Below, piece after piece: positions 1-50,539 of a stretch of DNA of 50,539 nt. Both the position numbers and the translations under genes were made by a program. Within the stretch, counting starts at the first letter, position 1, and every line of letters starts with the position of its first letter. A model generated the notes under the pieces. It had not been told where the DNA came from. It ran no database searches and saw only the letters and a list, made by a program, of their open reading frames with translations. The DNA is from a virus (taxonomy: Duplodnaviria > Caudoviricetes): IMG/VR virus record IMGVR_UViG_3300010400_000011, positions 1 through 50,539 of that record. One strand, 5' to 3'.

Positions 1-123
1 GCTTTTTCACCAGTGGTCATAGAGGCCACGGTTTTAGCTGCGATAAGTCCGTTTGCAGAAGTAACGGTAGTCCGATCAGTCCGCATAAGACCGATATCCA
101 AAGTCGCCGTTGCGCCTGCACCA
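1..123. repeat. Terminal direct repeat / circular assembly overlap, copy 1
   Basis: 1-123 is identical to 50417-50539; it lies inside a CDS, so it is an assembly overlap rather than a physical terminal repeat. Confidence 0.95.
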
Positions 124-353
124 GCTGTCTCGACAAAAGTCTCGACTTCCTGGATGCGAACACCTGACGGTAGGAAGACGTTATCATTCAAGATATAGTT
201 CGTCGCACCGAAGGGAAAAGCAGCAGCGGTAAGATTGAGAGTAAGTTCGATCTCTCGAAGCTCACCTGTAGTGACGTACTCGCCGCCAGTAGAGGGGACC
301 GCAGTCTCCGTACCAACTTTGATATACAAGCCAGTGTTGTCCATATAAGCCAT
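1..353 (-). CDS. Capsid-associated (decoration/minor capsid) protein, 5' part; continues across the junction to 50275, 164 aa in total
   Basis: ATG at 353 with AAGGAG RBS just after the capsid stop; MAYMDNTGLYIKVG... is in frame with ...IKIRIRYYRP at 50275; function inferred from position and beta-rich composition. Confidence 0.7.
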   Translation of the reverse strand, partial: MAYMDNTGLYIKVGTETAVPSTGGEYVTTGELREIELTLNLTAAAFPFGATNYILNDNVFLPSGVRIQEVETFVETAGAGATATLDIGLMRTDRTTVTSANGLIAAKTVASMTTGEK

Positions 354-362
354 GTGAACTCC

Positions 363-1322
363 TTAGGTCAGAGTGCCAACGTCGGTGAGGACGATGCACA
401 GGTTTTCAGGACGATAGACAGCCACGCCGTATTCGCAGATCGTCAAGAACTCAGTCTGCTGGAGGTCTTTGTTATACTCAGACTCAACAGTTGGCATTTG
501 ACGGAAGGCAGCGATAAACGGAGTCGTTTGGCCCGGCTCAGCAGAGAAGAAGAGATTAGCAACACCAGTCGTAACCGACTTAGAGTTGACAGTCTCGGCA
601 ATGCCGTTAGCAAGGTAGTTCGACACGTAGACGTCGAAGCCACCGATAGAGAAGCGGAACTGGAAGCCAGTCACAAGACCTTCGCTGGCAATCATGTTCC
701 ACTTAGGAACAGGCGACAGAAGGGTCTGGACGTTGGTGAGCGATTCGATGGCGTAAGCCACAGAAGGATCAACAACAGCAACCAAATTACGCATCGGAAC
801 ATTCGCCTTGCGCAGAGCGTACTCAGCGAGGAAGAAGTCCTTCAGTGCGATGACTTGAGATGAACCAGAGCCAACCCAACGATGCTGAGCATTGTTGAGA
901 ATGTTCTGGGAAGAAGCAGTTTGCGACGCGTTAGCACGGTTAAACACGCGGGTTTCAAATCCACGCATAAGAGCCAGATGCTGCTCAGGGGCGAAAGCCG
1001 CCTGAACTTCAGCGGACCAGAAGGAGTCACGCTTAAACTTGTTCGAAATCGAATTTGCAGAGTACTTGTACTGATCGATCGTGAACGTGAAGTTACCAGT
1101 ATCAAACTTGTTGTACTTGATAGCTTGACCTTCAGCGAAGTCAGAAGTCTCAGCTCTGCCGAGTCGAGGAATGTTCAGCGTAGTGCCGTCCGGAAAATCC
1201 GTAATTGTACGCACAAACCGCATGGCGAACAAATCGTCCATGAAAGGACGAGTGATTTCACGCGAATAAAGATTAGCGCGAATCAGATGTTCGTTGGTAA
1301 GGACTGTAAAGCCACTTGCCAT
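363..1322 (-). CDS. Major capsid protein
   Basis: 319 aa after the scaffold gene; motifs GTTLNIP, TFTIDQYKY and C-terminal YGVAVYRPE are typical of podoviral HK97-fold capsids. Confidence 0.9.
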   Translation of the reverse strand: MASGFTVLTNEHLIRANLYSREITRPFMDDLFAMRFVRTITDFPDGTTLNIPRLGRAETSDFAEGQAIKYNKFDTGNFTFTIDQYKYSANSISNKFKRDSFWSAEVQAAFAPEQHLALMRGFETRVFNRANASQTASSQNILNNAQHRWVGSGSSQVIALKDFFLAEYALRKANVPMRNLVAVVDPSVAYAIESLTNVQTLLSPVPKWNMIASEGLVTGFQFRFSIGGFDVYVSNYLANGIAETVNSKSVTTGVANLFFSAEPGQTTPFIAAFRQMPTVESEYNKDLQQTEFLTICEYGVAVYRPENLCIVLTDVGTLT

Positions 1323-1338
1323 ACGTTAGTCTCCAATA

Positions 1339-2112
1339 TTAGTTATGACCAAACCTATTCCAATCACCGTCTTCGAACTCATGTCCTAGTGCGATATAAT
1401 CTTTATACATTTGATCTTGGGTTTTCGGGTCACGATATTTCACTGGATCGGTCTGCCTCATCTTTTGATAATAAGCGTTAGTACGCTTAGGAGCACCTGC
1501 GAAGGGGTCGCCTCTTTGAGTGGATGTAGGCGGAGCCTGAAAGGTTCCATCTTGACGCTGACCTTCGAGGCCTAGAGTTCTATAGAGAACTGAAGGATGC
1601 TTTCGGGCGAGATCATTGAAGAACTCTACAGACAATCCAAGTTGATCTATCTGTTGTTTAACAATCTGCTTATAGTTTGGGCCATAGGCAGCTTGTAGTT
1701 TAGACTCAACTGTCCTTGCGTTTGATTCTTCAGCATCAAGCTGTTTTGTAGCTTGAATATGCTGCTTCACCAATTCGCTGACTTTGTTTTCGTCTAGGAC
1801 GACGGACTGTTCTCCTTGAGCCGGGGGTAATTGGCTTCCTTGAGTCTGCTTAAGTTCTTGCATATATTGGTCTAGCGTTTCCTTAAGTTTGGGTCCTGCG
1901 TTGTACTCGCTATGAAGTTTAGTATAGTCTTGCCGAAGCTCATCCATACGTTGCTTCATATGTTCGATGTACATATCCGCTTCCATCTTGCCTCGAGCTA
2001 GCTCTTCAGGAGATTTGAATTTCTTGCCATCTCCAACAAGCTCTTCGAGGTAGTTTTTATTCGGATCAATCTGCACTGGGTCTGGCTGATTAGTATTGTC
2101 TAAAATATTCAT
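1339..2112 (-). CDS. Capsid scaffolding protein
   Basis: Between portal and capsid; coiled-coil, with ELVGDGKKFKSPEELARG motif; start moved to ATG 2112, which overlaps the upstream stop (ATGA). Confidence 0.75.
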   Translation of the reverse strand: MNILDNTNQPDPVQIDPNKNYLEELVGDGKKFKSPEELARGKMEADMYIEHMKQRMDELRQDYTKLHSEYNAGPKLKETLDQYMQELKQTQGSQLPPAQGEQSVVLDENKVSELVKQHIQATKQLDAEESNARTVESKLQAAYGPNYKQIVKQQIDQLGLSVEFFNDLARKHPSVLYRTLGLEGQRQDGTFQAPPTSTQRGDPFAGAPKRTNAYYQKMRQTDPVKYRDPKTQDQMYKDYIALGHEFEDGDWNRFGHN

Positions 2113-2369
2113 TGCTTCTCTTGGTCTAGAGTGATTAAGTTTTTGATTACTTTCATCGCTGATGCGTAACCATTCTTGTGTGCTTGAAGAAAAGCCCAAC
2201 TGGGAGTTTCATAAGCTTTAATACTTCTCTCAGCCGCGCCGAGATCATATTCTTTCATTTCGATTAGATGCTGGAGTCTTTCTAAGACATCACGCGCACC
2301 GTATAATTGATTGATAAATCGTTGCTTCTCTTCATCGGTCTGAAGATGAGCGGTCCAATATTGATTCAA
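2109..2369 (-). CDS. Hypothetical head-module protein (86 aa)
   Basis: Tightly packed between portal and scaffold genes. Confidence 0.7.
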   Translation of the reverse strand: MNQYWTAHLQTDEEKQRFINQLYGARDVLERLQHLIEMKEYDLGAAERSIKAYETPSWAFLQAHKNGYASAMKVIKNLITLDQEKQ

Positions 2370-4178
2370 TTATTGCATTCCTTGTTGTTGTTGAGGAGAA
2401 GGATTTAGATCGTAATCTTCACCCATACCTGATGCTGTTTGGGTAGCTTGTAGTGTCTGTTCTTGAGTAGCTTGAGCCATACGTTGGCCTTCACCCTGCT
2501 CAATCAACCCAACCCAAGGTGGGAAGAATACAGAGTCTTGCTCCATGTTGAATGAACGTTCAAACAGCTTAGCAAGATTGACAGTAGACATGTGAGGCTG
2601 AACAAGAGCGAACAATGGAGATTGAGACAGAGATGTCAAATTCTGAATAAGCTCTGCTTGCTCTGCGAAGTGTCTAGCAGCAACTGGCTTAATACGGCCA
2701 ATGCCTGTAATATCTTCTACAGTCAACGCTTTGAACGTCGCTGCTTTAAGGTCGTCATCAAACACCTTAATAGTAAGCACGCCAGTAAGATTTCTACGAG
2801 CAAGTTCCAGCATAGCATTAAGAATGCGCTCAACTATCTGCTCCTCAAACTGTTTAATCTTGTTCTGGAAGACACGCGACGCGGCGTTCTCTAGGCGTTG
2901 GACTTCGTACTTTGTCTTTTCACCGGGCGTGCGAAAACCCATTGCTTCCTTAGGCGCACCGGCCATCTCTTCCATAAGGTTCATATAGAACCCAATTTCA
3001 GAATCACTTTGCATGATCTGAACCTGAGGTTGAACGATATCGACATCGCCTTCCTCAGAAACGTTTATGATCTCTCCGGGTTGCCAGACGAAGTCTTCGA
3101 CGAATCCTTTGACTTTGATAACAGGATATGTAGTAAGATCCCAGACGTCAGCTTTAGTATTCTCGATATGATCGATTCGATACTGCATACCGACGAGATT
3201 ATTGAGAGGTCCCATACCCCACAGGTTATCTTGGTTACGTCTCCAAGGAGCGTGGAAGATCGGGGGGAATCCGTAAAACGAAGGATTAGGCTTTTTGCCT
3301 ATGACCTTGTGACGATCGATAATCGTTATGACATGGTTTTTATAGAGAACGTCGTTATCGACATCATACATATCCCCATAGAAAGTCATGACTTCAACTG
3401 AACTAGAAGCAAGATAATCTTGGAAAGATCCAAAACCTTCGATGTTATACAAGGCATCGCGCTGAGCCCATTCACTGGGTGACTCGCGTGCCTCAGTCCG
3501 TATCTCTTTCAAATAATTCCAGAGTTCTTCGTACTCTTTACGATTCTCATCGTTAGACATACGTTCAAGCATTTCCTTTAGTTCACCTAAACCTATTACA
3601 GATTTGATGATCTTAGGAGCTGATTCGAAATTAGGAGCTGTAGGATTGAAAACTATATCAAGTGGAGAAATACGTTTAAGAGAAGGACCAACGTAACCAG
3701 CTTGTATTGCTTCAGCAGGTTGCTCGACTCTCTGGTCTGTCCACTCGCAAGTAACTATGCAATTGCCATAATCAATGTAATCAAGGATTACCTTGTCCAT
3801 CTCTGCTTTGAAAGATGGCTGGGACATAACCCATTGCATGTAATTCTGAATAGCATCGCGCTTAGCTTTGCTATCTGCGTCTTTCTCGTTAGCCTCCCAT
3901 TCAACAGGGACACTATTAGGAAACATCGTAGCAGTATAATTCGAATAAAGGTTATCTCTAATCTGACAAAGCTTTGGAATAGTTGTTTTGTTCTTCCAAG
4001 GATTAGTTGCGTTAGAGGTATGCGACGTATTCGTTGCGTAAATATAACGACGAATTTCCTCCCAGTCAGTCATCTTTGGCTGACGGAGGTTACTCCAAGT
4101 AATCCAGTCGTTAGCTATCTGTGTAGCTATTTTATCTGGGGAAACTACATCTAAGACTTCAGTTACTCTTCCAGTCAT
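2370..4178 (-). CDS. Portal protein
   Basis: 602 aa downstream of terminase; DYIDYGN, RISPLDIVFNP, LWGMGPL motifs and Q-rich C-terminus. Confidence 0.9.
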   Translation of the reverse strand: MTGRVTEVLDVVSPDKIATQIANDWITWSNLRQPKMTDWEEIRRYIYATNTSHTSNATNPWKNKTTIPKLCQIRDNLYSNYTATMFPNSVPVEWEANEKDADSKAKRDAIQNYMQWVMSQPSFKAEMDKVILDYIDYGNCIVTCEWTDQRVEQPAEAIQAGYVGPSLKRISPLDIVFNPTAPNFESAPKIIKSVIGLGELKEMLERMSNDENRKEYEELWNYLKEIRTEARESPSEWAQRDALYNIEGFGSFQDYLASSSVEVMTFYGDMYDVDNDVLYKNHVITIIDRHKVIGKKPNPSFYGFPPIFHAPWRRNQDNLWGMGPLNNLVGMQYRIDHIENTKADVWDLTTYPVIKVKGFVEDFVWQPGEIINVSEEGDVDIVQPQVQIMQSDSEIGFYMNLMEEMAGAPKEAMGFRTPGEKTKYEVQRLENAASRVFQNKIKQFEEQIVERILNAMLELARRNLTGVLTIKVFDDDLKAATFKALTVEDITGIGRIKPVAARHFAEQAELIQNLTSLSQSPLFALVQPHMSTVNLAKLFERSFNMEQDSVFFPPWVGLIEQGEGQRMAQATQEQTLQATQTASGMGEDYDLNPSPQQQQGMQ

Positions 4179-4435
4179 TTCAATGTAGCCCTGTTCGTTT
4201 TAGCATTATATTTAAATTCACTTTTCTTTCTGCCACTCTTCTTGGCTGCTCTGTCTTTGGCTCGTTCAGCAGGAGTCATGTTGCCACGACGAATGCCTTT
4301 AGATGTAGCAGTTTGTGTACCCGGTTTTAGGTTGCCAGATTTCTGTAAAGCAGATACAGCGATCGCATGTGCTGCAGAATCGCTTTTACCTTTAGCTTTA
4401 AGTTGACGAACTAATCTTTCTAATATCTTAGGCAA
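4175..4435 (-). CDS. Small basic hypothetical protein (86 aa)
   Basis: K/R-rich ORF overlapping the terminase and portal genes. Confidence 0.7.
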   Translation of the reverse strand: MPKILERLVRQLKAKGKSDSAAHAIAVSALQKSGNLKPGTQTATSKGIRRGNMTPAERAKDRAAKKSGRKKSEFKYNAKTNRATLK

Positions 4436-5993
4436 CGCCGCCCCATTTACTATGAAATTGAAAGGTCTGACGTTGCTCTCTAGGTCTGATATAAGAATTC
4501 ATCGGTGCTTTACCTGATGCGAAGTCAATTGCAGATGCAAGAGCATCTTTGACGTCGTCATGCGCAGGATTAGCGAAGATAAGCTCTTCTTCGAGAGTCT
4601 GAATGTATCCGCCAGTGTAATGATAGATTTGTTTATTAGAATACTTAGGTTCAAGAATACTAAGAATGCGTTCTTCTTTAGAACCTTGGTTACGTGTAGG
4701 TCTATACTCATCTACTGAAAGTCCAAGACCTAGAGGACGAATGTAGTTATCTTTTAGATCATCTACTAGAACTGTCTGCGCTACGGAGACTTCAGCTCGT
4801 ATATGCCTGAAACCCCATTTCTCAAACATCTTAAGAATACGATCAAAGTATTCCGATATCTTCTTAGTTTTAAATCTGTCGATATCTAGAACGTAATAAT
4901 TACGATCTCCATCTATACCTACAACTATAATACAGCTGGAATCAGCTTCCTTTTCAAGGCTGTATGCGAAATCAACGGCAGCGACGATATTTAATCTAGC
5001 ACCCTTGAATGTCCAATGTCCTCCCTGCCTTACAAGCCAGGTTGGATCATAGTATTGGAAAAAGCTTCGTTTAATAACAGAAGAATCAACATCCCTAGGA
5101 TCATTGTAGTACTGAGCACGAAAATGAATCTTATTAAGGTATTGCGCGCGTTTCTGCGCGAGTATGCTTGAGTCAAAGCCAAACCACTTCCCGTCTGAGC
5201 GCTGCTGACGAGGCCATAAAAATTGACCAGTTCCGTCGCCTGCTGTTTCAACAGGATGTTCCTTGACTTCAAATAATTTTTCTCTCTGGATAACATTTCC
5301 AAGCTCATCGAACGTCTCGACTTCCATCTCTAATAGTGTAGAGTATAAATCCTTAGGATGGTATCGCGTACCAACAACCCATTGACTTGAATTTCCACCT
5401 GCAATAGAAGAAAGATAGCCGTACTGATCTCTTACTTTTTCTCTTGCGTCTTCAATATATGCATTACTTTGAACAACAACGTCATCTAAAACCATGATGT
5501 CGCAATGTAATCCGACGAGATTGCTAGTGAGACCGGCTGTAAAAACCGTAGGCTCACGAATGGCTTCTTCGCGCCTCTTCGGATGATCCAAACTGATTTC
5601 ACGCTCTGTCCACTTCTCTCGAGTGGCTTCTTGAGCATTGACGTGCTCAGGCCAATATAATCGATAAGCATCGCTAGTTAGAATATCTTTGATGAACTTC
5701 AACTGCTTAGTAGCAAGATTAGAAGTACTCGAGATATACAGAACCTTAAGCGTAGGATCTTTAGTAATTGCTTGTGCCACACGAAAAGCGATTAACGCTG
5801 ACTTCATGTGGTCTCGTGGAAGCATTAGGATTTGGTGTTTCTTCGCTTTGGAAGATTCCCACCAGCTTATGACTTCTCTGTGTATGTTGCCTAGAACTCG
5901 GTTGGGAGCCACGAGCTTGATGAACTCTTCTAGGGAATTCTCAGCTAACAACCTACGTTGGTCGCGTAGTTGTTCGACTTCTAATTTCTTCAA
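4428..5993 (-). CDS. Terminase large subunit
   Basis: PRDHMKS (Walker A variant), LHCDIMVLDDVV (Walker B), VGTRYH, and nuclease motifs VDFA and HDDVKDALA. Confidence 0.92.
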   Translation of the reverse strand: MKKLEVEQLRDQRRLLAENSLEEFIKLVAPNRVLGNIHREVISWWESSKAKKHQILMLPRDHMKSALIAFRVAQAITKDPTLKVLYISSTSNLATKQLKFIKDILTSDAYRLYWPEHVNAQEATREKWTEREISLDHPKRREEAIREPTVFTAGLTSNLVGLHCDIMVLDDVVVQSNAYIEDAREKVRDQYGYLSSIAGGNSSQWVVGTRYHPKDLYSTLLEMEVETFDELGNVIQREKLFEVKEHPVETAGDGTGQFLWPRQQRSDGKWFGFDSSILAQKRAQYLNKIHFRAQYYNDPRDVDSSVIKRSFFQYYDPTWLVRQGGHWTFKGARLNIVAAVDFAYSLEKEADSSCIIVVGIDGDRNYYVLDIDRFKTKKISEYFDRILKMFEKWGFRHIRAEVSVAQTVLVDDLKDNYIRPLGLGLSVDEYRPTRNQGSKEERILSILEPKYSNKQIYHYTGGYIQTLEEELIFANPAHDDVKDALASAIDFASGKAPMNSYIRPREQRQTFQFHSKWGGVA

Positions 5994-6415
5994 TGAATCC
6001 TCTGGACAATCATAACGACTATACCTACAGCTCCTAGTATTCCTACTAAGTAACCTCCTAAAGCTGTATAATTCCTGGTATGAAGTTCAGACATTCTTTC
6101 CTTAAGGTCATTTATTTTCTCGTCTAAACCATCAATTTGTTTAGTGAAAGAAGATGCAGCTTTGTCAGCTGCTAGTGTATTGCTTTTATTCTGCTGTTCA
6201 ACAGCAGCTTCAGCAGCTTTAAAAGCCGCTGCTAGTGCGATGTCTCTCATCGCGAACTCTTTGGCTACTCCTACAAATTTCTGATCAATAAGATCTTTCA
6301 GAGATTGTAGCCTGATATCTAGTTCCGCTTTAGCTCTATCTACAGCATCTGTAGTAAGCTTAGTCGGATCAGGAACTGGAACTACGCCGCCTATACTTGG
6401 AATTCTATTTGGCAT
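5990..6415 (-). CDS. Coiled-coil protein with C-terminal transmembrane helix (possibly lysis-related)
   Basis: 141 aa with hydrophobic C-terminus ALGGYLVGILGAVGIVVMIV. Confidence 0.55.
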   Translation of the reverse strand: MPNRIPSIGGVVPVPDPTKLTTDAVDRAKAELDIRLQSLKDLIDQKFVGVAKEFAMRDIALAAAFKAAEAAVEQQNKSNTLAADKAASSFTKQIDGLDEKINDLKERMSELHTRNYTALGGYLVGILGAVGIVVMIVQRIH

Positions 6416-6702
6416 TAGTTTCTGGTCTTCGAATCTACGTATCCGTGACCATGCGCAAGTTCATCTAATCGTTTTTCTAACATATTCATTCGCTGGTCCT
6501 GTACGGCTACTTGAGTTAATACCCTTCCTAATTGAGCAAATGCTTCTGTCAAAGCTTTGTGGCTTTGCTGTAAGTAGTGGATGTCATGCTTGACAATTGA
6601 TATATCACCCTTCATACTGTACATTAGGGCCATTACTGAACCTACTACCGAAAAGATAGTGATGATATTACCGATTGATACTGAGTATTCTATGAGAGGC
6701 AT
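6415..6702 (-). CDS. Membrane protein, N-terminal TM plus coiled coil (holin-like)
   Basis: 95 aa; hydrophobic IGNIITIFSVVGSVMALMY followed by a coiled coil. Confidence 0.55.
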   Translation of the reverse strand: MPLIEYSVSIGNIITIFSVVGSVMALMYSMKGDISIVKHDIHYLQQSHKALTEAFAQLGRVLTQVAVQDQRMNMLEKRLDELAHGHGYVDSKTRN

Positions 6703-6705
6703 AAT

Positions 6706-6727
6706 GAAAGGGGGCCTAAGCCCCCTA
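6706..6727 (-). terminator. Rho-independent terminator-like hairpin
   Basis: Minus strand AGGGGGC-TTAG-GCCCCCT-TTC; nearly identical to the hairpin at 50249-50270. Confidence 0.6.
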
Positions 6728-6759
6728 ACCCTGGGGTTGTTGGTTGAAATTAAGGTTCA

Positions 6760-6900
6760 TCATTCAGGCATAAGTGAGAAAGCAATGCTCACAGCTGAAA
6801 GAGGAATAACCATATGAGGAGCGAAGAAAAGACAAACTAAAGCAGCGAACCCTGCTAATACAGAAGTCGCTAGTTTAACGAAGTGCCAGACTTGACTCAT
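6760..6900 (-). CDS. 46-aa hydrophobic membrane peptide (holin candidate)
   Basis: MSQVWHFVKLATSVLAGFAALVCLFFAPHMVIPLSAVSIAFSLMPE; ATGA overlap with upstream stop; below the ORF-track size cutoff. Confidence 0.55.
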   Translation of the reverse strand: MSQVWHFVKLATSVLAGFAALVCLFFAPHMVIPLSAVSIAFSLMPE

Positions 6901-7313
6901 GCTTTTACCGATTTAGGAAAGATGGTCTGCTTAGTACCATGATTGTCTTCAGCGTTAGCTGGCTGACCTTGAGACTTAGAAGAGTCGACGTCAGCTTGTT
7001 TCACGTAAGTCGTAGCTGGGACAAAGACATGCTGTTGATTGCTTTCGCCTCGGGCTTGCTTTTCTTTGATTTTCTTGACGTCCTGATTGTCGAGGACTTC
7101 TTGATGCTCTTTGTCAGAAATAGGGTGAACCTGACTAGCTAGACGCTCACCGTTGTTCTTGGTGAACTCTTTGAGTTCTGAATCGGACATCTGAATATTT
7201 TTAAGCTCTGTGTCTTCTCGAGTGCCATCCGAATACTGGACTGTCCAGACAGGAGAAGTTTCAGGAGCTACAGGGCCAAGTACGTTTACTTGACGATTAC
7301 GAAGTAGTGCCAT
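6897..7313 (-). CDS. Hypothetical protein (138 aa), first gene of the morphogenesis arm
   Basis: ORF with upstream AAGGA, downstream of the leftward promoter. Confidence 0.7.
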   Translation of the reverse strand: MALLRNRQVNVLGPVAPETSPVWTVQYSDGTREDTELKNIQMSDSELKEFTKNNGERLASQVHPISDKEHQEVLDNQDVKKIKEKQARGESNQQHVFVPATTYVKQADVDSSKSQGQPANAEDNHGTKQTIFPKSVKA

Positions 7314-7373
7314 AGGGATAAATCCTTGAATTAGTGTTATTGCGGGGACTGGTCTTTAGCAAGTTATTAACCC

Positions 7374-7402
7374 TTGACATAATTATACCACGGATGTATA
7401 AT
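7374..7402 (+). promoter_or_regulatory. Consensus sigma70 promoter (rightward)
   Basis: TTGACA-17 bp-TATAAT, then AAGGAG and ATG at 7421. Confidence 0.85.
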
Positions 7403-7411
7403 CCTTGTAAA
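7382..7411 (-). promoter_or_regulatory. Overlapping leftward sigma70 promoter
   Basis: Minus strand TTTACA-18 bp-TATAAT with extended -10 TGn, upstream of the structural arm. Confidence 0.6.
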
Positions 7412-7420
7412 GGAGTTTCT

Positions 7421-7669
7421 ATGAAAGTAGTACATTGCAAGAAAGAACCTTATGACATATACATCGGAAGACCAAGTAAATGGGGAAACCCGTATGAGAT
7501 TGGAAAAGACGGATCTAGAAGCGAGGTTATTAGCAAGTACGAATCCTACTTACGAAACTCTCCTGAATTATTACAAGACATCAAAAGCCTTAAAGGATTA
7601 CGCCTCGGGTGTTGGTGCAGCCCCAGTCCGTGTCATGGAGATATCCTTGTGCGACTGGCCAATGAGTGA
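7421..7669 (+). CDS. DUF4326 family protein
   Basis: YIGRPSKWGNPY and LGCWCSPSPCHGDIL motifs; start corrected to ATG 7421 by RBS. Confidence 0.85.
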   Translation: MKVVHCKKEPYDIYIGRPSKWGNPYEIGKDGSRSEVISKYESYLRNSPELLQDIKSLKGLRLGCWCSPSPCHGDILVRLANE

Positions 7670-7878
7670 AAAGGAACTATATGAAGAAAGTACTTAATAA
7701 CCCTAATGAAGGCTTCTTAGAGATGCTTAAGCGTCTAGATGAAGAGAACCATGGAGCCATGACTAAAGAAGAATGGGATACTCTGAAAGATAAATGGATG
7801 AAAGTATATTGGGAGATTAAGCATAAGGAGAAGAATCCTTTGCTTATGTCTTATGAAGACATCAGTAAAATGTACTGA
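7666..7878 (+). CDS. Hypothetical protein
   Basis: ORF overlapping the DUF4326 stop; alternative ATG at 7681 with AGGA RBS. Confidence 0.5.
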   Translation: MKRNYMKKVLNNPNEGFLEMLKRLDEENHGAMTKEEWDTLKDKWMKVYWEIKHKEKNPLLMSYEDISKMY

Positions 7879-7927
7879 TGTCGTATGAAGACATAAAGAA
7901 CATGTACTAATGCTTAATGAAGACTTA
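7846..7927 (+). repeat. 32-bp tandem duplication encoding MSYEDISKMY / MSYEDIKNMY / MLNEDL
   Basis: Units start at 7846, 7878 and 7910, joined by TGATG/TAATG overlaps. Confidence 0.75.
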
Positions 7928-8172
7928 GATGTTTCTTGCTTAGAGTGGGCTTTAAAGTTTATGAGAGATTACGAAAGGAAGCATAAGATTGAACATACAG
8001 AAGCTAATAGTAGTACCTGAAGACAGCGATACAGCTAGGATTTACGAGTGGTCAGAGAACCATCTGACCTACGAAGAACTCCTAGCTTTCATAGCTTCTA
8101 GAGGCAAAATACCCTCTGGAAGATGGTTAGATGCGCAGAAATGAATGTTTTCTCTCGACTGCTCGTAGAATG

Positions 8173-8237
8173 CCTCTAGGATTCAATTAGAAGCTCACTG
8201 GTGCGTTTAAATTCATGACTGGTACTACCCTACCTGA
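8173..8237 (-). repeat. Dispersed 65-bp element, copy A
   Basis: Reverse complement aligns ungapped to 20119-20183 at 46/65 positions (manual count). Confidence 0.7.
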
Positions 8238-8461
8238 ACACACTAACCCCCGCCTACGGCCTTCTAATGGCCTTGCAGAGGCATGTGGTATTTTACCCTC
8301 ACAAATGAAGAATTATTCTAGAATTCTAAACCATGAAGGATGGTGGGTTAAACTCGATGATTTGTACTGGATGTTAGAGATTGAAGGGTTAGATGAAGAT
8401 TGATTTCACTGATTACAGTAAGGTTAGTTATAATAGAAAAAGAACTGAGGAGAAGAAAGAT

Positions 8462-8569
8462 ATGGATAACTGGTTAAGAGAAGTCCTAGAAGTATTGATT
8501 ATAGGTATTGGAGTACTTATAGCTTTAGGAGCTTTATGCTTATATCTAGGTGATATACGTAAATGGTGA
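8462..8569 (+). CDS. 35-aa single-TM peptide
   Basis: GAGGAG RBS; MDNWLREVLEVLIIGIGVLIALGALCLYLGDIRKW. Confidence 0.5.
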   Translation: MDNWLREVLEVLIIGIGVLIALGALCLYLGDIRKW

Positions 8570-8948
8570 TGTCTGTTGAATGGTGGTGGAGTCTTCCTCT
8601 TGAGGAAAGAGAAAGATTAAATAAAATAGATTTAGAGAAAGTAGAATTTTGGTGCGATATGTTTGAGGTGTAATTCATTGGCGCTTATGCCACCCCCGAC
8701 CCCCCTTGGCCGGGGTGGCATACGGCATGCCAGATACCATAGGCGACGGTTCCGGCAAGGGTTATGCCAGACACTTACGCTATAATGCATAGCTTCAATG
8801 CATATGAAGAGTAGAGCATAAAGCTTGAGTGGCATTAGAGTTGCTTACGAGTCCTAATGCATTTATGCATAGCTTATAGCTTAGGTATGCGTATTTGCTT
8901 TTAGACGTCTCGGAGCAGATTTGCATAGCAGCTATGCGCTGCACGCAG

Positions 8949-8977
8949 TTGACCCATCGATCTAGACATGCGAATAT
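8949..8977 (+). promoter_or_regulatory. Putative early sigma70 promoter
   Basis: TTGACC-17 bp-GAATAT with TGC before the -10; same -35 as the promoters at 11443 and 14328. Confidence 0.45.
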
Positions 8978-9152
8978 GGTGGCTGGTTAGTTGATTGGTT
9001 TGGTAAGGGCATATCGAGGCAGTCGCCTCCGCGCCTTACCCACCGGGCACCTAATCGGGCTGTTTGAAACTACCTAACCAAGACATGGCCGCTATGGCGG
9101 TATCGTGTCTCAACCGCACCCCTGTCCTTGCCTGCCCTCATGGAGCAGAGCA

Positions 9153-9494
9153 ATGACTAAGCAAATGACTAATCCTTTCCATGACTGGCGCAATCCATCC
9201 AAGCCCTACGCTTGGTTCTCTGACTACATGGATAAGCCGCACGTTATCGCAGTTAATCAGGCAATCTCGAATTGGCATGAAGGACTGACAACGCTGCGTG
9301 AATTAATGTGGACTATCGTCCAAGCCTATGACGATGGGTACACATCAGGCAATGAAGACGCTCACTACCAAGTGCCAGCGATACGAACCACGGTCGAAAT
9401 CTTTCCAGACCGTGTAATCCTTTGGAATATGTCACGTCCTATCGATCATGGGCGTATTACATACCTCCCGTTCCTTACTTGGGAAAAGGACTAA
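9153..9494 (+). CDS. Hypothetical early protein flanked by 24-bp inverted repeats
   Basis: GGAG RBS before ATG 9153. Confidence 0.6.
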   Translation: MTKQMTNPFHDWRNPSKPYAWFSDYMDKPHVIAVNQAISNWHEGLTTLRELMWTIVQAYDDGYTSGNEDAHYQVPAIRTTVEIFPDRVILWNMSRPIDHGRITYLPFLTWEKD

Positions 9495-9544
9495 CTCTAA
9501 CCGAGGGCAGACATGGGCAGGGGTGCTCAATGAGGAGAAGAAAG

Positions 9545-10738
9545 ATGTTTAATCGCAATCAACTCAAGTCGTCCGTTGCTGTTCAATCCTTGTCCGCTCC
9601 GCCCTCTGACGAGGGCACCGAGAGCAACGAGGAGACCAACATCCCGAACATCGACGGTGAAGCTCTTGCCGAACACGCAAGAGCGCTGGGTGCCAAGGCG
9701 GGGCACGCCAGCAACTCGGCAATCGAGTTCGTCTCGAAAGCCAAAGAAGATTGGCAGGGGGGACCGTTCCGCGTGCTGTTCGGCCTCAAGATGGATTTCA
9801 GCGAGGAACAATTGAGCGAGTTCGCGGTGCCCGATAGCGATAGCGGGAACAACCCGGACGAGTTCAAGGTCTATAAGGAAGACGCCAAGGGCAAGCGCAA
9901 GCTTGTCAACAGCAACTTCTATGTCAACTTCGCTGACGGCACCCCGGCCGGACAAACGCTCCTATCACGCATCGAATGGGTGACGAGGGCGAGCGACAAG
10001 AACATGGTCAAGGACGATATCCCGCAGGACATTCTCGATATGTCCTCTGACGAGCGGGACACGCACCTGAAGTTCCTCAACGGCCGTCGTCTCACCATGC
10101 GGAACGCCTACAAGAAGGCGATGGCGCTGCACTTCAAGACCCTCGAAGTCCGCGCGTATCCCAGCGTGGAGTGCGAACCGATCTGGGTGAAGGGCAAGTC
10201 ACCCGAAGATGTGGACTTCACCAAGGGCGAGTTGCCAGAAGTCGAGAACACCCCCGAACCTATCCGGGTGTGGTTGGTCCCCGACAAGGACAAGGACGGA
10301 AATCCCCGGCCTATCGCGAAGCACGAAACGTTCTCTATCTCGGCATTCCTTCGGCTCAATACCAAGAAAGCGCTGGAGAAAGGCGGCACGTTTCAAGCGT
10401 TGGTCGATAGCGGCGCGACCAAGAAAGCTCCGGGCGGCGGTGCAGCGTCCAACAACGGCGACGGTTTTGTCATCAAGACCATCGACAAGGGCTTGGCTGT
10501 CATGGCCGAACTCCATCGATGGTTCGAGGAAATCGGCGAACAGAAGGACAAGGCCGATATCGGCAAGCTCTACAAGCTCATGAACTCCAAGGACAACGAC
10601 GAACTTATCGTCACTGTCTTCGAACTCCGCGACTACCTCAACCACATGATCGAAGATACCGGCGCTGGCGCGAAGTATCTCAAGCTCCAGCAAGGTGGAT
10701 CGGAACTCGCTAAGCAGGTTGCCAACAAGGCAGCCTAG
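9545..10738 (+). CDS. Hypothetical early protein (~397 aa) ending KAA
   Basis: GAGGAG RBS, ATG 9545, strong C/G-ending codon bias; no family recognised. Confidence 0.8.
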   Translation: MFNRNQLKSSVAVQSLSAPPSDEGTESNEETNIPNIDGEALAEHARALGAKAGHASNSAIEFVSKAKEDWQGGPFRVLFGLKMDFSEEQLSEFAVPDSDSGNNPDEFKVYKEDAKGKRKLVNSNFYVNFADGTPAGQTLLSRIEWVTRASDKNMVKDDIPQDILDMSSDERDTHLKFLNGRRLTMRNAYKKAMALHFKTLEVRAYPSVECEPIWVKGKSPEDVDFTKGELPEVENTPEPIRVWLVPDKDKDGNPRPIAKHETFSISAFLRLNTKKALEKGGTFQALVDSGATKKAPGGGAASNNGDGFVIKTIDKGLAVMAELHRWFEEIGEQKDKADIGKLYKLMNSKDNDELIVTVFELRDYLNHMIEDTGAGAKYLKLQQGGSELAKQVANKAA

Positions 10739-10815
10739 CCCCATCGGATTGCAAGCTTCGCTAGGGCATACGTGCCCTAGCGTGTCGTGCAATACCGCAC
10801 GCAAGGGGAACTACA

Positions 10816-11175
10816 ATGCAATACGTTGTTCAATGCTATACGAAACGTACCGATCGCTCAGCATCCCATGATGACCGCAACCGAGAAACCATCACGGCTC
10901 ATACCATGATGACGTGCGTCAACCGCGACGATGCCGAATGCATGGTTCGGTTGTTGGAACACGGCGACTGCGGCACGCTGGAAGATGGCCCGTTCCGGAT
11001 CGAACGCGCCTACGAGGTGGCCGCAGTGTTCTACCTCTCCAAGCGCTCCGGCCACACGAAGGTCACGCTCTCAACGGGCGATCTGGAAATGATCGCCAGC
11101 GAATACACCGCACCGCGTGACACCCTTCACAATCGCATGCGCAACACGTTCGAAGCCGCCCGCGCGGCGGAATAA
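10816..11175 (+). CDS. Hypothetical protein (119 aa)
   Basis: AAGGGG RBS, biased codon usage, followed by a terminator. Confidence 0.7.
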   Translation: MQYVVQCYTKRTDRSASHDDRNRETITAHTMMTCVNRDDAECMVRLLEHGDCGTLEDGPFRIERAYEVAAVFYLSKRSGHTKVTLSTGDLEMIASEYTAPRDTLHNRMRNTFEAARAAE

Positions 11176-11194
11176 CTACCGCACTGCAACATCA

Positions 11195-11226
11195 GCCCCG
11201 GCACCGCAAGGTGACCGGGGTTTTTT
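11195..11226 (+). terminator. Rho-independent terminator
   Basis: GCCCCGGCACC-GCAA-GGTGACCGGGG followed by TTTTTT. Confidence 0.85.
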
Positions 11227-11442
11227 ATTGCGCTGCACTCAGGTAGATATTGTATTGCACATCACCTAAGTTAATCAGGTATGTGCATTTGATGATAGGA
11301 ACACTGTATGCGTAAGGTGGCGGTGTATATATACCGTAGTGTACATTCTATGATCAATGCTATTTGGCCTAGCTCTGATGATAGGACGGCTGCTATGCGT
11401 AAGGTGTACTCGTGTGTTGCAGTCAGCTAACTAGTTAGCGCT

Positions 11443-11471
11443 TTGACCTATCTAGCTCGGCATGCTACAAT
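11443..11471 (+). promoter_or_regulatory. Sigma70 promoter
   Basis: TTGACC-17 bp-TACAAT with extended -10, followed by ATAGATACTGG. Confidence 0.7.
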
Positions 11472-11511
11472 ATAGATACTGGCATCTCGTCAGTAACTGA
11501 AGGGGAAAGAA

Positions 11512-11793
11512 ATGAGCAGCGGAGCTAAGTTTTGGGGCCGGCGTGCATCCGGCAACAATCGGGTTATCACGCGTGATTACGGTGTGATACCGAACATTAC
11601 GAAGGCGCAAGATGTCTTCGTGAGCATTCCTTTAGAAACCATGCAGGCTGCTACGGCAGCCCGTGCAGACAAGTTCTGCAGTCTTCTCATGAACCTCAAA
11701 CATGACGAGTTCATGAACCACCCGTTCCACTACGAGAACGTCACGACGTCGATCATCGCCAACCCGTCTAACCCCGGCTATAAGGATTGGTAG
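11512..11793 (+). CDS. Hypothetical protein (93 aa)
   Basis: AAGGGG RBS after promoter. Confidence 0.65.
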   Translation: MSSGAKFWGRRASGNNRVITRDYGVIPNITKAQDVFVSIPLETMQAATAARADKFCSLLMNLKHDEFMNHPFHYENVTTSIIANPSNPGYKDW

Positions 11794-11794
11794 C

Positions 11795-12025
11795 ATGAAA
11801 CCGTCTATGTTTAAGTACCGTAGAGGTGGAAAAGCAAGTACAGCTTCTTTGCTGGAGTGCATTCCAGACGATGGGTGTTTGATTGTCTTCAATGCACAAC
11901 ATCGGAACTGGAGGGCTAAAGCCTCCACATACGGTATGTTCACAGTCTCGAAGGTCAGCAACGCTATGGTTAAGCGCGGTGACAAAGAGTTGTGCGACAT
12001 AATCGTAAGCTGGAAGGAAGACTGA
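11795..12025 (+). CDS. Hypothetical protein, paralog of next gene
   Basis: Shares LLxxxPxxGCLxVFNAxxxxWR with 12027-12242. Confidence 0.65.
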   Translation: MKPSMFKYRRGGKASTASLLECIPDDGCLIVFNAQHRNWRAKASTYGMFTVSKVSNAMVKRGDKELCDIIVSWKED

Positions 12026-12026
12026 C

Positions 12027-12242
12027 ATGACCCTTAGGTTTGGCAGTCTTACTATCACGCAACTGCTGGCCTTCGTGCCTGAAGGTGGTTGCTTGATGGT
12101 TTTCAACGCCGACTCGAACGTCTGGCGTACACGGGTAAGTCTTCACAACAGGGGAGTGGCGAACAAATTATCTTGTAACGCCATGGATACGTACAAATAC
12201 ACCGGCGTGCGCGATCTCCGTATCACACGCAAGGAGGCATGA
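12027..12242 (+). CDS. Hypothetical protein, paralog of previous gene
   Basis: LLAFVPEGGCLMVFNADSNVWR. Confidence 0.65.
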   Translation: MTLRFGSLTITQLLAFVPEGGCLMVFNADSNVWRTRVSLHNRGVANKLSCNAMDTYKYTGVRDLRITRKEA

Positions 12243-12515
12243 ATGCAGCCTCTGCTTGAAACGGTGGTTAGGCGACGAGAGTTGCCTAGCCTGACACATT
12301 ACGTGGAGATATCCACGACTGGAATGAGAGTTACCTGCCGGGTCATCGAAGACCGCGGCAGTTTTACTATTACGAGAGAGATGTTTTGGATTGAGAAGTC
12401 CAAGCATAGATGGACTGATTACGTCCAGAAGTTCTACGAGATCGCTTGCGAACACTACCCCCTTCGAGATCACGAAGGGTTCAAGGTTAACGTTAACAAG
12501 TCTGGTTCATTATAA
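12243..12515 (+). CDS. Hypothetical protein (90 aa)
   Basis: AAGGAGG RBS. Confidence 0.65.
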   Translation: MQPLLETVVRRRELPSLTHYVEISTTGMRVTCRVIEDRGSFTITREMFWIEKSKHRWTDYVQKFYEIACEHYPLRDHEGFKVNVNKSGSL

Positions 12516-12524
12516 TCTGAGGAG

Positions 12525-13163
12525 ATGAACATGCGCATTGTCAAACGCGGTGGTAGCAGTCGTCTGACGGCTATCCTTATCGATGGCAGCAATCTCCACG
12601 CTGCCTGCAATGCCCTCGGTTTCAGCGTCGACTACAAGAAGCTGCTCGACTCGTTCGAAGGTACGATCTTCAAGTCGTACTACTTCACCGCCCTTCCGTC
12701 TGAAGGAGAATACAACAGCCTTCAGCCAATGATTGATTTCATGGAGTTCAACGGCTTCACCGTCATCAAGAAGGACACCAAGGAGTTCACTCAGACCCAC
12801 CGTTTTGTATGTACTGAGTGCAAGGCCGCTAACACCCAGACGTCTACCAAGACGAAGGGGAACATGGATATCGAGATCGCTGTGATCGCCAAGGAGATCG
12901 CACCGTATGTCGACAACATCATTCTTTTCTCTGGAGATGGTGACTTCCGTTTTCTTGTTGAAGCCCTCCAGCGTAGCCACGGCATGTTCGTTACTGTCGT
13001 ATCTACCATCAAGACCAATCCCAAGTTCTGTGCAGACGACCTGCGGCGGCAGGCTGATGAGTTCATCGATCTGTCTGATCTCCGTGAGACCGTCGAGAGG
13101 ACGGAAGATCAGGCATCTCGTCGCCGCCAATTTCTCGACGGAACGCATGGGAGAAAGCCGTGA
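12525..13163 (+). CDS. NYN domain (LabA/DUF88, PIN-like) predicted ribonuclease
   Basis: IDGSNL, KGNMDIEIAV, LFSGDGDFRFLV and LRRQADEFIDL motifs; CxxC insertion (CTEC). Confidence 0.9.
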   Translation: MNMRIVKRGGSSRLTAILIDGSNLHAACNALGFSVDYKKLLDSFEGTIFKSYYFTALPSEGEYNSLQPMIDFMEFNGFTVIKKDTKEFTQTHRFVCTECKAANTQTSTKTKGNMDIEIAVIAKEIAPYVDNIILFSGDGDFRFLVEALQRSHGMFVTVVSTIKTNPKFCADDLRRQADEFIDLSDLRETVERTEDQASRRRQFLDGTHGRKP

Positions 13164-13384
13164 TGTGCAAGAACCAACCTCCAATTGCAATTTGTGCGTG
13201 TGGTGCTCAATTCGCTGCGTGCGACAACGTCGAAGCGCTGTGTCATATCACCAGCGCCAGCGGACGGGCTCACCATTGGATATACATCTACACGGGTGTA
13301 TATCAGGCGGGGACAATCATTAACCCTTCGTCCCCTAACCCCACGAACTTCAAGGTGTATCTAGCAGCTAAGGGGAGGAAGTAA
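13160..13384 (+). CDS. Small Cys/His-rich protein
   Basis: CACG...C...CH...HH; overlaps the NYN stop. Confidence 0.55.
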   Translation: MMCKNQPPIAICACGAQFAACDNVEALCHITSASGRAHHWIYIYTGVYQAGTIINPSSPNPTNFKVYLAAKGRK

Positions 13385-13866
13385 TGGGCTTTTGGGATGG
13401 TATTTTCCAATCGTATAGGGATACGACACCACGCAACTTCAACGACATGAAGCGTGCGCTTGCAGTCAGCAGGTTACGCAACGGTGTCAAGCTTGATCGC
13501 AAGACTTGCGCTCACCTGAAGGCCCAGATCAGACACCGTCTGGCTCATATGAATAAGCGACAATGCTTATCTAAAGAACCTTGGGAAAAGGAAGAGCTTC
13601 TCTCTAAGCATTCTATCTGGAACCCCAGCCATCCGGAATACAATCGGGTGAAGCCTGGGTATGACATGCCCAGACGACAACTCAAGGAAGGCTACCTTTC
13701 GGTAGTCAACGAGCTTCCTGCTGATTGGAAAAAGAATATCAGCAACAAGCACATCGGCTGTAAGCCGCGTGTTCGCTACAAGCTTCAGTTGAAGGTAAAG
13801 CCAGATAGCACGAAATGGCTTGACATGGCGACAGGTGTTTGTCGTATCCAATACGTCTACCAGTAG
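13384..13866 (+). CDS. Basic hypothetical protein (160 aa)
   Basis: GGAGG RBS, TAATG coupling. Confidence 0.65.
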   Translation: MGFWDGIFQSYRDTTPRNFNDMKRALAVSRLRNGVKLDRKTCAHLKAQIRHRLAHMNKRQCLSKEPWEKEELLSKHSIWNPSHPEYNRVKPGYDMPRRQLKEGYLSVVNELPADWKKNISNKHIGCKPRVRYKLQLKVKPDSTKWLDMATGVCRIQYVYQ

Positions 13867-13875
13867 GAGGGGTAG

Positions 13876-14319
13876 ATGGTTAAGGTATATCTAACCTGCG
13901 GCGGATCACCGCTTTTATCACAGATACAAAGGGCTGTCAAGGCCTTTGTTATTCTTTTCTTCCTATCATCGGGGGTTGCGCATGGCATACCTAGCCCTTC
14001 TGGCCATATTTCTGACGGCGTTCTTAGTGGGAGTAGTCGCGGGGCTGCTCTACTCGTTGCTCGTCCACCTGATCCTCCGGAGGGTACGTTCGAAACTACG
14101 CACGCTCCTGTGATGTACGTCATCATGTGGCCTCCAGTGCCCACTCAAATCGAGCGGATCAGGCAAGAAGCATATCTGCAGCTCATGCAACAAGTACGGC
14201 AGCAGACTGCTGAAATCTCTGCCAAGCCTACTCCGACGTGGCATTACGTCCTTCCAGCTATCGGAGCTATACTGCTGCTGATGGCGGCCAGTTGGGAAAG
14301 GTGGAAGGTCCTCAACTAG
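13876..14319 (+). CDS. Putative membrane protein
   Basis: AGGAGG RBS; two hydrophobic segments. Confidence 0.5.
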   Translation: MVKVYLTCGGSPLLSQIQRAVKAFVILFFLSSGVAHGIPSPSGHISDGVLSGSSRGAALLVARPPDPPEGTFETTHAPVMYVIMWPPVPTQIERIRQEAYLQLMQQVRQQTAEISAKPTPTWHYVLPAIGAILLLMAASWERWKVLN

Positions 14320-14327
14320 TTAGGCGT

Positions 14328-14356
14328 TTGACCTGCCAAGATAAGTGTGGTAGTAT
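14328..14356 (+). promoter_or_regulatory. Sigma70 promoter homologous to 11443
   Basis: TTGACC-17 bp-TAGTAT followed by the same ATAGATACTGG. Confidence 0.7.
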
Positions 14357-14376
14357 ATAGATACTGGGAGAGGGAA

Positions 14377-14868
14377 ATGGCTAATCGAACTATGCAAGCT
14401 AAGACGCTGAAGATGAAGCGTCACAAGCGTTTGTTTCCACGAAGTCTCGCGTCGGACTACATCCCAACGGGAAAGCCTCCAAACATGCTCGTTATGCGGG
14501 AGTTGAAAGAGCGCTCTCGCTCGCTCGCTTTCGACGACGAGTACATCGACTACCTCGTCAAGCGCCGGCTCATGGATGCGCAAGGTCAGCACATCTCCGA
14601 GGGACGTCGGCAAATCTCTGCACATATCCAGCGCATCAAAGACCTTGCACCGGCGCTGATGAATGTCGCTCTGTGCAACTCATCGGTGCAGAAGACGTTG
14701 TTGTTTTATAACGAGGAGCGTACACGGTTCGTCATTTATGAAGAGAACCATACGACTAAGATTATCCAGACGTCTATGACGTACATGGATCGCAAGCGTT
14801 GCATCGACGCTTGGCAAGCTGGTACCATTCGGTGGGTGCGTTTCTCCTCGACGTCGCCCACCAACTAA
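14377..14868 (+). CDS. Hypothetical protein (163 aa)
   Basis: GGAGAGGG RBS before ATG 14377. Confidence 0.7.
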   Translation: MANRTMQAKTLKMKRHKRLFPRSLASDYIPTGKPPNMLVMRELKERSRSLAFDDEYIDYLVKRRLMDAQGQHISEGRRQISAHIQRIKDLAPALMNVALCNSSVQKTLLFYNEERTRFVIYEENHTTKIIQTSMTYMDRKRCIDAWQAGTIRWVRFSSTSPTN

Positions 14869-15005
14869 TAGGTTGAGTATCTGGTGGGTACTCGTAAAAG
14901 GGTCGAACGGACGGCCCATCCTACTGAATAGCTCGGAGTAAGCCCCTCGCCGAGCTGTACCCGGCCCTTCGCCAGCTCCCCTCTGGCGGAGGGCCTTTGT
15001 ATTCA
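14869..15005 (+). ncRNA. Candidate structured sRNA with C/U-rich loops
   Basis: Four hairpins, including a 13-bp stem 14963-14975/14983-14995 with loop CTCCCCT. Confidence 0.45.
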
Positions 15006-15034
15006 TTAGGCATTGTGCCAACGAAGGATGAGCT

Positions 15035-15133
15035 ATGAAGAAGATCGTTCGTCGTTACAACAAACGTGGTATGTCGTTGAAGATTTCGGCCAAGGACCCG
15101 GTCACCGGCAAGCGCGTTCCCCGTATCAACTAA
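15035..15133 (+). CDS. 32-aa basic peptide
   Basis: MKKIVRRYNKRGMSLKISAKDPVTGKRVPRIN; AAGGA upstream; stop overlaps the next RBS. Confidence 0.5.
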   Translation: MKKIVRRYNKRGMSLKISAKDPVTGKRVPRIN

Positions 15134-15142
15134 GGAGGAAAT

Positions 15143-15625
15143 ATGGATACAACCACTTCGGTGGATTGGCAGTTCGAAGCACTTGCCGGTGCCTCGAGCA
15201 ACTTGCTACCCATCGAGTTTTCGGAGCTTACAGCATTTGACCTCGGCTGTCTGCTCGTCGGCATAGGGGTAGTTGCGTTGCTGTACCAATGGCATCGCAG
15301 CTGGGTCAAGCGGAAGGGGTTTCGCATGGTCCTTAAGGATCGAAACGACAAGATCCATGCCGCTTGGCTCGAAATCATCCAAGACGGCATCGACAATCTG
15401 CTCTCCAAGGGTAAGATCAGCAACAAAGAAGCAAACGCGATGTTCGCGGATGCTGCGCAAAGGATGCAACTCAACGATCTCATTCCGAAGAAGCGCATCC
15501 TGAAGATGACCAAGGAACGCCTGAAGCGTGATCGAGCTATGCGTGGCGTTTCACCAACACCCCCGAAGTTCACGGAACGTCTGGGCAAGACCGTCGGAAA
15601 ATTCTGGCGGAGGAAAGCAGCGTGA
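15143..15625 (+). CDS. Membrane-anchored protein ending KAA
   Basis: AAGGAGG RBS; TM segment LGCLLVGIGVVALLY. Confidence 0.7.
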   Translation: MDTTTSVDWQFEALAGASSNLLPIEFSELTAFDLGCLLVGIGVVALLYQWHRSWVKRKGFRMVLKDRNDKIHAAWLEIIQDGIDNLLSKGKISNKEANAMFADAAQRMQLNDLIPKKRILKMTKERLKRDRAMRGVSPTPPKFTERLGKTVGKFWRRKAA

Positions 15626-15659
15626 GCTGCATCACGGGCAAGCAGAGGAGCATCGCCCT

Positions 15660-17156
15660 ATGAACGTCGATAACCAAGTCATCCTACACATCAAAGCCGG
15701 GCAATTACCACCCGACGATCTGCTGGAACTGATGTTGAAGAAGGTCAAACCGAACGTCTTCGGCTTCTCGGTCCAGAACACGCACGAGGGGAAGCCGGAT
15801 CTGGCCATCACCCGCGAGGAAGTCTCGAAGCTGGACGTCAGCGACCTCAAGCAGCTCTTCGAGAACGCCAAGGACAACGCCGTCAACGTCTACCTGGGCA
15901 ACCGGGCGAAGCCTGTGTCGGCGGAGGACATCCAACCCTTCGTCATCCACGACGGCGACAACAACCCGTTCTTCGCGATCTACCTGGAAGGCACGCTCCT
16001 CGGCCACGACGATCCGAAGGAGCACTCGGAGCAGTTCAACTACGTCAACGGCCTTCTCATTCCGAAGATCGTCGAGTGGTGCAATGATTTCGAGGGCGAT
16101 CTCGACAAGATCGTCGCCAAGCTGAAGGGCGACACGTTCAAGAAGGAATTTCTCGTGAACGTCGGCCACCGGGCGGTGCTGAGCATCATGCCCTGTGACG
16201 GCGACGTCATCAACCTCGGCAAGAACGAGATCGGCACCGAACCTGCCGACTGGGGTTGGGCATCCATTAAGCACGGCTACGGCGATCCTGCGCCGGTTGC
16301 CAGACCTGAACCGAAGGCCGAAGCTGCTCCCAGGAAGTCCTTCTGGGGTGGCAGCAAGAAGCCGGAGGAAGTCAAGACCTCAGTGCCAAGCGTCTCGACC
16401 GATGCGAACGGCATCCACACTGTCACCGGCAGGGATGGCAAGCCTGTCAACGACGCCGGCTCACCTCTGAAGAGCGAAACCCCGAAGTTGGCTGCGAGGC
16501 CTCCGTCGTGGGTCAACAAGAACGAGGATGTCAAGCTGTGGTACGACATCGTCACCAACAAGGTTCCTTCCGAATGGAAGAAGCGCTTGCCCGGCATCGT
16601 CGTCGACTTCGAAGCGGCTCAGATCGACAACCTCGAAGCGTTCAAGACCTACGCCTTGAAGAAGAAGCTCGCAGCGGCGGAGTCCAAGACCGATACGGCA
16701 ACGCCGGCGCCTTCGGCCGCGACAGCTCGGGACATCTCCGGCGCTGTCGGGAACAAGGAACTTCCTATCATCGAGCCGAAGGATCTCGAGAAGGTGCTGG
16801 AGTATGTCGCCAAGTACATCGACGGCAACTCAAATGTCATCCCTGATCCGAAGCAGATGCAGGCCATCGAGAAGGAACTTCCGAACTTCGCCGCCTGTAT
16901 CGGCCTGAAGCCGGAAGAGACGTTGAACTGGCCTCTCGGCAGTTTGATCGGCATCGGCCAGACTGATATTCGTGCCCTTGCTCTGTATGCAACGATGTGG
17001 CGCTCGATCGCTCGGCCTCATGTCATCGCCGCCACCAAGACCAACGTCGTGACCACTGCTGTCGATCTCGGCAACGGCTCGAAGAAGGTCGAGTCCGTCG
17101 ACAAGACGCCTGCTCCTGCCCCCAAGAAATCTTTCTGGGGTGGCAAGGCAGCCTGA
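15660..17156 (+). CDS. Degenerate class II glutamine amidotransferase (Ntn-hydrolase)-like N-terminal domain plus unknown C-terminal region
   Basis: GAGGAG RBS; VILHIKAGQLPPDDLLE..KPNVFGF, VSAEDIQPF, LEG and SEQ align by eye with phage GATase-II motifs NPDGFGF, NCHPF, HNG and SDT, but catalytic residues are missing. Confidence 0.55.
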   Translation: MNVDNQVILHIKAGQLPPDDLLELMLKKVKPNVFGFSVQNTHEGKPDLAITREEVSKLDVSDLKQLFENAKDNAVNVYLGNRAKPVSAEDIQPFVIHDGDNNPFFAIYLEGTLLGHDDPKEHSEQFNYVNGLLIPKIVEWCNDFEGDLDKIVAKLKGDTFKKEFLVNVGHRAVLSIMPCDGDVINLGKNEIGTEPADWGWASIKHGYGDPAPVARPEPKAEAAPRKSFWGGSKKPEEVKTSVPSVSTDANGIHTVTGRDGKPVNDAGSPLKSETPKLAARPPSWVNKNEDVKLWYDIVTNKVPSEWKKRLPGIVVDFEAAQIDNLEAFKTYALKKKLAAAESKTDTATPAPSAATARDISGAVGNKELPIIEPKDLEKVLEYVAKYIDGNSNVIPDPKQMQAIEKELPNFAACIGLKPEETLNWPLGSLIGIGQTDIRALALYATMWRSIARPHVIAATKTNVVTTAVDLGNGSKKVESVDKTPAPAPKKSFWGGKAA

Positions 17157-17280
17157 TACGTAGGAGAGCTGCTCCCTAGAGACCCGTTGTGGCGACGACA
17201 TCTAGCGGAGTAAGGACCTACGTAAAAGCGAGAGAGCCGGCATCCTTCCATCCCCCTCCCAAGGGATGTCGGCTCTTTCG
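17157..17280 (+). ncRNA. Candidate structured sRNA with anti-SD-like loop
   Basis: TACGTAGG/CCTACGTA-closed domain, then a ~19-bp stem with loop CCATCCCCCTCCC. Confidence 0.45.
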
Positions 17281-17306
17281 TGATTGATTTGAATATGGAG
17301 GAGCAT

Positions 17307-18017
17307 ATGGGCATTCAACAAACCGCTAATACTTTCGCCAAGCTTTTTGGTCAGGGTATTAACTTTCCTGACGCTGCAGAAGCTCGTTGGATCACCGACT
17401 CAGTTCGGCACTCTCCCGACCTTGGGTATCTCGAACAGTTTGAGTTTCAACTCCTGTTCGCCGCAGACGATACCAAGCTCAACCATTCCCACCACTGCCT
17501 GATCGAGGACAGCGCATTCGTTGCGAATGCCTTTACCGCCAATGCCTTCGAGTACTCATATCTCGAAACTGGCGAAGATCGGTTGCCGATCCCGATGATG
17601 AGCAGAATGCTCCATCAAACGATCAGGTACTTCCCCCCTCCTCTCAAAATCCAAGGACAGATCTTCGCGATCAGGCCTTATCAATTCAGAGAGCTTGACA
17701 ACTACAAGCAAAATACTGTACAATTCCGTCGTAAGCGTGTGAACTTAATCGTTCCGTACCGCGAGGTCAATCGAACGCAGTACTACAACGACGAATACGA
17801 CATGTACCAAGACCTTCCTCTCGTCCTCCAAGGAAAAGCTGTAGAGAGTCGAGAGCGCGTCCACATCGTCCGTGCTTGGATGTACGTCGGCATGGAAGAG
17901 TACTGGAATAACCTGCTCGACGCTGGCTTCCGAGGATTTAAAACAGTTAACATTTTTGAGTCACGGCGTCCGTGGCTAAAGGAGTATTATGCTTTCCCTA
18001 AACGACCGCTCAAGTAA
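17307..18017 (+). CDS. Gamma-glutamylcyclotransferase (GGCT/AIG2)-like protein, degenerate
   Basis: LLFAADDTKLNHSHHCLI, IQGQIFAI, LDNYKQ, FRRKRV and AWMYV match the GGCT pattern LFVYGTL..NH, VxGEVY, LDxLEG, YxR, AWVY. Confidence 0.65.
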   Translation: MGIQQTANTFAKLFGQGINFPDAAEARWITDSVRHSPDLGYLEQFEFQLLFAADDTKLNHSHHCLIEDSAFVANAFTANAFEYSYLETGEDRLPIPMMSRMLHQTIRYFPPPLKIQGQIFAIRPYQFRELDNYKQNTVQFRRKRVNLIVPYREVNRTQYYNDEYDMYQDLPLVLQGKAVESRERVHIVRAWMYVGMEEYWNNLLDAGFRGFKTVNIFESRRPWLKEYYAFPKRPLK

Positions 18018-19599
18018 AGCGGTAGGTAACGAAAGGTGTCCCGAGTGCGCTAGTCATGGTCGGGACACCTCTCATGATAATTTAATTGTTTTCGACGACG
18101 GGCATAAACATTGCTTTGCCTGTAACCACCATATTGGAGTTAATGGATTGAATGGAAGTCTTTCTGATACTGAGTATACTTTTGAATATTTACCTTTACG
18201 GGGCATTGACGTTGCAACGTTTAGAAAATATGGTGCTAAAACAAAGATTGACAAAGACGGAAAACCTATTGCTGTCAAGTACCCAGAAAGAAACGGGAGC
18301 TTTCATGTTCGTCCGATAGAAGGTAAATTAAAAGCTTACCACGAGGGCGAATACAAAGCTGGTTGTTTTGGCATTGATAAGTTTGTGCCCGGTTCTCACC
18401 GCCACATCGTAATTACCGAGGGGTATGAAGATGCGCTTTCTCTTCAGATGGTTCTACATTGTCCCGTCGTGTCTGTACACAGCAGCGGTAGTGCTGTCGC
18501 AGACGTTGGCGCTGACCGATCCGCAATTAACGCATACGACCGCATATATCTCGCGTTCGATGGAGATGAGGCGGGAAGAGATGCGGCAGCTGCGGTCGCA
18601 AAGCTATTCGATTATTCGAAGCTTTTTCAAATCAAGTTCCCCGGAGGCAACCGAAAGGACGCCAACGACTTCGTCCAGCACGGAGAACACGAGCAACTAA
18701 GGAGCCTATTCGAGAGCGCCAAGAAGTTCCTTCCCGACAACATCGAGAGCGAACTCAGGGTGTTCAAGAACATCCTGTTTGAGGCTCCTAAAGCTGGAGT
18801 ATCTTACGGGGTGCCAACGCTTGACTTTATGACTTACGGCATTCGCACTGGGGAAAGCGTACTGCTTACAGCTCAGGAGGGTGTTGGTAAGACTGAGGTC
18901 ATGCATAAGATCATGTACTCAATCTTAAAGGAACACCCCGATGCAGCCGTCGCAGGAATATTCTTGGAAGAACCTAAGAAACGATTGCTTCAAGCACTTG
19001 CGGGCATCTATCTCCGCCGCCCAGTGCATCTCCCGGATTGCGGCGTTACGGACATTGAGATTTACGACGCGGTACAGGCCCTTGTTAGGCACGATGACCG
19101 CCTACACATCTACTCTCACTTTGGGTCTGATGATCCAGAGCATATACTCGACACCATACGATTTCTCGTTAGTGCTCGTGGCTGTCGGTATGTCTTCCTG
19201 GATCACATTACTATGGTTGTCAGCGGTCTTGGAGGAGATAACGAACGGCGGGCTCTCGACTATCTTTCGACGAGACTCGAAATGCTCGTCAAAGAGCTCG
19301 ATTTCGCCCTTGTCGTCGTCTCGCACGTCAACGACGACGGCCTCACAAGAGGCAGCCGAAACATCAGCAAAATAGCTGACATTCGTATTGATCTGACACG
19401 CGACATCAAGTCGTCTGACCCGATAATCAGGCGGACGACTAATTTAATGATTTCAAAGAACAGGTTCTGTGGGCGCACTGGACCGGCTGGACAGTTGCTG
19501 TTTGATCCTGCAACTTACACGCTAAACGAGGATACCGGCTATGGCATCGCAACCAATCCAGCAAACGATAACCGGAGAATTGAGGAAATGGCATCGTGA
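17989..19599 (+). CDS. T7 gp4-like primase-helicase
   Basis: Zn finger CPEC..HCFAC, TOPRIM ITEGYEDA/FDGDEAG/KDAND, Walker A AQEGVGKT, FLDHIT, RGS and KNRFCGRTG. Confidence 0.95.
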   Translation: MLSLNDRSSKAVGNERCPECASHGRDTSHDNLIVFDDGHKHCFACNHHIGVNGLNGSLSDTEYTFEYLPLRGIDVATFRKYGAKTKIDKDGKPIAVKYPERNGSFHVRPIEGKLKAYHEGEYKAGCFGIDKFVPGSHRHIVITEGYEDALSLQMVLHCPVVSVHSSGSAVADVGADRSAINAYDRIYLAFDGDEAGRDAAAAVAKLFDYSKLFQIKFPGGNRKDANDFVQHGEHEQLRSLFESAKKFLPDNIESELRVFKNILFEAPKAGVSYGVPTLDFMTYGIRTGESVLLTAQEGVGKTEVMHKIMYSILKEHPDAAVAGIFLEEPKKRLLQALAGIYLRRPVHLPDCGVTDIEIYDAVQALVRHDDRLHIYSHFGSDDPEHILDTIRFLVSARGCRYVFLDHITMVVSGLGGDNERRALDYLSTRLEMLVKELDFALVVVSHVNDDGLTRGSRNISKIADIRIDLTRDIKSSDPIIRRTTNLMISKNRFCGRTGPAGQLLFDPATYTLNEDTGYGIATNPANDNRRIEEMAS

Positions 19600-19807
19600 T
19601 TCCAGCCTCAAAGGTGAACCCTGTGTCGTCGGTAAGATGTACAATGACATCCATGATATCTGGGAAGATGGCGAGGAGGCTGTGATTTATTACCGGAATT
19701 TTGTAGAGTCTCCCAACTTCTATCTCGCAGTAACCTCCGGCGGCGGTTGTGTAAAGTGCCCCAAGGATGAGGAGATTGTGCATCCGAGAAAGGCAGGCGC
19801 ACCGTGA
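19541..19807 (+). CDS. Hypothetical protein (88 aa)
   Basis: GAGGA RBS; overlaps the helicase 3' end. Confidence 0.55.
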   Translation: MASQPIQQTITGELRKWHRDSSLKGEPCVVGKMYNDIHDIWEDGEEAVIYYRNFVESPNFYLAVTSGGGCVKCPKDEEIVHPRKAGAP

Positions 19808-20022
19808 TCCTCCGAGGCGATAAAGCGTCGACGTACGATTTCGACGCATTCAAACAAACAACAACGGGCGTAAGACCCGGTGAGTTGGTGCTAATCACCG
19901 CTCAAAAACATGTGGGGATAACCCATGGGAACGTACAATCCTCTTCCTTCGTGGAGAGTAGCAAGGATACTCGACGAAGCAACGACCGGGAAGTCGTTGA
20001 ACCAGATAGCGAAAGAACTTAA
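19804..20022 (+). CDS. Small ORF carrying a DnaB-type Walker A-like fragment
   Basis: GVRPGELVLITAQKHVGIT versus helicase GIRTGESVLLTAQEGVGKT. Confidence 0.5.
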   Translation: MILRGDKASTYDFDAFKQTTTGVRPGELVLITAQKHVGITHGNVQSSSFVESSKDTRRSNDREVVEPDSERT

Positions 20023-20110
20023 AGAACCAGTCAGCACAGTCTGGAAGGTACTTCAGTCTTTTCCGCTATGGCATTGGGCACAAGCCAATAGGAAGGCCCG
20101 TGGCGGTTAA
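19925..20110 (+). CDS. Helix-turn-helix protein
   Basis: GKSLNQIAKELKEPVSTVWKVL HTH pattern. Confidence 0.65.
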   Translation: MGTYNPLPSWRVARILDEATTGKSLNQIAKELKEPVSTVWKVLQSFPLWHWAQANRKARGG

Positions 20111-20118
20111 AAACCCTC

Positions 20119-20183
20119 TCAGGTAGGGAGGTACCGGGCTGTAGAAATAACGCACCACGGAGCTTCCTAGGGCATCCTAGAGG
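20119..20183 (+). repeat. Dispersed 65-bp element, copy B
   Basis: Inverted homolog of 8173-8237; intergenic, flanked by AAAACCC/GGGTTTT. Confidence 0.7.
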
Positions 20184-20191
20184 GGTTTTAA

Positions 20192-20371
20192 ATGGACATC
20201 ATCGCTCAGCTGCGCTTTCAACTCGAAAGCATCGAATTCTGGATCAACATGCACTATTCGAAGAGCAGCGTTCGCGTAACACTCAAAGGCTTGGAGCGCA
20301 TGAAGCGTGCTCGCCATCGTCTGCTGAAGAATATCCTTCGTCACCAAATCCAGGAGTACAACCGTGATTGA
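20192..20371 (+). CDS. Hypothetical protein (59 aa)
   Basis: GAGG RBS; MDIIAQLRFQLESIEFW...; overlaps the next start. Confidence 0.55.
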   Translation: MDIIAQLRFQLESIEFWINMHYSKSSVRVTLKGLERMKRARHRLLKNILRHQIQEYNRD

Positions 20372-20753
20372 TGCAAATGCGGTTGAGAAACCGAAGACCT
20401 TCATGGTCTACGAGGGAGGAAGAGTAGACCCAGTTCCCAAGCCAGATGGAGTTGGACCCAAGGGTCCTGACTGGCTCAGAGAGCTGGGCTATGGTGCTCG
20501 TTTCGTGTGTCATGCGAAATCGACTGTCGGTTGCTGGCTTGACATGTACGGAGTAGCATTCGTAATGGATGAATGCATCCTTCTTATCAAGAACCCTGGA
20601 ACTCTCGGAGGAGAACTCGGTTGGGTGAAGTCCGAGGTCTTCTCTCAACAGTATAAATTAGTGGCAGTATTGCCCGAAAAACCTGACAATGAAGCAGGAA
20701 TTAACAATGAACATCATCTCCTTGGATCAGCCAACAGCGAAGACCATGACTGA
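20364..20753 (+). CDS. Hypothetical protein (129 aa)
   Basis: AGGAG RBS, GTG start. Confidence 0.65.
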   Translation: MIDANAVEKPKTFMVYEGGRVDPVPKPDGVGPKGPDWLRELGYGARFVCHAKSTVGCWLDMYGVAFVMDECILLIKNPGTLGGELGWVKSEVFSQQYKLVAVLPEKPDNEAGINNEHHLLGSANSEDHD

Positions 20754-20874
20754 CATGCGAGGTCTGCTGAAGGTATACGCATCGCAAAACAACTCCGATG
20801 GTCGATACTCCGAAGCCATCGATAAGTATTCAGCTGTCTATAAGACGCTGATGAATGAAATCCTCGGAAGGTAA
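20707..20874 (+). CDS. Hypothetical protein (55 aa)
   Basis: AGGA RBS before MNIISLDQPT. Confidence 0.5.
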   Translation: MNIISLDQPTAKTMTDMRGLLKVYASQNNSDGRYSEAIDKYSAVYKTLMNEILGR

Positions 20875-20950
20875 CCGAGAGAGGGACGAAAACGACATAC
20901 TGTAGAGTAGTCCCTCATTCATTAGGCAATTCCGCCAAAGAGGAGAAGAC

Positions 20951-21088
20951 ATGTTTCGCAATCCGTTTGTGGACTTTCTGGTGACACTGCTTGGAGTAGG
21001 TGTGGTTCTGCTCCTCCTCCTCTACCTCACCGGCAACATCCATTGCTGGAACCTCCCTATCATCGGCCGCGGCTGCAACATCGGCTAA
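20951..21088 (+). CDS. 45-aa single-TM peptide with two Cys
   Basis: GAGGAG RBS; MFRNPFVDFLVTLLGVGVVLLLLLYLTGNIHCWNLPIIGRGCNIG. Confidence 0.6.
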   Translation: MFRNPFVDFLVTLLGVGVVLLLLLYLTGNIHCWNLPIIGRGCNIG

Positions 21089-21177
21089 CAACACACGCAG
21101 GGGCTCCGTATGAACTACAAGCCCCTGCGTATTCCTTAGCACATAAGTGCACAAACTCCCTACAAGAGGAGCGCACA

Positions 21178-22050
21178 ATGAACTTCCAGGAACGTGAACG
21201 TTTTCGCCGGATGAAGAACATCCAGAAATGGATGGCTTTTCCGGGTAAAGCAAAGAAAGTCGTCAACCCGCCAGAACCGCAGGGATTTAAACTTGTAGAG
21301 CCGGCTGACGCTTGCAAGCTTGCCAACATCATGAAGGTTGGCATTAATGCCAACATGGTTGTCGGGCATAATCGTTGGGGTGACCAGATCACAAAGCCTA
21401 AGGCTTCGCCTTTCCAGTGTCCTTGGAACTTCATTGCTCGTCTTGAGAAGCGCGGGTTCAAGGTTCTAGGACGAGGTGCTTACAGCACTGTTCTGGCTAA
21501 GGATGGGTCAGATCGCGTCATCAAGGTCAGCAGGACGTTGGATAACTGGATCGACTACATCCAGTGGGGCGCTAAGAAGGGATACGCCGGAAACTTCGTT
21601 CCTCGCGTGTATTCTTGGAAGCGCCACACCAATCCAAGCGGTGAAAAGAACGAGTGGAATAACGAACGTGAATGGTCGGTGGCTATTGTGGAACGAATGG
21701 ATGATGTCCTTTCGGATCACAAGAAAGACATGGCTCTGATTTTGAGCTTGTATTATCCAGCTCAGTGTGGTAATACAATGGCTAAGGTTTACATGGAAGA
21801 CCTAAGCCCCGGTTCAGCGAAGTTCTTCGAAGAGCTTGCCGCCAACCAGTTTGCATCAGACATCGCCGGCAAGAACGTCATGGTTCGCAAGAACGGTTCG
21901 CTGTGCGTTACCGATCCAGCTTGTGGTTCCATCAAGACAGACAAACGACGACTTCGGACGGGGGAGCTTTCCCCCGCTCCATTTTCATTAAGGAATTTCA
22001 TTGAGGGTTGTAATAGATATAGAAGCGAATGGATTGCACAACCCAACTAA
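21178..22050 (+). CDS. T7 gp0.7-like Ser/Thr protein kinase
   Basis: LGRGAYSTV Gly-loop, RVIKV, PRVY, DIAGKNVM catalytic loop and TDP; GAGGAG RBS before ATG 21178. Confidence 0.85.
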   Translation: MNFQERERFRRMKNIQKWMAFPGKAKKVVNPPEPQGFKLVEPADACKLANIMKVGINANMVVGHNRWGDQITKPKASPFQCPWNFIARLEKRGFKVLGRGAYSTVLAKDGSDRVIKVSRTLDNWIDYIQWGAKKGYAGNFVPRVYSWKRHTNPSGEKNEWNNEREWSVAIVERMDDVLSDHKKDMALILSLYYPAQCGNTMAKVYMEDLSPGSAKFFEELAANQFASDIAGKNVMVRKNGSLCVTDPACGSIKTDKRRLRTGELSPAPFSLRNFIEGCNRYRSEWIAQPN

Positions 22051-23935
22051 GATTTGGTTAGTTGTTTGCAAAGACATTGATACTGGTGAATATAATATAT
22101 TTAGAAAGGTTTCAGATGACGATATTGAACTACGTAGATTACGTGACTACCTTAGTGGCGCTAAGCTTGTCATTGGCCACAATTACCTTGGCTACGACGG
22201 TGTGCATTTACTTAGACTTACGGGAATTGAAGTCCCAACTGAACAAGTTCTTGATACCCTCATTGTCAGCAAACTCGTAGACTTTTCACGACAAAGTCAT
22301 TCGGTAGAAGGCTATGGAGAAGAGTTCGGATTACCAAAGGGAAACTTTACAGATTTCAGTAAATATTCCATTGCTATGGAAGAGTACTGCATTAGAGACG
22401 TGGATATTACGGAGCGCATTTATAACAAGTATCTTAAGTATATTTCTAATAGGGATCGCCAGCCTAGTATCCGCCTGGAACATAGTTTTCAATTAGTTTG
22501 TAATGATTTGGAGAAGAATGGATTTGCTTTCAACACAGCTAAAGCTCAGCAATTATTAGATAAAGTACAGACAGAGCTAGCTACGTTAGACAAGGACATC
22601 CTTTCTTCTTTTCCACCCCGTGAGGTATTAATTCGTGAGTTCACGCCTAAGGCTACTAAGTTTGGGACTATTAATAAATCTTCTGTGCCTCGCGTCTTAC
22701 ATGATCGAATGTGTGATTTCGAGATTGGAAAGACTTATAGACATACTAGACAAGAAGAGTTTAACCCTAGTAGTCACAAACAAATTATCAACGTCCTTAA
22801 CGAGGCGGGCTGGAAACCTATAGATAAAACTAAGACGCACATCGAAACAGAACGTGCAATAAATACTGGCAGATCAGATATTCATTTGACACAAGCTGAA
22901 GCATATGCTAAGCTTGAGATACTAAAGAAGGTCGGATGGAAGGTTAACGAAAACAATCTAGAAACTCTCCCACCTTCCGCTCCAACTTCTGCCCGCCTCC
23001 TCGCGAAGCGCATCCTGCTTGAGTCCCGCCGCCGAACATTAACTGAGTGGCTGGACCTAGTGTCAGTGGATGACCGTATCCATGGCCGCTTCTACGGTCT
23101 CGGCGCTTGGACTCACAGGATGGCGCATCAAGCGCCAAATACCGCGAACATACCCAACGAGTTTGATACTGCTGGAAAACGAAAACTTTTAGGGAAAGAA
23201 CTCCGTAGCCTTTGGATGGCCCCTAGAGGTAGATTACTCGTTGGGTGTGACGCTGAAGGTATTCAGCTTCGTATCTTTGCGCATTACATCAACGATCCTG
23301 ACTTCACACGTTCATTAGTCGAAGGTAAGAAGGAGGATAAGAGTGACCCACACAGCCTTAATCAAAGTATTCTCGGAGACGTCTGCAAAAGCAGAGCAGC
23401 AGCAAAACGATTTATTTATGCGCTGCTTCTCGGAGCGGGCAAAGGTAAACTGCGTGAAATTCTTGATTGCTCTGAAGAAGCTGCAGATCAAGCTTACGAG
23501 CGACTCTTGGCTAGATATACGGGATTTGCCTACCTCAAAGAGAAGGTCATACCTGCTGACGCTAAACGAGGATGGTTCGTTGGACTTGACGGCCGTGCAG
23601 TGCGAATACCTGGTGCGGAAGTTGGATCACGCAGACATCTGGCAATGTCTGGGTATCTCCAAAACGGAGAGGCTGTAGTAATGAAGATGGCCACCCTGAA
23701 GTGGTGGCCTTTACTGAAACAATACGACGCGAAGCTTGTAAACTTCGTGCACGATGAATGGCAAGTCGAATGTCCAAATAATATGACTATTGCTTTAGCC
23801 ATTGCTGATATGATGGCTAAGAGCCTACAGCACGTCGGAGAGGAATTGGGTCTTAAATGCCCGCTGGCAGGCTCTTACTGGAATGATGATTTAAAAGATT
23901 ACACAATTGCTACCAACTGGAGTAAGACACATTGA
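22001..23935 (+). CDS. Family A DNA polymerase (T7 gp5-like) with 3'-5' exonuclease
   Basis: DIEANGL, GHNYLGYD and YCIRDV exonuclease motifs; DAEGIQLR, KRFIYALLLG and VHDEWQ polymerase motifs. Confidence 0.95.
   Translation: MRVVIDIEANGLHNPTKIWLVVCKDIDTGEYNIFRKVSDDDIELRRLRDYLSGAKLVIGHNYLGYDGVHLLRLTGIEVPTEQVLDTLIVSKLVDFSRQSHSVEGYGEEFGLPKGNFTDFSKYSIAMEEYCIRDVDITERIYNKYLKYISNRDRQPSIRLEHSFQLVCNDLEKNGFAFNTAKAQQLLDKVQTELATLDKDILSSFPPREVLIREFTPKATKFGTINKSSVPRVLHDRMCDFEIGKTYRHTRQEEFNPSSHKQIINVLNEAGWKPIDKTKTHIETERAINTGRSDIHLTQAEAYAKLEILKKVGWKVNENNLETLPPSAPTSARLLAKRILLESRRRTLTEWLDLVSVDDRIHGRFYGLGAWTHRMAHQAPNTANIPNEFDTAGKRKLLGKELRSLWMAPRGRLLVGCDAEGIQLRIFAHYINDPDFTRSLVEGKKEDKSDPHSLNQSILGDVCKSRAAAKRFIYALLLGAGKGKLREILDCSEEAADQAYERLLARYTGFAYLKEKVIPADAKRGWFVGLDGRAVRIPGAEVGSRRHLAMSGYLQNGEAVVMKMATLKWWPLLKQYDAKLVNFVHDEWQVECPNNMTIALAIADMMAKSLQHVGEELGLKCPLAGSYWNDDLKDYTIATNWSKTH
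22886..22914 (+). promoter_or_regulatory. Putative internal sigma70 promoter
   Basis: TTGACA-17 bp-TAAGCT with extended -10 TGC, inside the polymerase gene. Confidence 0.4.
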
Positions 23936-24063
23936 CGAATGAAGAGATTGAACGTTTAATCGATTACATCGCAGACCCTACAAAAGCTTATCTTGAGTTT
24001 TCATTGGATGAAAGCAATACAATCATTGAAGCTTTAGAAGCATACAAGGAAATTAATAATTGA
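23932..24063 (+). CDS. 43-aa acidic peptide
   Basis: GGAG upstream, TTG start; overlaps the polymerase stop and SSB start. Confidence 0.45.
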   Translation: MTNEEIERLIDYIADPTKAYLEFSLDESNTIIEALEAYKEINN

Positions 24064-24533
24064 TACAAGATACCCGCACATTTGACATCTCTCCAAAGTC
24101 TGACCAAGTCAAGTTCAGAGGAAAGGTCACGTGGGCACAGTTGATTGACCCTAACAAGTTCGGCAATTGGAGCCTCAACCTCTACCCAGACCCTGACAGT
24201 CTTGAACGACTGCGGGAGCTGACTTTGAAGAATGTCTTCAAGAAAGACGACGATGGTTATTATCTTCAGATAAGCCGTCAGAGTAACGTCGAGTTCGTCA
24301 AAGGAGTTCAAACTGGACTGACACCTCCTAAACTTCAGATGAAGGATGGAAGTCCTGTAACTGAACGTATCGGTGATGGAAGCATTTGTGAAGTCACTTG
24401 TGAACTCAGGAAGTATAAAGTCCCTAACTCAGAGAAATGGGGCAATGCCATACGTTTATATCGTGTGACTGTCGAGGAATTCGTTCCTTCTCAGTACAAG
24501 AAAGACGAAGGTTGGGATGGTAAGACGTCCTAA
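24060..24533 (+). CDS. Single-stranded DNA-binding protein (T7 gp2.5-like)
   Basis: GKVTWAQL..P, PPKL..DG, IGDGS and AIRLYRVTVEEFV pattern; next to the polymerase. Confidence 0.75.
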   Translation: MIQDTRTFDISPKSDQVKFRGKVTWAQLIDPNKFGNWSLNLYPDPDSLERLRELTLKNVFKKDDDGYYLQISRQSNVEFVKGVQTGLTPPKLQMKDGSPVTERIGDGSICEVTCELRKYKVPNSEKWGNAIRLYRVTVEEFVPSQYKKDEGWDGKTS

Positions 24534-27204
24534 CCTGTTGGCTTAGTCAGCAGAAGGTCTGTTGACTCACAGTTGTAGTCGAGAAGTCAACCGGAGCGCC
24601 CCTACCCGTTGCAACAATGGGGCTCAAGAGTTGCTGATGGCGATGGAAAAACAGCACCCCGCTCGCAAGAGTTTCGTGTCTAGCGAATGCAAAGTGGGTT
24701 TTCGCACAAATAGCTCCCGGTTACTCGGGGCTATTTTCTCTTCGGGGTGAAGCTTTCGGCCAGACGTCTTTAGGCAAGGAAAGTGAGACAGAAGAACTAG
24801 TAGCTGCCACTAGTCCCCATAAGCAGCACAATTTATTAATCTACCGACGGGAAGAGCTAATCGCTATCCGTCGTCGACTGTAGCTCAAGCAGAGCCCCAC
24901 ATTGTATAGTCTTGTGTCCGGCTAATACCGGAGTAATTCAAGGTGCGGAAGCGTGGGAGGTGGGATTATTAGCAGTGTCCCCGGTCAAATACTCCCGCAG
25001 CCTACGGGTCCCTTGGATGGCGATGATCGCCCGTAGAACTCTCCCGAAAACTGATCAGATGGAGAGATGAAACAAGCAACGTATCGCGGCAAGACCGGGT
25101 GCTCGTAAAGCCGGTCGCTATTCATTAATCGAGGTGCAGTATGAGAAACGGCACTAACCGTACCGGCCGATCGTTGAACTCAACAAGTGTGAGTGGAGTA
25201 CGGAACTGCACCTCTTTGAAATCTGTGACGATGAAACCTCATCGCTAGCGCCTTCAGGAAGCGCCGTCACAGTGTGTGCGCATTAAGTTGCGCTCCCTGC
25301 CTGTTAGTGGAGGCCTCAGGTCCAAACTGAGAGCATTGTGCCACGACTGTGCAGCAGCTGGGTTGCCAGCATATCACTGCGAGCATTGTACGCATAATGG
25401 ACCCGCCAGATAAGCGGTCATCCAAATGGCGTGCCGCTACAAATGACTCCAGCTAGCTCAGCCCGATGGGTTGTAAAAGTGGTTCAAATCCACCTGAGCT
25501 ATTCAGGCGTGATCCGACAATCTCTAACCTCCGGGAGCATGGCCCGGTTACCAACTAGGACTTGGCTGTAGGGACACTTCAGGGACACCAGAGATGGAGC
25601 AAACCAATGCTAATCCTGAAGCACGGTGTCGAACCCGTGATAACGGTGGTCCAGTCACAGGCACAAGAGAAAGTCCGAGCGCAGCGGTCCCATTAGCCGC
25701 GTAGCAACCAGAAATATGGCTTATTACCTGTGCTGACACACGGGGACAGTCCTAGCTGTGGGCTAGGGTTTATGACCTCCTTAGGAGGAGCCAGTCCGAA
25801 GAAGTGGCCCTGAAGTGCTAGGGTGCAACCGAAACATGTGGGCACGTTGGGACGTATGAACCCAAATAGGACAAAGATGTCGACTGAGACCTAGGAGCAA
25901 TGATCTACAGGTTCATTGTTGCCGAACTGACGCTGACCCTCTGATGAAGAGGGTATAACTCAACAAACATCACCTTAGCAAAGGCAGAAACAACAAGCGT
26001 TCCATAGGATACTCTGTTTAAAGCTGGGAGCGTTACCCAGACCCTCTAATGAGGTGTGTCATCGGACAAAACCTGAGACCTATGAGGCAGAGACGATAAA
26101 GGGCGGTTCGACTCCTCCCCATGGCGGGCAGCACGTACTGTTGTATAAGCTACTGTTGTTAAAACCTGATGTGAAAGTCCGAAAGGTGAGAACAGGAAAT
26201 AAGACATCCTTACGTACTCCGGTAGCAACAGAGTTTATTGCCAGACGGTTGGCAAACGTAAACGATGCAAAGCGTTAGCGTAAGTACCAGTCAAAAGAGG
26301 AGATTGCCCTCGTTAAAACAGTCAGCCAGCCCTGAGGAAAGATGGGCAAGCCTACGGTAATGGCGTTCCGTTCTAACGTCTAGAGTTAAGGTAAGTCTGA
26401 CCCTCAATCAGACCCACCCACTGTTTGCCACCGTTCACTCGGTAGTTGCCGCAGGGAGCTTGTCCCTCCAATAGACCGCTAGTGTTCACTGACATCAGGA
26501 ACTCGCCAGAGGAAAAGCACCGCTGGGTAAGCGCCTCGAAAGAATGCCAGTATGCCTATTCTTCCTGTCGGCCAACTGTAAATTGGTCCCACTTTAAGGT
26601 CCCGTGAGGGAGTGCCGTGGTGGTGAGTAGATGCCGGAAGTACTCCGGGTCGGAGACAGGCTAAATGAGTAACCCTCAATAGGTGAGATCACCGATCGTC
26701 TATCGGCGGATCAAGCAGACGGCGGATAACGTCGGGGTTATCGTTGTCAACCCAATCCATCATGCAATGTGTACGCTCGGTCGTACTGCTTGTTATGGAG
26801 TAAGTAGCTGCCACAGGCCGGCAGTTGATGAGAACGAACACCAAAGCAACAGTTGTATGGATGACTCGCGCTAGACCGCTGGAAGCAGCGTCAGATGCGA
26901 GATGAGGAGCAGACAAGCCGTAGTGATCGTAGATCACGTCATAGTGATTGAAAATCACGGAAGAGAACCACCGGGTTAAGTGGTAGTTACACGCCGCGTC
27001 CGGGCCGGATGTCCTAAGTCTCTGACGTCGTACAATCGCATTAAGACTAACCCAAGCAGGAAGAGAGGCCATCATGACACATGTCCAACCCCGAACCCTG
27101 CACCAATACTTAAAATACGTCACACAAGCCCCACGTCCCCCATAAATAAATAAGAAGGGCAGGGGGCCAGCAAAAGCTGGCTCCTGAGCCACAAGGAGGT
27201 TACG
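24534..27204 (+). ncRNA. ~2.67-kb highly structured non-coding region (giant ncRNA or ncRNA array)
   Basis: No credible RBS-led ORF; dozens of hairpins and long-range helices, G-U pairs favouring the + strand, T-loops, GNRA/UUCG tetraloops. Confidence 0.7.
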
Positions 27205-27516
27205 ATGAAGGCATCAGATTTGATCCAGCTGTTGGAATACGGCAAGGCGTTCAAGGAGCCTAAGCCGAAGCGCCGCAGCAAGAAGGATTTCGAACTAGAC
27301 GGCATTAGCATCACGATGATGCTGCACAAGAGGTTGGAAGAAGCAGCAGCTTTGAAGAAGCTTCTTGACGACTACGAGAAGGCCAACAAGAAGGAAGAAA
27401 AGAAGGAAGAAAAGAGCTGGTCAATTGCCACGATTTCCACCTTCTATATCGCTACCTTCCCTATCATCGGGCCGCTCGCAGTGCTGGGCTTCCGCTCTCT
27501 GATGCACGGAGGGTAA
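27205..27516 (+). CDS. Hypothetical protein with C-terminal hydrophobic segment
   Basis: AAGGAGGT RBS. Confidence 0.75.
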   Translation: MKASDLIQLLEYGKAFKEPKPKRRSKKDFELDGISITMMLHKRLEEAAALKKLLDDYEKANKKEEKKEEKSWSIATISTFYIATFPIIGPLAVLGFRSLMHGG

Positions 27517-27642
27517 GATGCAACTCTGCCCAAAGAGCAAGAAAGTAGTCTTCAACAAGAAGAGTGACGCCAAAGCAGCCGCTAGACGATATGGCTTGTA
27601 TGTCTACTTCTGCAGGCATTGTCCTAACTGGCATCTGACAAA

Positions 27643-27864
27643 GTGTCCCATCTACCGTGGGAGATTGCACGAATGCTAAGCCATCCGTTTGATCCCGAGT
27701 GGGATACCGACAAAGGCTGGAAATCCAAAGCTACTGCGGAGGAAATCATGGATGTCTTGGATGGTCCCGAGCAAGAATGCATCCCGATTACCGCGGAGAT
27801 CATAAAGACCATCGATCTTTCGCGTCGTCCTCACCTTTTCCCAAACGAGAATTGGGGGTCGTAA
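27643..27864 (+). CDS. Hypothetical protein (73 aa)
   Basis: ORF in operon context. Confidence 0.5.
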   Translation: MSHLPWEIARMLSHPFDPEWDTDKGWKSKATAEEIMDVLDGPEQECIPITAEIIKTIDLSRRPHLFPNENWGS

Positions 27865-27886
27865 GACCTCCTTTAATGGATTTAAA

Positions 27887-28771
27887 TTGAAGAATATTAA
27901 TACTCTCATCAAGGATGTTTATCATGTCGCCGAACAAGAAAGCTGGCTTAGTCCAGATGACGCTTCGCGATATAGTTCTCAAATGGCGACTGCAGTCATG
28001 GAACGGCTCTTGGACGATCGATCCGGACAAGCAGGCCGCCTTCGTCTCTCTGCAATGGGTGAGGTCTGCCCAAGAAGCTTGTGGGCATCGGTTCACGCAC
28101 CAAGCGTACGTGAGAGACTCCCAGCCCACGTCAGGATCAAATTCCACTTTGGCGATGTAGTCGAGGCACTAGCAATAACTCTTGCTAAGGCTGCCGGACA
28201 CACAGTCACAGGAGAGCAAGATGAACTCGAGCTACTTGGCGTCAAGGGTCACAGAGATTGTGTCATTGATGGGGCTATTGTGGATGTCAAGTCTATCAAT
28301 AGCATGGGCTTTCAAAAGGTCAAAGCTAAGCTGGTTGCCGAAGATGTTTTCCTTCGGTCTTATCTGGATCAGCTCGATGGGTATCTTCTGGCATCTGCTA
28401 ACGACCCCTTAGTAACAGTAAAGGATAAGGCCTATCTTTGGTGTATAGACAAAAGTATGGGCCATATGACATTGTATGAACACAAACTTAGATCAGACCA
28501 CATACGTCAAAGGGTTACACAGTATAAGCAATACGTGGCTCTCCCTGAGCCCCCTGCTTGCACGTGCGGTGTCATCCCAGACGGTCAGTCTGGAAACCTT
28601 AGACTTGATCTTAAAGCAAGCTACAATCCTTACAAATACTTCTGCAACCCTCATCTCAGAACTTTCCTCTACAAAGAACGCGGAGGAACCAAACCAGTCC
28701 ACCTCGTGAAGGTTATACGGAAGCCTGACGTCACCGAGGTTGACAGAGACGGACGTATCGTGTATAATTAA
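27887..28771 (+). CDS. PD-(D/E)XK (Cas4-like) exonuclease
   Basis: LRLSAMG..CPR, KFHFGDVVE, GHRDCVIDG..VDVKS and YLDQL..Y motifs. Confidence 0.85.
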   Translation: MKNINTLIKDVYHVAEQESWLSPDDASRYSSQMATAVMERLLDDRSGQAGRLRLSAMGEVCPRSLWASVHAPSVRERLPAHVRIKFHFGDVVEALAITLAKAAGHTVTGEQDELELLGVKGHRDCVIDGAIVDVKSINSMGFQKVKAKLVAEDVFLRSYLDQLDGYLLASANDPLVTVKDKAYLWCIDKSMGHMTLYEHKLRSDHIRQRVTQYKQYVALPEPPACTCGVIPDGQSGNLRLDLKASYNPYKYFCNPHLRTFLYKERGGTKPVHLVKVIRKPDVTEVDRDGRIVYN

Positions 28772-29133
28772 TGTCAGCTAGAGCAAGACATTTACTTAAG
28801 AAATACGGAATAAGTGAGGATCAATATGATATCCTTTTGCGGAAGCAGGGAAGTCGTTGTGCAGTGTGTGGCCGACATTCTGATAGCTTTAAAACCAGAC
28901 TCTCTATCGATCACGATCACCACTCGGGGTTCATCCGAGGACTGCTATGTACGTATTGTAACCGATACGTCGTTGGTCGACACCGTAAAGGTCAAGGTTC
29001 TGAACTACTCAGAGCAGCTTACGAATATCTCATTTCCGACTACCCCGGTTGGATAGTCCCGCCTAAACCCAAACGAAAGAAAAGGAAAAGACATGAAACC
29101 CGAAACAGAAAAATCGCTCTTCAGCGTATTTGA
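28771..29133 (+). CDS. Recombination endonuclease VII family protein
   Basis: KYGIS..Y, CAVC and IDHDHHSGFIRGLLCTYCN. Confidence 0.9.
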   Translation: MSARARHLLKKYGISEDQYDILLRKQGSRCAVCGRHSDSFKTRLSIDHDHHSGFIRGLLCTYCNRYVVGRHRKGQGSELLRAAYEYLISDYPGWIVPPKPKRKKRKRHETRNRKIALQRI

Positions 29134-29230
29134 AGGCTTTATGGGTGCGTTTCTCTTCTTCGTCATCGTCGGTCTTCTCGACAAATACGGATACCTCGAT
29201 CCTATTGCAGATTGGCTTGGGATGAAGTGA
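29093..29230 (+). CDS. 45-aa membrane peptide
   Basis: AAGGA RBS; hydrophobic core FMGAFLFFVIVGLL. Confidence 0.5.
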   Translation: MKPETEKSLFSVFEGFMGAFLFFVIVGLLDKYGYLDPIADWLGMK

Positions 29231-29367
29231 GTTATGCGACAATACTAGAGACCTATTCTCTAGAAGACCTGCTAGAATTGAACGACCTCACTGCTGAAGA
29301 TTGTCTGGAGTTTTTAGTAGATGAAGGATACCTCGAACTTCCAGAGATCAAACCGTTAGACTTCTGA
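29227..29367 (+). CDS. 46-aa acidic protein
   Basis: GTGA overlap; SYATILETYSLEDLLELNDLTAEDCLEFLVDEGYLELPEIKPLDF. Confidence 0.55.
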   Translation: MSYATILETYSLEDLLELNDLTAEDCLEFLVDEGYLELPEIKPLDF

Positions 29368-29430
29368 TGCACCATCCAAAGAATAAAGCAGAGCGCCGAA
29401 GAGTTGCTCTAGAGAAAGATAGATTTAAAT

Positions 29431-29709
29431 ATGACCGTGACGAAGCTGTCGCACGACGCCTCGCGGAAGAAGCCCTTGAGCAGAAGGAAGCCCTCGATGT
29501 CCTCCGGAGAAAAGTTCCTGAAGAGGAAGACAGTTAAAAGTCTCGAGATTTCCCGTGTTAATCTCACGGATGTTCTTGCTTCGTGGCTTCATGCTACTCG
29601 AATGATTGATGATGCTCAAAATATTACAGATATTAAATTTCACCCACACTCAACTAACGAAGACCTTCTCACGCTTGAGGTCATCACCACCGGAGGTAAA
29701 ACAACCTAA
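29431..29709 (+). CDS. Hypothetical protein (92 aa)
   Basis: ORF in operon context. Confidence 0.5.
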   Translation: MTVTKLSHDASRKKPLSRRKPSMSSGEKFLKRKTVKSLEISRVNLTDVLASWLHATRMIDDAQNITDIKFHPHSTNEDLLTLEVITTGGKTT

Positions 29710-29713
29710 GAAA

Positions 29714-29959
29714 ATGACTGCAAGAAAGAGGGACTATCGCAAGGAGTACGATCAATATCAAGGTACTCCTGAACAGAAGAAGAGACGAGCTGATAGAAAT
29801 CGTGCACGGCGACGTGCAATGAAAGAAGGCCGAGTCCATAAAGGGGATGGAAAAGAACTCGACCACGTAGGTTTTCATCGTAAGGGTCGCCTCAAGAACG
29901 TGCCAACTAAAGTTGTTAGTGAGCATGCAAATCGTATTAGGCAACCGCCTAGATCATGA
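29714..29959 (+). CDS. Small HNH-like basic protein
   Basis: RDYRKEY...RNRARR...GDGKELDH...ANR pattern; GGAGG upstream. Confidence 0.7.
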   Translation: MTARKRDYRKEYDQYQGTPEQKKRRADRNRARRRAMKEGRVHKGDGKELDHVGFHRKGRLKNVPTKVVSEHANRIRQPPRS

Positions 29960-30216
29960 ATGAGTTTGACTTTCTAAAACAACACGGTTATGGTGTTGTA
30001 TACGGTGCAGATGCCGTTAGAGCTAAGATTAATTCATTAGGTCATAACAAGAACAAGGAAAAACAAATGACTGACTTCGATATCAAGGAAACCGTGGTTC
30101 AGACCGGGTACGTCAATAAGGACGGCAAGTTCGTTCCAGAGACCGATCCCACGAAGGTCGAACAGATCAATTCTGGGCCTGTGTTCGTTCAATCAAGCGA
30201 AGACAGCGTCGAGTAA
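29956..30216 (+). CDS. Hypothetical protein
   Basis: ATGA overlap; possible internal start at 30067. Confidence 0.5.
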   Translation: MNEFDFLKQHGYGVVYGADAVRAKINSLGHNKNKEKQMTDFDIKETVVQTGYVNKDGKFVPETDPTKVEQINSGPVFVQSSEDSVE

Positions 30217-30297
30217 ACCCAACCGGCTTGGACCGGGAACTTGGGAGAGTAGTAAGCGGAACCCGCTCAAACGCTCTCCCTTTCTTTTGGAAATAAT

Positions 30298-30960
30298 ATG
30301 GACCCTCTTAACAACTTAGTGGATTTCATACACCTGATCTATCCTAAACGAGCAATCAATCCTGCAATAATTGCTTGCTTCGAAAACTCAAAGTTTAGCG
30401 ATAAAGAAAATAGAAAGAAAGTAATGACCGATTACGAGATTTTATTAGCAGATTGCCCACCTCCGACAGCATGTCCGGCTCTGTGCTCTGCCCCCTGTAA
30501 GGAACCTTTCTGGGGACCCAAAAACGCTAAGAAGAAGGATAAAAGTCCCATGAACTACGCATCTGCAACTGTGATCGCTCAGGACAATACCGAACGCGAT
30601 CAGCGTCGCTTCCTCTCCGAGCAACTCTACACGGCTTATTACACAGCCAAGACTGCTCTCGAGCGCAAATTCGGTCTGATCGATGACGAAGCTCCGAAGA
30701 CGCTCTTGGATACCGTCAAGCGCATTCAGGATGGTCTGTTCGTGATCCCTGAGAAGTACAAGGATGAAAAGGTCTACGGCGGACTGGGCCATCTGCGCTG
30801 GCGTGACCCGAAGACCGTCGAGGACAAGGATGGCTTCGAAGCAGCTAAGGACGAGCTGAAGAAGGCTCGGAACGCTGTTGAGCGAACCATCACGATCCTG
30901 TCGCCTGCCGAGGGCCTGAAGGCTCTGCAGGACTTCGAGGCGGCTAACGCTCCGAAGTAA
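30298..30960 (+). CDS. Hypothetical protein (true start may be 30424 or 30550)
   Basis: Strong codon bias in the 3' two-thirds; last gene of the plus arm. Confidence 0.7.
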   Translation: MDPLNNLVDFIHLIYPKRAINPAIIACFENSKFSDKENRKKVMTDYEILLADCPPPTACPALCSAPCKEPFWGPKNAKKKDKSPMNYASATVIAQDNTERDQRRFLSEQLYTAYYTAKTALERKFGLIDDEAPKTLLDTVKRIQDGLFVIPEKYKDEKVYGGLGHLRWRDPKTVEDKDGFEAAKDELKKARNAVERTITILSPAEGLKALQDFEAANAPK

Positions 30961-31033
30961 TTCCTACAAGCGAGAGAAGAGAGCTTAAGCTCCCCTCGCT
31001 AAGGACCCCGCTTAGTGCGATATAAGCGCGCAT

Positions 31034-31072
31034 AAAAGAACCCCCTAGGCTTCGCAGCTTAGGGGGTTTTTT
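31034..31072. terminator. Bidirectional rho-independent terminator between the two arms
   Basis: AAAAGAACCCCCTAGGC-TTCGCA-GCTTAGGGGGTTTTTT at the convergence point. Confidence 0.9.
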
Positions 31073-31088
31073 CGTGTCTTAATTCTGA

Positions 31089-31241
31089 TTAGGCGTTTTC
31101 AGCCCATTCTTGGAGTTTTTCTAATAACTCTGGAGGAGTGATTAGAGGGTTGTATCCAAATAAATATTCGTCATCAGATAGACGAAAATAGTGGATTTCA
31201 GTGCGGCCTTCGTTAGAATGCCAAGTTTCAATTCGATTCAC
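31089..31241 (-). CDS. 50-aa hypothetical protein
   Basis: GTG start, NRIETWHSNEGRTEIHYFRLSDDEYLFG...; fills the gap before the terminator. Confidence 0.45.
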   Translation of the reverse strand: MNRIETWHSNEGRTEIHYFRLSDDEYLFGYNPLITPPELLEKLQEWAENA

Positions 31242-31253
31242 GATGATAGGACC

Positions 31254-32918
31254 TTATTTTACTTCAGTTTGTAATCCATATGGAGTAGTCCGTGCTGGTT
31301 TAATACTAACAATTGGAGTATCAGAGTCTTCCGTCCATCTAGGATGTACTCCAGATCTTTGTTTTTCAGTTAGATGTAGTCTAGCTTCGACATTTCTGGC
31401 CTCGATTTCACCTGCGAGATTTAAATACTTTTGGTAAGCTTTTTCATCTCCTGCTGCTACGTATTCTTTCCATTTATTGACTATTGGTAGAAGTCTGTTT
31501 ATCTCAGCAAGCTCTGCTTTAGTTGCATCACCGCCTCTGTCTTTAATTTTATTGTAAATTTCTCTAAGAGGATTTTCTACTTGCTGTTTAAAATCTTTAG
31601 CATATTTAAGCTCATAAGTCTTTCCTGCTTGACCCCATGAACCTCCTGCAGCAAATCCTTCCTCACCTTGAATGGCGTGTTGAATTTCATGCAAAAGCAC
31701 ATCCTTAGTATTATACTCTGCAGAGCCTATTACAATTTCTCTAGTGTTAGGATTCCAGTGTGCCGTTTGAACTGAAGTATCTTTAATTACAGGAATATCT
31801 TGTAACCAAGGGTATGCTTTATATAAATCTGGATGATCTAAGACTTCTCCAAGAGTAGTTGCTGTCTTTCCTGCGTGAGGATCAAAAGGCTCTTGCTTAA
31901 ATAAATCACTTAGTTGGTCTTCTAAAAGTTTAGGTGTAGAAGCATCTGCTGGAACATAAGCTGGCTTTGGCTCTTCATGATACCACCCATGTTTAAATTT
32001 AGCTTTACTATCGTCTAGCTCAAATCTCCAACGGTTGTCTACTCCTCTAAAGGCTCCAATATCTTGAAAGATTTTATCTGGATGTATACCTTTTGATTCA
32101 AGGAACTGAGCTTCTTTCAAATCTCTTAGCTGCTTTGCGTTCATTCCTTTAACACCTATGAATGAACCTAGTGTACCGTCTGCCATTTTTGCAGCAACAG
32201 GAGCAGGTCCAAATACCATAAAGCCAGCTAGATCAAAGGCACGCTCAATACCTTGATCTGACATAGGATCAATTTTACCACTGTAAACATCGCCAGGCAA
32301 TGCGAAGGCATTCTTCACTGTGTCATAGAAACCTTTGAGCATCTCGACGTCTTTCTTAGCATTAAAACTAGCTGCTACAGGAAAAGATCCCTCAGGAAGC
32401 AATGCTTCTGCAACGCCATTAGAAGGCTCAGGAGCGGAAGAAGTATCTTCAGGTACCCCAGTACCTCCCATGAATTTAAACTCACCAGCGGGCTTCCTAG
32501 AGCCTTCTGGAGGCATTCTAGAGATGGTGTTATCTTTCATTACTTTAAGCTCTTCAGCAGGCTTAGTAGGAGAAGTTCCACCTTTCCAAGGATCGTTCAT
32601 ATTCTCTACTTGATTAATAAAACCAAGAGTTTCTATAGCGTCTGGCTTCTTGATATTGTTATAACCAAGTTCTTGAGCTAGATTATTACTAGTATAAGCA
32701 CCTCTAGGATATCCAAAGAAGAAATCGTGAGGACTTACACCGAACTGCTTCTCAAAACGAGATGGCATTTCATACGTAAATGTTGTATCTTCTCGTCTAT
32801 CTTCTATGTTAGGTCTGTACAGTTGTTTTATATCATCTGGGATATTGGGATGTGTCAGTGCAACAGCTGATAACTCGTCTGGGTAGACAGTTCCGTTTAT
32901 AACAATTCCATCACTCAC
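31254..32918 (-). CDS. LPD23-type polyvalent-protein domain with HExxH zincin-like motif
   Basis: RGVDNRWRFELDDS, LDHPDLYKAYP, LLHEIQHAIQGEEGFAAGG and AGEIEARNVEAR. Confidence 0.75.
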   Translation of the reverse strand: MSDGIVINGTVYPDELSAVALTHPNIPDDIKQLYRPNIEDRREDTTFTYEMPSRFEKQFGVSPHDFFFGYPRGAYTSNNLAQELGYNNIKKPDAIETLGFINQVENMNDPWKGGTSPTKPAEELKVMKDNTISRMPPEGSRKPAGEFKFMGGTGVPEDTSSAPEPSNGVAEALLPEGSFPVAASFNAKKDVEMLKGFYDTVKNAFALPGDVYSGKIDPMSDQGIERAFDLAGFMVFGPAPVAAKMADGTLGSFIGVKGMNAKQLRDLKEAQFLESKGIHPDKIFQDIGAFRGVDNRWRFELDDSKAKFKHGWYHEEPKPAYVPADASTPKLLEDQLSDLFKQEPFDPHAGKTATTLGEVLDHPDLYKAYPWLQDIPVIKDTSVQTAHWNPNTREIVIGSAEYNTKDVLLHEIQHAIQGEEGFAAGGSWGQAGKTYELKYAKDFKQQVENPLREIYNKIKDRGGDATKAELAEINRLLPIVNKWKEYVAAGDEKAYQKYLNLAGEIEARNVEARLHLTEKQRSGVHPRWTEDSDTPIVSIKPARTTPYGLQTEVK

Positions 32919-35077
32919 TGATGTCCACCGTTCAGTTTAGACAATCCGATTGCTCTCATGATTTGATGTGGAAGACCATGGACATTCTGAAGAACCTCTG
33001 GGCCTGCTGCATCTGCAATAGATCTTAGCACAAAGGCAGTGGGATCTTCTCCTGTGACCTTAGCGATCTCTTTGTAATTAGTCAGACTGCCGTTCAACCT
33101 TGCAACACTAGCCTGTGCCCAACGCGCTCCCGGAGTGGGTTCGTTGATGCTGCCTGGACCTGCACTGAAGTCAGCTGTGAACCGTTGATTCTTTCCATCC
33201 CAACCAATAGAGATACCACTATTATCTAAATTCTTTCCAAGATCATGAATTTCCTTAGACATCAATTCGTTAGCAAGAGTTTCCTTAGCCCACTTAGTAT
33301 AGTTGTTCCATACTTCAGGATTCTTTTTACCGAGGTCATATATAGCTTTGGTCATCTCTGGAGAAGTAAATCTCTGGAAGACAGCGGTCTGACCTGAGAC
33401 AGGCTTACCTTTAGCGTCCACGCCATCAGCTTGAAGACGAGAGATCATGCCTCGGTTGCCATCGGAGAAAGCAGCCATTGCATAATTCATTCGAATAGCT
33501 TCGGGAATACTAGGATCGTAAATCTTCTTAACTTCGTTTAGAACAGCATTATTGAACTTGCCATCCGTGACTTTGTTAGCTTTAAGATTATCAATGGTGT
33601 CGTTGAAAGTATAAGGAACACCTGAAGTCTTCATGCTTGCTTGTCCAGCGAATTCTTTCTGGACTTTGCTGAAGTAATCTCGATAGTTGGCGTTGAAATC
33701 TCCTTTGATGGTATCAAGATTAAACTTCTGAAGGTTCTGCTCTCCTCCGATGTCTTTAACTGCTTGGACTTGCTGCCAATAAGGCCCAATCTTCTTATCG
33801 TTAAGAAGGCCTTTCTTAGTTTCATCGTTTTGCGCAGCAAGCTGTGTCTTAGTATCGTAGATACCGCCGAAGTCTTTGTTATATACACGATCAATAAGAT
33901 TATCGAGGGGTTTCAGAGATTCGTTGATCCTCTTTATGACTTCAGCTTTACCTCCAACAGCTTTGGTGTAGCCATGAGCATCCGCATCTGCAACCATCTT
34001 GTTGAACAATTGTAGACGTGTGCTTGCAGCAGCTTGACCGTACTGTGCCCATACTGGGCCTGGAATCTGCCCAGATGCATTAAGACTAGTAAGCTTATCG
34101 ATATCTGCTGAAGTATTTAAGCCCATCTTAGAAGTAAGTGTATCTACTGCTTGATTAACTACCATACTTGCAGCTCTATCGATGCCATCTCCTGCGATAC
34201 GCTGACGATCCTCACGAGTATTCTTCTCGTTGTTGAAGATCATGTTATTCATCTGAAGATCAGCTTTCATCTTCTGATATGGATAAGCTTTAGAGATTAC
34301 ATCGGCATCCGTTATAAGACCCTTGTCATAGTCGTTATAGACCTGAGGAGCATTAGGAATTGTATCCATGTTACTTCGAATGAAGTGAAGCATGTTGTTC
34401 TTCTGAGAAGCCTGACTTGACGCAGCCCTATTGATATCCATGGTAAGACTGTGAATGTACGCGTTAGCAGGAACACTTCCAGTTACCTTAGAGAAAGCTT
34501 GATCTATCTCTTCTCTGAACCCGGGATACTTAGCCCTAAGATCCTTAGCCGCAGCGAGAAGACGAGACTGATAATAAGTCCCTGAGATCTTTCCAGAGTC
34601 TCTAGCACCTGTAAGAGCACTTAGAGTATCTGGAAGAGCCGCAACTTCAGCCGGAGACTGAGTAGTATCCATAGATGCGTTAGCATCAAGAATACTCTTG
34701 ACTCCTGTTCCAGCTTTAATCTTCTCAAGAACATCTGTATACGCCTGACGTTCTCGATCAGCTATTTCGTAGACCTTGTTCTCAATGTCCTTCTTAACTA
34801 CCTGAACACCCGCTTTACCAAGGAAGTCCACTGTATTTGCAACATCCTTGAAGATATCTCCGATAGCTGTATCACTAATAGCTTGGCCTTTAATACCAGC
34901 AGCTTCAGCCTCTCCAGCATATTTAGCAGACTCATCGCCCTGCATGACACCGTGAGGCATGATCTGATTCTGTGCAACACCCTGAGGCTTAATGCCTTGA
35001 TCGATGTCAACAGGTCTAGACTTACTTCCGTAGTCTTGTGGGTTAAGAGGATTAATTTGTGGATTAAAAGGTGCCAT
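32915..35077 (-). CDS. Internal virion protein (720 aa)
   Basis: Large helical protein in the ejected-protein block; inferred from position. Confidence 0.65.
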   Translation of the reverse strand: MAPFNPQINPLNPQDYGSKSRPVDIDQGIKPQGVAQNQIMPHGVMQGDESAKYAGEAEAAGIKGQAISDTAIGDIFKDVANTVDFLGKAGVQVVKKDIENKVYEIADRERQAYTDVLEKIKAGTGVKSILDANASMDTTQSPAEVAALPDTLSALTGARDSGKISGTYYQSRLLAAAKDLRAKYPGFREEIDQAFSKVTGSVPANAYIHSLTMDINRAASSQASQKNNMLHFIRSNMDTIPNAPQVYNDYDKGLITDADVISKAYPYQKMKADLQMNNMIFNNEKNTREDRQRIAGDGIDRAASMVVNQAVDTLTSKMGLNTSADIDKLTSLNASGQIPGPVWAQYGQAAASTRLQLFNKMVADADAHGYTKAVGGKAEVIKRINESLKPLDNLIDRVYNKDFGGIYDTKTQLAAQNDETKKGLLNDKKIGPYWQQVQAVKDIGGEQNLQKFNLDTIKGDFNANYRDYFSKVQKEFAGQASMKTSGVPYTFNDTIDNLKANKVTDGKFNNAVLNEVKKIYDPSIPEAIRMNYAMAAFSDGNRGMISRLQADGVDAKGKPVSGQTAVFQRFTSPEMTKAIYDLGKKNPEVWNNYTKWAKETLANELMSKEIHDLGKNLDNSGISIGWDGKNQRFTADFSAGPGSINEPTPGARWAQASVARLNGSLTNYKEIAKVTGEDPTAFVLRSIADAAGPEVLQNVHGLPHQIMRAIGLSKLNGGHQ

Positions 35078-38000
35078 TATTGACTTTTCTTTTCTTGTAT
35101 TTTCTGCGTCTTACGCATTGCTTCGTAACGTGCCCTAGTTTGAGTATCAGGTGTCTTGCGGATATAGAAGTCCCAATCCGTTTTATCCATGACGCTTTGA
35201 TTATCTGATATAGCTTTACTCAGCACACTGTTGATTCTGTCTTCTCGATAGCCGCCTAATTCAAGCATCCATTGAGCACGGCTGAAGAACTTCTTAGCCA
35301 TTTCAGGATTATCTTTCTGAGCTAAGACACCTCGACGAAACTCTTGTCGGAATTGGTCCTCCACACCCTTCTCGTACTCAGCCTGTATCTTAATAGACTT
35401 AGTCTTGAAGTTGATGTCGTCTATAGCTGTGTCATGAACACCGAAGGCAGCTGCAAAAGCAGCTTGAGCTGGACTTGTATCTGCAAGATAAGCATCCTTC
35501 TTAGACACCCACCTACCGAAGTTGGTAGCAGCGTAAACTCTCCAAGCAGCGTTCACCATGGTAATCTCTTTCAGAGCATCTACTCCATCTTCGACAACCA
35601 TCGGAAATACATCGCCTTCACGTTTAGCAATAGCTAGCATTGCATAACGCATACCATCGGTAGCTGCATAGAAATCCTTGGCTATTGCATAGCCGGGACC
35701 GCCCATAACATCTAGCCAACCTTTATCCATCTGCTGTGCACTTCCAAGGAATTCAAGTCCTTTCGTACCAAAGCGTTGTCCAACGTTATACCAAGTACCT
35801 GCTTGAGGATCTCCCTTGCCTGTGATGACCGCACCAATAGCAGAGGGAATACCTTCCATGACTGCGCTAGTCAGGAAATCGTCTCCAATGACATAACCGT
35901 TCTCTAAAGCTTTACGTCTGATGTAATCTGAAAGAGGAAGTCCTGTAAGGCCTGTCGCCATCGGCAGTCCATAAAGGACAGCATTAGTTGTAAACAATTT
36001 AGCCTTAGCTGCTGGGCTTAATCGGTTACCAAGCATCAACTCCATAAGCCGTATCTGGTACGTATAGAATTGAGTAGGGACAGACCAGATCCCTTTGTGT
36101 AATGCACTGGAACTAGCTCTGGACATGTTGACATTAAGAAGATCAGCTCTCTGAAGTATCTTAGCACGGTCTTCGTTTGTAATTCGTCCGACAGGATTAG
36201 CGTCTCTGAATTCCTTAAACGCTGTGTACCATGCGCCATATCTTGCATTTCGTTCTCCACCTTTGAAAGGAACTGTGCCCCATTCTAGGAACTTTCCAAA
36301 GCCTGTATCTATAACCTTAGTCGACATTGGATTATCTAGAGAAGCAAACTCTCCTCCGACATTACCAAAACCTGTCCTATTCATCTCAGTCATAGCTTCT
36401 TTGAACTCACCGGGTCTCCATGAGGAAGAACCGGGCATATGAAACTTAGAAGCTAGCATATCTAGATGTTCAAGAATTGCTGGGTGACTATTAACAGTAG
36501 ACCAGAAATGAAGCTGAGCAGCTAGAGTTCCCGGTGAAGCATACTTATAACCAGCTATACCGTAGATGTTGGCATAGTTGCCAGCTTGTACGATAAACTG
36601 TGGGATATTGAAGAATCCAAGCTTGACATTAAAAGCGATACTTCGGATGAAGCCGAAAGGGTCTTTCAGCTTAGGTAATAGCCAAGTCGGTGTCAGTACC
36701 AAACCTTTAGGGCCGAAAGTATTAAAAGCCGAGTCCGCCATTTTCTGAGCAATGCTATGCAACCACGCATCGCCAAGACTTGGTTGACCAGTCAGCTGTT
36801 GAGTGTGATACTTAGATGCTTCAAGCCTAAGACGTACGTCTGGAGGTGTAGTGTTTAAGAACTTACCTTCGTTGAATTGATAGAAAGGGGAGTGATAGAT
36901 TTCATTTATAGTTTTGACGTCAAGCCAATTCTTCGCTTGCTGAAGCCAGTGCTCCACAGCCATGGTTTTATAATCATCCATGAAGTTACTGCGAGCAATA
37001 TTAGCTAAGCCACGGTTCATCGTAGTGATAGGATCGACTTTATCAGCAGGAGCAACGTTATAGAGAGGGTTAGCTTTACTACCCTTTACGTTAACACCAA
37101 GCATTTCATGCGCATCTCTCTCCATCGTATATTCGACTTGATACTGCGCAGCAAGACTGCCCTCTCGAGTGCCATCTCTAAAATCTGCATACTTAAACCT
37201 TAGGTTGTTATCTAAATCGATAACTCTCTTATTATTAGGAACGACATGGATGTCTTCGTTAAGGCTCAACCTTCCCGGCTGGAACTTACCGTTTTCATCT
37301 TTACCTCCCATAAACCAAGATCGAGTTTCTTTCCAATCTGTATGTAAGTTCTTGTTAGAATATGAACGTGCAGCTTCTTCGTCTTTGGCTTTCAAAAGCC
37401 TTCGGACTTCATTGAGATGTTCTGCAACTCTTCGACCTATCGTATGACTAGGTGCAGCCATGACTGTGACGTCGCCATCATACCAATGAACGCCTGATGC
37501 AGCATCTGCGTTTATGCTTGCTTGCTTAAGATAGAAATCGTAATCATACTGAACGTGACCTCCGCCTCGTCTTGGGACGTGGTTCCAGTCAAGGGCTCTG
37601 GTTTCGACTTGAGGTACCAGTACATACCGTACACGCTCGTCAGTAAGATTGCTAAAACCAGACAGAGGGCGCAACTTGGGATCGTAGAGTTCAATGAGCT
37701 TAGCTCGTCCACTGTCTATATCTTTCTGCCATTCTCTTTTCTTTTCTAGAGATTGCTTAGACAAACCTAAGACCTTCTCTTCTCCAGTCTTATTAGTAAA
37801 CACTGCGATATTGTCAGCAGATCCCGGTATCTTCTGACGGACAACTCCGTTGAAGTCAGGAGACTTATGTGCCTTGCCAGCTGCATCATTAAGAATGATG
37901 TTATGTGTTTCAGCGCCTACACGCGATTGATTTCGATGTTCAGCGATGTTTCGGAAGACACGATCAATCTCCATCCCACGCTTGAATTCGAAGTAAGCTC

Positions 38001-40290
38001 CGATCTCTCTTTCATCTGGTAGCCGGTGAAACCACTGCTGCCAATAGCCTTCCATCTCCGCAGGATCTTTAAAGAAATAGCCAGTACGTTTTGGATCGAG
38101 AGGATCAGGAAGTTCCTGTGCGTTCTCTAATCCACGCTGCCACTCAACCCAACGCTTACGCCCTCTGGAGAATCTTCCAGCTTGGAGAGCATTAATGTCT
38201 TTGCTGTTCTCCATCATTATCTTGAAATAAGAAGATGGAGCGTACGTCGTAGTTAAACGATTCTGACGTTCAGCCAGAGATAAGACGTCCTCAGGAGTTC
38301 TGAGTTTGCCAATCCTAGCTCCAATAGATTTACCAATCCAGTTATTTAAGAAAAACGCTACAGGACTTTCAGGGATTTTTGTGTTACCTGTCTGTGCAAG
38401 TGCATCTCGAATAGCTGGACGAGTTTCATCGACAGGCTTGGTAATCTTGACATAGTAGCCAAGACCCTGCTGTTCGACAGTAGCTGTTTGTAATTTATTC
38501 GCTTGTTGTGCAAGAGCTTCGCCACGCTCAGCTTCAGCTTTGATTAAGAAATTTTGAATGCCTTCATGCTGTTCAATAGCTTTCTGTCTGGCAACTTCTG
38601 TAGCATTGGAATCAGCAAGCGTAACTTGGTGTTTTTCCATTGCACTCTGCATCTCAGCAATTCTCTTATCCAGAGTTTTAATTTGCTGAGCAGACTTAGT
38701 AAGTGCGATGTCTCCTCCCTCAACAACCTCAGCTCCATTTAGTTTATGAAACTTAATGAAGTTCTCTGCAACATCTCTATTGGTGAAGTACGAGCCATCT
38801 GACAATCCTAGTTTGAAATCAATCAAATAAGTATTAGACAAAGGTTCTTTGTATATCTTGCTGTTGTCTATAATGCTATTAGATAGACCTGTATACTTAC
38901 CTTTCATATCCTCTACAATGAGACGGACTGCAGTTTCATTAGCTAAAACATCAGGAAGACGTTCATTCTTTTGAATATTAAGCGCAGTTTCAATCAGATT
39001 AGAGAAGATTTGATTGCCTCTCTCTGTGATACGATTGACAATGTCTTGGCCAAACCTGCCAGGATTAGCGGCAACATCAGCTAGATCTGCTCTATGCGTT
39101 TCCGATAGTGCTTCGATACCTCGCTTAGTAGCTTCAGGAACATCATTGATATCTGCGACTGCGTTCGTAGTAGCGCGAGTTACAGCTGACTCTTGAAGAT
39201 CCCCTGCTGCTGCTTCAATAGTAGATTTGCTAGCATTAGGCATAGCAGCAGCCTTGCTGACATCTTCGACAGCTTTCTTGGCATCGCTAAGTTTAGAAAG
39301 AGCTTCGGAACTCTTAAAAGTCCTTGCTATAGCCTTGCCCGCTACTTTACCAATCTTGGTGCCTATCCCTGTGCCGATAAACTCAGTAGGAAGTGTCCAG
39401 TTACTTATAAAAACATCATCAGAACTCTGACCTTTCATGGCTTTAAGCCATTCCATCTGAAGCTGCGGATTAGCAGACAGACTGTCTACAATCGCTTTCA
39501 TCTTCGCAGCCATCTCATCAATAGGCAGACGAAGGAGTTCTTTACGCTGTAATTCTAAATTCTCACCACGACCAATCCCAGAGAACTGTCCGACACTATC
39601 TGTAAGACCTCTGAGCTGGTAGTCTGTGTAACCTGGGATCATCTGCTTAGCTACGTCATAACCATAGCCGATGTATCCTTGATGCTTCAGTGTATCCTGA
39701 GTATCTTCGATAAGAGTATCAATGACTTGCATCTTAGAAATAAGCTGCTCATGATCGTTAGTCATCTTAGCGATAACTTCAGGGTTATCTTTCTTTACGT
39801 CTGAATAGACGTTATCAGAATTACCTTGTGCTACTCTATCAAGAGTAGCCATAAACTGTTTGCCATATGCAGTCTCTAGGACGGTATTAGGATCAGTGGA
39901 CTCATTCATACTTTGAATGATGTCAACTAAACCTTGCTTTTCTTCGGGAGACAGCGGACCTTGTTTATTAGCTGTAGTATCAACTATAAGCTTTTCTGCA
40001 GCTTGTCTTTTCCTATCATCGATAGTCGATGCGGCTTGAGCGCGCAGCTCATCCTCTCTTCCGTCTTGAAGATTCTGGAAGATTTCATCTTTACTTTTCT
40101 GAAGAAGGTCACCAAGTCCATACTTAAATTTTTGAGAACGGACTTCCATGGTCTCTGGAGACGACTGAGGAGAACCCTCTTCTAACGTCAGAGGTTCTTC
40201 CCCCTGCGCTGAAGTTCCTAGAGGCAATTGCTCTTGAGCTTGCGGCTGAGCTGGAAGATATTGCTGCGGTATATTAGGAACGTACGCCAT
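35077..40290 (-). CDS. Large internal virion protein (1737 aa)
   Basis: Size and position; PTQFYTYQIR-type C-terminal motif seen in podoviral ejection proteins. Confidence 0.7.
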   Translation of the reverse strand: MAYVPNIPQQYLPAQPQAQEQLPLGTSAQGEEPLTLEEGSPQSSPETMEVRSQKFKYGLGDLLQKSKDEIFQNLQDGREDELRAQAASTIDDRKRQAAEKLIVDTTANKQGPLSPEEKQGLVDIIQSMNESTDPNTVLETAYGKQFMATLDRVAQGNSDNVYSDVKKDNPEVIAKMTNDHEQLISKMQVIDTLIEDTQDTLKHQGYIGYGYDVAKQMIPGYTDYQLRGLTDSVGQFSGIGRGENLELQRKELLRLPIDEMAAKMKAIVDSLSANPQLQMEWLKAMKGQSSDDVFISNWTLPTEFIGTGIGTKIGKVAGKAIARTFKSSEALSKLSDAKKAVEDVSKAAAMPNASKSTIEAAAGDLQESAVTRATTNAVADINDVPEATKRGIEALSETHRADLADVAANPGRFGQDIVNRITERGNQIFSNLIETALNIQKNERLPDVLANETAVRLIVEDMKGKYTGLSNSIIDNSKIYKEPLSNTYLIDFKLGLSDGSYFTNRDVAENFIKFHKLNGAEVVEGGDIALTKSAQQIKTLDKRIAEMQSAMEKHQVTLADSNATEVARQKAIEQHEGIQNFLIKAEAERGEALAQQANKLQTATVEQQGLGYYVKITKPVDETRPAIRDALAQTGNTKIPESPVAFFLNNWIGKSIGARIGKLRTPEDVLSLAERQNRLTTTYAPSSYFKIMMENSKDINALQAGRFSRGRKRWVEWQRGLENAQELPDPLDPKRTGYFFKDPAEMEGYWQQWFHRLPDEREIGAYFEFKRGMEIDRVFRNIAEHRNQSRVGAETHNIILNDAAGKAHKSPDFNGVVRQKIPGSADNIAVFTNKTGEEKVLGLSKQSLEKKREWQKDIDSGRAKLIELYDPKLRPLSGFSNLTDERVRYVLVPQVETRALDWNHVPRRGGGHVQYDYDFYLKQASINADAASGVHWYDGDVTVMAAPSHTIGRRVAEHLNEVRRLLKAKDEEAARSYSNKNLHTDWKETRSWFMGGKDENGKFQPGRLSLNEDIHVVPNNKRVIDLDNNLRFKYADFRDGTREGSLAAQYQVEYTMERDAHEMLGVNVKGSKANPLYNVAPADKVDPITTMNRGLANIARSNFMDDYKTMAVEHWLQQAKNWLDVKTINEIYHSPFYQFNEGKFLNTTPPDVRLRLEASKYHTQQLTGQPSLGDAWLHSIAQKMADSAFNTFGPKGLVLTPTWLLPKLKDPFGFIRSIAFNVKLGFFNIPQFIVQAGNYANIYGIAGYKYASPGTLAAQLHFWSTVNSHPAILEHLDMLASKFHMPGSSSWRPGEFKEAMTEMNRTGFGNVGGEFASLDNPMSTKVIDTGFGKFLEWGTVPFKGGERNARYGAWYTAFKEFRDANPVGRITNEDRAKILQRADLLNVNMSRASSSALHKGIWSVPTQFYTYQIRLMELMLGNRLSPAAKAKLFTTNAVLYGLPMATGLTGLPLSDYIRRKALENGYVIGDDFLTSAVMEGIPSAIGAVITGKGDPQAGTWYNVGQRFGTKGLEFLGSAQQMDKGWLDVMGGPGYAIAKDFYAATDGMRYAMLAIAKREGDVFPMVVEDGVDALKEITMVNAAWRVYAATNFGRWVSKKDAYLADTSPAQAAFAAAFGVHDTAIDDINFKTKSIKIQAEYEKGVEDQFRQEFRRGVLAQKDNPEMAKKFFSRAQWMLELGGYREDRINSVLSKAISDNQSVMDKTDWDFYIRKTPDTQTRARYEAMRKTQKIQEKKSQ

Positions 40291-41198
40291 TACTTACCGT
40301 ACCCACTTGGGCTTCCGCCACCAAAGAGGAAATTGAAATTAGGCAAAGAGTACCCACCCATGAGTTGATTGATGTTCATACCTGCACTGAATATACTGGG
40401 ACCTGCTGCCATGAACTGAGCTCCCATCTGAGAGGTCATAGCTCCTGCTTGAACCTTACCTCCCCCCATAGAGACCTGTCCTTGACCTTGAGCCATTAGT
40501 GTTTGGGTATCTGCTAGTTGCGTCTGATAGTCAGCGTTAGTCTGTGCGTAACTATAAGCCATGTTACTCTTAGCTGTTTGTATATCAGCCTGCTGGATAG
40601 CATACTGCGTCTGCAGATCATTCATGCTGACATTGCTTTGAGTAATCTTAGCGTTAGCTGCATAGATGTTCTCACCTGTCAAAAGAGCTTGCTGGTTAGC
40701 GAGAAGATTGCTTCCGATTTGCCCGCTAATGCTTCCTGCAGCACCGCCTCTTGCACTCGATCCTGCAACATATCCTGAACCTCCTTGCGATACCCCTGTA
40801 GCGAGCGAGATAGATCTAGCTCGTTGCTCATTTCGGATCTGTTCAAGGTTTGCTCGTCTAGCATCTGTCTCCATCTGTTGTTTTTGATATCCTTGAATAT
40901 TAGTCTGTTGACCAAAGATATCTTTATTTATAGCCTGACTTTTAAGAGCAGCAGCTTTAGACTGGTCTGAAGCCTGAATATTAATATCCCGCTCTTGTCC
41001 AGCGTAGACAACACTGCTAACAGCTTGAGCTTTAGAAATAGCAGCCTGCTGTTTAGCAGCTTCCATTTGTATAGCGTAGCCTGCTTGCTGTTGAGCCATG
41101 CCTGCTTCTTGCTGTTTCTTCCCTTCCATGCTTTCGTAAGCACCGAAGGCCATAGAGCCAACACCAGCCGCAATAGCAAGGCTTGTTAACGCAGCCAT
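40290..41198 (-). CDS. Internal virion protein (gp14-like)
   Basis: A/Q/G/S-rich with hydrophobic N-terminus; follows GNAT. Confidence 0.65.
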   Translation of the reverse strand: MAALTSLAIAAGVGSMAFGAYESMEGKKQQEAGMAQQQAGYAIQMEAAKQQAAISKAQAVSSVVYAGQERDINIQASDQSKAAALKSQAINKDIFGQQTNIQGYQKQQMETDARRANLEQIRNEQRARSISLATGVSQGGSGYVAGSSARGGAAGSISGQIGSNLLANQQALLTGENIYAANAKITQSNVSMNDLQTQYAIQQADIQTAKSNMAYSYAQTNADYQTQLADTQTLMAQGQGQVSMGGGKVQAGAMTSQMGAQFMAAGPSIFSAGMNINQLMGGYSLPNFNFLFGGGSPSGYGK

Positions 41199-41620
41199 TA
41201 AATCACCTTCATATAAGCTCTTTCATAAAGCTTATATCCATTCTTCTTATAGTATTTCTCGACCTCTTTATCTAAAGACGACATAGAAATTAATTTACAA
41301 TTGGCTATGTTCTTAGCCCAATATTCGAATGCACTAAGAAGATTCAGACCCTCGCCGTTTCCTCTGTGATCTGGTTCAACCCACCAAGCAACTTCACTAG
41401 CCAACATATGTGGTCCAAAAAGAAAGGGCATAGCCGCCCCAACGATGAACCCAGCTTCGCTAAATATAATTATTCTTTCATTCTGTGGGCTATTTAAAAT
41501 GTCTGCAATCAATACAGCAATGGTATCCTCATTTCCAAGATCCTTGTAAGGACTGGAGTTAAGGAAATTCATTGCCATTTTATGGATAACATCGAAGTCT
41601 TCGTGAGTAGCTACTTTCAA
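41198..41620 (-). CDS. GNAT acetyltransferase
   Basis: WWVEPDHRGNGEGLNLL acetyl-CoA motif and YYKKNGY. Confidence 0.85.
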   Translation of the reverse strand: MKVATHEDFDVIHKMAMNFLNSSPYKDLGNEDTIAVLIADILNSPQNERIIIFSEAGFIVGAAMPFLFGPHMLASEVAWWVEPDHRGNGEGLNLLSAFEYWAKNIANCKLISMSSLDKEVEKYYKKNGYKLYERAYMKVI

Positions 41621-41925
41621 TCTCCGACCTCCGAAACCTCGACGTTACGTCTTGCATAATAACTTCGAACATAATCTATCAAAACTTGAAGGTCAGTGAA
41701 CCTGCCCTCTAATCCACCTGGAACTGCTCCTTTGTCATACTTGAGACCCCACAATCCATGGACGTTGTCGTACACAGCACGCAGGCGGTTTTCACCGTTA
41801 AACAGTCTTTTGTCAACAGCTCCGCTGCTATTGAGAGTAGGCTTACCCTCCATAGGCTTTAGCGTAATCGCTCTATCAAGAGAGTGCATCTTTTCTTTTT
41901 CTCGGTCTTCAATATTGTAGTTCAA
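41617..41925 (-). CDS. Hypothetical protein (102 aa)
   Basis: Coupled ORF in the late operon. Confidence 0.65.
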   Translation of the reverse strand: MNYNIEDREKEKMHSLDRAITLKPMEGKPTLNSSGAVDKRLFNGENRLRAVYDNVHGLWGLKYDKGAVPGGLEGRFTDLQVLIDYVRSYYARRNVEVSEVGD

Positions 41926-42320
41926 GATTTAATTATCCTTGTTGCGTTAACCGCGCCCTCGTATACGAAATAGAATCCAATGGTAGCCATGATGACATTC
42001 CATAAATTAGGATCAAGAGGATCAGTATGCCCTCCAGTCCAATCTCCTAATGCTTTATCCCAGACGTACAGCTTTGCTAATAGAAAAGCAACGCTACCGC
42101 CAATACTAGCACGTATACAAGCATTAATACGGCTATGGCCTGCTTCGGCGACAAGAACATCACGTTTAGCCTGTAGACTTGCTATCTTCTCTTCTGCAGC
42201 TATCTTATCTGATGCATTCTGAGATTGAGCGAGTTTAATTCTTTCGTTTGTGATTGCGCTGGTGATCCCGTTCACTGTAGTAAACAATCCCGGGATTAAG
42301 CCAAATATTGCAGTAAGCAT
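41922..42320 (-). CDS. Holin-like membrane protein
   Basis: Hydrophobic segments and WNVIMATIGFYF; downstream of the lysin. Confidence 0.6.
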   Translation of the reverse strand: MLTAIFGLIPGLFTTVNGITSAITNERIKLAQSQNASDKIAAEEKIASLQAKRDVLVAEAGHSRINACIRASIGGSVAFLLAKLYVWDKALGDWTGGHTDPLDPNLWNVIMATIGFYFVYEGAVNATRIIKS

Positions 42321-42589
42321 TACACTGTCGGAAGAGTTGCGTTACGACGTCGGAGATATTCAGTTAGAATGCCATTGAAAACAAGCCCAGCTGCGATATA
42401 CAGACTTTGCTTGGCATCTTCTAACTTCATAGTTACAGTCGTCCAGTCAATACCACTGAAGACAGCGAGCATAAAACCAGACAAGACTTGAAAGCGTGAA
42501 TAAAAGATGACTTCAGAACGTCTGAAGAATGCTTTGGTGTTATCCCACCAACGAGCAATAGTATCTGAGAAATTAGTTAGAAGGGACAT
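42320..42589 (-). CDS. Two-TM holin-like protein
   Basis: Two hydrophobic helices and basic C-terminus EYLRRRN. Confidence 0.55.
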   Translation of the reverse strand: MSLLTNFSDTIARWWDNTKAFFRRSEVIFYSRFQVLSGFMLAVFSGIDWTTVTMKLEDAKQSLYIAAGLVFNGILTEYLRRRNATLPTV

Positions 42590-43337
42590 TAGATACTTTC
42601 AATTGATTCTTTTCATTGTTATAAAGAGCAAAACCGAAATCCAAAAAGATGCCGATACCAATGACACTAATTGCAAGAATAAGCCAATGATCAGCCATCC
42701 AAGAGAAATGGTTCTGAGAAGCTATGGCAGCAGCAGTAGCGCCTGTTCCAATAGTAGCAGCTGCAGCAACAGTACCAACACCAGTTGGAGCTGTCTTAAA
42801 CACTCCCATAAATTTTAGAAGACCTGCACAACCGAGTTGCTGGTCTACTGCATCCGGGTCAAACACACTGTCGGCAATATATTTACCCTTGACGTATTGA
42901 TCTGTGCCAGCCCAAATATAAGGCGACGGTAAATTTTTATTAGCATACCCAAGACCATTATATTGCTCAAGCATAGCAAGAGCTCCACCGATAGACCAAT
43001 CTTTGTTTCTAGCGGCAAATGGAGCACAGTTTGTAAGAGCATCTACAGCACCTTCTTCCCAAGTCTGAAAGGGACCACGTCCTTTAGGTTTATGCGTCGA
43101 CTTCTTATTCAGAGGATCGCCTTGCCCAAGTTGGGTGTTCCAGTTCTGACTGGCTTCACGCTCATGGACCACAGCGATAAACCACCAAGGAACTCCAGTG
43201 AGGTTCTCGACGGTTTTATATCTATTAAAGGCTGTAGTTTGTGTAAGTCTATCTGCTATTAATTTAAAAGCAGGACCTTTATCTGCAGAAATGTGGCAAG
43301 CATCCCACCTATTTTTATTTGCCGTCTTTAAGTCCAT
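42573..43337 (-). CDS. Lysozyme-family endolysin with C-terminal TM segment
   Basis: GVPWWFIAVVHEREAS, GQGDPL, LEQYNGLGY, SPYIWAGTDQY and DQQLGCA motifs; TAATG-coupled start at 43337. Confidence 0.8.
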   Translation of the reverse strand: MDLKTANKNRWDACHISADKGPAFKLIADRLTQTTAFNRYKTVENLTGVPWWFIAVVHEREASQNWNTQLGQGDPLNKKSTHKPKGRGPFQTWEEGAVDALTNCAPFAARNKDWSIGGALAMLEQYNGLGYANKNLPSPYIWAGTDQYVKGKYIADSVFDPDAVDQQLGCAGLLKFMGVFKTAPTGVGTVAAAATIGTGATAAAIASQNHFSWMADHWLILAISVIGIGIFLDFGFALYNNEKNQLKVSNVPSN

Positions 43338-45463
43338 TAAGGGGCTCCGTTGATTGTTTGCATAGATGACCATCCGATTATATCAAAGGGAGTGTCGTCT
43401 ACAGAGGAAACTCTAAACTGAAGTGCTTTTCCGTGCCCTCTGACTTTTAATCTGCGGAAAGCGTTAGAGTAATTTGTATCAGTGTGTGCTATTGTTTGAT
43501 TAGAAGACCAGCGTCCAGTGCCAGAGCCTGTGATTGCATAGTCCCAAATGCCTTGAAACTTATAGGATACTTCATCAAGCAATCTAGAAAAGATCTGAAC
43601 CCAGTTACTTTGGAATTTACGGATAGCTTGACCTCTAAGCTTAAAACCTGTAATAAAGTAGCTGATGTAATTTATCCCGAAAGAGTCATAACTAAACCAA
43701 TCGCGGTAAGTATCATCTGTTCTTTCAGCGAAAGTAATCTTATAACTGCCACTGTCAGGATACGAAACTAAGTACTTGTCAAACTGCTGATCAGCATTTC
43801 CTGAGTCTGCAAATGCAATTACTTGGTTTGTACTCAAGTCTACCACATTATTACCACTGCCGTCAATAACATTGTTAACAATCACAGGACGTGTGATTAA
43901 CTCTGTTGAAAGAATACTATGGACTTTTACAAATCCATTATCTGAAATAGTCCATGGATAGAAGGCTTGAGTTCTAAGATTAAAATTCAGAACTCTGTCA
44001 TATTCATAAATATCGTTTAGATCGGTCGTAGTTGTGCTTCGATACAACCATCGGACTTGTCCATCAGTCTTATCAAAAAATCCTCTAGCAAAACGTTTAG
44101 ATGTAACAGGAATTTCATCATAGAAAGTCTTAAACGTATCCCATGTTAAAGACTTAACAACAGGCATAGTGCCAGAGTCACTTCCTTGCAGGATGTAAAT
44201 GCCTTCGGCATTCCACCAAGCAGGATATCCGTTTACGTTAACAAACGAAGTATCCGAAATAGTAGGAACATCTGCGATCTTTAGAATTGCGTAGTCATTA
44301 GCCGTAAAGCCAAGACCAGTACTTCCCGTCAAAAACCAGATTCCATTAGCTGCAAAGATAGCCAATCCGCCTGGAACAGTCTGCATATGAAATACCGTGC
44401 CTGCTTCTGGAATGCTTATAACACCCCCATCATCAGGAAGAATGTCAAACAAATCGGAAGCAGTCGGGTCATTCTGTTGGTAGCAATTTCCGTATTGAAG
44501 GCTATTCTGAATAATCTGCGTAAAGTAAATGTTAGAATTAAAACCTGCCGCATTAATGCCTGCGTAAACAGCGCGACCAGAAAAGAAAGCTACGACACTA
44601 GGTCGTTGAAAGCCGGTAGTAGTACTTACAAGACTGGCTATGCCTGAGGCAGTAGAACGGTCTTGATTAGCTAAATTAAGAACATAATGTCCATTAGGCG
44701 CTGGTGTATTACCCTGCACAACACTTGCAATAACAGCAGAAGTTGCAACAAAGTTATTACTCGAGTCGACGAAGCGCCACATCACGTCGACATTGCTTGG
44801 CATCGTTGTTTGCGCTGTATCCCATATAGTTAAATTAGCATCATTCCAGCCTTGGTTAAGAAGGTTGTAATGATGATATTTATCGAGAGCAGCTAGAGTA
44901 GAGGTAGGCCTAAAATCTATAGCATAAGGGTCGTTAACAGCTCCTTCAAAGTCTCTAATCTGAAGAGTTATGTTTGAAGCTGTTGCTGTGTGAGCTGAAA
45001 TATCATATGCTATGCGCATAGGCTCACAATAAGGATGTACAACTAATAGATAGCCATTACCATCTGTAAACTGGACTTCAACAGTCTCCGGAGTAGGTGC
45101 GCCAGCTACAGGAGTAAGTGTCACTGTAGTTGCTTGTGCTCCCGTCGAGAAAATACCCGTGCCGTCTGCTTCGTAAAAGTAAAGAGTATTGCCAATCTGA
45201 ACTATAATTACAGTAGTGTTGCCATTACCAGCTACGTTCTGCCATACATAAGTACGTATAGCTCTATTAGCACGATCTATGGTTTTAGTTGTAAAGTTAG
45301 GTTCAAAATCAAATCCAGTTCTTCGGTATACAGACCCATCTATGTCAAAGATACAATCATACGTTTCAGTCACAGCTTGGTCTGGAAAATTCATTCCAGT
45401 AGCCTCTGTGACTAAACCTTTTACAAAACTGTTTTCAATTGCAACTGTAGACTGTTGAGGCAT
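43337..45463 (-). CDS. Tail tubular protein B / nozzle
   Basis: N-terminal FVKGLVTEAT, beta-rich body, C-terminal RLKVRGHGKALQFR. Confidence 0.8.
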   Translation of the reverse strand: MPQQSTVAIENSFVKGLVTEATGMNFPDQAVTETYDCIFDIDGSVYRRTGFDFEPNFTTKTIDRANRAIRTYVWQNVAGNGNTTVIIVQIGNTLYFYEADGTGIFSTGAQATTVTLTPVAGAPTPETVEVQFTDGNGYLLVVHPYCEPMRIAYDISAHTATASNITLQIRDFEGAVNDPYAIDFRPTSTLAALDKYHHYNLLNQGWNDANLTIWDTAQTTMPSNVDVMWRFVDSSNNFVATSAVIASVVQGNTPAPNGHYVLNLANQDRSTASGIASLVSTTTGFQRPSVVAFFSGRAVYAGINAAGFNSNIYFTQIIQNSLQYGNCYQQNDPTASDLFDILPDDGGVISIPEAGTVFHMQTVPGGLAIFAANGIWFLTGSTGLGFTANDYAILKIADVPTISDTSFVNVNGYPAWWNAEGIYILQGSDSGTMPVVKSLTWDTFKTFYDEIPVTSKRFARGFFDKTDGQVRWLYRSTTTTDLNDIYEYDRVLNFNLRTQAFYPWTISDNGFVKVHSILSTELITRPVIVNNVIDGSGNNVVDLSTNQVIAFADSGNADQQFDKYLVSYPDSGSYKITFAERTDDTYRDWFSYDSFGINYISYFITGFKLRGQAIRKFQSNWVQIFSRLLDEVSYKFQGIWDYAITGSGTGRWSSNQTIAHTDTNYSNAFRRLKVRGHGKALQFRVSSVDDTPFDIIGWSSMQTINGAP

Positions 45464-46248
45464 CAGTGAATGGGCCTAGAAAAGTTAGCGAGTCTATCGA
45501 AGTTAGGCTTGTTACTGAAAACATCATCAGGAACTGAGCGGCGAGTACGCTGGAGATGTCTCCAGTTCCGTCTTGCCGATTGTTCAGCCTTTTGATGTTG
45601 AACTTGTTTTAACTCAGCCCATGCTAAAGACTTCGCTTCATTGATTAACAAAGCGAATTGCTGAGGCATAAGCTCAGGAACCCAAGAGTCACTTCGTGTG
45701 AAACTTGTAGTTTTAAAACCATAGCCTATAGTTTTAGATGACTGAAGAGTTGTATCTACCGTGTTATCGAAAGCATCGAAGAAAAGCGTAGTGTCATCAA
45801 TAGATGTGTAAAATCTAGGGCTGACATCATTTCTAAAGGTAAATCGAATAGTGTATCCGTTTACAAGATGATCGAACTGCTGAATGTAACTGTAGTTTTG
45901 GTTCCATTGATGCATGTAATCAATGAATTGATCGACAGGCAAATACTGAAGGATCTCCCAATTAGGAACCGTATCACCTAGTTTTTGAGTATTATACTTC
46001 AGCCAATCAATACGATCTATGCCATCTGGCCTAGTCATTAAGATGGGCTTAGTAGGATCAGTCGAGCCTACGAGATTGAACAGTGTTTTATTACTGTTCA
46101 AGTCTCCACGACTAATGATGTCGTCATAGACGTTCTTTACAATTTCAACGACTTGCTGAGACTCTGGAGTATCTTCGATACTGTTTATCTCATCTGAGTC
46201 CATTGATGATAGGACTGTCTGTACGATTTCTAAGAGAGTATATTTCAT
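45463..46248 (-). CDS. Tail tubular protein A / adaptor
   Basis: TLLEIVQTVLSSMDSDEINSIEDTPES N-terminus of gp11-like adaptors. Confidence 0.8.
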   Translation of the reverse strand: MKYTLLEIVQTVLSSMDSDEINSIEDTPESQQVVEIVKNVYDDIISRGDLNSNKTLFNLVGSTDPTKPILMTRPDGIDRIDWLKYNTQKLGDTVPNWEILQYLPVDQFIDYMHQWNQNYSYIQQFDHLVNGYTIRFTFRNDVSPRFYTSIDDTTLFFDAFDNTVDTTLQSSKTIGYGFKTTSFTRSDSWVPELMPQQFALLINEAKSLAWAELKQVQHQKAEQSARRNWRHLQRTRRSVPDDVFSNKPNFDRLANFSRPIH

Positions 46249-47078
46249 GGAGTTCCATAAGCTACTAATGAAGCGTTAATTGTTCGACCTGTAACAGTAG
46301 AACTATTAACAGCTGCATAATCTATGCCGTTAACGACATGGGACCAAAGGAAATCAAACTTGCCATTATTAAGCAAAACAGTGATTTCAGTAGCCGCTCT
46401 TAAATCACCTTTAGCAGACACGACGTATCGAAGTGGAGATGCTGGGATGTTAAGAATTGTTGAACCGTTTCGTTTGGTTGACCAACCAATCATATCACCA
46501 TTAGTACAAGAAGATATAATCTCCATGCTTAGAATAGCTGCACGTGCATTACTTGGAACTAAATCTGAAATATCGATAGGAACCCAAAGATTCTCATGAA
46601 AGACCTGTGTGCCTAATCCAGATGTTCCTGACCCAATTGCAAAGTCAATGACACGTCTAGACTGCCCAATGAAATCCGTGACATAATTCCATTTAGTAAT
46701 CGGAGTAGTCTCAAATGTATCTATATAGCTGACTCCGAAATCTGTCGTAGATGTCGAAGCTGTTGGTACATAAAAGGTCAGCTCACCTGAGTTAGAAATC
46801 ATAACGTTAGAAGCGTTATAAGCTTCCAACCACCAAGCTGCAGTGTGACCCCCAGACAAAGGAATAAGGAAAGGGCCATTGCCAATTCCAGTCATAGCTG
46901 CTGTTGGGGTGAAGGTACAAGTGCCTGTGCTACCCGGGTCGACTTGAGCTGGAGTAAGAGTTACATATTGTGAATTGCCATATTCAGATAGATAGAAGAC
47001 ATAGCTTGTAGCTCCTGAAACAGCTGTCCAAGTGAAGGTCGGGCTGGCGGTAGTTGATCGTCCAATAGGCGAGTACAT
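46245..47078 (-). CDS. Tail-associated beta-rich protein
   Basis: Fibronectin-like PTFTWTAVSGATSY N-terminus; located in the tail block. Confidence 0.55.
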   Translation of the reverse strand: MYSPIGRSTTASPTFTWTAVSGATSYVFYLSEYGNSQYVTLTPAQVDPGSTGTCTFTPTAAMTGIGNGPFLIPLSGGHTAAWWLEAYNASNVMISNSGELTFYVPTASTSTTDFGVSYIDTFETTPITKWNYVTDFIGQSRRVIDFAIGSGTSGLGTQVFHENLWVPIDISDLVPSNARAAILSMEIISSCTNGDMIGWSTKRNGSTILNIPASPLRYVVSAKGDLRAATEITVLLNNGKFDFLWSHVVNGIDYAAVNSSTVTGRTINASLVAYGTP

Positions 47079-47090
47079 AATTTATTCCTG

Positions 47091-49340
47091 TTAAAATTCA
47101 AAGGCACTGCAAGTAACATGAGCGGCAGATCCTGTTCCCACAGTAACAGCCAGACATATATCGAACCAGTAAGCAGTTCCGGGCGTTAATCCCGTGATAA
47201 CTCCGCCTACTGTAAATGGCACAGCATTAGCCGCTGTCGTTGGATTATACCTAATTAAACCTCCTAAAGTGGTTCCAGTAGCAGCTGCTCCGTTTGCTGG
47301 AGCCGCTCCAGTTCCATATCTAGCTTGCACATCAACAAACGCAACAGAAGAGTTTTGGCAATCACCGTGAAAAACAAGATATATTCGGGTAGAATAAGCT
47401 GGTGTAAGAGTACAAGTCGAGCCTAACCCCATCATTGCAGTTCCGGTAGTTCCTGTTGGAGATGCCGAAGTAGTTTGCAATGTCACGTTGTTTAATGCCA
47501 GCTTGATTGCATTGGTGCTATTGGTAATACCCGTTGTAAGAGTAAACGCACCTGTATTACCAGCAATAGAAGAAACACCAGCTGATGTAGCCAGTGAAGA
47601 AACGGTAGCCCGTTTCCAAGCGCCTGAAGCAGCTTGGTCTGAGATCATTACTTCATCAGTACCGGCTGGAGTAGCTTTGGAAGTCAGAGTATGAATATCT
47701 ACTGCAGTAGGAGCTGCAGAAGAACCTGTGTTATTTCCGACTAAAGTAAAGGCACCTTGAGAAGTCAAACCAGATAGAGGCAAGCCAGTAGCATTTGTAA
47801 GTGTGCCAGAAGCAGGAGTACCTAATGCACCCCCAACGAAATACGCAGCACCAGTACCAACCTCATCTGTCAAAGCAGAGCGAAGATTGGCAGAAGAAGG
47901 AGTAGCTAAGAAAGTAGCGACACCTGTGCCCAAACCAGAGACACCTGTAGATATAGGCAATCCAGTGACGTTCGTCATCGTACCTGCTGAAGGAGTACCT
48001 AAATCCGGTGTAATTAAAGCTGGCGACGTTTGTCTAACTGCGACAGCACCTGTTCCGGTTGTGCTGGTAACAGGAAAACTTGCAATCATAAATGAATTGC
48101 CAGTTCCTGCGGTATCAAATGTTTTATTTGTTAGAGTATCCGTAGTTGCTTTGCCGATCAGAGTATCGGTAGCAGCTGGAAGAGTAAGCGTTCCACTTGC
48201 AGTGGCTGAAGCGTTTAGAACAGTTGACCCGTTTGTAGTTCCTGCAACAGCTAGTTTACCGACATTACCTGCAGCTCCAAATGTCTTAACACCTGTAACT
48301 GTTTCGTTGTTACCTAAAGTCATAGCTGTGCCACTTGCGGCAGGGCCAGTAAAAGTAACGCCATTAGGAATAGTCAGCGTAGCTCCACTTGCAGGAGCAG
48401 TAATAGCAACCTTGTTAAAAGAAGGAGCAGTCATAGCTCCTGAGCTATCTATAGACAAACTGTCGTTTGTAAATAGAGCAGCAAGATTGACAGTCCCAAG
48501 GCCATGACTACCTAATGCACCAATTGAAACACCACCGTCTCCGTTGATAGAAACTTTCTCTGTGTTAGAAGTCGATCCAGGAGCAGTTGTAAAGAATCCC
48601 AACTTCGTACCATGGTCACTCCCTGTCCAATTAGCACCAGAAGGTTGAGCCGAAGCTCTAACCCTAGCACTCTTGGCGTAGGTCGTCCCATCCCATCCTT
48701 GGAAGTTTATCTGTCCCATCGTAGCTGCGCTAGCTGTAGCAGTAGGCGAAGCCTTAGTGCCACCCTGCTGTCTAAAATCTATAGCAGACGTAGCTCCATG
48801 AGAATCCATGAAAACTGTCGTAGCAAAACCATCTAATCCATCCATTTGAAACTGAGTGCCAGTTTCAGCTGGAGCCAAAGCAGTTCCGCTTAAGTTTAGA
48901 TTTAACTTGCCATTTGCACTGTCCCAAGAAAGAGGATTTGTAGTAACCTCGGACAGACCGACAACAACAGTACTATTTGGACCGTTATCTGTTATTGCAA
49001 CGGTAGGACTACCAGTTAAAACTCTTTCTGAAATAAGACTTGGATTGGTCCCCATCGTAACATAGCCTGCACCAATAACAGCACCATCTCCTACAGCAGT
49101 GGTCATATCAACAAGCTGACTATAAGTCGCAGGTTCTTGATCTGTAGTGGCATCAGGAAGATTAATAATCTTGTAATTATTCATATCAAGATTACTAAGC
49201 ATTTGATTAGGACTCGTCCCATCTCTGGAAAGAGTGTTCTCTAGCGCAACTTCAGTAGCATCGTTGTTACCTTTTAATATCGTAACAGTCGAAGATTCAT
49301 TCTGAAGATTTGTTGCATCTTGAAGAGTTAATTTAGCCAT
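47091..49340 (-). CDS. Tail fibre protein
   Basis: ENTLSRDGTSPNQM..LDMN..KIINL anchor motif and G/T/A-rich repeats (LGTPSAGTMTNVTGLP / LGTPASGTLTNATGLP). Confidence 0.8.
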   Translation of the reverse strand: MAKLTLQDATNLQNESSTVTILKGNNDATEVALENTLSRDGTSPNQMLSNLDMNNYKIINLPDATTDQEPATYSQLVDMTTAVGDGAVIGAGYVTMGTNPSLISERVLTGSPTVAITDNGPNSTVVVGLSEVTTNPLSWDSANGKLNLNLSGTALAPAETGTQFQMDGLDGFATTVFMDSHGATSAIDFRQQGGTKASPTATASAATMGQINFQGWDGTTYAKSARVRASAQPSGANWTGSDHGTKLGFFTTAPGSTSNTEKVSINGDGGVSIGALGSHGLGTVNLAALFTNDSLSIDSSGAMTAPSFNKVAITAPASGATLTIPNGVTFTGPAASGTAMTLGNNETVTGVKTFGAAGNVGKLAVAGTTNGSTVLNASATASGTLTLPAATDTLIGKATTDTLTNKTFDTAGTGNSFMIASFPVTSTTGTGAVAVRQTSPALITPDLGTPSAGTMTNVTGLPISTGVSGLGTGVATFLATPSSANLRSALTDEVGTGAAYFVGGALGTPASGTLTNATGLPLSGLTSQGAFTLVGNNTGSSAAPTAVDIHTLTSKATPAGTDEVMISDQAASGAWKRATVSSLATSAGVSSIAGNTGAFTLTTGITNSTNAIKLALNNVTLQTTSASPTGTTGTAMMGLGSTCTLTPAYSTRIYLVFHGDCQNSSVAFVDVQARYGTGAAPANGAAATGTTLGGLIRYNPTTAANAVPFTVGGVITGLTPGTAYWFDICLAVTVGTGSAAHVTCSAFEF

Positions 49341-50233
49341 TAAGTTTTAACGCAAGTTAGAAAGACGATAGACAACGGTCTTGTTTCAGTACTGCCTGTA
49401 GCTGCAGCCGTACCTGTTACAGCATGACTGTGAGCACCACCAGCAGCATTTGTAATAGTAATTCCGGTGGAAGATCCACCGATAGCAAGAGGAGCCGTAG
49501 TCGTTCCGCTATTATTACCGCCGATAGCAGCAACACTAGAAATATTGAAGTTACTACCTTGAATGTTTACAGTACCCGAGTGGTTATGTGTCGGATCATT
49601 CAAAGTATTAGCATGCGTATGTGTAGCACTTGTATCTGTAGTACCAGAAACCGTATGTGTATGTGAAGCAAAAGTATCTGCTTGGACTTGTCCTACAGCA
49701 GTAGACGATGTTCTAGAACGTCTATAACGTCCAGAAGTGCTTAGATCAGGAAGTTTAATGGTTCCTGTATTCAACAGCCAAGGAGATACCGCGAAAGAAG
49801 ATGAACCCGAGGAAGTTGCATTATTTGAAATTGTTATTTGAGTCGGAGAGTCCACTGTTAGAATGGTACTTCCGGAAGTAATCCCGGTTCCAAACACATA
49901 GAACCCAGCTTTAAAATTAGTTGTAGATGGGATACTCGTAATGATAGGACTGCCGTTTGTACGGGTGCCTGAAGTCTGCATAGCCATAACGCCATACAAA
50001 GCCGAGTACGTACTAGTGCTTATGACAGAGCCATCTAGCTCAAGCCAACCTGTTGGAGCAATAGGTGTTGGAAAGTCCGCAATCATTCCGGTGAAAGATG
50101 AAGTACCTACGCTAGACCAAGTGCCACTTCCTGCGCCATTGCTGACGTAGACAGTGCCTAGTGCAGCGGTATCAGCACCCTTAGGTTCGTGTAGATTAGA
50201 GCCTGTCAAAGAGGCATGTGAAACGTTAGCCAT
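49340..50233 (-). CDS. Tail collar-domain fibre protein
   Basis: GMIADF..APTGWLELDGS..YSALY collar motif, HTH repeats and ETRPLSI C-terminus. Confidence 0.8.
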   Translation of the reverse strand: MANVSHASLTGSNLHEPKGADTAALGTVYVSNGAGSGTWSSVGTSSFTGMIADFPTPIAPTGWLELDGSVISTSTYSALYGVMAMQTSGTRTNGSPIITSIPSTTNFKAGFYVFGTGITSGSTILTVDSPTQITISNNATSSGSSSFAVSPWLLNTGTIKLPDLSTSGRYRRSRTSSTAVGQVQADTFASHTHTVSGTTDTSATHTHANTLNDPTHNHSGTVNIQGSNFNISSVAAIGGNNSGTTTAPLAIGGSSTGITITNAAGGAHSHAVTGTAAATGSTETRPLSIVFLTCVKT

Positions 50234-50248
50234 GAAAATCCTTTAAAG

Positions 50249-50270
50249 AAAGGGGGCCGAAGCCCCCTTT
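50249..50270 (-). terminator. Rho-independent terminator after the capsid genes
   Basis: Minus strand AAAGGGGGC-TTCG-GCCCCCTTT followed by CTTT. Confidence 0.8.
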
Positions 50271-50274
50271 AGCC

Positions 50275-50539
50275 TTACGGCCTGTAGTAACGGATACGAA
50301 TCTTAATAGTACCAGCAGTGAAGTTGGCAGTATTAACACGCGCCGTGATGTGATTCACGTTAGCCGTAGTCGTACCGATCAGAGAACCAGCGAAAGTTCC
50401 ACCAGCGGTAATCACAGCTTTTTCACCAGTGGTCATAGAGGCCACGGTTTTAGCTGCGATAAGTCCGTTTGCAGAAGTAACGGTAGTCCGATCAGTCCGC
50501 ATAAGACCGATATCCAAAGTCGCCGTTGCGCCTGCACCA
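50275..50539 (-). CDS. Capsid-associated protein, 3' part (joins 1-353)
   Basis: Same frame across the 123-bp overlap. Confidence 0.7.
   Translation of the reverse strand, partial: GAGATATLDIGLMRTDRTTVTSANGLIAAKTVASMTTGEKAVITAGGTFAGSLIGTTTANVNHITARVNTANFTAGTIKIRIRYYRP
50417..50539. repeat. Terminal direct repeat / circular assembly overlap, copy 2
   Basis: Identical to 1-123. Confidence 0.95.

Follow-up and report, generated by a model that had tools for sequence, protein, structure and literature searches.

What does a phage keep in 2.67 kb of DNA without a credible gene, in the midst of the genes for its replication? The window considered here, 50,539 nucleotides of a virus of the class Caudoviricetes (IMG/VR record IMGVR_UViG_3300010400_000011), contains such a locus, which gene-family scans show to be phage encoded and which a replication gene block encloses (PHROG/Pfam annotation). 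A sequence-only reading had proposed that it specifies either one giant structured RNA or an array of smaller RNA modules. In our analysis, about 2 kb of this protein-free stretch is probably a new, unusually large structured RNA of the phage, since related phages preserve its separate domains, with compensating changes in the base pairs. The locus is tripartite: two portable modules, A and B, lie on the 5′ side of a multidomain core of ~1.7 kb, and a conserved leader adjoins the next gene. Its features are as follows.

24060 to 24533, plus strand: p157, the upstream flanking gene (157 aa; ORF call), bounding the locus on its 5′ side in every relative
24534 to 27204, plus strand: the whole ORF-free stretch, 2.67 kb (ORF listing and frame scans)
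24708 to 24745, plus strand: terminator-like hairpin, window specific, with a 12-pair stem (24708 to 24736) and a T-rich tail (terminator scan)
24831 to 24841, plus strand: A/T-rich linker motif ATTTATTAATC (motif scan)
24878 to 24978, plus strand: module B, portable, ~100 nt, also in L034 and L039 (alignment)
25064 to 25131, plus strand: conserved piece, 90% identity in the L002/L100 group, with hairpin GACCGG...CCGGTC
25131 to 25214, plus strand: module A, portable, ~84 nt, in seven distinct contigs (alignment)
25214 to 25445, plus strand: domain C, which includes helix 25223/25265
25454 to 25501, plus strand: tRNA-like minihelix (sequence and fold), an insert absent from L095 and L096
25500 to 25725, plus strand: domain D-E, closed by a long-range helix of 25507 to 25518 with 25673 to 25682
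25870 to 26000, plus strand: domain F, conserved strands flanking a hairpin whose TATA-type loop is conserved
26000 to 26205, plus strand: domain G, a closing helix around a hairpin, followed by the T-loop hairpin at 26101 to 26119
26265 to 26445, plus strand: domain H, with its core hairpin at 26395 to 26413
26515 to 26920, plus strand: domains I-J, which include helix 26564/26655
27025 to 27204, plus strand: block K, the conserved leader, which ends at the ribosome-binding site of p103
27205 to 27516, plus strand: p103, the downstream flanking gene (translation)

The description of the stretch as gene free held up: ORF, stop, phase, and homology checks agree that there is no credible gene in 24534 to 27204. 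The longest plus-strand ORF has 74 aa (26054 to 26278), the longest stop-to-stop open frame has 99 aa, and the sole long frame is a 167-aa minus-strand ORF (26689 to 27192) without a PHROG or Pfam match. Because each of the six frames contains 22 to 49 stops, with all three kinds frequent in every frame, recoding opens no frame, and recoding or an alternative genetic code was rejected. Pseudogene remains were rejected as well, since tblastx against 80 related loci matched only DNA-conserved islands, in several frames simultaneously. The coding-signal check that had been suggested found neither a codon phase nor a conserved small ORF: substitution mismatches were evenly spread over codon phases in the ORF-free stretch (P = 0.14 to 0.64), whereas the controls PolA, p157, and p103 were biased (P = 1e-7 to 5e-36). 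Very small protein genes in a cluster, or decayed pseudogenes, would nevertheless suit a region of this kind, as early regions of phages often carry many tiny genes, several ORFs of 30 to 74 aa are present, and a GAGGTG-ATG start at 25141 begins a 35-aa frame. However, the sequence of this frame is module A, and L052 has a stop in it after 14 codons; conservation at the protein level is absent (tblastx), the substitutions lack a codon phase, and the homologous intervals contain no plus-strand ORF above 43 to 67 aa (in L096, none of >43 aa in 1,912 nt). With neither a conserved open frame nor a third-position bias found, we consider small genes hardly credible here.

Comparison with relatives showed that 25131 to 27204 (about 2.1 kb) is collinear with ORF-free intervals at the equivalent genomic place in at least 10 distinct contigs of related uncultured phages. 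The matches are islands of 75 to 92% nucleotide identity, between flanking proteins that are only 43 to 54% identical. Ten profile blocks occur in identical order in this phage, L095, and L096, and subsets of them occur in order in the L002 group, L100, L094, L099, L097, L103, L119, L131, and L102; domains D to K have one fixed order wherever they were detected. In a closer relative (~93% identical; 2025 soil run), the cores are kept while four segments—25532 to 25656, 25713 to 25882, 26198 to 26267, and 26920 to 26962—are replaced, and by this comparison these segments behave as peripheral elements of a structured RNA would. Homologues of p157 (tblastn) directly precede the ORF-free interval in relatives. 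p103, which is Lys/Glu rich with a hydrophobic segment at the C terminus, lies constantly 3′ of the locus in the closest relatives and has homologues in L095 and L096; in L034, a protein of p103-like composition is found 3′ of module A. Neither p157 nor p103 matched PHROG or Pfam.

The distribution of the locus appears narrow. Models of the domain H core (R1) and of domain G (R2) matched 25 and 23 rows, respectively, on the plus strand only and inside the equivalent interval only, and R1 matched 10 of 76 distinct complete intervals, with a PolA identity of at least 62% in all ten. A block C pattern had 0 matches among viral contigs, and an H-core pattern had 0 in genome contigs and matched the L002 contig alone among viral contigs. 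There was no blastn match to the region in cultured phages, for which the best PolA match (Roseobacter phage CRP-5) has 40% identity, and the exonuclease, used as a query for related loci, gave no match. Three distant relatives (L071, L072, and L035) carry tRNA or tRNA-like genes in the equivalent interval. Judged by these searches, the locus is found in just one clade of soil phages, with a T7-type replication module.

Covariation in these relatives carries the case for structure. In the homologous intervals, where such a check had been proposed, six blocks of 7 or 8 sequences (module A and domains C, D-E, G, H, and I-J) each beat 500 of 500 shuffles. Together they comprise 132 predicted pairs, 68 of them changed on both sides, with 91 to 97% of cells paired, and slid-partner scores were ≤0.152 against 0.266 to 0.690 observed. 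As the alignments hold 7 to 11 related sequences each and the structures were predicted from those very alignments, the shuffle counts (0 of 500 reaching the observed covariation score in any block) are not probabilities. Within the core, domain C has 41 pairs, 15 changed on both sides (covariation, 0.266 versus 0.117; 0/500 shuffles). Domain D-E, which also contains a hairpin GCGGT...GCCGC with a conserved loop, has 20 pairs, 8 changed on both sides, with 95.9% paired (0.275 versus 0.114; 0/500). Domain G has 15 pairs, 9 changed on both sides (0.479 versus 0.171; 0/500), and the hairpin enclosed by its closing helix is a T-loop hairpin in six of eight rows, this phage not among them. The core hairpin of domain H (invariant loop, CCCTCAA; flanks, TAAG and CCCACCCACTG) belongs to a block of 9 pairs, 6 changed on both sides (0.690 versus 0.176; 0/500); domains I-J have 26 pairs, 19 changed on both sides (0.508 versus 0.245; 0/500). 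Outside the six shuffle-tested blocks, domain F has 8 pairs, 5 changed on both sides, and block K, the most widely detected block (17 locus rows; nhmmer), contains a hairpin that covaries and that in relatives has loops of the GNRA type. A covariation-supported, multidomain structure of >500 nt without coding potential, the mark of a large ornate phage noncoding RNA, is thus present at this locus.

The 5′ part is built differently. Module A consists of a closing helix (P1), a hairpin with a 13-nt invariant loop (P2), and P3/P4; its sequence core is largely invariant. It has 21 pairs, 11 changed on both sides, with 97.2% of cells paired (covariation, 0.413 versus 0.153; 0/500 shuffles as high), and a single-sequence fold z score of −2.52. 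In module B, a hairpin resembling a D arm (GCTC/GAGC) is combined with a variable hairpin and with a long-range helix, CCCAC/GTGGG, which in L039 is CCCGA/TCGGG, two compensated pairs among three sequences only. Modules A and B are found by themselves in other phages (A in L034, L052, L089, and L115; B in L034 as well as L039), which makes at least the 5′ part of the locus modular. Module A is present in this phage, L095, and L097 and missing or replaced in L096, L094, L099, and L002. In L034, L089, L115, and L052 it lies 30 to 120 nt 5′ of small genes, which encode unrelated small proteins, and in three contigs more RNA lies downstream in place of a small gene. The terminator-like hairpin at 24708 to 24745 has a fold z score of −2.04, with 3 of 200 shuffles folding equally well.

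The A/T-rich linkers that the sequence-only reading had placed between domains are real. The motif ATTYATTAATC occurs exactly at 24831 and 25120 only, the second copy (ATTCATTAATC, 25120 to 25130) following the hairpin GACCGG...CCGGTC; a search that tolerates one mismatch gives 7 matches versus 2.19 expected, a number that 0 of 100 shuffles reach. The motif was seen at the 5′ end alone—before the hairpin at 24841, before module A, and before domain C—and relatives have a like A/T-rich motif 5′ of the next domain. All six helices named in that reading exist in the sequence where it had put them, and three are borne out by relatives. Compensatory changes keep the pairing of GAGGTGCAGT (25131) with ACTGCACCTC (25205) and of CTGTGACG (25223) with CGTCACAG (25265), and CCTGTC (26564) with GACAGG (26655) recurs as a helix of 5 to 6 bp at the equivalent place in nine of nine rows, with seven different sequences. 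In the case of helices 24655/24743, 25577/25614, and 26245/26423, one arm or both fall in window-specific DNA that has no counterpart in relatives; the arm at 26423 has another conserved partner, at about 26284 to 26290, that fits the relatives.

Folding energy does not single out the locus, and the description of it as densely base paired beyond chance was not borne out by energy z scores against shuffles. Eighteen tiled 150-nt windows gave z scores of +0.95 to −2.00 (mean, about −0.43), with −2 reached by one of the 18; the last 150 nt of the locus have a z score of −2.00. In a second set of 26 windows, the mean was −0.39 on the plus strand and −0.81 on the minus strand. These values are less negative than those of adjacent coding DNA (25 control windows at ~17300 to 22100; means, −1.43 and −1.08). 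The support for structure is covariation, not folding energy. Nor do the base pairs reveal the strand: in helices predicted on both strands, G-U and A-C cells are equally frequent (20 versus 21), and the consensus energy is slightly better on the minus strand (−89.6 versus −85.0 on the plus strand). Clues to the plus strand come from the loops. Hairpin loops fit the tRNA T-loop pattern on that strand only, and there the loops UUCG/UCCG and GAGA/GAAA belong to classes of stable tetraloops. A scan of the whole-locus alignment for helices spanning >300 nt found no convincing one joining domains (12 candidates; the five inspected were weak or based on four sequences), and the supported helices are all local, with spans of ≤~190 nt.

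The sequence-only reading had also seen likenesses to host RNA parts, and some of these are real: T-loop hairpins, an acceptor/T-arm-like minihelix, and a D-arm-like hairpin in module B. The hairpin at 26101 to 26119 combines a 5-bp stem with a 7-nt loop (here TTCGACT) that fits the T-loop pattern; the hairpin is found in eight of eight rows, and its stem covaries. The minihelix at 25454 to 25501 has an acceptor-like stem of 8 bp and two hairpins, one small and one T-arm-like with the loop TTCAAAT; ARAGORN did not call it a tRNA, and no cloverleaf was found in the locus by ARAGORN or the Rfam tRNA model. The RNase P-like reading of two GAAAGTCCG motifs did not stand, as no model matched and the first motif is one strand of a covarying closing helix; no RNase P RNA with GAAAGUCC as its P4 core was recovered, and the motif at 25670 to 25682 pairs, with covariation, with 25507 to 25518. 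Group I and group II intron models did not match, nor did the covariance models of GOLLD, ROOL, and OLE. The Rfam search that had been advised matched no family: there were 0 matches at gathering score in this phage, none in 10 related loci save one tRNA elsewhere, and at E ≤ 10 only chance-level matches to unrelated families.

The surroundings suggest how the locus might be expressed. All flanking genes are on the plus strand, and each carries start and stop codons and a ribosome-binding site of its own. Within the locus there is no excess of sigma-70 promoter-like sites (2 versus 4.0 expected) or of terminator-like sites (6 versus 4.3 expected). The sigma-70/terminator scan found neither bracketing the core nor inside it, and no terminator lies between the core and p103. 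Because PHROG scans show no phage RNA polymerase, a role of the linker motif as a phage-specific promoter is unsupported.

How, then, is the locus best explained? From the sequence-only reading, a noncoding nature, a conserved RNA-type structure, and modules set apart by an A/T-rich motif survive, whereas folding beyond shuffles does not, and its two alternatives, one very large RNA or a module array, stay the two leading readings. By a narrow balance of probability, we favor a conserved noncoding RNA locus of an uncultured soil-phage clade in which the core is one large RNA. Transcription would proceed on the plus strand within a long plus-strand unit of replication genes. Domains C to J (~25214 to 26920; ~1.7 kb here and ~1.3 kb in the shortest relative, L095, at about 8512 to 9830) would act as one large multidomain RNA, each domain with its own closing helix and with variable peripheral hairpins as decoration; the portable modules B and A would precede this core, and leader K, for the next gene, would follow it. 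The product may be an "ornate" RNA of GOLLD/ROOL type, stable and acting in trans, whose tRNA-type T-arm hairpins would engage the host tRNA-handling machinery or tRNAs during infection, and the tRNA-like inserts could double as processing sites. We offer a more specific version only tentatively: the core (C to J, ~1.3 to 1.7 kb) may be a single stable RNA that evolved from a tRNA island, its paired T-arm-type hairpins docking host tRNAs or tRNA-processing or -modifying enzymes, or driving self-assembly into a higher-order RNA particle, with p103, a putative basic membrane-anchored protein, as a potential partner. If this were true, the core, at about double the length of GOLLD, would be the largest structured noncoding RNA known from a phage.

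The chief competitor is a polycistronic array of independent RNAs of ~60 to 200 nt, released by cuts at A/T-rich linkers or tRNA-like elements, in which tRNA-like pieces, aptamer- or ribozyme-like modules, and small regulators would each act alone. The solitary occurrences of modules A and B, the variable presence of module A among relatives, the recurrence of the linker motif 5′ of modules, the local span of every supported helix, and the tRNA genes in the equivalent interval of distant relatives all speak for it; the fixed order of domains D to K, the confinement of the linker motif to the 5′ end, and the scan without internal promoters or terminators speak against it, and on the whole we think an array possible but doubtful. 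Less probable still, and in our view unlikely, is a very long structured cis-acting leader for p103, the Cas4-like exonuclease, and endonuclease VII, which would set expression timing, protect an extended untranslated RNA against Rho or nucleases, or use module A to sense a signal. Such a leader would account for the wide detection of block K and its reach to the p103 ribosome-binding site, for the position of module A upstream of small genes in four contigs, with a largely invariant core as is often found in aptamers, and for the lack of a terminator before p103. However, 1.3 to 2 kb of covarying multidomain structure exceeds the need, as no bacterial or phage leader is known to require so much. 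Moreover, the core is dispensable for the p103-like gene, since in L034 only modules B and A precede that gene. Elements that act as DNA (a replication origin, sites for primase or recombination, or hairpins in single-stranded DNA, for example) would fit the position within the replication gene block, helices that are almost all Watson-Crick (788 of 878 cells), and the symmetry of G-U and A-C cells. Against them stand the T-loop and tetraloop sequences, which are strand-specific RNA motifs, and the lack of iterons or repeat arrays in the ORF-free stretch; multihelix junction domains over ~2 kb are also, to our knowledge, unlike known origins. We regard this explanation as very improbable.

Returning to the favored reading of one large RNA, several known systems invite comparison. 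OLE, also large and ornate, functions together with a small membrane protein whose gene is its neighbor; the locus here likewise has a neighbor, the gene for the Lys/Glu-rich, hydrophobic-tailed p103, always 3′ of it, the link between RNA and protein being one of adjacency alone, but has neither sequence nor model similarity to OLE. In phage tRNA clusters of the T4 tRNA region type, stable RNAs are cotranscribed and the precursor is cut by host tRNA-processing enzymes; like these, the locus is a noncoding island with T-arm-type hairpins and an acceptor/T minihelix, but no tRNA was called in it and its conserved domains are not cloverleaves. ROOL is much shorter than the core described here. 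As described in the available portion of PMC12286853, ROOL is a phage-encoded ornate RNA near tRNA islands, without a known protein partner or function. The locus resembles it in being phage encoded but differs in that no model matched and in that no pseudoknots were established; tRNA or tRNA-like genes lie in the equivalent interval of three distant relatives, and this phage itself has none. The same portion of PMC12286853 describes GOLLD as a large, multidomain RNA encoded by phages and prophages and defined by covariation, with no assigned function, often near tRNA islands and sometimes with tRNAs within a linker, with conservation that is stronger in the 3′ part than in the 5′ part, and with many members of >800 nucleotides. 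Like GOLLD, the locus varies in its 5′ part and is conserved in its 3′ core, and it has a tRNA-like insert in a linker, with tRNA genes at the equivalent place in distant relatives. Unlike GOLLD, it has no Rfam match, was seen in one soil-phage clade only, and has a core of ~1.3 to 1.7 kb, compared with the >800 nt given there for many GOLLD members; an oligomeric cage is a trait of GOLLD. The available text of a catalogue drawn from IMG/VR reports 8,495 short candidate structured RNAs of 29 to 151 bases (PMC10690425). Our locus shares with it the IMG/VR intergenic source and an equivalent kind of evidence, but a collinear multidomain locus of this size is not described in that text. Single modules, such as A or the H core, may be listed in the catalogue. 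Our literature search, as far as such partial sources extend, found no RNA like this one named. Taken with the comparative evidence above, the locus probably represents a real, new family of large phage noncoding RNA, GOLLD/ROOL-like in kind.

Very few large, intricately folded RNAs of bacteria or phages are known beyond rRNA, RNase P, transfer-messenger RNA, and introns. GOLLD, ROOL, and OLE have recently been shown to be striking RNA-only assemblies whose functions are still open (PMC12286853). A further family, unrelated to these in sequence, up to about twice their length, and placed in one soil-phage clade inside a replication gene block, would enlarge this small set and provide a new target for cryo-electron microscopy and functional work. 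Energy z scores miss such RNAs, which synteny combined with covariation detects. If the tRNA-type hairpins matter, the family would point to a phage route into host tRNA metabolism.

The virus record is complete at 50,539 bp, with 123-bp direct terminal repeats. Structural and packaging genes (portal/adaptor, large terminase, and tail appendage) are on the - strand in both arms, and a mid-genome + strand block encodes replication and nuclease functions. The 2.67-kb locus at 24534 to 27204 is flanked by genes for proteins of 157 and 103 amino acids (p157 and p103), neither of which had a family match. No close cultured phage was found, the top match to the family A DNA polymerase (PolA) having only 40% identity.

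Genes of the central block and neighbors of the locus
17989 to 19599, + strand, primase-helicase
22001 to 23935, + strand, PolA
24060 to 24533, p157, 5' neighbor of the locus
27205 to 27516, p103, 3' neighbor of the locus
27887 to 28771, + strand, Cas4-like exonuclease
28771 to 29133, + strand, endonuclease VII

A second ORF-free stretch of ~1.2 kb (7879 to 9104), without an Rfam match, lies at the switch from - to + strand genes, where GC skew changes sign. Two tandem copies of 32 nt (7843 to 7906; 81% alike) come before this stretch, a possible early control region or replication origin. Two 54-nt copies (11429 to 11482 and 14314 to 14367; 74% alike) each carry a sigma-70 promoter-like TTGACC ... 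TACAAT/TAGTAT, which suggests that the host polymerase reads the + strand block.

The absence of genes from the locus, noted in the sequence-only reading, was borne out by several lines of evidence. On the + strand, the longest ORF is 74 aa and the longest stop-to-stop frame 99 aa; each frame contains 22 to 49 stops, of all three kinds, and the translations look random. The sole long frame (167 aa, - strand, 26689 to 27192) had no family match. In tblastx comparisons with 80 related loci, matches were confined to places conserved as DNA and occurred in several frames simultaneously. When the homologous stretches were aligned in pairs, mismatches were even across the three codon phases (P = 0.52, 0.14, and 0.64), whereas PolA, p157, and p103 of the same genomes showed the third-position excess typical of coding DNA (P = 1.2e-7 to 5.5e-36).

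Base-pairing denser than chance, the other part of that observation, did not hold, as folding was no better than that of shuffles, the outcome that the sequence-only reading had itself named as refuting. Eighteen tiled 150-nt windows gave z scores of +0.95 to -2.00 (mean, ~-0.43), and a second set of 26 windows averaged -0.39 (+ strand) and -0.81 (- strand). Replication-gene coding DNA at ~17300 to 22100 (25 control windows; mean z, -1.43 on the + and -1.08 on the - strand) folds clearly better than its own shuffles, and more so than the noncoding locus. Folding energy detects real RNAs poorly, so we took a comparative approach.

Related loci were collected via PolA from 80 of 148 confirmed IMG/VR relatives and 80 of 441 metagenome relatives. 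The interval from p157 to the exonuclease spans 1.6 to 4.2 kb where PolA identity is at least 49% and 0.1 to 0.9 kb in the most distant relatives (43 to 45%). The closest relatives (PolA, 75 to 77%) have ORF-free intervals of 1,677 nt (L095; longest + strand ORF, 67 aa) and 1,912 nt (L096; 43 aa), which align with each other over ~1.6 kb at 71 to 73% identity and are collinear with 25131 to 27204 through islands of 75 to 92% identity; their flanking p157 and p103 proteins are merely 43 to 54% identical. A profile search with ten blocks (A and C to K) recovered the full ordered set in the window, L095, and L096, and ordered subsets in L100, L094, L099, L097/L098, L103, L119, L131, L102, and the L002 group (L002, L101, and L140, identical at the locus). 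Models of the core of domain H (R1) and of domain G (R2) matched 25 and 23 locus rows, respectively (E up to 0.1, sequences used for model building included), always on the + strand and within the same interval. At E < 0.01, R1 matched 10 of the 76 complete, distinct intervals, and PolA identity was 62% or higher in each of these 10. L003/L012 have collinear G and H, and weak matches to both are likewise collinear in L155/L156. The H-core pattern was absent among 185,579 prokaryote species (one genome each) and, leaving out the window's own record, occurred in IMG/VR only in the L002 contig. The Rfam search proposed earlier returned no family for the window or ten related loci, save one ordinary tRNA elsewhere.

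ARAGORN called a tRNA or tRNA-like gene in two short intervals of distant relatives (L071, 12822 to 12897; L072, 12911 to 12985) and one longer interval (L035, 13065 to 13160). These comprise one tRNA-Trp and two odd tRNA-like calls with unassigned anticodons, all between p157 and the exonuclease in distant relatives without the large locus. Many relatives without detectable homology to the locus have 1 to 2 kb free of ORFs of at least 70 aa in or near the same interval (e.g., L033, 8246 to 10279; L019, 14092 to 15520; L015, 5214 to 6551; L062, 7869 to 9047); these may represent divergent forms of the locus or different RNAs. One 142,532-bp metagenome contig (L105 and L106) carries the polymerase locus twice, ~49.5 kb apart with identical intervals, and seems to comprise several genomes joined head to tail, either a concatemer or an assembly effect.

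RNAalifold, applied to seven core-domain block alignments and module A, a small portable 5' unit (alignment A15), predicted local helices, many with pairs changed on both sides. Controls covered blocks C, D-E, G, H, and I-J and module A.

Pairs; pairs changed on both sides; cells paired; covariation observed versus shuffled
Block C: 41; 15; 92.7%; 0.266 versus 0.117
Block D-E: 20; 8; 95.9%; 0.275 versus 0.114
Block G: 15; 9; 90.8%; 0.479 versus 0.171
Block H: 9; 6; 94.4%; 0.690 versus 0.176
Block I-J: 26; 19; 91.2%; 0.508 versus 0.245
Module A: 21; 11; 97.2%; 0.413 versus 0.153

In each of these six alignments, the observed score was reached by 0 of 500 shuffles, counts that are not probabilities, as each block holds 7 to 8 related sequences and the structures derive from the same alignments. 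Sliding the 3' partner by 1 to 3 columns lowered the score to 0.152 or less. The previously named helix 26564/26655 (CCTGTC/GACAGG), missed by RNAalifold because of misalignment, occupies the corresponding position in 9 of 9 rows, where it takes seven different sequences. Neither the pairs in those helices that were predicted on both strands (20 G-U versus 21 A-C cells) nor summed consensus energy (-85.0 on the + versus -89.6 on the - strand) decides the strand. The + strand is favored as the RNA strand from the orientation of all neighboring genes and from its loops, which we take to belong to the T-loop, UUCG/UCCG, and GAGA/GAAA classes.

Elements of the locus
24708 to 24736, terminator-like hairpin with T-rich tail
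24831, linker motif ATTTATTAATC
24878 to 24978, module B, common to L034 and L039, a long-range helix with two compensated pairs
ending in ATTCATTAATC at 25120, 68-nt piece 90% identical in the L002 group
25131 to 25214, module A, in seven distinct contigs
25214 to 26920, core (domains C, D-E, F, G, H, and I-J)
25454 to 25501, acceptor/T-arm-like minihelix, window-specific insert
27025 to 27204, block K, reaching the p103 ribosome-binding site, the most widely detected block

The first four elements lie within 24534 to 25130, a stretch that L095 and L096 lack. Module A occurs without the core in L034, L089, L115, and L052, 30 to 120 nt upstream of unrelated small genes; its frame-like ATG was rejected as a gene, the frame stopping after 14 codons in L052. 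In two contigs of other viruses (L084, 2966 to 2995, 66 kb; L092, 1186 to 1215, 43 kb), the opening ~28 nt of the module A core recur at 96% identity, with complete divergence beyond them. Within the core, the closing helix of D-E (25507 to 25518 with 25673 to 25682) accounts for the RNase P-like GAAAGTCCG. That of domain G encloses a hairpin that conforms to the T-loop pattern of tRNAs in 6 of 8 rows, and a second such hairpin lies 3' of it in 8 of 8 (26101 to 26119 in the window). A domain H hairpin has an invariant CYCTCAA loop on a stem that differs in almost all genomes. In a ~93%-identical relative found in a 2025 soil run, the cores are kept and four segments are replaced (25532 to 25656; 25713 to 25882; 26198 to 26267, 68 nt to 16; and 26920 to 26962). 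All four are stretches that vary in L095 and L096 as well, as the peripheral elements of a putative folded RNA would be expected to do.

The interpretation offered earlier, a giant noncoding RNA or an array of RNA modules, gains support from covarying helices in relatives and none from folding energy. Between its two forms we lean, by a modest degree, toward a large multidomain RNA with portable 5' modules, as D to K keep a fixed order wherever found and no promoter or terminator was found inside the core. The same two observations argue against a processed array of separate RNAs, which we consider rather unlikely even though every supported helix is local, none spanning >300 nt proved convincing in a dedicated scan, modules A and B are portable, and a linker motif lies 5' of the 5' modules. 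That the whole would act in cis as a giant leader is improbable, and DNA elements or small genes carry little weight.

For the large multidomain RNA, the host enzyme probably transcribes the locus along with the replication genes, since no phage RNA polymerase was found in the genome and the + strand block carries promoters of the sigma-70 type farther upstream (repeat D2). Dense local structure would shield a long untranslated RNA, and tRNA-like elements could draw host tRNA-processing enzymes that release it. The T-arm-type hairpins, which are conserved, suggest that the RNA contacts tRNAs or proteins that handle them. By adjacency, the constant neighbor p103 (Lys/Glu-rich, with a hydrophobic C-terminal segment) is a candidate RNA partner. 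In L034, the gene after module A (14993 to 15289) encodes a protein of p103-like makeup, with no sequence similarity that tblastn could detect. A putative decoy or sponge role would be compatible with this proposed mechanism.

Literature searches turned up no account of a comparable locus. Single modules may already be among the short motifs (29 to 151 bases) of an IMG/VR catalogue (PMC10690425). GOLLD and ROOL are described as ornate phage-encoded RNAs whose function is unknown and which are frequently located close to tRNA islands; GOLLD is longer than 800 nt, with a conserved 3' part, a variable 5' part, and sometimes tRNAs in its linker (PMC12286853). The locus is like them in kind and in these contextual traits but is longer and, having no model match, does not qualify as a member of either family. 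The locus is a real feature and, going by its sequence, best classed as a new family among the few large structured RNAs of phages, with a putative transcript that may be a single molecule.
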